Source: Antedon mediterranea
Taxonomy: Eukaryota > Animalia > Echinodermata
Direction of reading: 5' to 3'
NCBI RefSeq assembly: GCF_964355755.1
Contig: NC_092674.1
Span: 22,320,001-22,384,000 of the forward strand
Length of the DNA stretch: 64,000 nucleotides
The notes below the pieces were generated by a model. The model saw only the letters and a list, made by a program, of their open reading frames with translations, was not told the origin of the DNA and ran no database searches. Of the stretch, positions 1-64,000 are shown piece by piece; the stretch's first letter is position 1, and each line of letters starts with the position of its first letter. Both the position numbers and the translations under genes were made by a program.

Positions 1-1187
1 GTTGTCACCGAATGCTGCCCGGTACGGTCTCCTAGCGTAGGGAAGGCCTAGGCTAGGCTATGATTGTGTCAATCTAGTTTTAATTAAATAAATACTGATA
101 GGCCTAGGCCTACTTTATTAATATTAAGCTACAGTAATTCAATTTACCTTTTTTAAAAGTTACATTATTTATTGTACCAATAAAACATGTTACAATAGTA
201 AATTATTGTTTCTCAATGTGTTTTTAACGGCAAACATAATTTCGGTCTGTTTATTGTTTTTCGTGAGCTAGCTAGCAGCAGCAGCATGGGTGAAGGGCTT
301 TGATTGATGCGCATGTGCAGAGGTGTCATAATCAAATAAAAACGCCCACACCTAGACCACATGTTTTTTAAGCTCCTTTAGTTTGACGTAATTTGATAGC
401 AATGATGAAAATTGATTAGGTAAACGAGCCAAGCAATAATGACACAATAATTAATTGGTAACATTTCAAAGTTTATTAACACAAGTTAAGTCATGTTCAT
501 TCCGTTTACGTTTTGCCATAATGATTTCCAAATTTATAATGATGCACATTTTTAGTCGATCCCGTTTTTAGTGAAACATTCCTTTTTGAAGTCCTATTGC
601 AATTGTGAATTTAACAATAATTTAAACAAAACAAAGACACAGGAATGTAAATTTAACTTTATTAAAAAACAATTCATATGCTAAAAAACAGGGAGTTGTT
701 AACAACTTCCTGCTAAAAACAATAGACATTAAGACATAGCGCTTCGATGTGAAAAAGCCCACCGCAGTTCGATACGCAACAAAGCAATTGCCGCCTCGTG
801 GGTTAACAATGAACTGACCTGTCAATCACAGTGTAGTGCTCCGTGGCAACATTATTTGATCGTACCGCGAAACGTCGCGCACTTCATGCATGGTGAGGGT
901 ATGGTTAAAAGCTTTTGTACATTGTGAATGTAGTGAATCCGAGTCAGCGACGACGATGTTACGTTGTTTTCGTAAATATTTGGAGTTTTTTAACCGTCAG
1001 TCCGGTTTTCAGACGCTAATTTTCGTGTTTTGTACTTCATAATTTGTCCGGATTCCGGAATTGGGTATTCCGGTTTTCATAATAAATTACAGTACAATTA
1101 GAATAGGGACAAATTGGGCCCTCCAAAAAAGTCCGGTTTTTCGTGAATTCCGGTTTTGGGAGAGTCCGGTATTGGGAGAGTTGACTG
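1..1187. mobile_element. Right end of a Tc1/pogo(Tigger)-like non-autonomous DNA transposon
   Basis: Ends in repeated ccggttttggg/agagtccggtattgggagagttgaCTG|TA, i.e. a TA|CAGTC terminus on the minus strand. The left boundary is not in view. Confidence 0.55.
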
Positions 1188-1188
1188 T

Positions 1189-1327
1189 ATTATACAAATA
1201 ATTATTATTTATGAGTGCAATGGGGCAAATAATTTCATTAGGTAAAAAAAGTGCATATCATCTTTCACCAAATGAATTTATTTGCCCCAGTGCACAAATA
1301 TAAAACATTCATTATTTGTTTTATAAC
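1189..1327. repeat. Inverted repeat / hairpin (Crypton-like MITE remnant)
   Basis: acaaataattattatttatgagtgcaatggggcaaataatttcatt pairs imperfectly with aatgaatttatttgccccagtgcacaaatataaaacattcattatttgt. Confidence 0.5.
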
Positions 1328-1501
1328 ACACCTACTAACTAAACACAAGCTGCACTATTGCATTTCCACCTCAAAATTGTCGTACTCCATTTTATATAAC
1401 GTTAAGTGTGTTATAGTGCAGTCATTTTATTGTCTAATCAATGACAAAAATCTATTTAGGTGTGTTATAATATATCATAATGTATATAATTTTTATTTCA
1501 G

Positions 1502-1615
1502 CTTGGTCTGAGGACACTTTGCTTTGCCTATAGGATTTTATCACCAGAAGTTTATGAAGAATTTCATGAACAGCTTGCAGAAGCATCGAGTAGTCTTGAA
1601 AACAGAGAAGAAAAG
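1502..1615 (+). CDS. ATP11B: ATP11-like exon ([11 protein letters not shown]...ENREEK)
   Basis: ttttatttcag acceptor, AAG|gtaaa donor, 114 nt phase 0-0, GLRTL motif. Confidence 0.92.
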
Positions 1616-4600
1616 GTAAACAAAAAGTGATGAAAATTCTTTATTTCTTTTATTATTATTTACTATTTCTTATATTTCTAGATTTTGCAATAGTAAAATA
1701 AAGAATATATATTTTAGTCAATCGAAATGGGAGAGTTTATAAGCACAGTTTTTAAAAAATGGAACACACTGATACTGTACTGCATTTATAATATATCACA
1801 TTGGTTCATTGTTTTGGTATTCACTGTAAACTGTAGAAATGTAGGAAATGAATGCCCAGGCCTAAATGAATATTGTCTGCCTAAGGAATCATTGGTTAGT
1901 AATTATTCGGCAAGAAGGTGTTGATGCTAATAGGCAGCCTAGCCAAACCAACAGAAGAAAGGCCTACCCAGCCAGGTCTACTGATATTTGGCTAATATAA
2001 CAAATCACCATTTATATCGTTGAAATTTGACATCCTCTTGGGAATTATATTTTTCTCTCTGGACTATATTTTCCCTCAGCTTTGCTTCAAGAAAAATATC
2101 ATTGGAGATGTAAAATGTTATATTTCACATTTAAACAGGCAATATTTGTATAATAATAATGTTACTTTCTTTGCTACTTCAGTTGAATGCAGTGTTTGAG
2201 ATTGCAGAACAGCAACTTCATCTAGTTGGTGCAACTGCCGTTGAAGATGAACTCCAGGATGGAGTTGCAGATACAATCGCAAAACTCAGGGAAGCAGGAA
2301 TTAAGGTAAAATCATTTCACTCTTTAGATATTAAAACGATAACAAATAAATGATTATTTTGTTGTTAAAAAATGAAATGAAATATTTCAGCAATAACTTG
2401 TTGTATAAGTCATGCTAAAAAATATGTTGGGCTTCTTGAAAAGATGTGTGCTAAGAAATCAGGTTTATTTCTATTATATTATTATTACTTTTGTTATTTT
2501 TACTCTGGTACCCAAGTCTAGGACTCGCTTATCTTCTCCTCTTCCTTCTCTTCTTCTTCCTCTTTCATCTGGACACTATTGAGCCAACTTTCAAGTCCTA
2601 CTAGTTCTTTACGCGTTGTCTAACGGCTCTGAAACATGGCATGCATATACTAGGAACAAAACTATAGAGAGAAAACTGTTGTACTTTAACCGGATGCAGA
2701 ATTATGACGTCTTAAACAAAAAATTGCGATTTATAAAGTACTACTCCTCCCTTATTCGTTGTAGTATTGAGCTGGTATTTGGCCTGGGTATACTACAGGG
2801 ACATGTCCTAAAAGCTATAGAGCCGGATTTTATAATTTTAAACCAGATGCAGCCATATGACGTTTCGAAGATAGTACCTTGGTGCCAAACGATTTTCGTC
2901 GTAATATAGCCGTGTTTGGTGTCATTTCAAAGGTCTTGACTTAGAAAATATGAGTATATACAGTAAAACCTATTTATGATATTGTGTCGTCACTTCTGCT
3001 CCCGGAAATGGCAAAATAGATGTGTATGTGACGTAAAATCCCGTCTTATGACGTCATTACAGCTTCTTTTGCTGTACCCCGAGTATCGCACATTCGTCAA
3101 GTTTGTACAATACTCAATTATTGAAATGCAATAGACTGAATAAAGTTATAAACAATTTTGATTAATTTCCTTGGAATTACTATTTAACTGTTTTATTTAT
3201 TTAGGTATGGGTACTAACAGGAGACAAGCAGGAGACAGCCGTGAACATCAGTCACTCTTGTGATCATTTTAAAGCAAATATGTCAGAACTTTACCTTGTG
3301 AAACAAAAAGATCAAAATGAGATTTCAAGAATGCTCACTGATTATAGTAAAATGTAAGAAATTTAATATTAATAAAATCCCAAAAGTAGTGTAACTTGAT
3401 ACCCCAATCCCAATATCATAGGTTGGAGTCATTGTCCTTTCAATTTGAAAGAAGTGAATCCCTAAACCACTCACCGACAGTAGTGAAATTGACTTGAAAT
3501 TATCCGAGAAGACATTTTTTTTATTCAGTATATTACACAGAGATGCCTTACAAGATGGAACCACCTTAGCTTCAAGGCGCCTCAGATTAACAAATACAAC
3601 ATTTCAAAACAACTAACAGAAACATCAATTAAATCTTCCAGAATTAACAAGAAATTGTTGTACATAATAAAATAATAAAGCATTTTCACAATTCAAAAGA
3701 AGATCGGAACCAAAAATAAAAATTTCACTTAAAAATGTAAAATTAAATGTTAAAGAAAAGAAGAAGACATTCTACCACCAGAACTAGTCGAGAGAGCATT
3801 TAACCCATATCGATTTTATAGAATTATTTTGTCATATCTTAGCCGCTTGACTAAAAAATGAATAGATGATTTGTGTATTACTGTAACATTGAGAAAATTG
3901 CAAGAAATGTTATTCTATCTTAGATAGTGTTATACTAATAATTGTTTTCTTCAGGGTGGATGGTGGTGGAAATTATGCCTTTGTAGTTGATGGTCCCAGC
4001 CTAGCTTTAGCTCTGAACTTCCATTCAGATAAGTTACTTCAAGTCTGTATAAAGTGTGTAGCAGTGCTGTGTTGCAGAATGTCCCCACTACAGAAGGCTC
4101 AGGTAATTATTATTATTGTCATAAGCAATAAAGTAGTCTATGATATGTTAATCTATTTGTGGAAATAAATTTACTCATTGCAACAGTGCAATAAATTAGT
4201 ATATATATCGTATATAACTAAAACTCTTTTATATCTGCCAAGCCATCTATATAGTTTTCTACTCTTACTCTCTCCGTCTTCTATTCCCCAGGCTGTTGTT
4301 TGTTGTACCATGGACCTCTAATTTATAGGCCCATGGTTTTACTTTCTTTTATTCCAGTCCACTCATGTCTAGCTTATACCTTTATACAATATTCTATACT
4401 ACTTTCCATGTATTCTCACTTGCACTGAGGAAGGCTTACTGGAAAGCTCTACAATTTTTTTCTGACTCCCTGGTTTACTTTATTGTTTTAATTTAGCTTT
4501 TTTATTATTTTTTTGTCATTGCATTGTAATTTTTTCACTAATTTGCTTTTTGATTATAATATTTAATACACTTTATTTTAGCCAATACCTTTAAAATTAT

Positions 4601-7600
4601 AAAGCCATATAGAATAAAATAATGTTGTTATTGATGCTATTTAGTATTTTACCTTTTATACAAATTTGTTTATATCACTAAATTAAAACTACAATTATTT
4701 TGTGTGAAATCAGTTGTAAGAATTCTTTTTTCCCCAGAAATATCAAGTATTAAATTAGTAATTAAAAAAAAAAAATTAAAGTATGTATGTATGTGCCTAT
4801 ATAAAAGTTTTGTATTGTTTTATTTAGACTGTGAAGTTAGTTAAAGACTCTCCAACCAAACCAACGACAATGGCCATTGGTGATGGCGCTAATGATGTCA
4901 GTATGATACAAGAGGCTCATGTTGGTCTTGGTATGTACATGCATGCCCCATTGAAACCTGCTCGCATTTTGGTCTGCACTGCTTCCAGTGGTGTAGTGCA
5001 GATGCTTGAGACGCCTGGTTTAAGGACCCTAAGTAGTGGCCCTCAAACAATTCAGGCCTTGGGAGTTTTTAGCCTTTTTTAACATATTTTAAGGCATTTT
5101 TTCCCTTCTAAGGAGCCCCATTAACTTCCAGGGCCCCTGCGTTTAGCCAGTGAGCCCTCATAACACTGCTTCACATTTAATGCAATGTTTCAAATGGTTT
5201 CAACACGTGATGAAATCTATGGCAAATACATTGAATGTGAAGCAAGTGTGAACAGGGCTTTAGATGTTCATCGTAACAATGTGGTAACTTATACTTGCAC
5301 ATACATTTTCAGTTTTGTCAAAGGCAGGCCACCATGGTTCAATGCTCTCCTTGATAATAATTCAGGTTGTTGAACAAGGATTTAAAACTACAGGTTAAGT
5401 GTAAACATCTGGCTCATGTGTAACCCAGTGCATTTTTCGGAATGGTTGAGGTTATGTTGTGTACTGGTCCATCTCAGCTGCTAACAATGTGGACAGACGA
5501 ATGAGCGGCGTTTGGTGGCAGCTCGACGCAAAACAACCTTTAGGGGATATGACACTTTTGTGACAGTTATCATTGCATAATGTTAATATCCTTTACCTAC
5601 CTGGCGTCAGACGATGTCGTATAACATAGATTCATTAAAACAGTCACTTATACGTTTTTGTCATTACTTTTAGGTATTATGGGAAAAGAAGGACGACAAG
5701 CTGTACGATGCAGCGACTATGCATTTGCTCGGTTTCGCTTTTTGCAGAAAATTCTTTTAGTGCACGGGCCTTGGTACTATATAAGAGTGGCCATGACCGT
5801 ACAATACTTTTTCTACAAGGTTTGTATAAAACATAAAAACATCTTTGAATAAAGGCATATAAACTACAAAAAAAGAAAATGTAATAGTCCATGTAATTGT
5901 GCTATAAATAGGCCCGTTACATTAAACTATTTTTTGACAATGTTTGTAAAATTATAATATAATGGGGAATAAAACACCTATAGAGCATACAGTAGTGGGA
6001 TAAGGAATGAGATGTTTTTCTATCTATAACTATGGACCAAGGAAAATGAAATAATATTTATAATAAATAGCATAAAATATTAATATTTTCTTTCATTTAA
6101 GTGGCCATTTCAATACATTTATTCTATATTTTATTAAAGTCATTAATTTCATCAATAAGATTAATTAATAAACTTGTAACATTTCTTTCCTGTTTTATTC
6201 CAGAATATTGCCTTTATTACTGCCCAGTTTTTCTATGCCTTCTACACACAGTTTTCTCAGCAGGTATTTATATTATACTAAAGTGCTATTACAGGGTCTG
6301 ATAAAATATTTATATCAGCAGACCTACATAGTATTCTGTTTTTCCCCTTAAATAATGTTAAGTAGCATATAGCAACTGTCTTTGACCTCCCTGCCATCTG
6401 AATGTGTAAAATTTGTATGATACAATTGTGGAAATTCACTCTTCTAACTTACCCAATCTTTTAAATATTTTAGCCAGCTCAATTGTTTGTCTTTTTAACT
6501 ATAACTATTTTTTGACTATATATACTTTCTGATTTAGTGATTTTTTGTTTCTCATCACTTTACTCAAAGTTCAAAATCTTTTAATCCAATCTAGTGTTGA
6601 TTGGATATTTCAATATAATTAATAAAAAGTTTAAATAATTAATAAAAATGTTACACTTTAAAAGTGTTTTTTAAATGAATACATTGTGGTGATTAAATAT
6701 ACTGTATTATTATAATAATATAAAGGGTTTAAAAGCGTTTAAAGTGCTATATGAGATTGAATTAATAATGGTACATGACATTTTCCTGACTTAATTTATC
6801 TAAATATTATTATTTTTTTATTTCTCTTCAGACCGTTTTTGAGAGTTTTTATTTGACCTTCTACAATATTACATGTACAGCATTACCAATCACGATATAT
6901 GGAATATTTGAACAGCATCTGTCAAAGAAAATGCTGCTTGAAAATCCATTGTTATACAAAGAAATTTCCAAAAATGCAAAGTTACGTCTTTGGGAATGTT
7001 TCTATTGGTGTATATTAGGTAAGAATAAGATAGACTTCATGTCTTAGGGTCAAGTTAGGATCGTCTGTATTCGTATACAGTATACACACAGCCTTGGATA
7101 AGTTATTTTAGTCGGTAGTCTACAGTACTGACTACATATCATATACCAAGCCCACACATTTTACACGGGTGTGAAAAACGCGTGACTCGCGTGTAATTAG
7201 GTACTAACAATACTGTCCATATTCACTCATGCATTACTGCATTGAGTAATTCAACTGCAGCGAACTGTATTTATAATTTGTTGATGTTTTGTATGATATA
7301 TATTATTATATATCACCAAACAGTCAATAACTGGAATTGTAGTACAGGATAACAGCATTTTATATAACAAAATATAGGCCTGTTTGAAATAAAAAATCGA
7401 TTTATTTATCATAGTGCCATCATGGAGGTAAAAACCTCCATGATGCAATTATGTCTGTGATTGAAAATACTATTACTAGGCCTAAGAGGCCTAGTTTAGT
7501 ATAGTAGGCTTACTACCGGGAGTACAGTACTACTATTCTAGGCCTAGTTTGCTTTCAGGGTTTGTTTATATATATTTTTAAGTCATATTTATTAAGTATT

Positions 7601-10600
7601 TGAGAAAACTCATTAAAAAAAACAAGGTAGAAAAGACCCAACAATATCTTTCAAAACACGATCGTCGCTGGTGGTACGCACCACGTTGTAGAGTTCATCC
7701 ATTGAGTACACACAGTTTGCTAGGCCAAATAATAACATAAAGGTTTTACCATTCCCCGTCGGGGAGGAAAACATTTATATAGTATTACAACACCAGTATT
7801 GACATGCATGTATTTAGCACGGTAACTAATGTACACCCCTGTTACGGACTGGACCATTAATCACTGAACGAAACCACGTTGGAGCGATCCTCCGCACACA
7901 GCCGGAGCGAGAGAGAAGCGAGGTCGAATAAATACAAGTTTTTACCATTTCCCGTCCAGGGGAAATCAGTTCTCTTATAATTACAGCCCTGATACCGTGC
8001 GCATATGTTTACGTTGATATTATTTAATTGCACACCTCATTTTGGACTGTACCATTTTCGGAACCTTGTTTTGTTTTATTATAAACATGGGCTGATGTCA
8101 GACAAATATCTGTTTCAAACGTCAATTTAGCAACTTATTAAGTCGTTTCATAAGCAGAGAATTTATAAAGCAAGTATACAATGCAGACTAGACATGTTAG
8201 ATAGAAATATACTAAAAGATATTTAATAAGAAGAACGTAATAATTTGACTTTCTACACCGAGCGGCGGAAAACCCATTCACACTCACAGTCACAGTTATT
8301 TGAGCGAATACTGTACTTGGCCTAAAACACTCCTAGCTCTGTATTTTAATACGACGTGAACTCTAAACAAAAACCCGATGAAAAACAATTTACATGAATT
8401 CTATAAACTTTCTTATTTATTGTTTGCCTAACAATAGCGAAAAAATAAACTTTGTTACATACAGTAACGGGCGGGTTCAGATTACATATATGATGGTAGG
8501 CCTAAACAATAGAAACAAAACAAACTGATACCCACGTGTGTGTTGTCGCGGGCGTCGTACCGGGAGTTCCATATTTTACCAGTAAAAAGCTACAAAGTGA
8601 TGACGTCATGGTCCACACGGCAAATACAGGCACGCGGCAATTACACATATATTACACGCGCGACAAACGCGGGTTATGGTACATGATTTGTAGTCAGTAC
8701 TGTAGTTAGTAGCACAACCTATAGTAATGTAATAATAATAAGTATATTAGTGTAGCTAGTGACTTCACCCTATTTGTAGCAAACTATACCTAACACCACC
8801 GCAACTAGATATCATATGCGGCGCAGCAAGCAGCAGAGAACAGCAACGCCAACCTAATTCAATGATGTTGGTCATGATTGTTTGCAGCTTTGGCTGAAAC
8901 ACAATATTGTGTATTTGATAAGAAGAAGACCAAATGTCTTAATGTCACCAACAATATCCCCCGAGTACCAATATTATGGCTTTGGTTTGCAGTGCCCCTT
9001 AGCTGTTTGGCTTTTCTTGTCTTAAAGAATCCCATTTGTATTTAAATTGATTTTGCAGGCTTTTATCACGCATTTCTTTTCTACTATGTGCCTATCTGGT
9101 TGCTGGGAGATGATATTGGCTTAAAAAGTGAACAAGTTGTAAGTTATTACACACACTGTTATACTGTCCGGCTCTATGCACACTGTCAAAATAGTTTGAC
9201 AAAAAAAGTGTGATGTGCCCAAATATGGTAGTAATATGCCCAAATATGATAGTGGTATGACATCATCATGTCCATATATGGACACATCACATTTTTTTGT
9301 CACATAAAGTTTGATAGTATAGACAGAGCTTAACTTCATTTTGTTGTTATAGTTTGAATTAAAACATATTTAAAAGGAATTGTACAGTAAATACAAAATA
9401 TTTGTTCACTTACAGAATTATGGTCTTTGGAGTTTTGGTACAATTATTTTCACAAATTGTGTGATTGTTGTCAATATAAAGGTGAGTGACCATATTTATT
9501 TAAATAAGTCATCCCAGGCATTATTGCTCAGGCAGATTTTTAGTTGTAATTTATTTGTGAGCCGCATTTATTTATAATATGGTCTCCACAAATAACATAC
9601 ACTACAACTTTGTTTGTAAGATACACACCATTTTCCTAAATCAGTTATAATAGTAAGGTAGGTAAAGAAATTCAAAGAGAAGCTTAGTGTTTTTTCTGAT
9701 GGCTGTGGTCCCATCTCCATTTTTTTAGCATTTTGGTCAAAGCTCTACTTTTTCTCAAGTCCATTGTGCCACAGTGACCCCCCACCATGTATAAGATAAT
9801 TACATAATATTTTGTTTAAAAATTTTAGTTGATTATTGAGACCTGTCATTGGAACATTCTGGCTGTTGCGTCCATGGTGATAACGATAGTCGGTTACCCA
9901 ACCTTAGCCTCTATATATTCTGGTATAGTTTGGTAAGTAAAATCTGTAATTAAATTTCAGCAAGTCATTTTTATTCAAACATTCTAAGATCTATTAGCTG
10001 TGTTAAACATTGTATTAATCACGTTACATTTTCATATGCCCCCTTAATATGTCATTTTACATTTGTAAAATAATGTTATTCTAAAAAGTAATAAAAGTAT
10101 AGTAAATCCAGTCAATTGAAATAACTTGTTTATCAGATTTTATGTTACTACCTGGATGAAGAATAATTTTCAAAACTGTGTAGTAATATTACACATTCTA
10201 TGATTTTTCATATATAAATCATGAATGATTCCACCAAACTTTTGAGTTAAAATAACTATAGCGAGACATTTAATGAATAGACAAACTGCCTTAAAATGTG
10301 ACATGATTCATATATAAATATCAATTCAATCAACCTAATTATAAAGTAAATGAGACCTTAAAGAAACTTTTCGTATCTTGTCTTAACAAAATTAATAATT
10401 AACTACTTGATATTTTTTGACTGTAATCTTTCTCAATGTAAATTTATTATTCAAAATTTCAATTAAAAACATTTTTTTTTTATTCATATGTATTTTTATT
10501 TTTATAATCTACCTGCTGTTGATGAACAATATTGGTAATTAATTATCAAGCAATAAAGAAAATGTTAGGATTGGCAGAGTTGTAGAACACACTACGTTTC

Positions 10601-13600
10601 CACAATTGTGGGTGATATGTTTTCACTTACTATATAGGTTTTAGATTGAAGTCCATAATTATTTTTTTCTATGATTTTTAGGTTCAACGCCACAGGGTGG
10701 TATGTATTTATACTATTAAAGGGTTTATTTGTGGAGACTTCTTAACTTGTGCATGCAATACTGTATTTCTATTTCCCTGTTAATTCCCTATATTAATTTC
10801 CTTGAACCTCTTCGCTTTAGCATAAAACTGTTTTTGCTAAGCTCTTTTATATTTATATTTATTACTACTTTATAACTACCAGAACATGATATGCTATGCA
10901 CAGAGTTTTTAATTGTATACTACTTTATTCCTCTTGGTATTCCTGTTAATTGTTAAACATAACTTCAATGTTCAATAATCTGTAACACTTACGTATGCAC
11001 TGTTTAACATCTGTCAATCGTTTTAAAACTTGTCTGCCCAACATACTTATAACATTATAATCTATTTACAATATATTTGAACAATTTAGTGGATATAATA
11101 TAGTATTGATATTTGAAACTAAAACAACTTACTAAAATGTGTCCTGTTAATTGCTATATATACACAACACTTTATACTTTGTTGTAATTTTGACAAAAGT
11201 GTATTTTTCATGTTGTATAAAATGGTATGTATACTGTTGATGTTGGTCACACACGAATGCACACAACTTGAAAAAAAAAGCTATGGTTTTAACAAATCTG
11301 AATATATGCTTCTAAGTGCATTTTAAAATTCACTTTCTAATTGTTCTATTTTTGCTGTTTTTCTTTATTCTTCTTTTATTTTTGGAGTATATAAATCAGT
11401 ATGTTATATAGCTTTTTTTCGGTGCTAAGCATAGATTTTACAATCTCCATACATGCAATAATAGAATGCTATAAATCAAATTACTTCTTTTCAGGGAGCT
11501 CTTCAGTACCACAAGTCTTTACTGGGTTTTCTTTGAGGTTCATAAGATCGCTGCAATGTGGTTTTGTATTCTTCTCTCTGTTGGAATGGCATTTCTACCA
11601 GACTTTGTTTACAAAATGATTATGTACTACTACTACCCATCTCAAAGTCAAATTGAACGGGTAAGTTTAGACTTAATATTGTTATTTTTCATACGCTGAT
11701 AAAGGTAGTAAAACCACTTTCATACATCACTACATTTCAAAATACTATGTATCATAAATATATAAAAATATAATTGCTATTAGAGAACATTGTGTCATAT
11801 CAATATTAAATCATCGGTAATTATTATTATTAGTCTTATTATTTGTATAAATTTCAAAAATTATATTTGAAATTGGATCCATTATACTATTCTTCTACTA
11901 ATTATTAAACCATGGACTTCTCCATGATCAAACTAAACAATGAAACTATTATTTGGATACATTTTTAATACATAACATTACACATAATTATATCTGCACC
12001 ACATATAAACACAACATTTCTATTCAAAATTTAAATATACTTTTGTACTTTAATAACACAACTATTTCTATTAGACATTTACACTATATTCTACATATAT
12101 TTTATACTGCAGCATAAATATAAATTCTATATTGACAAAAAGTTTGTATACAGCCATTTTCTTCTGAAGTAGAAAGATAATCTGAAGCGGATTTTAATTA
12201 CTTAGATTATGTTGACATTGGGCTGTTTTTTTAACAATAATAACAATAAACATTATACATTTTAATATAATTTCTTTCTTTTGTTTTATTAATGTTGATT
12301 TATTTTATACTGATTGACCATTATTATTTTAATGTGGGATTTATTTGTCAACTATTTTAAATGGTGTATTCATATGTGAATTTGCATGGGTGTATTATGG
12401 ATATGATGTATATTTTGCGTATTATAGCAAATGTCGCCATCGTCACTGAGATGCATGTGCCAAGGCATTGGACCATTTGAACTTTTGGTGCGTTTTATAG
12501 TATATGTTTTTAAACAGTTAAATAATCTTACTCAATACTGTACTATGGAACTTTTTGCTGTTTTTGCTAACACTATTCACATATTAATTTTTTTAACAAG
12601 TTGCATGATGGAAATTTTTAATGTAAAATATTAATTACAAATACATATAATATAATTTGTATTATTTATATTTTATTAATACGGTACTAAACCCTTGTCT
12701 AAGGGAACACTTTGTTGGTTCCGTAAAGAGTGTCCCATAGGGATTCTTGTTTAGTTGTAATAATATGGGAAACTATGTAACTTGGCAATAACTTTCACAA
12801 TCAGGAATGATTAAATCACAATAATACAATTAAAACATGGTCTAACTTGACACTAAACCTCTGTATGCACAGTAAACAGTGCACTGGATTAACTGTACTA
12901 TTACTGTAGGCATTGCATGTTGACTAATTTTTCATGTCATATCTTTGTTTATGGTACAATTCATTATTTTTATTATATATTTTTTTTTATTATGGCCGAC
13001 TGTCATGAACGACAATGTCAGTTAGTCTTACATTCATCTGAATGATGGATTAAACTAAGCCGGGACTGTTTAAAGCACCTTTGGGTGGTCCCAACATTGA
13101 CCAATTCATTCATAAGTGGATAAATTGTCACAAAGTCTGTTTTTCAAATTATGGAAACAAAATCTTTGAAATACAGCTATTTCTCTTCAAATTTGAGTTA
13201 ATGATTTTGTAGCTTAAAGGCAGTGGCATTACCACTAAAAATGAGTATATCATTGCGACTTGTGTGTGCTAAAACATTGACAGGATCATCCCTACTTTAA
13301 TATACTATAGTAATTAATAACCATGGTGATGCTTTAATAATTTTAAATTAACCAATCACAAAGCATTAGTATCAATCATAAAGGCTTAAAAGAAAAAATC
13401 TACAGGATTCTGAATAATAGATGTTCTGCTTGTTTCGAATGCCATGCTGCCTCATGCAAGACTTGATGTAGTTTCTAAATATGCCAAAACTTTGTGTATG
13501 ATTTTCCATTAAGAAGAATTTTATTTTATGAGGTAAAATGATTCTTTGACGAGTCTTGGGTCTGTGCTATGACTTAGCATAGTTTCATGGGATACGATCA

Positions 13601-16600
13601 ATTTTTCATTCAAATTTCGGAGCATGCAATTACTCTGTTTACGTATTCATGTTGGACATTGGTATGTACTTGTGAAGAAAGATTAAGTGGTGTTCATCTA
13701 TTTTTAAATGGAATCATTCGTTGAGTTCATACGGTATATTTTTGGGTTATTATCGATAAAAAAATGTTTAATGAATTAATATCGCTCTTCGTTGTTTAAC
13801 TACAAACTTGATACAGACGTGGATTGCGGAATTGCATGGATATAGCTTTTTTTCTTGGCAATCACAGCCAAAAAATAAATACGATACTGAAAATGACTTT
13901 GTAAGGTAAGTGTAGATTATTTTCATTTTTACTAATTAATGTATGATAATGACATCATAATCATCTTTATCATCATTAGTAGCATGCTTACACACATTAC
14001 ACCTACTTTACTAACAATTAAGGTTTTGAAATTCTTGGAAACTAAATATTTTTTATTTGGTCTTTTGTAGAAGTTTTTCAAAAAGCACTCTTCTAGAACA
14101 AAGAAAGAAGCCACTATGTGCGTTGAATATAAAACTGTAAAAGTCAATTCTTTCACATTTTGTTCATCTGATCATTCATTTATTCTATTTCAAAACAATT
14201 ACCAATTCAAACAACTTTGTTTCAATAAATTTGTAACATATAAAAACAAAATGAAAGACTGTGATATAACCTGGATATAAAAGTAATATATCTATTTTCA
14301 TAATTACCAGTAACTGTAACAGTTGGCTCTCCCAATACTGAAGTCTGTAAATACTCTCCCAAAACTTTTATTGATGTCCAAAAGATCCCACATTAATTTT
14401 GTTTGCACAAAAAAATATTTGGAATATAGAATGTCAAGAAACCAAACCTAACCTAGCCAGAATTGAGAAATTTAATGTTTAAAACAAACTTAACACAGAT
14501 AATTACTGCACAAAATGTAGCAAAAGCATCACTATGCTATTGGAATAAAGATCTGGTATACAAATCACTGTATGCCAATTGATACTAATTCATTTAGTGC
14601 TTTTGAAAACATTGCAAATATTTCATACAATTTGTATTGGAAAACATTTCTTCCTGATATTGCTATCTGACATTTAGACAAATGTCAGTTCTGATTTTGA
14701 TCCCCTTTTTTGCGTTTTGTGTTGAGAGGCACATACAGTAACTCAGTTATATGCAGTTTTCTTTTTAAGAACCAAATTATTTTCAAGTATTGTGTCAATT
14801 TATTTTCCAATCTGAATTTCCAAAGTACTAACTAATAGTTATTTATTGGCATTCATTGTTATGCATTTCACCACACCATACACTTATTTATAATAATTAT
14901 TATTTTAACAATTAATATAAAAGTTATTATTATTATTAGCATAGCTTTTTAGTTGTATTAGCAGGTTACAATGATAGATATTAAATGTTGACCAACAAAA
15001 ATTTGAAGCAAATAATTCTTTTTTTAGATAAAATGTAAAAATTATGAACATTTAATATCTGTTGTATGTTGCAGCCTATCAAAAGCCGAAAACAGTATGT
15101 TGTCAATAGTGGTACAAGAGATGGATAGAAACTATGGCACTATAACATAGCAAGAAGTAATGCAGCAGAATACTTTGCTTGAAGTCTAACAGACAGGCTA
15201 GCGAGAAGAACAATGTGTAGCTTGTATCATAGAGATGTAGATTTAGTAGGAAGACTCATCCCTGTCGAAAAAGCACTATATATGGTGACAACATTCAATA
15301 CAAAGAGAGGAGATTAAACTTAGTGTTTGTAACATCTAGTCCAATGTTGTATAAAGTGCAATATAAAAAACCATTGTCCATTACATAGTTTTAAAAAGTA
15401 GCAGATAAAACCAGCAGTTACTCCTGTTCTCCTTATCTCTATCTTTATAATACTCTCTTTGTTTATACTATTTGCTTGTGATATATACTTTCCTATATTT
15501 GTACATAAAATAAATAAGTGCATACTTCTGACCAACCCTTGCAGTCAACATTCACCAAAATGGCTATTTGATTAAATTTGTAATTAATAAGTTTTGACCA
15601 ACTGACCGACCAACTTAAGACTATGATGCAAAAGATAATGATCCTTTTTTGAGAATAGGTATATACATTATAGAACATGCCTATTGATTTTCATAAAAAA
15701 TTGATATATTGGTCATGTCACAAAAGCTTATATTAAAATCTGACTGACTGTATCTTTCATACGAGAAATTAAATAGCACTATTCTTTTAACATGGACCAA
15801 AACATCAAGTACTGAGCTCTCTCTCTCTCTCCAAATAACATTTTCCCTGATATATTTTGCCAAGTACTTCACTCAGTTTCTGAGTGTTTTCATTTTCTTA
15901 TTAAAATGTGTAATTAAAAAAACAGTCATCAGATTGATTTATTTCATTACAATATTATAAAAATAAATTTATATTGTATGAACAAACTTGTTCCTATGTA
16001 TATTATGTCATAGTGCAAAATATAAATAGTGTATTGTAAAGAGATAGTATATAAGAACATTTATAGCTAATTTACAGTTTTATAAATGTGGCTTCAAAAT
16101 GACAACAATAATGACAGTGCAGCATGGAATTAGTCAGGCTTAATGAATGAAAATACTCTTAATTCAGCATAAATGTACCTTTTTTTTTACTGTGGAAAGT
16201 AGATAAAGTATAGGTAGTGCACACTAAATGTTTGATTTTAGTTTAACTTATTTCTCCAAGGTTATACATTGTTATTCATCAGCCTATGTTGAAATGTGTA
16301 AAATGTTTACAAAAGGGTGTGAGTTTAATAGTTCAATTTTCTAAATTGGAAAAAATAATGTGATATGAAATCAACGAATCGAATGACAAGGAGACAAGGA
16401 TACACTTGTTGTTTTATAATATTTGCTGTTTATACAATAAAAAGTACCTCATGGACATTTTTGAAAACTATATTATATAGATAGAGTGTATTCTTGTATA
16501 GTGTTGTTTAGGATTGCTTGATCTGTCATACTCCTGTTTTGTTACATTGTATAGTTGAAATAAAAATACAATAGTGATTAGAATATGAATGAAGTTATAA

Positions 16601-19600
16601 ATTTATTTTGTCTTTGTTTAATTTTTTGGAAGGTTTACATGGCAAAAATCATTATACTTTAATGATATAAAGTTCAAATCATATAATATAAACGTGCAGA
16701 ACTATACATGGTGTACCTCAAACATTATGTCATTATATGTCTCTAGTTTTAACATCAAAAAGGATACAGGTATTTGATTACTTTATAAAATAGGTTGACC
16801 GTATTCAATATGTCATCATAGGTCATATTGTTGATGGAATATCAAGTAGCTATGATGTGTTTTCCATTACTTTGAGTATGAATTATACTGTCGCACTTCA
16901 ATTTGAACACTTCAGTTTTATTTCAGTTCTACAATTTAGGCCATTTTAATATGTTTTGCTTAGCTTATAGCATTTCAGAGATATGAAATACTGGTGAAAT
17001 AGGTAAAACTGCGTTTTAATCTCAAGATTTCACATCTCCAACGTCCTGAATCAACCCATTATATTTTGTTCTCATGCATCTTCATAAAGCAATAAGACTC
17101 ATCATCACAATTATAGAAATTTTTCGTTTTCATAGATTTTGAAATTGTTCATTTACTAATTTAAAGACACATTCCATCATTATCATTTTCTTCTTGTCAT
17201 GTTATTTATAGATTAATTATGTGCACTGGATTCTACCTTTTTGCTGAATCACCATTTAAGCCAGTCTACACTAGAAAACTGTAAAGTGTGTTACTTTAGA
17301 CTTCCTTCCGCAAACTTGTTTCTGCAATTTGCTGAAGTTTGTCAACTGGTCTACACTAGCATACTTTACTTGCCGAACTCAAAGTTTACAAGCTTTAGAT
17401 CAAACTTGAAAATAATGTTTTATGCAGCTTCACAATTAAATATCATGCAAAGCAAAAATGTATTGTTTTTATTTCTTAATTTACTAATTTTATTATGTAT
17501 TCAGAAGAACAAATCTTATAAATTGATTTTCTAACATAAGTGAAATTGGAAAAAATGTCTGTACTAGTTTTTTTTTATTGTGTACATATGCAGTGGAGAA
17601 AAAACCCTGACTATACTATAAAGCTTGGTTCACACTTGGACACACTCAAGGACGTATGTGCAACACAAGTGAGTTGGCCAATCACAAGTTCAGATGGTTC
17701 ATGTCATAATCAAATTGCTTGCAGTGTACTTATGTGTTGCATTCGAGTGGGAACCTACTTTAATAGTTACCTTGTTCAGGTCCAGACTTGTAGCCGGCCA
17801 TTGGTTGGACATCACTAAATCAATTTATAAATTGAGAATCATTTTAATTTAAAAGTGTCTGCATATGTACACAAATTAAGCAATCCTTGTTTCAGTTAAA
17901 GGAGTAGTGGCAGGGTTTTAACACAAAACAAAATTGGTAGTGATAACTAATTTGTGCCTCTTGGAATTGAATAGGAAGATGTTTTTGCCCAAGCCTGAAG
18001 TGAATTGTACCAAATGTCTGGGCCTGTTTTAAAAAAATGGTTTTCTGAAATAGTTTTTATAAAACAGATTACATTTCTCCACAAAACTTTAAAAACCGGT
18101 ATTTGACCGCCGATTGGGGTTTTTAAAAGCATTATAAAAAATATGCTGTCAAGAAAATACCGTTCTTTTAAAATATTTTTTTTATATTATGTCCTATTAT
18201 CTTGCCCTATCTGTCAAGTCATGTAAGAGTTTGGAAAACATTTTGATTTTTTATGTTTTTTACATTAATTTATTTTTAAAGCAATCTACTGAACAATTTT
18301 GTGCAAAATATACCTAGTGTTCAATTATTTGTAGTATCATTTGTTTTATTTTCATTGCATTTTTCTCATTTGCATCTTCATTCATAGAGGTCAAATTGCA
18401 TGAGGGAAGATGGTGTATTTTGTTCAATCTACCAGCGTTCAGATCGTTTAATTACACCGCATGGAAGTCTTGATAATGGCAGTCTGGGTAAATTCATCAT
18501 TTCATATCATTTTTCATTGTTAAATTATCACTACTATACGATATACTGATTCAGATATACTAGTACTAGCCATACATTTGTCCTTTTTTAGTGCAGTAAT
18601 CCTAGAAATTAGATTTCAAAGTACCTGCTCACAGCCACATCAATTGAAATTACATCTGTATGTTGGCTATTAGACATTGAAAGAAAATATATTGTTTGGT
18701 CAGCGCCACCACTGAAGTGAGATAACATTCTCCACTTCTGACACCTCATTTTTACATATAAAACCTTTTATCTGATTCCGTATAGTAATAGTTTCTGCAT
18801 TTAATTAAAATAAAGTAGATTTTTTATGTAAAATAAAAATAGATACTGCTGTATACTGTAAATGCAAACCCCAAATTTAAAATGTAGTATGTGTGTCAAG
18901 AAAGAAATAAATACCACAGATATGATATGAAATAAAGATAACTGTTAGCATATTTTGCTATCAAAGCTTTGTGATTGATATACTTATTCATATCAACAAT
19001 AAATTATATTGTTTTTGCTACTTTACAAAGTTCTTTTGTATGGTATTTATATTCTGGTGCTTATCTGTGCTTTGCAATAGTTTGTTTAAAATAAACCAAT
19101 AATGTTGACCTATTTCCCTTCAATTTCAACATTTACTATTTAATGCATGCAAAACTTCAATTTAAATTAAGAAACTATATGGAAATATTAATTAAACAGG
19201 CCTAAACAGTCTTCATGATGTTTCTGGAGCCTCCCATATTCCTATTGTTTTTCCAAAAATTATGAAACCCTGCATTGGCCGCTTTGTGTTAGTAATAAAT
19301 TAACCATTTGTCAAAATTAGTACCCCTTTTGCTTGAACTTTGTCAAATGTACAGTTTGTTTGGTATTCAATATTGTTTGAAGTTTACAGAAACTTACATA
19401 CAAGGAAACTGTGTTGTGGTGCTTTATTTGTATGACAATGTTCGTTTGTTGTTTTGCTACTAATTCAAACAGGCACTGAAAATGTAAGCTATCTAGTTGA
19501 TCAGAATGGCTCTGAGTTGCATACCTTTTCCCATACTGAACTTAACAGGTAAGCCATTACTAATTATGACAAGGTGGCTTTGCATTCCTATTCTTTTTTC

Positions 19601-22600
19601 TTTTTTATTTTCCGTTGGCTTTATTTCAATTTTTCAAATTCTCTTTTAATTCTAAAGGTAAGGGGTTTGTTTCATTTATTGAAAATTCTCCACATATATT
19701 AAATTAAAAATTTGAAAACATATTAAAATGTGTAGAAGGAAAATAATAATATAAGTTTGAAGAAAACTTCTGACTCACATACCGTAAATAAACTAAAAGA
19801 TACTATATAAGGGTTAATAAGTTATACAGTATGTTTCTACATCCCAATTCCTGGTTGGAGTGGCATGTCTAATCGGCAACATGTGCTGTTGATGATATGC
19901 TACAGTAAATGATGTGCAATTTTATATATTATTGTTCTTTGATATTCCACAATTTGTAGTTGTCTTTAAGGTTTATACTTAAGGATTATTTTCACTGTTA
20001 TACTAAAAAAATTCTAATTTTTTCAAGCATGCAATGACTTATTACTTACGAGATACTGATCTATTTTATACTGTGTCTTCATTTTAACGTTGTTCGTTAC
20101 AGTTCTGTTCAGTTAGTTCCTTGATGTGTTGTTAGATTGTACTGAAATGTACTGAAATGATTCTTAATTAGTTATTTTAGTCTATTTGTGATTTTGAGGT
20201 ATGGTGTTCTTTTCTTATAGACTTTTTGAGTTCGGTTAAGTATTTTAATAATATAAAATAAAATAATAGTTTTGTTTGTGTGTTTTGTGAGTAGTTGAGT
20301 TTTGCCTCTTTTTCACAAACATTGAAGTTTCCGTCTATGGTAGAAGTAGTTTTACTGTATAAAATCTTTAATTTGTTAATATATTTGATTGTTTTTCTCA
20401 TTTTGTTTATTTGTTAGTAGGATGTAATAAATATAGTTTGTCAAAACAAATTGACAAAACAACAAACACAATTTAATTTCTCTCTAGAGACACACTACAT
20501 TCTATCACAATACATTTATTTATACAGTAGTAGAAAGGAAAATCTTCAAGGAGTTGGTTTCTATAAAGTTAGCAGTGTTTTTATTTACAATATTGACATA
20601 CTATTGCCATATATTTTAATTAGTTTTTTTTTTCTCTTTTGTGGCGCAAACACCACTTTTATTCACATTCATATTATCTCATATTACATAAAATCGTATT
20701 ATTTAACTTGTAAATGTCGTTACAGTTCATAAGTAACATTTTTACATATATGAATTCTGTATTACTCCTTTTTTCATTAATTTTCTTATATTTTGTTATA
20801 CACTTGACAGGATCATCATTATCATCTATCCCGTTTTAAAATAGTTCACACATTTTCATTTGTTTGTTTTCATTTTACAACCCGGATTATACAATATATT
20901 TATATACATGATAAAAAAAAAACAATAATAGCTCAGTACCACCAGTAACCCGTATCACCGTAATTCCTTTTCGGTTAATCGTATCAAGTTAGAATTTATA
21001 TTATCATAATCTTATTTCTTAAAGCTACCCATTTTTCTATACTTGTTTCTTTATTGTTATATGTTTCACATTCAATGTTATATAACATATTGCTTTTAAA
21101 TGAATTCCATAAAGATTTACCCACTGGCTTATTTAGTGCAGATAACATTTTTATTCTATAAATAGTAAATGCTGCAAAAGTGTAAATATAATCTATTAGC
21201 TTATCTCCCGTTCCTAGTATTAATTGTTTAAATGATATATTATTGTGATTTAAACTTACAAAGATACTAAGCATTTTCCTCCAATATTTCTGAATAAATC
21301 TACAACTAAAAAACAAATGATTTTCATTTTCAATTTCTCCACATTTGTCACACGTTTGTGTTTCCTTAACTTTCCACTGATACAGCCGTTTGTTGGTAGG
21401 CAGTATTCTATGTAACATCTTATAATTGAATTGTGCTAGTTTCTTATCTTTCATTTTACATACTTTCCGTAACCAAGAAGTTTTCCAATCAATGTTGTTA
21501 TCATTGAAGTACTCTTCCCATTTTAGTTGTGACATTGGAATAATGAAATATTCTTTCACAAACCATGAGTATATTAGTTTGGTAGTATTAATCTCATACT
21601 TAATCCCAACTACTTCATCATTATCATCACAATTGAAAATATCTACCTCCTTAATAATACGTTTCCATTGAATTGGTATTGCCTTAATAATGCACAAATA
21701 CTCATTTAACCAGTTTGTTTTACATTGTAGTTTCACCAGTATTTCGTTCGATGTTAAAAAAGTGTTCTTATTAACAATGTCTTTAATACTGATAATGCCA
21801 CTGTCAATCCAATGCTTGTAGAAAAGCGTTTTTTTTTTTAGTTTAACGTAGTGGTTTCCCCACAGTTGCTCATTCATTATATCGTTATAAGTTTCAGGTT
21901 TTTTTTTAGAGATTCTGTTATAATTTATGTAGGCTTTTATCATATTTTTGTAAAACAGTGGAATTTTATCAGAATTAACATCAATAATGTTATAACATGA
22001 CATATTAAGTAAAACATTAACATCACATATTTTAATTAGTTGTTGGCCCATATACATATGTTTTTATTTTAGTGACTACAATAACAACACTATTTTTCTC
22101 TAAAATTTAAAATTAACACCAACATGTTTATTAAAATAGGATAGATCTACATACTGATATATGTATACATAGACTTTATTTCAGCTAATTGAAAAGAAAC
22201 AAAAAATCGTGGTTAGTTCATCCACATGTGAAACAGAAAGTATGCTAGAACCCATAAAGGTGGATAATTCACAGATAGGTAAGCTGAAACCCTGTTGACA
22301 ATAGTTTTCATCAGCTGCCGAAACATATTTTTGTTTTCCATTAGTTTGTGTAGGCAGAAACATTCAATTGTTGTTCATATGTTTTCATCAGCAGAAAGGT
22401 TATTTGAACTGTTCCTTCAAATTTTCTCATCAAACTTTATTTCAACCGTTGCCCACATTGTTATTAAAAACTGTTTTTCCATTCCAAAATTTGTGTTTTG
22501 CATTTAAAAAAAAAATAATTATTACAATATTACATTGTCTATTTTCAATGAAAGGTATATTATTGTTAGTTTTCAAGAATGTTTTTTTTTAAACCAAAAT

Positions 22601-25004
22601 CACATTAGAATAGTAGTGTTTCCTTCTAAAGTTACTCATATCTACCCACCAATTAGCAGCTTCACAAGATGACTCTTACATAAATAAGGAAAGAGGGTTG
22701 AAAGATTTGATAGTAAAATCATACAAATTAGCAAAGGCTGAAAAATTTTTCTTTAAAAATAATGTTGTTATCTTATATTTTTAGATTCACTTAAACCCAA
22801 ACCAATAAACTACCTAGAAACTGTATTTTTTACAGCTATATAGTCTATCATTTCATAGGGCGCGTTTATACAACACGCTATTACACGCATATTCTACACG
22901 CCTACGACAAGTGTGTTGTATAACAACAAAGAGATTCCGTGTAATGAGATTTTAATTGCAAAAAAGGCTACTTGGCTGAATCCTAAAATTTGGTGGATTC
23001 CCGGTCGCCGTTACCGTGTTGGAAGTGTCCTCAGGGTATATTTTGACCTCTCGTTAAAACAGGTCGTAATATCAATCATGTCATGCGACATTGCTAACAA
23101 GATTGGGCCCATTTATTGCTGCTTCGCTGCCAGCAATCATCCTCCTACCACGTCTTACGCCTAGCCTAGTGGGGCCAACTCGTAGAGGTAGTAGGCATCT
23201 ATCGTTTCCCACTCCAAACAGAATAAAAAAAATAACATCGCAAAAATGGCATCTTCTTCCATAGTGTATAGATGAAACAATGAAACCCTTAAAATAACTT
23301 TTATTAATTTAAATGAACCGAGAACAAAATAAACAACAATGCAAACGTGAACGAATACAATATAATGAAAATGGTAAAAACCGCGCGAATCGACAGCGAG
23401 GAGGCGACGATGATTGTTGACAACTCAGCCAATTCAAGCGCGATCAACGATTTGACCTTTTATCCTAGCATGCACTGCGTGTTGATGAAACTTCCGGTAT
23501 AACACGGTATCGTGATTTCTAGTATAACAGCAAACGTTAAGGTGGGTTGACCTCGGTCCGAACAACACGCTAAAAATTAAAGCCGTGTTCAAATTTAGGG
23601 TGTTGTATAAACACGACCATAGATAGTATAGTACAGCTATAGAGTCAGTGGAGTATTATTGGCTTATATTAGGCTATGATCTGCAATAGTTGTACCAACA
23701 GTCATACCATACTATTCGTACTTAATACATTTATTATTCGCATCTTTTTGCTTTTGCTGTTTCCATTCTATGTTTTTATACATAATATTTGTCTTTAATT
23801 TCATTCTAAGCTTCTTTCCTAATAACATTACTACCAATATATTAAACAAATATCTGTATTTAACATTTACTATAAGTATAACATTTAAACATTTTATGGT
23901 TACTGACATTTTCACTGTAATCATATTATTTACTTATTTTGTTTTAAAGCCTACATCTTTGATAATCCAAATTTTATGGTAATTAACTTTGCTACTATTG
24001 ATGTGAATTTGAAAGTAACTTATATACTGTACTTTTATATTATAGATTATATGCTAATTTTGCTTTTATAATGTGAGGATTAATTCAACTTCATATAGAT
24101 TCAGATAGATGCTTAGATTTTTGTAGTATTTGTGTTTTTGTCCTGTTAATTTAAGTTTCTTTTCCTGTTGGCATTTCTTAGTAAATATATTGTTTTATTT
24201 TAGATTAATAGATAGCATTATCTATTTTATTGGTATTTTTTTTAGTGACTATTGTTTTTTAGCTACATAAATTGTACTATGATCAAATAATCACCGCATT
24301 CTGTTAAAAAAATATTGTTATGTTATGCTTTTAATAAATAGTCTATATTAATGATATTATAATAATTTGAATGAAATTTTCTTTGTGTGTTTTTCTGGTT
24401 AAATATGTAATTTTAATTATGTGTTTTAAAACGTAACTCAGTTTATGGCAACGTCATGTACTAAAAATATGGTTCACAATATATGATTCATCAAAACTTG
24501 CTCTTTTAGAAATGTTGACTCTTCTAAGACACAACAAACTTCACTTTTGAAATTTAATTCTTGTAATAATAACACTACATGTCTTCAATTTCATTTGTTC
24601 AACAAAACCCGTTTTCATTGTTTGTAGCATAAACTTCCTCCAAAGCATTCATTCAATTTTGTTATTATTTTATATGTTGTTATTTCTTTTAATATATATG
24701 TCTGTTACGTTTTGTTATTTACTTTACAGTTTTGAAGCACCAGTGAATTGTGTTGTTGAAATTTACATTAATATCCATTGAGACATTCCTGAGTTTCTAG
24801 AGATTGTATTCAGCGCTATTGTACTATTATTTGACATACTATATTTGTCTTTCATTGCAGCTACATAACATGAAGGAAAAGGTACAGGTGTTGAAACAAG
24901 AAGAAACGAAAATCTCAGAAGAGAATTTGGAAATCGGAACATACGAGTTGATGTACCACAATTCGAAAAATGAAACAAAAAAAATTCAGTTGTCTGTACT
25001 ATGA
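1502..25004 (+). CDS. ATP11B: P4-ATPase phospholipid flippase, ATP11A/B/C class, 3' half of a multi-exon gene (5' exons lie upstream of the window)
   Basis: Spliced exons give [66 protein letters not shown] and [24 protein letters not shown]. These are P4-ATPase motifs closest to the ATP11 subfamily. Core junctions are GT-AG and phase-compatible. The exact paralog (A/B/C) and the terminal exon are uncertain. Confidence 0.9.
2183..2305 (+). CDS. ATP11B: ATP11-like exon (LNAVFE...[26 protein letters not shown])
   Basis: ttcag acceptor, AAG|gtaaa donor, 123 nt. Confidence 0.95.
2498..3105 (+). mobile_element. Helentron-associated (DINE-1/HINE-like) non-autonomous element
   Basis: T-run start, subterminal inverted pair tactctggtac / gtaccccgagta, (CTT)n microsatellite after the 5' end. 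Confidence 0.5.
3205..3353 (+). CDS. ATP11B: ATP11-like exon ([19 protein letters not shown]...)
   Basis: tttag acceptor, AT|gtaag donor, TGDK motif. Confidence 0.93.
3955..4102 (+). CDS. ATP11B: ATP11-like exon (FVVDGPSL...[13 protein letters not shown])
   Basis: ttcag acceptor, CAG|gtaat donor, CCRMSPLQK motif. Confidence 0.94.
4828..4930 (+). CDS. ATP11B: ATP11-like exon ([21 protein letters not shown])
   Basis: tttag acceptor, G|gtatg donor, GDGAND P-domain motif. Confidence 0.95.
5674..5819 (+). CDS. ATP11B: ATP11-like exon ([16 protein letters not shown]...QYFFYK)
   Basis: tttag acceptor, AAG|gtttg donor, conserved motif. Confidence 0.95.
6204..6263 (+). CDS. ATP11B: ATP11-like exon ([20 protein letters not shown])
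   Basis: ttccag acceptor, CAG|gtatt donor, 60 nt, continues the YKN of TM5. Confidence 0.9.
6832..7018 (+). CDS. ATP11B: ATP11-like exon ([20 protein letters not shown]...WCIL)
   Basis: cttcag acceptor, G|gtaag donor, TM6 motif YN..TALP. Confidence 0.93.
7123..8702. mobile_element. Non-autonomous Tc1/mariner-type element, 1580 bp
   Basis: ~25-bp TIR CAGTACTGACTACAwATCATrTACCA at both ends, flanked by TA. Confidence 0.8.
9059..9138 (+). CDS. ATP11B: ATP11-like exon ([27 protein letters not shown])
   Basis: ttgcag acceptor, GTT|gtaagt donor, phase-compatible, TM7. Confidence 0.88.
9170..9330. mobile_element. Palindromic MITE (PIF/Harbinger-like)
   Basis: gctctatgcacactgtcaaa...tgacaaaaaaagtgtgatgtgcccaaatatgg mirrored by ccatatatggacacatcacatttttttgtca...tagacagagc. 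Confidence 0.65.
9416..9481 (+). CDS. ATP11B: ATP11-like exon ([22 protein letters not shown])
   Basis: ttacag acceptor, AAG|gtgagt donor, TM8 motif G.W.FGT. Confidence 0.92.
9829..9932 (+). CDS. ATP11B: ATP11-like exon ([16 protein letters not shown]...YSGIV)
   Basis: ttttag acceptor, TG|gtaagt donor, TM9. Confidence 0.9.
10682..10699 (+). CDS. Candidate 18-nt symmetric microexon of the ATP11-like gene (adds FNATGW)
   Basis: Polypyrimidine tract plus tttttag, then GTTCAACGCCACAGGGTG, then gtatgt. Phase 2-2, matching both neighbouring exons, with no stop codon. Confidence 0.55.
11495..11660 (+). CDS. ATP11B: ATP11-like exon ([13 protein letters not shown]...[15 protein letters not shown]...YPSQSQIER)
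   Basis: ttttcag acceptor, CGG|gtaagt donor, TM10 with LPD motif. Confidence 0.92.
12428..12487 (+). CDS. Candidate cassette exon in the ATP11-like C-tail ([20 protein letters not shown])
   Basis: tatag acceptor, TTG|gtgcgt donor, 60 nt phase 0-0, open, GC-richer than flanks. Confidence 0.35.
13817..13905 (+). CDS. Candidate C-tail exon ([29 protein letters not shown])
   Basis: atacag acceptor, strong AG|gtaagt donor, open in phase 0. Confidence 0.45.
15075..15150 (+). CDS. Candidate alternative terminal exon ([24 protein letters not shown])
   Basis: ttgcag acceptor. In frame after the phase-2 donor at 13905. Followed by UTR-like sequence with AATAAA near 16436 and 16559. Confidence 0.4.
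17620..17761. mobile_element. Short degenerate Harbinger-like MITE
   Basis: Imperfect TIRs aagcttggttcacacttg / cgagtgggaacctactt in TAA-like flanks. Confidence 0.5.
18388..18487 (+). CDS. Candidate C-tail exon ([33 protein letters not shown])
   Basis: Long pyrimidine tract plus catag, G|gtaaat donor, open in phase 0, ends phase 1 matching 19473. Confidence 0.55.
19473..19548 (+). CDS. Candidate C-tail exon ([25 protein letters not shown])
   Basis: ctaat branch-like site, aaacag acceptor, AG|gtaagc donor, phase 1-2, open. Confidence 0.55.
20626..22026 (-). mobile_element. 5'-truncated L1/Tx1-clade LINE inserted antisense in the ATP11 intron
   Basis: Poly(A) tail (T-run 20624-20633), AATAAA at ~20658-20663 on the minus strand, 15-bp TSD ATATTTTAATTAGTT at 20611-20625 and 22027-22041. 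Confidence 0.9.
20996..22026 (-). pseudogene. C-terminal fragment of LINE ORF2 with zf-RVT CCHC zinc finger
   Basis: [17 protein letters not shown].....[17 protein letters not shown] and LWGN motifs typical of the L1/Tx1 ORF2 C-terminus. Open over ~340 codons but lacks the EN and RT domains. Confidence 0.88.
22858..23618. mobile_element. Non-autonomous TIR element (possibly PIF/Harbinger-related)
   Basis: Imperfect TIRs GGGCGCGTTTATACAACACGCTA / TAGGGTGTTGTATAAACACGACC, flanked by ATA on both sides. Confidence 0.65.
24861..25004 (+). CDS. Likely distal terminal exon of the ATP11-like gene (LHNMKEKV...KKIQLSVL* in phase 0; SYIT* in phase 2)
   Basis: tctttcattgcag acceptor, purine-rich coding-like open frame, AATAAA at ~25101 and ~25141. 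Confidence 0.55.
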   Translation, partial: LHNMKEKVQVLKQEETKISEENLEIGTYELMYHNSKNETKKIQLSVL

Positions 25005-27021
25005 CACTATGATTAAAAGACCACCATCTTATTTAATTGTAATTTGTATACATACTTATGGAAGTACAGGTTGTATTAATACTGATATTAAAACTCTTAT
25101 AATAAATGATTATACAATTGACAGTCCCCCCTGAAAGCATAATAAATGGATAGCTCTAAATAATTGCTGCTTTTAAAACACGGGAAATTAGTACCAAATT
25201 GAACATGATATAGATTTTCTAGGCCTAATATTATTAGTTAGATAACTTTTTCAACGTTAAGGAATTATAGATTAGATAGAACATTTATCGCCTTAAAATG
25301 TGTCCTCAAAAGAATTTTATAATTATTAGCCTACATTCCATATTTCAAACAAACATTATATTTTACTAAATTTGTGATCATGTTTAATGTTTTATAAAGA
25401 TGTATTATATTTTAAAAAGTAATTTTATTGAGAACAACATAAAATAAAGAAAAATTAAAAAAAATATACTACATGTAGAAGAATTGTAGGTGAATCGATT
25501 TAGCAAATAAACATGAAACTGATAAAAATAATTTAGCATAGCAGTTAAGCTTTTTTTTTAGACATTTCACTTTAATAGGCCTACATAAATTAATGTTAAT
25601 TAAGTACTGTAGGGCTTCTTGATGGATTAATTAGGCTTACATGCCTATTACTTTGAAGGAAGTAATTTTGGGTCCGTTTGTAATGTAATCTTGAAAGCTA
25701 CTACTGAAAAAAATCTAATGAGGGCCACTTATTTAGGCCAAATTAATATATAATTTGTGATAAACTTCGCCGTAAAAAATAAAAGTTCCTGCACATTATG
25801 CGTACTCAGCTGCATAGAATGATTTTTTCTAATACATCTATGGTCGGCTGTAATTATACTCTTGCTCATTATGTTGAGCAGGAGAATTACTTTTTAGTTG
25901 TAGTCGCATATTGGAAACGAAATGTGTCACCGGTAATGTGTGGATCACAATAGGATACCTAATGTGTGAAATTTAGTAACTTTGAAACGCAATCGATATA
26001 GGTCTTTCTTCTTTAGATGTAAATAGACAGATATTATTTTGACGAGAATGAAATTTATATTAATTATTTCTATACAAAATTTTTGTTATGAAATTTAGTT
26101 TTTCATATTTACTAATAATATTTTGAAAAAAAAAAATCAGATGTGAGTGAACCACTCGGAATATATTTACGATAATTCAATAAATTAAAATAACATTTAG
26201 TTGTGTTACTAGTGTAGTTTCTGTTTCTCTTTTCATCGATTGATAGATTAAATATAGGTAATTGATATTTTGAACAATAAATTAGTATAAACCAATATGC
26301 CAAGATTACCGTAGGTACACTACGTTCCGACATGGTGTGTAAGCCTATATTCCCATTTCGTCATTGTGGTCACATATACTCTAATCGTATATAAATGACA
26401 ACAGTGTCTCAACTCAGCACAGCAAATAGGAGTAATTATTTAAATGGGATAGTTATACAAATTAAGTTTTGAATTTTAGTATCGAAATGCAAGGTGTCAC
26501 AGTGACAATTTGTTACGCCTACGTTGTTCACTATTAGTGGCTATGGTGTTTTTAATACTCCTACTGTATATTACTGGGCATGATGTTACCTCTAGTCCTC
26601 TACTATAAGAATTGTGTTTTGCCAGAAAAGAGAAAAAGACAGGTTAGATATATTTATATGATTTAACTTGCTGTAAAAGGCCTGAATGAGCATACCTTGG
26701 TAAAACAATTTGTAAGCTAAGCTAAAAGTGAAAGGGATTCTATGTCACCTAATATACTTCAATTTACGATATATTTTGTATAGACAGTATACATTGTAAA
26801 AGAAAAAAACACTTTATTTTGTTTTTATAAAACAATTTATTAGGAATGTATTTATTATGATTTTATAAATTGCGCCGCCTATCGATACACTTTTTGACAT
26901 GTTTGCCAATAGAGGGCTTAAAACCGAAATTTAAATCACGAGAAGCGCGCCGCCTATTGATATACAAATTGAAATTATTGCCGGTAGAGGGCTTAAAACA
27001 GAAAATAAAGCTCACATTCCA

Positions 27022-28740
27022 TGTTTTCAATGATCAAACTAGGACACCTACCTCCTAGACAGTTACCCCCCGGATGTTTACCACCCGGAAAACTACCCCC
27101 TTAGGACAACTACCCCCGGACAACTACCCCCCGGACAACTACCCCCTTAGGACAACTACCCCCTTAGGATAACAACCCCCCGGACAACTACCTCCCGGAC
27201 AAATACCCCCTTAGGACAACTACCCCCTTAGGATAACTACCCCCCGGGTAACTACCCCCGGTCAACTACCCTCCGGTCAACTACCCCCCCCCCCCCCCAT
27301 CCAAAAGTAGACAAATATATAGGACCGGTTTCTGTAAAAATGAAATCATCTGTTTTTAACGGGTGTTTCGAAACTAGAGACCCGAGACCAGAGACCTGAC
27401 ACGAGACCCAATACGAAAAGGGAGACCTATATTTGGGTCTCTTTTTTCGTATATTAGGGTCTCCCTTTTCGTATAGTGTGGTCTCTCTTTTCGTATAGTG
27501 GGGTCTCCCTTTTCTTATAGTGGGGTCTCCCTTTTCTTATAGTGGGTCTCCCTTTTCGTATATTTGGGTCTCCCATTTTGTATATTTGGGTCTCCTTTTC
27601 GTATAATTGGGTCTCCCTTTTCGTATATTTAGGTCTCCCTTTTCATATATTAGGGTCTCCCTTTTCGTATAGTGGGGTCTCCCTTTTCGTATGGTGGGGT
27701 CTCCCTTTTCGTATGTGGGTCTCCCTTTTCGTGTATTTAGGTCTCCCTTTTCGTATTGGGTCTCGGGTCTCTGGTCTCTGGTCTCTAGTTTCGAAACACC
27801 CGTTTTTAACCGATTATTCTGTTTAACAGCACGCTAGACCCTAGATGTGCTAGATTTAAAGTACCGTATTTATTGAAAAAACGGCCTGGGCTGTTTATTG
27901 TTTAGGTGGTTTTTAGGTGGACATTTATTGGAAGAAAGTTGTTTATTCAATGGGAGGGGGTATAATCTAATGGAAATAGACGCCGATTATTCCATATGAT
28001 GTTTCATGGGAGTGACATGGTCACCGTTTATTTGAGGGGAATTTATTTAAAGATCGACGTTTATTCGGTGAGTGAACATTGAGGTCAAATATCAAAAGTG
28101 ATATTATTCTTCAAGTGTACAAAAATACAAATGACAAATTTGAGACAAAAAGTAATTCTTTTAAGACTAGTGGTTATCGAAGCATTGTCCTGACGCAAAA
28201 ATTATTATTATTATTAGCGAACCCAGTCTTTACAGTAAATACACGGAGTACTATATAATACGTTCGACTATCCTATGATCATGTGTGACAATCTTCAGTT
28301 TATACGAGGCTATATTTATGTTCAATCTTTTACTTTTGTTTACAATAATGAATAGTAATTCGTCAAAGTAACGAATTAAAATATAGTTATTAATTCCTAT
28401 TATACACTGTTGCAGAGTCAGGTTGTTGAATGGTCTGGGTGGTTAGGGTGTTCTAAAGGGATAGTTTTCTGGGTGGTAATTGTCCGGGGGGTAATTGTCC
28501 GGGGGGTAATTGTCCGGGGGGTAATTGTTCCTAGGGGGTAATTGTCCAGGGGGTAGTTGTCCTAAGGGGGTTGTTGTCCTAAGGGGGTTGTTGTCCTAAG
28601 GGGGTAGTTGTCCGGGGGGTAGTTGTCCTAAAGGGGTAGTTGTCCTAAGGGGGTAGTGGTCCAGGTGGTGGTTGTCCGGGGGGTAGTTGTCCGGGGGGTA
28701 AATGTCCAGGGGGTGAATATCCGGATAATCATCAAAAACA
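27022..28740. mobile_element. Foldback-like element with inverted subterminal tandem arrays
   Basis: (GGACAACTACCCCCC/TTA)n at 27041-27298 is mirrored by (GGGGGTAGTTGTCC)n at 28445-28722. The outer flanks are also weakly inverted (gttttcaatgat / atcatcaaaaac). Confidence 0.65.
27361..27801. mobile_element. Mutator(MULE)-like MITE, 441 bp, with internal ~22-bp tandem array
   Basis: TIR GGGTGTTTCGAAACTAGAGACC...GGTCTCTAGTTTCGAAACACCC, perfect 9-bp TSD GTTTTTAAC (27352-27360, 27802-27810), internal (GGTCTCCCTTTTCGTATAkTkr)n. Confidence 0.88.
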
Positions 28741-29994
28741 ATTATTTGTTCAAATATCGATTTACGATTGATTTTGTTTTTATAGACATTACATTGTAAC
28801 ATTGAACAGGAATACTGTATTAAGTTAATTATTGCCGTTAGAGAGAAATATATTTTGTATAGACCCGTATACATTGTAAAAATTGACATTCGAAAGGAGT
28901 TTTTAGGAATGTATTAGTATTACTATTACACACTGATTTTAGAAACTGCGCCGCCTATCGATACACTTTTTGACATTATTGCCAATAGAGGGCTTAAACA
29001 GAAAACAAAGTGCGCCGCCTAATGACAAAATTAAATTATTGCCGATAGAGGGCTTATAACATAAAAAGATGATGATGATATGGGGCTCAATATTATATTC
29101 AATGATGAGGTGGATTTTTTTATTTTTTTTTATTTTGCAGGATCCGATCTTAACTTAACTGTCTTTGTCATCTTTGTTTTCATTTATTTTTGTTACATTA
29201 TCTACGTGGGGTTTTTTTTTCATACATTTTTTACCGCCATATATGATCAAAATTGGGGATCACCAAAACTTATAAATTTCCAAATTTCTACTATCTTTAT
29301 TTCCATTCATTATACACATACATAAATAATCATAGTACAAATACTAAGAAAGTCTATTATCCGTTTTCAGAAAGTTTTAGATAATAATTTTTAAAAAGAG
29401 ATGTGTTTTGAATTAGTAACATTTTTGTCGTTGTAGTATAGCGTTGGTGTAGTGTAGAAAATGTGCATTAGTGTACTTGACAAAAGTGTCACAAACTAAG
29501 CAGCTAGAATTCAAATGACATAGTTATGTAAATTAAGTCTCGCGAAAATTGTAGTATCTGGCGCAAGGTATTACAATAACAATAGAAAGCCGGGGATGTC
29601 AACTAAATCAAACGTTCCATGGTTTTGTTATAACCACGTACATGGAGCCTGTGTATTTTGCTGGGTATTTTTAGCTAGATGTTGTATATAACAAGACTAC
29701 AAGGCAAGATAAGTCATATTTTATAGGAATTAAGTTGCTGTGGATTGGACGGAATGAAGCTTGTGTAAGTCTATAGTCTACAAACACAAAATTAGATTAT
29801 TAAAAGTAGATTATTTTGGAAGTATAACTTTTGTACAAAATGATCTTACAACTGTAAAATATCATTACATTTAATTTTCACTATGTTTAATAATTCAACA
29901 GTCATATAACATTTGAGGCTTACAGTACCGTACTTAATGTTTATGTTATGAGTTAATACTTAGTGACATCAAATATGACTACATCAAATTAACA

Positions 29995-30173
29995 TTTAGT
30001 CGCATGCAATGCGACTCTACAGCTCACTATGTTGGTAGGTCGGTTTGTTGGTTGGTTAATACTTGGAGACAAATATAAATGTTTTTAGCAATTTCGGTCG
30101 GTTGGTCGGTCGGTCGGTAAACACTAACTCAAATTTGCGCACGCGACTGCCGCCATGTATATATGGCCTTGTT
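29995..30173 (+). mobile_element. Helentron-associated HINE/DINE-like element
   Basis: TTTAGTCGCATGCAATGCGACT 5' palindrome, (GTCG/GTTG)n microsatellites, 3' cacgcgact inverted copy plus gccatgtatatatggc hairpin and TTGTT end. Confidence 0.7.
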
Positions 30174-33100
30174 ATAATGTCACATTCATACGTGGTTCAA
30201 GCCTTTTTTTTTTCGGAGACCAACGTCACCAAAGCTGATTATAATAACTTATTCATACGGACGCTGAAGTATAACGTTTACATCCAGTGGTTACACTGCA
30301 TTCGGGTGTATAACGATCGTACCGAAACTAAACGTCGGCATTTTTTGGTTGTCTGTTTAGTAATTGTTGACGAGGAGTATTTTAAGGCCGTCAGTAGTAT
30401 TTCTAAATCCAGGTCTGATAATACTCTTTTGAGAGTCGATCGGTAGTCGCCGTGTTGAAGAGCAATTAACTACTCACATTGTTAAATATGTATTCATAAT
30501 AATTATAGTTAAATGGCAATGGATTTATTAGAATTGTGTACCCAATATCGTCATTGTCGCCGTTTACAAAGGTGTAAAGGATATGCCTTGCATGTCTGTT
30601 AGTCTGTTGTTAGTCAGCGATATAAAACTAGTTATTTCGCTTGCAACAGATAATATTGGAATAAAGAATCGTACATATTTGTTTAGTTGAATATAACATC
30701 AATAAAAATCAAATAAAGTTACGCGTTATATTGTGAACGTTGAGAACGTTCAAATATGTCCAAAACAATTTTGCGACGTGTTGTATTTACTATAATGAAT
30801 TGTTTTCTTAAATAATGACATTTGACCTGTTTTCAGGCAAATTATCATATCTCATTATTGGGTTGGAGTGGAAAGTTCATTTTGGTGTCAGATTGTTCAG
30901 AATATATATGTTTCTATTCTGCTTAATAGAAGATTTTAAAAAAAGATTCCAATTACATTTACAAACATTTTATCAAATTATGACTGTTTATTGATGCATT
31001 TATTATACTTATAACTTTATGCGAAATGTCTAACTTGATTAATTTTTGACTAATTTGTTTAACTATAGTTATTCGTTAACGCACAATTTTTTGCTTGATC
31101 AAATAACTTTTACACTCATTATAATATGTGTGAACAAAATAAATAATTCAGATAGTCAAACCTTAACTTAATACAGTAAATATATCCGTTGGTTGAACAT
31201 TCGCTTATTGCATTTAAAATCGTATATTTCTCGATACGAAGAAACACTGGTACATTATGCTCAACTAACTAAAACTGGAAACCTGAGTACATTTTAACAT
31301 GCAAAACATGTCATAGTATTATATTCAGTGCTTAATAATTGTATTATTAACATAGTATATTATATTCAATGTTGATTACATCATAATGGCTACTTTGAGG
31401 TTTACCTGATACGCTTAAAAAATCATATGGCGCCCTCTATTTTAAACAGTTCAAACGACAGCCTTAAAAAAATACAATACAATAGCGTATCTTCCTGCAA
31501 ACAGGTCTATATAATTTAACTCATCATAGAAATTTAAAACAAAGGAAAATTATAATTTATAAAACACATCAAAACATACTATGATAAAACTGAAAAGCGC
31601 GAATTTTATAAATTAAAACGTAAGTTGTCGTACTTACAAAGAAAGTCATATCAAATTACATTGTCGATCTACTCCATGGTTATACCTAATCATTTTTTTA
31701 AATATTTTGTGTATTGAACAATTAATAGATATACATTCACAATGTTGGCCTATATTATATAGGCCTGCATTTTCTTGTATAGTTTAAGCTTTTTCTGGCC
31801 AAACAAAATGGCAAACGTGCTTGCGACATTTTTATTTTTATGAGCCCATCCCTAGTTGACTTGTTTTAGCATTTCCTCTGCGTAGGTTTTGAAGCTGTTA
31901 TTATCAAAACGTATTCGATAACCATAGATGTCGCATAGCATTTAGAAATATCTCCGTATTTTAACTTTTACAGTCTCGGCTTATGCAATTTGGAATATAT
32001 TCTCTAACCTATCCTTTCACCGATTTTCTTAGAAATTTTTGGGTAAGTACTTAAGTTATTTATGTTGTTTCTGGAAATTCCCATTATTTTAATTATTACT
32101 ATGAAACTGATTGGTGTAATAGTGACAAAATCGATCATGTTACACGTCCATTGTTGTATATTATTTTAGAACACATTTCAGAAGGGAGGTGGGGAAAATA
32201 GTGTAATAGTTGTCATAATGGGGAAAGTTGTTTAAGAAAATATTACAGTTACGTTGAAAACCATTAATTATATTATTCCGTGTATGCATAATATAGGCAG
32301 GGTGAACTTTTTTTTGTTCCAATCAACTAACATACATAAAATGAATCGCTTCATAAATACGCGTTTAATTTCAACGTTCGATTTACATAAGGTCTATGTC
32401 TGCTGCCAATAAATAAAAGATTAATATAATCGGTTATTTTGATAAGTGGTTATTGTTTACCAGTATAAACTGGACCAGAGCAGTATTACCAAATACTAAT
32501 AATTTATTTGGAAATCCATGGCACGCCTCTTGAGAGAAGGTACTTCCAAAATAATTAAAAGTTTAAAAAAAAGTGAAAAAATCTAAATTATATACAAGAT
32601 ATAAAAGTAACAAAAATACATGCACATAAATACTATCTTAGAAATTGCAACCACATGGATATTTAATGTTTATAGTCTTACAATATAACAACGAATTTAC
32701 TTTATTGATAATATATAAGAAAAGCATTGGTGGTGACATTTCATCTAATTTCTAACAGTTTTTGTATACATAACTATAAGTAATTATACGATATTGCAGA
32801 TGTTAGTCCTTCTTACATTTATGTTAAGAAAATGCAAAATTGTTTTTAAAATCGTAATCATTTTCGGTAACACATTTTGAGAAATAATAATTGTATTGAA
32901 TTTGAATGGAGAAATACAAAACCACTGAAATACAGTATAACAATGTAACGAATTTAGTTATTTATTGGCTCATATTGGTTTGATTTAGACCATATTATAA
33001 TTATAATATTCTAGTGCGTTTAAAAAGTATCAATGGTTTCTATTAAACATTACTATATACAATATTGACCGAATTTTTACCATCTATCTATACTGTAATA

Positions 33101-33897
33101 TCTGGGAAAATGCCACTTTACTTATTTAATAATAAATATCAAGAAGATAGAAATAGGCTAGTTTCATAATTGGCGATTGTTTGTTTTGTTTTAAATTAAA
33201 ATCAGTACATTAATGCAAAATAAAATGTATTTACGTTATGAATTAATTTACAATACGATACAGGTTAAATGTACACCTACTAATGGTATAATCATTATTT
33301 TTCTAAACAGTTAGGATCACTGTGTTTCGGAATTAAATTACATTGTAAGCTTTACAACAAAACGTTCAAATATTCTTTAGGCCTATTTATATAATTTGGA
33401 ATATTGTTTTTTTTATAAATAATTCAAACGTATAATTCTAATTATGATAATTATATAAATTAAAAAACAACAGAATAAACAGTACTAGTCAACTAACTAT
33501 ACTTAACTAAAAAACATTCGTATTATAATTGAATACTAATAGCCATAATAAGTATGAAGTCAAAGATGAACGGTCTGTATACGGTGATCGTGAATAAGCA
33601 AGTCCTCTTTTCTATCCGTTGTCTTCAATTCTTACACCTGTAAAAAAACAAAATGAACAGTAAGTACCGTTTACTATTAACGGTTTGTCATCATGTTATT
33701 TGATAGAACTATATTTATACAAGATGATATTTATTAATGAATTGGTGTTCAAACTTAAAAAAAACTACTATATAGTGTATTCGATAACTTGGTCTTTTTT
33801 AATTCAAATCAACAGGCTTATCCTCTGTACCGTATTCTACATTATTTCAACATTGATTGTGCACTCTCAGTCTGTATATACGATTTATTGGGTTGTT

Positions 33898-34017
33898 TCC
33901 ACGTACAAGCAATGCCAACGATTTTTTAATGGATCGTCCTCCACATACAAACAATGCCAACGAAGTTTTTCAGGGACCGTCCAAATACAAATTAACGACA
34001 TTTTTTTAAGGGATCGC
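33898..34017. repeat. Minisatellite, ~40-42 bp x3
   Basis: tccacrtacaarcaatgccaacga...ggaycg repeated three times with decay. Confidence 0.7.
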
Positions 34018-35371
34018 ATCAATTAAAAAATTCAGTGTCTTTCAGATCTTTAATGTTTTCTTATTCAGGATTAATTTTTCGTTTAACATTATGAGGACAG
34101 TATCATTTTGTTGTGAATATTGGAATTACTTTTACTATCGTTTATTTATTTTATTTTAAACCTAGTATTGTGATTTCCCAAACATGGTCATTATTTCTCA
34201 GTAATAACATCATAACAAGTATTAGAATCATACTTATATATGTATGTATGTCTTTTTATTATTAACAAATTTTGTTAATAATTGGATTCTAGACACTTTA
34301 TACGAATTCCAACCCTTTACACCGTAGTAGCAAAAAAACACAAAATTGCTAAGAAGACAAGAACACATTATATTAGTTACTAAGTGTTTTTTAATCGACA
34401 TATTTTAAAGAATATAAATACATCTTGATGATAAGTATCCATAAACTACAGTACGTGTTTATTATTCTCATTTATATAAACTTGTTCTAAACAAAGCCAG
34501 TAGACCATATCATTATAATAATATTTATTCGGCATGTAATATCATCAAGCAAAATCTTGCCAGGAGCAGGCATAGGCACAGGCCTGAACCGAAGTAACTG
34601 CTCTTCCTCCAAGAAAAATGAAATGAAGTAATATATAGTTGGGTTCAATTAGTATGTCATTGTGTATTATGGTAATTAATTGCTTGTTTTAAAAATAACC
34701 AGTACAGATTTACATAGCATGATTTGCTTCTAGACTATATATCGTTTTCTAGTAACACTTATTATTTTATAACTAGTAAAGAACAAAAATTATGTTTATC
34801 AATAATGTGACGACATTTATTTTTTCACTAAAGATACATATTATCGTCTTGTTATTTTGTAAACATGCCTACGTTTATGAAATGTATTTCATTTGGTTGT
34901 TTCATGTCTTTGTCCTTTGCTCATATCATAATATAAACAAATTAAATATTTAAATGTAGGCCTATTATACTTTTAATAATATACATCTATGGTTTTTTTT
35001 GTTACAATAGTCATAAACAAAATATTGTATTATCTGCTGAACAGTTACACTTAGATGCATTTGTGTTATCTTATAGTGTTTTAATTTATATTTTTAAATT
35101 GTAGTCGTACAGTACTAAGTACCGTAAAAAATAATCAAAAAATTGTCTTATCTGCTGCACATTCCCAATTTAGATTGTTATTTAGGCTTATACGACGCAT
35201 TTAGTAATTGGTAAATTATATTCGTTACATTTTAGAAGATTTATTTAAACATTCTGTTGCTTCAAGTTAATAACATTGGTTTCTTTCGTTAAATTAAATG
35301 TACATTTTAAACTTAAATTTGCAATGATAATATCTTATTATGTCATATAATTAACATTACCTTGCATGGTA

Positions 35372-35630
35372 CTAGTCATTTATATCAGCTGCTGGCCCTA
35401 CGCCTGTGTGGTAGTTTCCACAACTACAGTTTCTCCTTAGGATATATATTACCCGACCTCTACGATTCTCCCGAGTACGGTTGTACTGGCAATTGTAAAG
35501 AGACTTGTGTACTTCACGTTTGGCTCTTAACCCTTTACTACAAACACATTCTATTGTTAATAATATCTTGACCATTGGCCACCTCCTTTTTCCATTTGCA
35601 GTTTGCTTGAGTATGTTCTTCAGAAGCCAT
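35372..35630 (-). pseudogene. Small Cys/His-rich protein family, copy A, frameshifted (MASEEHTQANCKWKKEVANG/KILLTIECVC...YILRRNCSCGNYHTGVGPAADIND)
   Basis: The ATG at 35630 matches paralog starts, but its frame stops early. The conserved C-terminal part is in the +1 frame, with the shift near 35571. An assembly error is possible. Confidence 0.75.
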
Positions 35631-36121
35631 GATGTCAAAGCATGGGAGTTCAATTACTTTCATTGAAAATCAGCATAATTTATACTTAACCATCAACCAA
35701 TCAACGCAGCTGAATACAGTCTTTTCAAAAAGTATAACCAATTAAACATTGAATTAATAGTAATTTAGAAAATAAGTTTGAGTAAAATATAATTAATGAA
35801 TATGTCAACTAAGTTGAGTCTAACTAACACATTTTCCAGATTTAGTCATTTATGAGTGTTACTACACCTCTACAAGTAATAAAAATCAACCACCACCACC
35901 ACCTTTAAAGATTCAAGAGTTGCGAGAGTTGACAGTATTCATTTTAATTTGTTTATTTCTGAGATAGAAGAAGTTTGCTCAATTGTTTTACTTGACCATG
36001 GCCTGATCGAAATCGACGGACTGGCTCACCTTTCCGTATTCTTACGATCAATACGATTTATTAATCATACAATACCAACATTTAATTTGATTTTTAACCG
36101 AGTATACAGTATAATGATACC

Positions 36122-36367
36122 TTAATTCTTTGAAGCGCCTGAACCAGAATGGCTTTTGAATTCTCCACAGTAACAATGTCGACGAAGTATGTTTCTTATA
36201 GGGTATTTTCGGAATTCCAAGCTCCAATAGCAATCCGATCGCCTATGGTCTTCACTTTCGTGATCATTGTCTCGATCACAGCAGCATTCGAGTATTATTT
36301 CGTTGGTACCAGTTTTTTTCCATTTGCAATCTTCATCACGATGCGTCTCAGTCTTGCTGTAGTCCAT
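36122..36367 (-). CDS. Small Cys/His-rich protein family, copy B, 81 aa, intact
   Basis: HRDEDCKW...LECCC...EDHRRSDCYW...ILRRHCYCG matches the family pattern; donor 1 nt after TAA. Confidence 0.75.
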   Translation of the reverse strand: MDYSKTETHRDEDCKWKKTGTNEIILECCCDRDNDHESEDHRRSDCYWSLEFRKYPIRNILRRHCYCGEFKSHSGSGASKN

Positions 36368-38379
36368 CCTTTTTCGTTTTCTTTATATCTTGATTATGAT
36401 TTTCAGTATGATGAAGCCTTCTTATGTTTGGTAAAAATATACGCTTACAATTTCGTTGACAAACACGCAACTGTCAACAATGCTCTGATTTAGAATATGT
36501 TTATTTATGATAGGCCCTATGTCTATTGTGACTCATGCGAAAATAATATCACTTAATTAACATAACTCGGACAGCCCACTATTTCGTATAATATTTTTTT
36601 TTTTATTTGTAAAATAGATATTTTTAGATCAGTAGATTCTGATTACTATTACTTATTATCATGTTTTTATGTACAAACGAATGTGATAAAGATATTTAAT
36701 AAATAACTGTAAAATACATCAATTTCATGTTATTCTAAAAGCTGGATTTGTTGTAGATAGTGTATATTAGTAAGAATGTGTGTAAATGGTCAAATTCCTC
36801 ACCAAAACTACATTGATTACCCTTGAAAATATACTTTGTTGCTACAACAGTAGGCCTAAGGGATTTTGTAAAAGTATCAAAGAACTACTTTACTTTTTGA
36901 AAACATTTGCTTAAGTCATTAGTATTTAATAGAATATCTTTCAAGGAAATCAGTAGCATTTTTTAATAGATAAATTAACGTATTTGATCACAACATTGAA
37001 AGATAATTTCGGTTGACAAAATTACAATTGTTACTTGTTGATAACAGATCCCATATGAAATGTTAAAAGAACATAATATACTTGTTGGCTTAGATATAAT
37101 AAACTTCCACTTATTACTTCCATCACTGTATGAAACCACATTCAGCATTTGTTACAGATGACAAATAAATTTACATTTTTAAATAACGTTTCTACATAAC
37201 TAAACGAATTTAATTAAACTAATAACGAATCACATAATTTCAATATGTTAATATTTTCTTAGGTCATAGTGAATAAATAAAATATTGTTGAAGGAGATAT
37301 AATATTAGCATTTATAAACAGAAAAATAATGATTTTATCGAGCAAAAACACGTTATAGAATTTCGGCCCACAAAATGAAACCAATGGTACAATGATACCG
37401 TAGTACACAAATAAATATAATGGTAAATTCTATACGCTTTAGTATGGATACTAAATGACGAATGACTTTTGATGACACAAATAATTTTAAACCCACTGAA
37501 CTTAGAAGCATTGTGAATACAAAATTCCGATTTGGTTCACAAAGAAAATCTCTCGTGTTGTATATTATTTGCAAATAATGGTAAAGAACTTTCTGTAAAC
37601 GAAGTTATTTAGCAAACGAGAGAACAGCCACGTAAGCTGTAGTAAGCTATTCAGTTTGTTCTTATTAAGCAGTACATGTCTAGCTTTCAATCAGGTCACG
37701 AATTACCGGAAATGTTGACATTGGTGGATTCCCTTATGATCCGTCAAATAGACAATACCTAGCCTGAATACGTCATATATTTTTTGTTATGTATCTGAAC
37801 TTTAACGAATTTATTAATTTAATCTTAAATTAACATGTTTTAATTGATTTCAAAAGATTTATAAACATTCAACGAACATTATTTTAAAGCTATTGCAAAA
37901 TAAAATTAATTTTACAGATTACACCGTGTTCTACATTAACCTGTATGACATAAAGTATATAAGAAATCTACATGATTTCCATTTTAGTTTACATCATTTC
38001 TTCTAACCTCTATTTTCCTCGGTTATTCTATTTGACGTAGTTGCTGACATTGTACTTTCATAATATATATTCCATTTGTTAATTTCTGTATGATTTTTAT
38101 TTGTAAACTTTGTATAACATATAATTATATTCTCAATGAAATTATAACAATATGTTTATTTTATGTATGTCCTTACAATATTAACGAATATAGTTAAATT
38201 ATTAGTCAATTAGCTAAATTAAGCATGTTACTATTTTCTTAGACAATTGTAGTTTAATAAAATGTTGTTAAATGATATTCAGATAAAAACATGTTTGTTA
38301 GCGAGCTAAAACATTGTTGTAAAATTTCGGTTGTCAAAATTACAGATCGTATGATGCAATGCTAGAACAGCTATATCAT

Positions 38380-39830
38380 GTAGTTGATTCCAGTTCTATC
38401 CGCTTTTGTTTAAAAAAAACGCTGTTGCAGTCCTCCAGTGTTTGTATAAAAACACAAATTAGTTTACAAAAGAGATAAAACCTTGTAATGCATACCGTTA
38501 TTTTGAGATAATATTGATTATCGTGGAAATCCCTTTCCTTATGTATTAAAAAAAAATACACTTTTGTTTGCGAAAATTTAAAAAAAATTGATAAGGAATA
38601 TAATGAAATGAATATTGATTATTTGTGGAAATACCAGGCCAACTAAATTCGATTTGATTTACTTTAAAAAAATATACCTCGTGATGCATTAATTATAGTG
38701 CAAAAATCATATCTGGTAAATTCCAGTTCTAGCAGCATTTATATGTAAACAAATTCCAAAACATTGTCGTGATGAATAATATGATATTAATTCGCTTTGA
38801 AATTCCAATTCTATAGTTAGCAAGCTATTCACGTTGTTGTTATTTTAAAAATCTTTGTCTAAATTATTCTTTGTTATTAATCTGAACGTGAACGAATTTA
38901 ATCTTTTATTATAGACTAAAATTATTTATATTAATATTTTTTAATATATTTCATAATAATTTATATTAAATTTAACGAAAATCTTTTTTCATCTGTTGCC
39001 AATATACAAAAAAAAATAAATGAACATATATTTTTTTGATGTATTTTGTTGATTTTTACCTATCACAACATATTATTTGCTATAAGAGTTACTGCTGAGA
39101 AAAATCAATGAGGCATATTATATTTAAAAGAATATTGATTATTGTAGAAATTCTAGTCCTGATAGCATTTGCATTTAAAAATTCCGATTTGATTTAACAA
39201 AGACAAATATACCTCGTGATGCATTATTTATAGTGCAAAGTCATATCTGGTAAATTCCAGTTCTAGCAGCATTCATCTGTAAACGAATTACAGTTTGTTT
39301 TACAAGAATATTGATTTGTTTGGAAATTCCAATTTTAAGTTAGCAAGTAATTCATTTTGTTATTTAAAAAAATAGTTTTTGTTATTAATCTGAACGTTAA
39401 CGAATTTATTCATTTACAAACTGAAATTATTTATAGGCCTATTATTATTATTTATATTATTATTATTTCATAATTTAGATTGTCAACATACGACAATTGA
39501 ACGAAAATTATTTTTCATTTGGACGGTTGCCAATATACCAAAATTCCAAAATTCCAATCTGTATTACAAAAGAGAAAACCATCTGTCGATAAATAATACC
39601 TTAAAAATTCCAATCCTATAGTTAGCAAGCTATTCGTTTTGTGGTTATTTTTTAAATATTTAAAAAAATATGTTTTCGTATTATTCTACTTTAACGAATT
39701 TATTCATTAATGGACTTAAATTATTTATATTAATATGTTTTAATATATTTCCAAATAATTTAGATTGTTAAAATAGGAAAATTTAACAAAAATTATTTAT
39801 ATCTGTTTCCAGTATACCTACAAAAATGTT
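38380..39830. repeat. Degenerate tandem repeat region
   Basis: Recurring cores ggtaaattccagttctagcagcatt (38716, 39249) and aaattccaatt/cctatagttagcaagctattc (38800, 39324, 39605), plus atatacctcgtgatgcatt (38672, 39207). Confidence 0.65.
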
Positions 39831-40980
39831 AAGAACATTTGAAGTTGGTAAATTTCTTTTTCATATAATACGTTATGGTTTGCGTATGGTAATTATTTTA
39901 GTTGTATTTGTCTGTTTTGGATTGGCCAACCTCTAGCAGTAGCATATGTGCTTAAGAAATGTTTGGTTTTTCCTTGCTTTTTTTACATTCGTTTTAGATT
40001 GTAATGGCAGAAAATTTAAGTCTTAACAAACGTTCTTTACTTATTAATGGACTACAATAAATTAACATCAATTAATACATTACATTTAAAGATGTATTGT
40101 CCCTCTGAAAAAAATAATTATAAAAAAAATGTCTGTTGAATATGCCATTTTAATTTCACATAGGCCTAATAGTTATCCACTTTGACCAAGAATTAGATCG
40201 AAAAAAAAATGTATTTACCCGATAAAATAGTAATTTAAAGCAAACAATCGTCAAATTGGCTGCCAGCCAATGGATTTTTGGTTGAATTTAACCATTTATT
40301 TTGTTATTTTATAAGTGAAAACATTTTTTTCTACGGAAGTGATTAACTTTATTAAAATGACAAAATAATCTATTCAAAGTCTGATTTTATTAATCTTTAT
40401 TTTTCATGTTTTTGGGGGAAAATACATCTTTAAGAATCTAAATAAAGATCGGCTTTTGTTTCATCTGTTGACCTATTTCATATAAGCAATTTAATGTAAT
40501 TTTTTAAAAAATCCTATTAACAAAAACAACACACATACCACAACATGTCCACCGAAAACATTTCTCGTTAGCGGATGCGGCGTGTCCTTCTGGAAGAGCC
40601 AACTGCAATAATAACATTTTTTAAATTATTTTGTAAGTTTTACAAATGTATCCTACTGCACGCATCATATCATCATAACCGCAATTGAACTGAAAAGGTT
40701 TAAACGACATCAACATAGTTCATGAGGTGGAGGGGTGTTGCAATGGCTGGAGTTGTGTTATCAAAAATGTTTACCTCTTGGATGCGGTTAGATTGGGAGG
40801 GGAGTGGTTATTGGGATTGATAAGTCAACATAACTATATTTTTTACTACTGGAAAGGTTTGAAACTATATTTTCGAGTTTGTTTGGAAGAGGGTGGAGGA
40901 ATGCCGAGGTATATCAAATAGATACTGGCTTTAAGATCAATCGTTTCTTCTAGTAGCTTTAGAAAAAAATATATACTTAC

Positions 40981-41122
40981 AGTTCATTGCAGTATTCGGT
41001 CCACGAGTACAGATAGTAGAAACAGCTGGGTAAAATTTTCGTAAGAGGGAATTTACGGATATATAAGCAAACCGAAGCGTATCTTCAGCTATCCTATGCA
41101 TCACTCTAAACAAATTAGCCAT
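40981..41122 (-). CDS. Exon 1 of unknown micro-gene M1 (MANLFRVMHRIAEDTLRFAYISVNSLLRKFYPAVSTICTRGPNTAMN...)
   Basis: ATG in aagATGG context, gtaagt donor at 40980, CCAAT at 41235. Paralog M2 differs by an in-frame 3-nt indel. Confidence 0.5.
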
Positions 41123-42250
41123 CTTTTTGTCCTTTGTTACTTTAATTAGTATTGAACTTACTTTAGTAAATAACAAGTGAATAAACCTATCTATGATGTT
41201 ATACATCCATTCGGCCCTAATTTCGGAAACTTATCCAATTACATTTCTACACGTAACTGTTAATTTTCAGACCTACAGTAAGTAACACATTTCGATTCCA
41301 ATTTGATTAATTGAATGACGTTACAGTATTGATCTTGTTGAGATGTAGAATGTAGATTGTTATAGAATCACTAAATAGTAATAATATTCAGTTTGAAATG
41401 GTTTGATGACTTTTCCCATTATTATTATTATTATTATTATTACATTATTATAGTAAAATTATGTAATACAACATAACTGAGATATTTTATTGAAAGACGA
41501 TCTATCATGGTAGTACATGTCATTCTGGAATAAACTGTCTGTCATTCTTTCTATTCCTTTCCAAAGGCTATACAAGTTTCGGATGGTGATGTTGATTTGA
41601 TAATTATAAATTCAAAAATCATTAGGCTTAAATACAATTTTTTGAATGATCAGTTTCTCAAGTTTAATGCTACTCTCAGCTTCAGTGACATGCATTTAAC
41701 CTTCGTCAATATGTACCTCATTACATCTAGTTGTATTCGTTTGTTTTTATTCTATGCTTCGTTGCCCATTATTTCGTTCATTTACCATCGTCTTTGTTTA
41801 TCTACAGTATAATCATGTTCAAATTCTAACCAATATAACTTCATCCTCATTATCACCAGCAAAACAGTTATAACCAACAAAACGGCATTTTTTTCCCTTG
41901 TAATCAACCATTTTAGGCCTCATTACCATAATCAGTATCACTGTTATCATCAACACTAACACCATCAATTAAATCTATCTTATCGACCGGTAATCACTTA
42001 TAATTGTTCGTAATAGTAATTAGTTTTTCATTGATGTCGTCATCGTCATTACAAAATACACAAACAGATTTCCTCCGATTTGAAACAGCATATTTATTAG
42101 ATTGTAACGTTTGTTAGTAACATAGAATTACCCATCATTATTTTTTCTAAATTAACTACTGTCAATAATTTTCAATATCACTGTCTGGTTTATAATTCCG
42201 TGTGCCTGTAAATTATGTTAGTATCTATTCTTCGGAGATCCCACATAAAA

Positions 42251-42322
42251 GCCAAAGTGGTTCAATGGTCAGTTAATAATGCATATCAAGTAAAAAGTTC
42301 CGAGTTCGAATCCAGGTCAAGC
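42251..42322 (+). mobile_element. tRNA-derived SINE head / decayed tRNA
   Basis: A-box-like TGGTTCAATGG and B-box GAGTTCGAATCC; acceptor stem does not pair. Confidence 0.55.
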
Positions 42323-42962
42323 TGATTTTATTCATTCTGACAGATTTATCATTTCTAAATTACGGGTTACTAATTAATTTCCAGAGAGTAAATAAAAAAT
42401 AAATATTGTTGTTGTATGATCCGTATGCCAAAATCTACCGCCTTTATTCATAACCACGTTTCACTACATAATAATTACGTTGAAACTAAACTAATAATAA
42501 CAATAAATATGTTTGAATATTTGTCATTTAATATCGTCGCAAAAATATTATTTTTGAAAATAAGTTGTGAGTAAGTCCACATATTCCGTGCTCAGATCAG
42601 TTATGTACTTAGAATACTGCCACTCCCACTTGTAAACTGTTAACTTAATCTTCTTGAGATTCTATAACTGAAAGAAACATTGGAATATTCATCATAGTTT
42701 ACTTGCTTTAGTCTTTGTTAAATATTCAATTCATTATTTATATTTTATTATGTATATGTTTTATTGAGTCTCATAAATTAATCTACACAGAACCTGGATT
42801 GGCCATCCATAACAAATATGGCAATACATAAATATTTTTTGTTTCTCATTGAATCCTTTACGATCGATTAAAATGATCAAATTTTCATTTTGATATATTA
42901 AAAACTAATTGAAATAATATCTTTAAGTGAGTACACTATTATTTATGTAGACACCACTTACT

Positions 42963-43196
42963 TTAATATAATTGATTAGGTCCTATATTATTGTGAAACT
43001 TTCCACATACGCAGTTTCTTCGTAAAATGTAACGCGTTTGGCCATGGTGGTATGCATATCTGGGCTCTTTAATATAAGAACATGACCTGTGTTCCTCGGT
43101 TTGTATCACTTTACCAGTACCATCGCAATAGCATACCAGAATCCAGGTGTCACCATTTTTAATCCAATCGCATTTTTCAGAGTTATGTTCCATCAT
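42963..43196 (-). CDS. Small Cys/His-rich protein family, copy C, ~77 aa, intact (alternative in-frame ATG at 43211)
   Basis: HNSEKCDW...LVCYC...TEEHRSCSY...YILRRNCVCGKFH; TATA and CCAAT upstream; gtaagt donor 1 nt after the stop. Confidence 0.8.
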   Translation of the reverse strand: MMEHNSEKCDWIKNGDTWILVCYCDGTGKVIQTEEHRSCSYIKEPRYAYHHGQTRYILRRNCVCGKFHNNIGPNQLY

Positions 43197-43238
43197 GGAA
43201 GACTCAATCATACGAATTCTAATTGCGCTAACTAGTAA

Positions 43239-43280
43239 TTTTATAAAGTTATTTCTTAAAATCGACTGACCAATCAGCTT
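43239..43280 (-). promoter_or_regulatory. TATA box plus CCAAT box promoter of copy C
   Basis: Minus strand AGCTGATTGGTCAG then TATAAA 25 bp downstream; same layout at 52920-52960, 53844-53884 and 55909-55955. Confidence 0.7.
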
Positions 43281-44989
43281 TAAGAGTAATGATCATTCGT
43301 TATAAAAAATCATTCAACTGTTTTGGTTCAGCAACCACATCTCCACTGTGATATGATTTGACAAAATATAAATTATACGACAAAATATTTTTCTGTGGAA
43401 ATGTATATTTTATTGGAATTCTTTTTGATATACATTCTAAATATATAAAACAATTAATTAAAATATACACTATTTGTGAAATTTTCGATTTGCCTTTTCA
43501 TAATAAACAGGTTTGAGTTGCTGGAAAATATAAAATGAGTTATTGTTGAGAAATGCATTGATAAAAAGAAAACAGAACTTGATTTTTATTTTTAATTGAA
43601 CTCGCTAAATATCAAAAACATAAAATAAACTTCATAATTGATTAATTTAGAGTAGGGTAATATTTTGTAATAACTGTTCTTATTGTAAATTTAATTTTTC
43701 ATTTCCAATATTCTCGTAATGATATACAAGAAACTAACGAATATTTTATGCAGGCCTACAGTATGTATTAAATTATAATTTTGTAATAACTGAAAGAGAA
43801 TAATGCATACAGTGTTGACATTCCCTCGTAGGATCTCAAATGTTATATTATATCTCTTGAATTAGGCGATATCTGTATAATGTTTTATGTAAGAGAAATT
43901 CTTCTCTGGTAATATAGACAAAGTTATTTTCTGAATTCAATTTGATCAAATCAAATCATTTCGCTGTGTGTCATATTCCGTGCTACTTCATTTGGGTCCA
44001 CTAGAACTGAACTGGATGTTCCATTTTATATCTGAAAGAAAATAATAATAATATAATATTAATTATTTTAGTTTATCACTAATAATAGCAATGTAAGTTT
44101 AATAATAGGAAGTTGTCGGAACTTGACGTGTGAACTGTATGACAGTGATCTTGAACATACACAAGCGTCTATTCCGTGTCCAACTTTCTCTTCTTACACC
44201 TATAAAAACAATAATGTGACGACATTTATTTTTTACTAAAGATACAATTTATTGTCTTGTTATTTTGTAAACATGCCTACGTTTATGCAATGTTTTTCAT
44301 TTGGTTGTTTCATTTGTCCTCTGCTCATACAGTATTAATGTAGAATTTCCTTCTTCTTTATTGTATCAAACAAAAATGTCAATGCAAAAGGTAGCCAAGA
44401 TATAGCCGAAGCTAGGTACCTTTTATCTTAACTAACTTAAGCTACGAAATTAACAAATAAATAACAGAACTTAAAAGAAAATAAAAATGTGATAACGTCA
44501 AAAACAATAATAAGTATCATAATATAAATAAATTACATATTTACATAATAACGTTTCATATTGAATTTGGAATGTTATTGAATGGTATATTTATATTGAA
44601 AATATCAATAGTACTAGTTACAGTATAGACATATTTAAAATAGTGTAAGCTGGATTTAAACTATAGATTAATTTCTGTAGGCCTATACTTTTAATAATAT
44701 ACATCTATAGTGCCCATGTTTTTTTTTTATTGCAATAGTCATAAACAAAATATTGTATTATCTGCTGCACATTCCCAATGTTATATTGCTGTTTAGACTT
44801 GGTAAATTATATTTTTTACACTTTATAAGATTTATTTTAACTTTATAAGATTTATTTAAACATTCTGTTTCTATAAGTTAATAACATTGGAATTTGGTTT
44901 CTTTGGTTAAATTAAATTTACATTTTAAACTTAAATTTGCAATGGTAATATCTTGTTATGTTATATAATTATCATTACCTTGCATGGTA

Positions 44990-45235
44990 CTAGTCATTCA
45001 TATCTGCTGCTGGCCCTACCCCTGATTGGTATTTTCCACAACTACAGTTTCTCCTTAGGATGTAAGATGCCCGACCTCTAGGAATTTGATAGTAGTTGCA
45101 ATTGAAATTAGACTTGTGTTTTTCTGTTTGAACGCCTAAATGTTTACTACATTGACAGTTCCTTGTCAATACTCTTTTACGACCGACCACAGATATCTCC
45201 CATCTGCAAAGTGCGTTAGTATGTTCTTCGTCCAT
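44990..45235 (-). CDS. Small Cys/His-rich protein family, copy A', 81 aa, intact
   Basis: EEHTNALCRW...LTRNCQC...TEKHKSNFNCNY...YILRRNCSCG; clearest internal duplication; donor 11 nt after TAG. Confidence 0.8.
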   Translation of the reverse strand: MDEEHTNALCRWEISVVGRKRVLTRNCQCSKHLGVQTEKHKSNFNCNYYQIPRGRASYILRRNCSCGKYQSGVGPAADMND

Positions 45236-45723
45236 GATGCTAAAGCGTGGAGTGTAAATTACTTCTTTTGAAAATCAGCATAAAGTATATGTAACAATCA
45301 ACCAATTAACGACTGCAACTGAAGAAAGTGTTGTTTTCAAAAGGTACAACCAGCCAATCGAAGGTTGCATAGTCATTTTTTATTTGATAAAAAGTAGTTT
45401 GAATAAAATATAATTTCAGGGTGTTCACGTGGTAAACAACTCAAGTCAGGCCTAACTAAAACACATATTCAATTCAATTTATCATAAACTACCACCACCT
45501 TTAGAAAGTCCAGAGTTGGAAGAGTATAAATAAATGTAATATTTTGTGATTATGAGATAGAAGTTCGCTTAATTGTTTAGTTAATATTTTAAAAAATTCT
45601 TTTACTTGAACAGTAATCGAAATCGACGCACTGGCTCACCCTTCCATATTCTTACGATTGATACGATTTAGTGTTATTAAGGATTTGCAAAAAAAAAAAG
45701 AAGAAATAGCAGTATTATATACC

Positions 45724-46036
45724 TTAATTCTTTGAAGAGTTTGAACCAGAATAGCTTTTAAATTTTCCACAGTAACAGTGTCGACGAAGTATGTTCCTTA
45801 TAGGGTATTTTCGGGATTTTTATTTGAAAAAAAGTAGTTTGAATAAAATATAATTTCAGGGTGTTCACGGTGTTCACGGGATTCAAAGCTCCAATAGCAA
45901 TCTGATCGCCCATGGTCTTCACTTTCGTGATCTTTGTTTCGATTACAGAAACATTCGAGTATTATTTCGTTGGTACCCGTTTTTTTTTCATTTTGCAATC
46001 TTCATCACGATGCGTCTCAGTCTTGCTGTAGTGCAT
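45724..46036 (-). pseudogene. Small Cys/His-rich protein family, copy B', disrupted
   Basis: Near-identical to copy B but frameshifted in the A-run (~45980-45994, Trp codon lost) and carrying a ~65-bp insertion at 45819-45883. Confidence 0.85.
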
Positions 46037-48843
46037 CCTTTTTCGTTTTCTTTATATCTTGATTATGATTTTCCGTATGATGAAGCCTTCTTATGTTTGG
46101 TAAAATTATACGTTTAGTATTCGTTGACAAACAAGCAACTGTCAACAATGCTTTGATTTAGAATATGTTTATTTATGATAGACCCTATTGTGACTCATGC
46201 GAAAATAATATCACTGAATTAACATAACTCGGACAGCCCACTATTACGTATAATATTTTTTTTAATTTGTAAAATAGATATTTTTAGATCAGTAAATTCT
46301 GATTACTATTATTTATTATTATGCCTATTAAATTCAAATTTATGATTATGTTTTTATTTACAAATTAACTAATTGGTGAACGCCTAAAATCGGATTGCTT
46401 TGAATGTTATAAAGATATTTAATAAATAACTTAAAACGACCTAATTAATTTGCGTGAGATTGCCAGCAACAGAAATAAGTGGCTTTTGTTATTTTGAATC
46501 TTTATTTTTACGTTATTTTATATTTTTTGTTGTTGTAGGATGCATGCATGTAAGAAGGTATCAGATTTTGTAAATCCACAGTGCGTGGTTTTGTTACATT
46601 TTTTGGAATAAAGTTACCTATATATAATAAATAACTGTAAAATACATCAATTCCATGTTAGTTTAAAACCTTTGGCAGCTGGATTTGTATTATATTAGTC
46701 AGAAAGTGTGTGAAAGGTCAAATTCCTCATCAAAACTACATCCATTACGCTTGAAAATATACGTTGTTCAAATAACAATAAGGGATTTTGTAAAAGTATC
46801 AATGAACTACTTAACTTTTTGAAAACATTTGCTTAGGTCATTAGTATTTAATAGAATATCTTTCAAGGAAATCAGTAGCATTTTTCAATAGATAAATTAA
46901 CGTATTTTATCACAACATTGACAGATAATTATATAAATAATTTTATTAATAATAAATTAAATAATAATAACAGATCTCATATGAAATAAACGTATACTTA
47001 TTGGCTTACATATACAGTAATAAACTTCCACTTATACAGTAGATCCCATGATGTAGTAATAGTATACAGCAAATTTCAGTCTGCCCACCTCTGTAGGAAA
47101 CCAAATTCAATTTACATTTTTAAATAATGTTTCTACATCACTAAACGAATTTAATTAAACTATCAACGAATCACATAAATTTAGCATGTTAATATTTTCT
47201 TAATAGGTCATAGTGAATTAATAAAATATTGTTGAATGAGATATAATATTAGCATATATAATATTAGGATTTATAAACAGAACATTTTATCGAACAAAAA
47301 CACGTTATAGAATTTCGGCCGACAAATTTAAACCAATGGTACAATGACACCGTAGCACACACATAAATATAATGGTAAATTCTATCCACTTTAGTATGAA
47401 TACTAAATGAGGAATGACTTTTGATGACACTAATGATTCTAAACCCACTAAACTTAGAAATATTGTGAATACAAAATTTCGATTTGGTTCACAAAGATAA
47501 TCTCTCGTGTTGTATTATTTGCTTTCATCTCTAAACGAATTAAAATTTATTTAGCAATGGAGGAAACAGAAACGTAAGCTATAGTAAGCTATTCAGTTGT
47601 TCTTATTTAGCAGTACATGTCTAGGTTTCAATCAGGTCACTAATTACCGGAAATGTTGACATTGGTGGATTCCCTTATGATCCTTCAAATAGACAACAAT
47701 ACCTAGTCTAAATACGTCATATATTCTTTGTTATGTATCTGAACTTTAACGAATTTATTAATTTAAACTTAAATAAACATGTTTTAATTGATTTCAAAAG
47801 ATATATAAACATTCAACGAACATTATTTCAAAGCTGTTAACAACATATTTCTTTCAAAAAAAAAACCTGATTTCACAGATTACACCGTGTTCTACATTAA
47901 CCTGTATGGCATACAGTCATAAAAGTAAAATAAGAAAACTTTATGCTTTCAATCGTACTTTGTCATAACCTCTATTTTCTCGGCTATTCTATTTGATGTA
48001 GTTGCTAACATTGTAATTTTAAAATGTATATTCCATTTGTAGATTTCTGTGTGAGTTTGATTTGTAAGCTTTGTATAAAGCAATACATATTCTCAATGAA
48101 ATTATAACAATATATTAATGTATGTCCTTACAATAGTAAAGAATATAGTTAAACTATCAGTTAATTAGCTAAATTGAGCATGTTACTATTATTTTAGACC
48201 ATTATAGTTTAGTAAAATGATGTTAAATGAGATATATTAGCATTTATATTTAGATAAACACATGTTTGTTAGCGAGCTAAAACATTGTTGTAAACTTCGG
48301 TTGGCAAAATTACATATCGTATGATGCAATACTAGTACATCTATAGTATCTAGTTGATTCCAGTTCTATCCGCTTTTGTTAAAAAAAAAACCACCATGTA
48401 TAATGAAAAACAATTTTGTGATGACAATGTTGCAGCTTCTCTAGTGTTTGTATAAAAACACAAATTGGTTTACAAAAGAGATAAAACCTTGTAATGCATA
48501 CCGGTACTTTGGGATATTGATTGTCTTGGAAATTCCATTTCTGACCTCTTTGTATTAAAACAAAAAATGCAATTTGGTTTGCGAAAATTAGAAAATATTG
48601 ATGAGGAAAATATTGAAATGAATATTGGTTATTTGTGGAAATTCCAGGCCTAACACTAATGGTTTTTGTATGCATATAAATAAAACACTATATGTAAAAT
48701 GTAAAAATCAGAAAATAACGAAAAAAGTATAAAACGGAAATTTAATGTACGAAAATGAAATGTGAACGAAACATGTATGAAATATTGAATGAATAAAGGT
48801 GATGGTTAACCACAAAAGAGAAAAAAAAATATTTTGTAAGTTA

Positions 48844-49725
48844 GGGTATGTTCAGACTCACGGAGTTACGGTGGAGTTATCTACGCAAGGCGTACGGTAA
48901 TCCGTGGCGTTAAAAGTCAAGGTGTTCAGACACAACGATTAGCATTCCAAACGTCTTGCGTTTAAAGCGGAAGTTCCGTCATACCGAAACGGCCGATGGG
49001 ATACATACACAATAACAACAACAGAGAGCTGAGAGTGACACGCGCGAAAGTTTACAACACTAGCTAGGCCTAGCAATATAATACAATGTTACCTTCAAAT
49101 GTAATGGTTTTTTTGCCGATTTTTTTTGCAAATCCTTACAGAAGATAGTAATTTCGAACATAATTATTACACGGACAATGACTTTGCCATTATTTGTATG
49201 ATTTTAATTAATTTTGTGAAATCATGTCACCGACGCCAACTTCGTCAGGAAGAATTTTGCAGTTTAGATGCAATTTCTTTAAAAACAGCCATCTTGTTGC
49301 AGGCGCTAGCTTTCCAATTCCTAATTTCTATCTTGTCTATAAATTCAGGGCTGCCCCATAATGAAATCAAATCAGCCACTTCTGTACTTTTCCATGTAAC
49401 ACGTTTCATTTTAATTCGAATGTTGCTGTTGATCTAGGCTAGCTCGAGGAATAGCTATATTGTTTTGCTATTAAAAAAAAACCTCGCGAATAGACTGCTG
49501 CTAATTGCGGTCGTGTCTTTTCATTGGCTGACGTTGACCGGAGGTTGAAATCACTGATGCATCAATGGATTAGCCTTATGAAATCTACCCTCTCCCGCTG
49601 GAGTTATTAACGCCACTGGCGCGGAGTAACAGCTCCCTAACGCTAATCCGCGGCATGGTTCAGACACAAAAATATGTACGCCGCGTACATAACTCCACCG
49701 TAACTCCGTGAGTCTGAACATACCC
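48844..49725. mobile_element. PIF/Harbinger non-autonomous element, 882 bp
   Basis: Perfect 37-bp TIR GGGTATGTTCAGACTCACGGAGTTACGGTGGAGTTAT, TTA TSD on both sides; absent at the paralogous site near 40635. Confidence 0.92.
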
Positions 49726-50081
49726 TTAGTACAGAGTTTTACAAATCTGTCCTCTACTGCACGCATCATATCAGTAACCGCAATTGAACTGAAAAGGTTT
49801 AAACGACATCAAAATAGTTCATGGGGTGGAGGGATGTGGATTGTTGCAAGGACTGGGGCTGTGTGCTATCAAAGTGTTTACTTCTTGGAGGCGGTTGCAT
49901 TGGGAGGGAGTGATTATTAGGATTGTCAACATAACCATAGTTTTTACTACTGGGAAGGGTTGAAACTACATTTCCGAGTTTGTTTGGAAGAGGGTGAGGG
50001 ATTGACGAGGTATATCAAATAGATACTGGCTTTAAGATCAATCGTTTATTCTAGTAGCTTTAGGAAACATTACATACTTAC

Positions 50082-50220
50082 TGTTCATTGCAGTATTCGG
50101 TCCACGAGTACAGATACTACGAACTGTCGGGTAAGCTCGTAAGATGAAATGTACGGATACATAAGCAAACCGAAGTGTATCACCAGCTATCCTATACATC
50201 ACTCTAAACAAATTAGCCAT
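50082..50220 (-). CDS. Exon 1 of unknown micro-gene M2 (MANLFRVMYRIAGDTLRFAYVSVHFILRAYPTVRSICTRGPNTAMN...)
   Basis: Paralog of M1 with the same gtaagt donor and the same phase. Confidence 0.5.
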
Positions 50221-51382
50221 CTTTTTTCTCTGTATTAATCTTACTTTAAGTAGTATTGAACTTACTTTAGTAAATAACAGATGAATACACCTATCTATGA
50301 TGTTATACATCCATTAATGTCTGAAACTTATCCAATTACATTTCTACACGTAGGCCTACCTGTTTATTTTCAGACCTACAGTAAGTAACACATTTCGATT
50401 CCAATATGATTAATTGAATGACGTTACAGTATTCATCTTGTTGAGAGGTAGAATGTAGATTGTTTATAGAACATTACAGTAGTTCGTATACCTTATATGA
50501 ACATGTTATAGGGAATGCTAAGCGCCTGTTATTTTTATTGTAAATTGCGATTGACATTCACTGAATCTATAATCTTTTCATACTAAGCTGGTTTGATGAT
50601 TTTTCCCACTATTATACTATAGTAACATTATGTAATACAACATAACTGAAATATTTTATGGAAAGACGATCTATCATGGTAGTACATGTCAGTCTGGAAT
50701 AAACTGTCTTTTGTTCATTCCTTTCCAAAGGCTATAAAAGTTTCGGATGGTGATGTTGATTTGATAATTATAAAGTCAAAAACACAATTTCTTTAATAAT
50801 CAGTTTCTAAAGTTTAATGCTACTCTCAGCTTCAGTGACATGCATTTAACCTTCATATTGACCTCATTGAATCAAGTTGTATTCGTTTGTTTTATCTTAT
50901 GCTTCGTTGCCCATTATTGTTATAAATTTTCGTTCATTTACCATCGTCTTTGTTTATCTACAGTATAATCATTTTCAAATTCTAACCAATATAACTTCAT
51001 CCTCAAACGGTCGCCAACAATACGGATTTTTTTTTTATTTATAATCAACCCTTATAGGCCTCATTACCATAATCAGTATCACTGTTATCATCAACACTAA
51101 CACCATCAATTAAATCTATCTTATCGACCGGTAATCACTTATAATTGTTCGTAATAGTAAGTTTTTCATTGATGTCGTCATCGTCAATAAAAAATACACA
51201 AACAGATTTCCTCCGATTTGAAACAAGCATATTTATTAGATTGTAACGTTTGTTAGTAACAGAGATTTACCCATCATTATCTTTTCTAAATTAACTACTG
51301 TAAATAATTTTCAATATCACTGGCCGGTTTATAATTTCGTGTGCCTGTAAATTATGTAAAATTATCTATTTCACACATGACA

Positions 51383-51454
51383 GCCAAGGTGGTTCAATGG
51401 TTAGTTCATAATGCATATCAAGTAGAAGGTTCCTAGTTCGAATCCTGGTTGTGC
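51383..51454 (+). mobile_element. tRNA-derived SINE head / decayed tRNA (duplicate of 42251)
   Basis: TGGTTCAATGG A box, GTTCGAATCC B box. Confidence 0.55.
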
Positions 51455-52048
51455 TGATTTTACTAATTCTGAAAGATTTGTCATTTCTAAATCGTTTTCG
51501 GGTAATTAATTCGAGTAAATAAAAAATAAAGTTTATTGTATGATCCGTTTCACTACATAATAATTATGTTGAAACTAATCTAATAACAACAATAACTATG
51601 TTTGAACACAACATTTGTCATTTAATATCGTCTCAACAATAGTGTAATAGTGTATATAATAGTATTTTGGACAATAAGTTGTGAGTAAGTCCACATATTC
51701 CGTGTTCAGGTCAGGTATAGTTTTGACTATATATATACTGCCACTCCAACTTTTAACATAATCTTCTAGAGATTTTATACCTGAAAGAAAAAATGCAATC
51801 TCTATTAACAACATAGTTTACTTGCTTTAGTGTTTGTTGAATATTCAATTCAATATTTATATTTTATTATTTATATGTTTTATTGAGTCTCCGAAATTAA
51901 TCTACACAGAACCTGGATTAGCCATCCATAACATATATGGTAATACATAAATAATTTATGTTTCTCATTGAATCCTTTACGATTAAAATTATCAAATTTT
52001 CATTTTGATATATTAAATAATAATTTAATACGACTTACTGTAAGATAA

Positions 52049-52876
52049 TTATTGATTAGGTCCTATGCCACTATGAAAGTTTCCACATACGCAGTTTCGT
52101 CGTAAAATGTAACGCGTTTGGCCATAGTGTGTATATCTGCGCTCTTTAAAGCTCAGGTACAGGCATGAATTTTAAATATAATATTTGGTTAATTGTACAT
52201 AAATCAAATATTTGTAACAGAAATCGAAACGAAAAAACATGAATTTCCCTTAATATGGTATCAAATACAAAATTTGGCAAAATTCTTCCATAAAAACCAG
52301 GAAGACTTTTTTTCAGTAGTTAGGTAGTTAACCTAATGTAATAACATATCTGGTGACTCCCTAGATGGTGAAAAAAGATGGTGGATATACGGTGGATAAT
52401 TTTTGCTATAGCATGAAAATAAAAATCTGAAGTTGAATAAAAATATCAGAAATGTAATATTCAAGTTATATTACCTATATTTAGTCATCTGATAACATTT
52501 TTTACCACACCGTTTATTTTTCATAGCTTTTTTAAATTCCTCTCTATTTACAAAATGTGTGTACAAAAGAATAGAGATTTTACTGTGTAATTTGAACTAT
52601 CCCCCCACTGATAAGAAAGTGCTTATTTTCAAAAAGCTCGTGTAACACAAATAAAATCCCAAAAATTATGAAACATAGGGGAAACTATAGATCGATAATT
52701 ATTGGAATGTATGATCAATAGAAATTTTTTGCCCGCACCTGGCCTTTAATATAAGAACATGACCTGTGTTCCTCGGTTTGAATCACTTTACCAGTACCAC
52801 CATCGCAATAGCAAACCAGAATCCAGGTTTTTTCATTTTTAATCCAATCGCATTTTTCAGAGATATGTTCCATCAT
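52049..52876 (-). pseudogene. Small Cys/His-rich protein family, copy C', interrupted by a transposon
   Basis: MMEHISEKCDW...EEHRSCSYI | KERRYTHYGQTRYILRRNCVCGNFHSGIGPNQ*. The ORF is intact once the insertion and one TTAA are removed. Confidence 0.88.
52150..52745. mobile_element. Kolobok-type non-autonomous DNA transposon, 596 bp
   Basis: TTAA TSD (52146-52149, 52746-52749). Imperfect TIRs AGCTCAGGTACAGGCA / AGGCCAGGTGCGGGCA start with purines (Kolobok-like, not the CCY of piggyBac). Empty site present in copy C. Confidence 0.8.
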
Positions 52877-53566
52877 GGAAGACTCAATCTTACGAATGCT
52901 AAGTGAGCTAACTAGTAATTTTATAAAGTTATTTCTTAAAATCGACTGACCAATCAGCTTTCAGAGTAAAGAATCATTCAAATGTTATGGTTCAGCAACT
53001 ACATTTCCACTGTCACTATCATATAGGCCTACATAAGTTGACAAATATAAGTCATATAAAAACATGTTTTCCTGTGGAATTTTATATTTTATTGGAAAAA
53101 ATGATTTAAAACACAGTCTAAATATACAAACAATCGAATTAAAATATACATTATTTGTGCGATATATTATGTTCGATTTACCTTTTCATTTTAGATACAA
53201 TATTATTAGACATGGTACTTGGTCATACGTCGAGAAACATAAACGATTAGTTCATACCAAATTATGCTAATACTAAGTGATTATTTAGATATCTGGATAT
53301 TAATTTTAGTTATTTTTTCCTTGTCAATGTATCTGCACCGTCCGCTTTTACTTGCTGCAGTTGTCATTTTTCCACCAGTAAACTTCAAAATTCATGATGT
53401 GGTTTATATCTGAGAGAAACAATAATAATAATTAAATAAAATAATAATGTTAATACCGTCTTTTTTTCGTAGGCAATATTATTTATTGTCTTCAAAATTG
53501 ACAAATGAATGCGTAAATTAGTACAACATTTAAGCTATCAAAATGACCTACTCTTGCCTCACGTGC

Positions 53567-53803
53567 TTATTGAATGTTTGGTCCTATACCAGAATGATAT
53601 TTTCCACATATACAGTTTCGACGCAATATATAACGCACTTTACTGTAGTACTGAAAAGAATGTCTATAATAAGAGCAGGTATCAGACCGATGAACTTCTG
53701 TTTTTATTTCATTACGAACGCCATTGCAATAGCAAATCAATCTCCAAGTTTTACCGTTTCTATTCCGTCGTTGCCAGGAGCAAGTAATTGATTTATGTAA
53801 CAT
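53567..53803 (-). CDS. Small Cys/His-rich protein family, copy D, 78 aa, intact
   Basis: MLHKSITCSW...LICYC...TEVHRSDTCSY...YILRRNCICGKYHSGIGP; TATA at 53844-53849, CCAAT at 53874. Confidence 0.8.
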   Translation of the reverse strand: MLHKSITCSWQRRNRNGKTWRLICYCNGVRNEIKTEVHRSDTCSYYRHSFQYYSKVRYILRRNCICGKYHSGIGPNIQ

Positions 53804-55634
53804 CGTAGAAAAGGTAATTATACGAATGTTGATGTGAGCTGACTTTATACACATTTCGCTAAAATTCGACTGACCAATCAGCTTTCAGAGTAAAAGATGA
53901 TTCATAATAAGGTATTCTTGAATAAAAGTTGTACGGTTTGGGTCATGATAAATACCATGTACACGCTTTGCACCACAGGTCACTAGACATGATACTTTAC
54001 GAGACTGAATTGAGCCCATGTCTAGGCCCAATTATTGTCACTTTTATCTTTCATGATTTGCTTGATAATATGAAATTAATAATTATTGACAAATACATCG
54101 ATACAGACACTAAACAAAACTCACTCTTGGATTGATTTTATTTTAAGTTAACTCACTAAAAATCGAAAAACATAAATAAACTTCATAGTTGAATATTTTA
54201 GACTATACGTAATCCCATGATGGTTCCGGATCTCGTCTTTTGTCAATTTTATTTGTTCGTTACAATATACTGTTAAACTTATTGTTAGTGAAGTGAATAG
54301 GCTGAGCGTGTATATATCTAGATTGACACTGGTTTTCAATCGCTGAACATCGATGCATAATAATAAAAAAGTATACTTAAATTTCATACCACATTAAACT
54401 AAGTTACTGATCTGATAAATAAAATTATTAAATAATAAATTGCGTTTAATAATCATTTCCCTCTTAGCAATAATTTGTTCCTGTAAATCTATTTTTCCAA
54501 TTCTTTGTTTAAATTTGTGAATTAATTATTTTAATCATCATTACTTTGTATTATTATATTGGGTGATCTGTAACACAATCGTGTTCCAATGATTTGCATT
54601 ATCTTTTTCACATTTATATCAAAATCAACATCATCATAAATTAAATCTATATAATATAGATGCTTTAGTCTTCAAGTCTGAAGTTTGCACTAAATTGGAA
54701 GAAGAAGACCGTACAGTTATAATTAATGATAATTGTTTGTAATAATCAATGCAATTTCCAATATTATTGTTAAAAAGATTTCCTCTGATTTTAAATAATT
54801 ATTATATTAATAATAATTATTAAATTATAACTACCATAGTTTTAAATAGAAATGCATAATATTTTGGTTTCTAGAAACACTAATCTTATCAAATCTCAAA
54901 TTTTATACTGTGTTATCTTATAATATACAGTGAATAATTTTTTCCGAATTTGATCAAATATAATCATTTGGTTGTGTGTCTGTCAGTCCATACAGAGTTG
55001 ACTTCAGTTAGGCTGGTACACTAGAATGCTTGATGAATCCTTTTGAAATTTGAATTCTTGATGTCTTTTATACCTGAAAGAAAATAATAATAATAATTCT
55101 ATTACATATTAATTTTTTCTGTATTAAAAAAAAGTGTTTTTAAATGATTATAAAACTAGAAATAGAAATTATTCGCCGTAGAATTTTAGTTTTAATTTAA
55201 TTTTTATATTAGGCCCATAATAATAATACTTGTCATTAATGTGACCAACAAAGAGCCGCGGATCATACTTTGACCAATCATAAGTTTTATTTGATCGCTC
55301 GTCGTCATCGACTTTCTAAAGTACTCATGGAATATGGCTAAAAAATAAACAAATAAACAAATAACATTGAAGTTTTCTTCCAACAACACCAGTATGCATG
55401 TCGACGCCATTTTACTTAGTTTACTTAGTGAGTTGAGACATAGTAATGAAATTATTCATGTAATTTATAATATGAATGCTTAAGTGTATTTTTTAGATAA
55501 ATAGAATATGACCGGGTCACATTCTTGCCGTTATTGGAAACTGCCTTTGCAACTTATCTCTCTTTTTGCTTTGAAAATAATTAAAGGACAAAGCAATATA
55601 CAATACTCATGTTGACGTATCACTTACCGTGGAA

Positions 55635-55871
55635 TCACTGATTTGGTCCTATACCACTATGGAATTTTTCACATAAACAATTTCGTCTCAGTATATAACG
55701 CACTTGGCCATAGTTATAAAGTTTTATTTCTTTAGAATAAGAACATAAAGGACCCCAATGTTCCTCCGTTTTTATTGCTTTAGGAATACCGGTACCATCA
55801 CAATAGCAAGCCAGTGTCCATGTGTATATGTTATTTCTTAGCCAATCACATTGGGCATTTGCATGTGCCAT
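55635..55871 (-). CDS. Small Cys/His-rich protein family, copy E, 78 aa, intact (alternative ATG at 55889)
   Basis: MAHANAQCDW...LACYC...TEEHWGPLCSY...YILRRNCLCEKFHSGIGP; TATA at 55909-55914, CCAAT at 55945; gtaagt donor 7 nt after TGA. Confidence 0.8.
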   Translation of the reverse strand: MAHANAQCDWLRNNIYTWTLACYCDGTGIPKAIKTEEHWGPLCSYSKEIKLYNYGQVRYILRRNCLCEKFHSGIGPNQ

Positions 55872-56764
55872 CGTGGAAATGTGAATCATACGAATAATAA
55901 TTCTGTGTTTTATACACTTACACTTTAATCTTAAAATCAACTGACCAATCAGCTTTCAGAGTACAGTAGTAATGATTTATTAATGCAAAAATGCATGGAT
56001 GATGTTATATGAAAAAGGAAAGCACAGTTTTTGTTCACCACTCTTACTATCATTTGATAAATATGAGTTAAAAATTAAAAATACATATTTTCATGTTGAA
56101 AGTTATTCTTTTATTGGATAAACAATTTTAAAAATAATAGATATGCATTTTCATATTGGTGCTGCATTACAAGTGAAGTGCTTGTAAATAGAAAATGAAT
56201 TAGGATAATTGAATCGATTCCAATTTAATTAAACTCATTAAAAGCATAAACGTAACACATAATTGAATATATTTATTGAATATATTGATTATTATTGGTC
56301 CCACAATTGTTTTAAACGTTGATCTTTCCCTTTTATTCAAACTTTTGTATTTTCAGATGTACTTGTAAAGAGATATTATAATAATTCTATAGTATAACTA
56401 GAAAGCCTATGTTCTGAGAAAAGAATTGCATTAATTTAAATTATTTTCAGATAATTAATTACCATATTTATTCGAATAAACGCCTCGCTCGAATAGACGC
56501 CACACCACATGCAACAACACATTTCTATTTGTTTTTTATTCATTGATTGGCATCTACAAATTACTAAGCATTTTGATACAGTTTTTACTGTATTTTATCC
56601 CTCTCGATATTTATTGTGTTGCATTTTTTAAATCTAAGCTAAGCTAACAGTGTTCATTTCAAAATTTAAGATAAATATTTAGAAACGCAGAAGAGTTATT
56701 TGATATTCAATAAACTAAAAATAATTAAATAAAATATATGTTGTGTGCTTTTCACCCTACCTAA

Positions 56765-56965
56765 TTAATTGCTTGGCGTAGTTGATCCCTTTGCAGAATG
56801 ATATACTTTCGGTACACTGCTTCGTAATATTTGTTCAGAACTCTTGTACTGTACAGCACTAGATTGCTGTTCACTTACATCCTCCTCCTCCTCATCATCA
56901 GGTTCTTCCTGTTTAGTTTCTTCTTCCTCATGTTCACCAATCTTCTTTTGCTGATAACTTGACAT
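56765..56965 (-). CDS. Unknown small acidic, probably disordered protein, 66 aa
   Basis: ATG-initiated Glu-rich ORF; TATAAA at 57072-57077 and CCAAT at 57101; ag|gtaggg donor 4 nt after the stop, as in neighbouring genes. Confidence 0.6.
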   Translation of the reverse strand: MSSYQQKKIGEHEEEETKQEEPDDEEEEDVSEQQSSAVQYKSSEQILRSSVPKVYHSAKGSTTPSN

Positions 56966-58249
56966 ATTTTTTATTGTTTAATATCTTAGTTATAGCAAAA
57001 TTGTGTTTGTACAAAATCTCCTCCGATAAAAATTTCAAACCATTTGCAAATGTTTACAAGTTGCTCGCTTATTTATAGGACCTAAGTTGTCAATGATTAA
57101 CCAATAGAAAATATATATTAAACTATATTATTGTTTTTTATTATTTACATTATAAACACGATGTTTCATTGGATGCACCGTTGTTTATCTTACATTTACG
57201 AAGTCAACCTTTCACCAATGCAACCAATAGTGTTAGAGTATGTTAATTTTAAATGCAAAAGATACAAATGTAGGATTGGTTGATTAAAGATTTTCTAAAT
57301 TAGGTAATGTTGTAATGTAACCTGTTCAAAATTTAATAAACAGAGCAACTCGTGTAGTATCAATCTCATGATTTATTTGAACGACGGGTATCACAAATTA
57401 CTTCCAATTTCTCAGTTTAAAGTTATTCAGTTATTTTTTAAAGAATATCTCCACAGTAACACAAACCATGATATAATTTTCTAGCCGTCACGTTATAGTA
57501 TTTGAAATGTTAAAAAAAAATTATAATTATGCAATTAGTATAATTGTGATAAACACGGATGTGTTTAACGACATAATAGGCCCATTTACAGTACAATTAT
57601 TATGATTTTGATTTTTTATAATTTTCACCGGTAAATTTAATTTTGTCATTATTTAGTAAGTGAAAGAAATAGAATACAATATGTATAGTAGTAATTCTAC
57701 ATATTTATTAGATGGATTTGTTAATAAAAGAAAATGTCAACATTGTATTGTACTCTAAAAGTCTAGGCCTAACATGTTAGCGGAAATATACACTTGTCCT
57801 TGAACTCTCGGCAGTGTCATTCAATGAAGCAGGTAATATTCGACTACATTAATAAGCTTACTGGAAATAATTTATAAACTTCACATGCTGTACCACGAGT
57901 CGCCTATACAGTTATTTAGAACATAAATAAAAGTCGTTCTTAACGAACTTAACTGGTTATTATGGTACTATTAATTGAAGGAATTTAGTTGTTAAATAAC
58001 AAGTTATTACGACTTATGCATATAAATAATAATAATGTCCATTTTTTGAAAAAGCGTTTATATACCGTATTGGCATAGGCCTATATGAGCAACTAAATAT
58101 GTAATTTATATTTCTACAGTTTACTGATTGACATTGCATGTTTTCCACTTGGTTTTGAATAAGAATCTCACATTTTCCGATCTTCGTGTTCTTGTTTTCA
58201 CAAAAGTAGCACTTTTAGTCTCTGCCTGCATCTTAGATACATTCCTTCT

Positions 58250-58977
58250 TTAGAGGATGATGCAAGAACAACAATCTCCACTTCTAAATAAAACAATGTA
58301 TCATCATTTATTTTGGCTTGTTAGATGTAGAAACGAAGTATCCAGTTAATATGTTTATTTAACCCATACATTATAATACAATTATTAAAAAATGTATAAT
58401 TATAGAAATTAACCATTAAAATGTTCTAAAACGATATAGTATTCTTCTCACTATAAAATAATAGCCTCTTTTAAACTAACGATTTAGCTGCCTATGTTAA
58501 AAGTTATAGTTTTGTTTTTCTATCACGCATGCTAGGCCTAAGTAATGTTTATTTAAAAATGGATCTGTTTTTAAGACAGAAATCAGCAGACGCGAGATCG
58601 AATACTGGCCCAAACATTTTTGCGAAAGTACATTTTTTCTTCATCTAAACGTTATTTCGATACACTTAATGTTTCTATTACAATTTTATTCTAATATTCT
58701 TGCATTATTCCTAAAGTAGTAATATATACACTCTGCTATTGTACTATGGAATACACTTATATAATTATATCTCTCTAGGTTAAGGAGAATTTTGTTCCTT
58801 CTTTCGCCCTAACGTACATAAAATTTCTCCCTAACGGTCAATTTTTTTTTATCCTGAACTCTATGGCTAGTCAGTATGAATAATGTAGTTTTCTTACCTA
58901 TCCTCACCGCAATTCCCACATGTATTTGATCCTCTGACGTTAACCGAATTGGATGCTGAATAAGTCACAGGTGTCAT
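58250..58977 (-). CDS. Two-exon 37-aa CaaX micropeptide (exons 58977-58898 and 58283-58250): MTPVTYSASNSVNVRGSNTCGNCGEDRSGDCCSCIIL*
   Basis: AG|gtaag donor, ttttatttag acceptor, matching phase 2; ends in CIIL-stop; TATAAA at 59050-59055, CCAAT at 59077. Confidence 0.65.
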
Positions 58978-61599
58978 TATTGCATTCCTTTAAACTGTTT
59001 TTGTCTATGCTGCAATGTCTTATAAATTGTTTTTAAAGTAAACTGTCGTTTTATATGGAGCCTTCATCAAATCTATCCAATCATCATACAGTGCAAATCA
59101 GACGTTTTATTGTTATAGTTGATTGGAGTGGATATTTGCAAATCGTCATAGTAACGAAAATAGACGTTTGATACAAATTACATAATTTTAGCCTAACGTA
59201 TTTCTTGGTGTTCGTCATCGTTTTTTTATATAGAATATTGTGTTTAAAAAACACCTAATGTTATTTTTGATACCAACTCGTTTATTAAATGATTCCAAAT
59301 TGTGAAATTTGCAATTTATTATCAGATAAAATTAAAACAAACTATTGCAACAATGATAATTACAAAATATGACACATTTATTTATATCTATTTAAAAGAT
59401 AAATTGTACAATTATTATTATTGTAAATGACCAACAAGTACTAAATCTACTAAACTAAATGACGTTCTTTATACCGTGGCGCTTACTAGTCTATGTGTGC
59501 TTTATAATTTTAGCATTTACAAGTTCAAGACATATATACCTATAGAGACATACTATATACCTATATTTTCTTTTAAACTAAAATTTGGTTTTGCACGCAT
59601 AACTAATACTTTATTATTTTTTTTAATTAGGCCTAATTAAAATTATTTCATTTTATTTCAAATTACTAGTATCAATCAAACCCACTATTTGAGAAACTAT
59701 TCGAGCATTATGCTAAAATAGAAGATACAAAGGTTTTCAATAAGTTCCAGTTTCCTTCTAATTAGTGAAACGCCGTTAACGAATTTAATTGTTTATTTAT
59801 TTAAAATATTTTATTCAATATTTTTTAGCAAAGTTATATTTTTGTTAATTTAAAATAAGGCACAGTTTTAAATATCATTTTACAATAAGGTACGGTTTAC
59901 AATACCCACAAGGTGTATTTCTAATCATATTTTGGTGTTCCACCAAATTATAATTTTTATATTTTTTTTTTGTAAAACGCCGTTAACGAACTTAATTGTT
60001 TAATAATTTATTTTAAATAAATTTCTTTAATATTTTTAAAGAAATTTCATAATTGTATTGAATTAATATAAAATATAATTTTACACGTCGTTATATACCG
60101 GTAATTATATATACAACGGATAAAATCTCGTGCTACAATTGTATACTTAATTTCAAATCAAAATTCAAATTGTTTATCATAAAATACTGCTCTTTATTGT
60201 TTACTTATTATTTCATTTTTAACAATATAATTATGGGTTTTTTTTGTGGCACACGACCACTTTTATACACAAATATTGCATCACCAACAAGGCTATCAAT
60301 ATGTTTCGCAGATAAAAACCTTCTGGAGGCTGTTAAAATTCCACTTATCAATATTTTATGCTTTGAAAATAATATGTTTTCTCAGGGAAGAGGATTCCTC
60401 TACCTGGTTTCACACCTCCACTGACCCAACGTAAGATCGACATTATTATGGCAGTCATGATAAAATAATTTGGGTTTATAAAATAAGACTATGTAACCAA
60501 TCGTCATTGAGAATAATACAATAGCGAGTTTTCGTGAAAGCGAAAGGGGACGGTCAAAATGAAAGGTCAAATGAAATTTATACACAATATTAATCTGCGC
60601 ATGCCTATAAGTCCAGTATACTCGGTTAAGTTTTCTTGAGGACTATAATTGGTCGATAAATAGGGGAAAAATGTTTTGTAGCTTTGTACCTGAGTTGCTA
60701 ATTATTAATTAAAATAGTAACATCTTTATTCCATTAGTCACTGTTAACAATCACCAATATATTGTAAACTAGCAACAAAAATGAATTTGTATATGAAAAC
60801 AAACAAAAATACAGGAAGAATTTTAGTCGTAACAGAAAATCGTCAAACAAATCAAATCCAATTACTAAAATTGTTTAATATCACGGATTTGAAGAACCGC
60901 TAAATCGAGTTAGGATACATTATTGTTTTTTTCAAGGCAAGTGAAACAGCTCTTGATTAAAAATAACAAGACTTAACAGAAAGGTAGCAGTCGCGTACAA
61001 TTATGTTTGAAACGTATGTACTATGTACTAACTAATACTTTGATAGGTCAATTCGTTTACAACTTTCATTCTAAAACATCTGTCATAATGAATACTTATA
61101 TGTCACAGTTACGTTAAAGATTACATTTGACATAGAAGCGTAAACGAATTTTAATTACTACCTAAAACTAACTAAACAGAAGTGCAAGTAAGCCATAGTA
61201 ACATCGTTATCGACTTGGTCTACTTGTTAAGTCTTATTCAATTATCATCGGTTAAATTTCATTTATATGTATCTTCCAAAAAATCTATCGATCATACAGT
61301 GTACATCAGATGTAGGCGTTTTATATTTACCAATCGTAGAAAGATTATTTATTGTTATTAGTTGTATTGCTATAGTTCGTTGAAATGGAAAATGTTTTTA
61401 TTGTATTTTAAGATATTCATTGTCTTCGTCATCACAACTGTTGATATTTTTTACCTGTAACCTAGGAACCAGTTATGTTATGATAAATTGTGTGCAACCA
61501 GCAACATTGGTAGGTTTATGCTTGTAGTCACTTGAGTCCCCGATACAGACTATCGGGTTCAACTAGTTGACGACAACAACACAATATGCGTTATCCTAG

Positions 61600-62860
61600 G
61601 TTGTCAAAAATCAAAATAATTATTTATATTCACATCATATATTTGAATTAAATAAAGAGATTTTACATGGTTGTTATTCTTGGATCAGAAAGTTTTAATA
61701 TTTCATTTTCTATCTAAATATAACCAACAACAAAAAAAGATAAGAAATAGTATATTAACTAGTTAAACAATAATAAGAACACATTTTAAGCCTAGCTCAC
61801 ACTCCAGGTGAGAATGAACAACCTTAAACATATATAGAATGTAATAATAATCAGCTGTTAAAAAACTTTTCTTAATAGTTATAATGTGGATCAAAGAAGA
61901 ATATATTTTTACATAGAAGTACAAATAAAAAGTTATGTTAAATTTCACTGTTACTTTAATCGATTATTATGGGATTATCTAAGCAATACAGATATATTGA
62001 AACCAACATGATTTTGATTTCATTACCGTTGTTTTTAACTGTTCAAACCGTTTCAGTGTAGGGCCTATACAATTTAAATGTTACATTCTTCTTCTTTAGA
62101 TGGAAATGTAGTAATGATATTTAAACTGCTTGAACTAACTGGGTAAAGATAACAATCATTGGTAGCGAAGTTTACCCCTGAATCAGCAGACAACCAATTA
62201 TATTTCTCCAAATCTCAATAATTAACAAGAATATACATTATCAGAAATTTAAAATTATGTATTTTCATTTAATTATGAGATCCTTTTTTTTCAGTAGAGA
62301 ACAATATTTTGAATCATAATCATTGCTTGTAATTAGCAAATATCATAGATAAAGCTAGGAGGAGTGACGGGTGTTCATAAACGTGTTGAGACTGCCAATT
62401 AACGAATCGCACTTTGGTTTCACATCTCGTCGGGGCTGTTTTCGTTGTAGTTTGTTTGGTGATATTCAGGTTGATAATTCCAAAGACTTTATACAGTCTA
62501 GCCAGGTTAATGTAAATATGTTTCTTCCTTAGAGAATAGTACACCACCAACCACTAAAGAGTTTTTCAAAATATCAATTGTCAGTTTGAATTTTTACAAA
62601 ACAAAAAATGGTACTCAAAAACGATATGCGTCATCGTAGGTTGTCGCCAATCAAAATAATCATAAATTTAAATTGACATTATATATTTGAATTAAATAAA
62701 TATATTTTACACTGCTCTTATTCTTGGATCAGAAACATTTAATATTTCATTTTTATTTAAATATAACAAAAAGAAGATAAGAAATAGTTTATTAACCGGT
62801 TTCACAATAATAAGAAACATTTTAAGCCTAGTTCACATTCCAGGTTAGAATGATCAGTCT
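61600..62860. repeat. ~230-bp direct repeat pair (61600-61830 and 62640-62860)
   Basis: ggttgtc..aatcaaaataat...atatttgaattaaataaa...ttattcttggatcagaaa...ttttaagcctag.tcaca.tccaggt.agaatga in both. Confidence 0.75.
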
Positions 62861-62921
62861 TACTCAAAAGTGTGTGTTTCTTTCATTTTACTATTATACA
62901 TATATTATATTATGTTTTTAC

Positions 62922-63043
62922 CTTGAAGAAGACGACGACGTTTGATCCTCCCCTTCATTCTCATCAGTATTCGATCCTTTACCTTTGTGAAAATTAATTC
63001 CGATATTTTCTTGTAATGTTTCGAGTCCTAATGTGGTCGCCAT
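62922..63043 (-). CDS. Exon 1 of a micro-gene related to the CaaX peptide gene (MATTLGLETLQENIGINFHKGKGSNTDENEGEDQTSSSSS...)
   Basis: caaaATGG Kozak context, AG|gtaaaa phase-2 donor, shares GSNT..N.GED with 58898-58977, CCAAT at 63164 in a similar context. Confidence 0.55.
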
Positions 63044-64000
63044 TTTGTTTGAATAATTATTATTTACCACTATTTGTCAAATAATATACGAAGTCCCACA
63101 CTCAATATGACAATTCTAAGTAAGAACAATATAATATATGCAACTTCTGCAATATCTATCTAACCAATCATCTTACAGACTACTGTAATCTGATGCGTGT
63201 TGCATTTGCCAATCACAAGCTGTTGGGTTTCCTAGTTATTATACTGTACATTGATTTCTTTTAATTTATAGCAGTCGATTTTCATCATTGTATTATTTAT
63301 CATCATATCCGAATTGTAAAATATACATTAAAAGTAATTTTATTCGGTTGGTAGTTTACATGCTTGTCCTCCGATCTAAGATCATTTGTTCAAATCCTTG
63401 TCCCGTCACAGTATACATTCTGTAATTTGGAAAACAGCTTCACACTATATCAATACTTATTTTTTAAATCAATGGGTTATTTCTCATCTTGTTTGTAGTT
63501 GTATTTTTATGTCATGGTGATACTATTATAAACAAAATTGAGAGAGTTTTTTTGCAGACCAAGAGAGGGGAGGGAGTAATTTAAAATGTTTAAATTATGT
63601 AGCAGTAATATAATAATAGGAATAGTAACCAGGTGGTCGATATAGATAAAATGAGACTCGAAAGATGCACTGGGCTTTTTTTTAAATATTTCTACGTTTT
63701 TCTTCCTTTTCTTAGTCAATGTGAACAAAATCCGAAATTCTTTAGTTTCCAGATATGTGAACGATTCAAACTGTAAATATATTTCTAATAAACCTTAGAA
63801 ATCTTATTACTACTTTTAAATATCATTTTATAATTTAAATTATACAATAAACACAAAAAGTTGTACAATATTTATGAAAATTTGATTTCGAATAACCTTT
63901 TATTGGATAGATTATATTCCATGTGTTCTAAAACAAAACCATATTTTTTTCTTTAGCAGACACACGCTAATACACAAATTAATAGGTCTAATTGCTTTTC

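Follow-up and report, generated by a model that had tools for sequence, protein, structure and literature searches.

We found a tandem array of eight paralogous microprotein genes in the feather star Antedon mediterranea, within a 64-kb window (the whole stretch of DNA that was analysed). Our preferred reading, to which we assign a probability of about 0.68, is a birth-and-death array of two-exon genes whose first exons each carry a complete open reading frame (ORF) for a protein that likely binds two zinc ions on beta-hairpins, and whose non-coding last exons are partly shared. That the gene array itself is real is close to certain.

Eight paralogous copies under purifying selection

An earlier, sequence-only reading had described eight minus-strand tandem paralogues, five of them intact, and this held for their coordinates, in two profiles and in an ORF check. 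A protein profile and a DNA profile recovered the same eight copies, all on the minus strand, and neither found a clear ninth one in the window. The intact copies are B (36122..36367, 81 aa), C (42963..43196, 77 aa), D (44990..45235, 81 aa), G (53567..53803, 78 aa) and H (55635..55871, 78 aa). Copies A (35372..35630) and E (45724..46036) are frameshifted in the reference and reach a stop after 30 aa and 24 aa, respectively; E is a recent duplicate of B and also carries a 65-nt insertion, and an A-type contig in run X9 differs from copy A by nine letters and one gap. Copy F (52049..52876), a recent duplicate of C, is a single gene split by a 604-nt insertion (52146..52749), a high-copy miniature transposon that carries TTAA at each end and whose inverted termini are imperfect; we take it to be Kolobok/T2-like. 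Loose contig ends were abundant at its borders, 52145 and 52749, in all four runs. Unlike this insertion, copies C, D and G were found on long unique X1 contigs (543, 681 and 1759 nt, with no differences); in these contigs they showed no high-copy dispersed-element behaviour and thus do not behave as transposon ORFs.

The ratio dN/dS, for which a value near 1 at the Cys/His codons, together with a lack of transcription, had been named as a refuting outcome, was 0.11–0.40 in six of the ten pairs of intact copies, and the remaining four pairs were saturated. The D–A pair gave 0.77, and five of the seven changes listed for copy D in X5 were non-synonymous. Among the 16 columns that are invariant across the five intact proteins, 12 vary synonymously, which indicates conservation at the protein level and not by chance; two of the other four are Met and Trp, which are unable to vary synonymously. 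The intact copies are real genes under purifying selection.

Complete reading frames in alternative first exons

Every ORF stops 1–11 nt before a splice donor, so that the whole coding sequence lies in the first exon; the copies form a tandem row of paralogous first exons that are each closed by a donor. The donor GTs are at 35360 (A), 36120 (B), 42961 (C), 44978 (D), 53562 (the best one for G) and 55627 (H). A donor scoring at least 5 lies within 11 nt after the stop in 8/9 ORFs (the eight copies and ORF I, described below), compared with 6% of random 16-nt stretches, although the copies are related and such motif and donor counts are hence not independent. The donor of copy B scores 4.2, yet B is the copy with a demonstrated splice. 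A stop less than 50 nt from the junction would be expected to escape nonsense-mediated decay. Read-through of the stop codon into the next exon was considered and rejected, as the frame is not constant across the stop-to-donor distances of 1, 4, 7, 10 and 11 nt.

A CCAAT box is present 71–78 nt before the ATG in six of the eight copies (A, C, D, F, G and H) and is missing in B and E. In copy H, for example, the motif match comprises a CCAAT box and a TATA-like element on the minus strand (55915..55955). By this motif, the first exons appear to keep separate promoters; the contigs give no start sites. Each first exon would then have its own promoter, and tandem duplications would have copied promoter and first exon more often than last exon, leaving the groups A/B/D and H/I each on one 3'UTR.

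ORF I (56765..56965, minus strand) encodes an acidic, Cys-free protein of 66 aa and has the same layout, with CCAAT, TATA and a stop 4 nt before the donor. Its score against the family profile was reached by 19 of 2000 shuffles and pairwise tests were not significant; it is possibly a degenerate family member.

Splicing onto probably shared non-coding last exons

The intron joints of runs X5 and X9, and not the run record, are the grounds for treating both as RNA, and both show GT-AG joints at the exon borders of the neighbouring ATP11-type gene. These data are assembled contigs, which give no start, end, strand or level. In both runs, CT..AC joints connect the donor of copy B to an exon beginning at 33637, and B is the only copy with a joint in both. 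This last exon (30992..33637, minus strand) is defined by contigs and joints; its acceptor ranks first among 588 scored, and AATAAA signals lie at 31004 and 30992. A D-type contig at depth 32.7 has 10 differences in 462 nt and 25 loose letters at the donor, and a contig of the same depth joins exon 33637; the match of the depth-32.7 contig to A is confined to parts in which A and D resemble each other. As the D joint comes from one contig matched by depth, it could derive from a haplotype with a D-like gene elsewhere. The three joint depths sum to about 230 and the shared-exon contig has a depth of 40.8, but contig depth cannot rank the parts; one joint (depth 79.3) carries three other letters at the junction.

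For copy H and ORF I, another exon fits. Contigs that end at 55625 and 56758, with 26 loose letters (the X5 contig over H spans 55625–56016), agree with both H and I being joined to one exon whose first letters are GTA. A likely candidate is the last exon at 54142..55073 (minus strand), which has the second-ranked acceptor and a far end taken from AATAAA sites; this assignment is indirect, and the acceptor at 51780 fits the contig ends equally well. X9 record 26 covers 55070–54299 at a depth of 13.79, against 13.8 over H, and thus accounts for the depth of H. The expression check proposed in the sequence-only reading was therefore answered in part: contigs of X5 and X9 point to transcription of at least B, the D-type gene and H, while C and G had little or no cover in those contigs, which is not evidence of silence.

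Sharing is partial and not array-wide. We counted at least seven candidate acceptors, several of them paralogous, and the idea of a single exon common to the whole array was dropped once these paralogous acceptors were found. Copies C, F and G each have a candidate acceptor of their own (about 42667 for C and 53409 for G, where the splices are predicted). In the acceptor pair at 44031..44199 (minus strand), 44199 is a paralogue of 33637 and 44031 a paralogue of 55073. The first 27 nt of exon 44199 match exon 33637 at only 15 positions, so exon 44199 would not yield the D-type joint.

These acceptors bear on an account that we rate at somewhat less than even odds, namely an ordinary tandem family with its own 3'UTR exon per gene, in which copies came to share exons because acceptors were lost or mutated, a side effect without regulatory function. 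The number and paralogy of the acceptors suit it, and so does the AG at 44199, which X5 lacks and which is missing from roughly half of the X6 depth; its loss in X5 alone would push D further on. The unlike arrangement in two organisms (X9 record 26) and the broken state of three of the eight copies also agree with it. Set against this, B skips the promoter and exon of A to reach 33637 in two organisms, the D-type transcript skips the intact-looking acceptors at 44031 and 42667, and the dissimilar ORF I appears to use the exon of H. We conclude that different copies very probably splice onto a common non-coding last exon.

The shared exons also speak to whether the microprotein ORFs might be uORFs on a bicistronic mRNA with its main product in the shared exon. 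Such transcripts, for example SNURF-SNRPN and ASDURF-ASNSD1, carry a complete ORF in exon 1 and a common exon downstream of it. Against such a product, the longest ATG ORF in exon 33637 is 44 aa, no stop-free stretch exceeds 57 aa, the exon ends at poly(A) signals facing ATP11, and Rfam gave no match over 29500–64000; exon 55073 contains one AT-rich ORF of 79 aa that has no Pfam match. We regard a bicistronic origin as very improbable.

A two-repeat Cys/His domain

The four Cys/His motifs of the sequence-only reading are present, but they are not separate motifs: they are two copies of a single internal repeat, E-x-H-x(3-5)-C-x-[WY]...R-x-C-x-C. Exactly two H-C-C-C repeats occur in each of the ten proteins (five intact and five from outside the window), a pattern that had itself selected those proteins, and the four Cys/His ligands of each repeat are invariant in the five intact ones. 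The earlier claim that signal peptides and transmembrane segments are absent was borne out: the 19-aa Kyte-Doolittle mean peaks at 0.55, which leaves no hydrophobic segment, and in the five intact copies the 70 nt that precede the ATG contain no acceptor-like site for a signal exon. A secreted, defensin-like cysteine-rich peptide was rejected on the same grounds. Most copies are basic, as had also been noted, with pI > 8 in four of the five intact proteins; B (6.5) is non-basic, as are two of the five outside homologues.

Lineage specificity, in contrast, was not supported. Word-indexed searches were empty (831 and 2088 candidates), yet a full profile search, a check proposed with the original description, matched five outside relatives (E from 2.9e-8 to 5.3e-4), all carrying both repeats, so that the idea of a crinoid-specific orphan was dropped. 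The relatives are two uncharacterised clam proteins, XP_045199355.2 from Mercenaria mercenaria and KAL4220697.1 from Mactra antiquata, and three further records. Reciprocally, when 2059 segments were searched with a profile built from these five alone, parts of each of the eight copies were recovered. The two clam proteins share with the family the two repeats, the His/Cys spacing and the Glu, aromatic, Leu and Arg positions; they differ in their length (138–147 aa), in an N-terminus that is acidic and rich in Ser, and in having a longer linker, and are 27–28% identical to copy C. By sequence comparison, this is an unnamed ancient two-repeat Cys/His domain spanning echinoderms and molluscs.

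In agreement with the earlier view, no described family fits. The five intact proteins and their relatives had no Pfam match, and PDB sequences gave no match to the family. The SWIM pattern CxC-x(n)-CxH occurs in none of the five intact proteins, and PF04434 stayed below its cut-off of 19.6 bits (best score 13.5, in one of ten sequences). The THAP, WRKY, BED, C2H2, TRAF/SIAH, GRF and UBR ligand spacings were each found in 0/5. Small beta-rich fingers such as SWIM, TRAF/SIAH, WRKY/GCM and THAP resemble the family in having Cys/His on short strands, a CxC pair and tandem repeats, and differ in their patterns, nine of which were compared with the five intact proteins without a single fit. In line with the expectation that annotation pipelines could miss such short genes, none of ten exact look-ups matched the protein collection.

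The suggested structural check gave a mixed answer. Two AlphaFold models place strands between the ligands but are of low confidence (pLDDT 59 and 55), and for the second repeat they do not agree with each other. Foldseek against PDB and viral libraries returned nothing at E up to 0.001, and VIA-align of these low-confidence models returned nothing at Z ≥ 5, the top comparisons being Z 4.8 (rmsd 4.2, 64 aligned) and Z 3.8 (rmsd 2.9, 61 aligned). The ESM Atlas gave a best value of 0.78 in one search and none in the other. Such blank searches do not prove a new fold. Each repeat would likely bind one zinc through His and three Cys on a beta-hairpin, with H-x(3-5)-C...C-x-C predicted to clamp the ion at the open end of the hairpin; we consider zinc binding as such probable. 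The variable, mostly basic hairpin loops are predicted to bind an intracellular partner, for which nucleic acid would be the foremost candidate, although we hold that assignment to be doubtful.

Metallothioneins contain about 30% Cys and almost no aromatic residues. Like them, the present proteins are small, intracellular and Cys-containing, without a signal peptide, with 6–7 Cys and 3–5 His and tandem amplification, and they might act as metallothionein-like zinc buffers or detoxifiers instead of binding macromolecules. They differ in having far fewer Cys (7.4–8.6%), 6–10 aromatic residues, conserved non-ligand Trp/Tyr, Leu and Arg, and predicted beta strands. Metal-response elements were absent from ten promoters, where about one is expected by chance, so that this point is weak. 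A buffering role seems to us decidedly improbable.

The patchy range (a crinoid, two bivalves and three records) and fast turnover of the family would also agree with a domain of viral or mobile-element origin captured by animals, the array being what remains of it after domestication, perhaps for defence. A relative of P0122 is encoded by one stretch in the viral collection, although its locus was not returned, and P0122 itself lies on a 46-kb contig. Conversely, the 3'UTRs of the copies are spliced, and the X1 contigs on which copies lie are long and unique; viral sequences gave no match to the family profile or P0121, phages and PHROGs gave none, and no viral fold was returned at E up to 0.001. 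Furthermore, the family profile found nothing in metagenome, viral or prokaryote contigs, and a search of metagenome contigs with P0122 found nothing. Capture is thus improbable, though a little less so than metal buffering.

Comparison with known multi-first-exon loci

In the vertebrate protocadherin, UGT1 and chelicerate sDscam loci, tandem paralogous first exons with promoter elements are spliced over their neighbours to a common exon (PMC2819257, PMC4835542). To that extent the array is alike: tandem first exons with putative promoter elements, splicing past neighbours, frameshifted members, and birth and death. There, however, the constant exons encode a shared part of the protein; here the stop lies in the variable exon just before the donor, the common exons are UTR only, and there are several of them, each serving a subset of copies. 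Zebrafish Ugt5a/5b have their entire ORF in one duplicated exon, and the paralogues have a non-coding exon in common (PMC2819257). In Ugt5, however, this exon is a 5' one that comes with a single promoter, whereas the array shares a 3' exon and its promoters are apparently separate. Titles and abstract openings in the literature held no report of paralogues that place complete ORFs in alternative first exons and have a non-coding last exon in common, nor of this family in crinoids or echinoderms.

A bolder reading, which we consider unlikely as a whole, is that the family is an undescribed double zinc-hairpin class of echinoderm–mollusc age, deployed from a protocadherin-like promoter-choice locus with a pure 3'UTR constant region. 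Promoter choice would pick the microprotein, and the common UTR would impose one post-transcriptional programme even on dissimilar proteins. 

Loci in which complete ORFs serve as alternative first exons before a shared non-coding last exon would probably enter annotations as a single long non-coding RNA with numerous isoforms, so that more of them may be hidden in animal genomes. The two-repeat Cys/His domain, for which Pfam, PDB and fold comparisons gave no match, occurs in two distant animal phyla, and its ligand pattern is directly testable.

Neighbouring genes

The ATP11-type P4-ATPase gene (1502..25998, plus strand) lies tail to tail with the array; its sequence assigns the window to a feather star, and its exon borders were the control for reading runs as RNA. 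Upstream of the array is ORF J (58250..58977, minus strand), a two-exon gene that encodes a Cys-rich protein of 37 aa with a CaaX-like end (CIIL) and is not a family member; X1 and X6 lack its joint, 58283–58898, which is present in X5 and X9. In addition, two ORFs of 89–90 aa at 40937 and 50038, with no Pfam match, sit in a duplicated segment that is 86% identical.

The microprotein family

Eight paralogues encoding Cys/His microproteins lie on the minus strand at 35372 (A), 36122 (B), 42963 (C), 44990 (D), 45724 (E), 52049 (F), 53567 (G) and 55635 (H), where the sequence-only reading had placed them. As it had also held, five copies are intact: B, C, D, G and H. These encode 77-81 aa. Frameshifts disrupt A and E, and F is interrupted by a 604-nt high-copy insertion. 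The tree of copies recovered the pairs B/E and A/D and gave no firm placement to C, F, G and H. Furthermore, 34.8-43.5 kb is largely duplicated at 44.2-53.2 kb (identity 70-91%). The dN/dS ratio was 0.11-0.40 in the six of ten intact pairs for which it was computable (the other four were saturated), and 0.43, 0.47 and 0.77 for pairs including a broken copy. Synonymous variation was present at 12 of 16 invariant columns. Purifying selection in dN/dS together with this synonymous variation supports the earlier claim of a real gene family, and none of the observations named in advance as contrary to it was made.

By its sequence, the microprotein is two copies of a single repeat, E-x-H-x(3-5)-C-x-[WY]-loop-[YL]-x-L-x-R-x-C-x-C. 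The two halves of D align to each other (E 2e-4, single comparison), and for A and E, N-terminal fragments matched the second-repeat part of the profile. Two AlphaFold models were all-beta but weak (pLDDT 59 and 55); in both, the first repeat has its inner Cys residues on adjacent strands, which suits one predicted His-Cys3 zinc site per hairpin. Another ligand pairing, of CxC with the H-x-C that comes next, is possible.

Pfam, PDB, fold and atlas searches gave no significant match for the microproteins, in line with the claim that they fall outside described families. When a profile was run against 1.84 billion representatives, five matches were returned (E up to 0.001): one 17-sequence cluster, two records standing alone, and one uncharacterised protein each from Mactra antiquata and Mercenaria mercenaria. 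Each contains exactly two repeats, and Pfam gave no match above cut-off for these five. Searched against 2059 segments of the window, a profile of the five relatives alone retrieved parts of every one of the eight copies; seven scored E <0.002, and the first false match came at 0.44. The family is therefore not crinoid-specific, and the proposed lineage specificity was abandoned. In a viral collection, one stretch encodes a relative of P0122, an outside record related to the family, although the search gave no locus for it; a viral source for that record is possible.

First exons and shared last exons

A donor-like site follows every ORF by 1-11 nt, in the eight copies and in ORF I (56765-56965, minus strand). 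With a splice-donor scoring matrix, the donor score was at least 5 in eight of these nine ORFs versus 6% of random stretches, the copies being related and the counts thus not independent. By motif match, a CCAAT box lies 71-78 nt upstream of the ATG in six of the eight copies.

Transcript evidence consisted of assembled contigs, not reads. Runs X5 and X9 come from two separate studies and from different organisms, and were taken as RNA from their intron joints and not from their records; both show GT-AG joints at exon borders of the neighbouring ATP11 gene, and a minus-strand joint at 58283-58898 that is absent from runs X1 and X6. In both, the B donor is joined to 33637, the top-scoring of 588 acceptors. 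The exon beginning there extends to about 30992, its longest ATG ORF is at most 44 aa, and it had no Rfam match. Taken together, the joints have more depth than the contig of the shared exon.

In X5, one contig (depth 32.7) shows 10 differences from D and carries 25 loose letters at the donor; it maps on A only where A is D-like. Since a joint of equal depth (32.7) reaches 33637, we infer that a D-type transcript uses the same exon as B. A paralogous acceptor at 44199 is nearer to D, and its AG is lost in X5. Sharing may on this account be an accident that followed acceptor loss, an explanation we place only a little short of even odds. The contigs over H and I stop at 55625 and 56758, with 26 loose letters; this fits one exon for both that starts GTA. 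Candidates for it are 55073 and 51780, and 33637 does not fit. In record 26 of X9, 211 unlisted letters, which explain the depth over H, precede coverage of 55070-54299; this makes 55073 the likelier of the two. C, F and G each have their own candidate acceptor, predicted from sequence. Last exons are genuinely shared among the copies, though only in part, and some of this sharing we infer.

In protocadherin, UGT1 and sDscam clusters, variable exons are spliced to coding constant exons, according to excerpts of PMC2819257 and PMC4835542. The array would work similarly, but its shared exon is non-coding, which sets it outside that class. Zebrafish Ugt5 has a common non-coding exon, but it is the 5' one (PMC2819257, excerpt). 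Within the partial texts covered by our literature search, we found no reported case of complete-ORF first exons on a common non-coding last exon.

Proposed mechanism

A separate promoter would drive each first exon, and splicing would carry the transcript to whichever usable last exon comes next. A splice junction >50 nt past the stop triggers decay (PMC13187750, excerpt); stop-to-junction distances at the array are short, so its transcripts would escape. A duplicated promoter and first exon could then yield a new protein on an existing UTR. The predicted products are small two-zinc modules that would act inside the cell, contacting a partner through their variable loops. A nucleic acid is favoured because four of the five intact proteins are basic, although this suggestion is tentative and more doubtful than not.

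Additional observations

B and E, without the CCAAT box, have in common an AP-1-type site 161-168 nt before the ATG (36170 and 46200 region), and the regulation of this subfamily may thus differ. Another CCAAT box, at 55281 in the intron of H, resembles those of C, F, G and H and has no family ORF downstream; it is possibly a relic promoter. The 65-nt insertion in E (45811-45877) copies nearby sequence, and the insertion-free contigs present in all four runs may represent cross-mapping B or an intact E allele. Two similar ORFs of 89-90 aa (40937-41206 and 50038-50310, minus strand) inside the duplicated segment had no Pfam match.

The AG of acceptor 44199 is destroyed by a variant at 44201 (X5, part of X6), and individuals may therefore vary in the last exon that D uses. 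A further joint, the third to reach the shared exon (33634-36121), carries three different, unexplained letters where the exons meet, and may represent a second allele at the start of that exon. An X9 contig passes from 54299 into 42449-like sequence without splice signals, which suggests a different copy arrangement in its organism.

ORF I is acidic, Cys-free and 66 aa long, with the same promoter-ORF-donor layout and a family-like tail; its homology to the family is weak, the score being equalled or exceeded by 19 of 2000 shuffles. ORF J (37 aa, five Cys) is spliced from 58977-58898 and 58283-58250 (minus strand), with its joint in X5 and X9 and CCAAT and TATA upstream. Judging from its CaaX-like CIIL end, the product may be a lipid-anchored micropeptide. 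One X5 contig continues from ORF J through ORF I.

The window (G+C 30%) also contains the P4-ATPase (ATP11) gene, from 1502 to about 26000 on the plus strand, in 15 matched pieces whose identity is 90-100% to an Antedon mediterranea ATP11 protein and, for most pieces, 68-96% to the Anneissia japonica one; on this evidence the host is a feather star. An ATP11 intron holds a non-LTR retrotransposon fragment with a zf-RVT domain (20996-22063, minus strand). Nested inverted and tandem repeats at 26770-29070, with very high contig depth, are probably miniature transposons.
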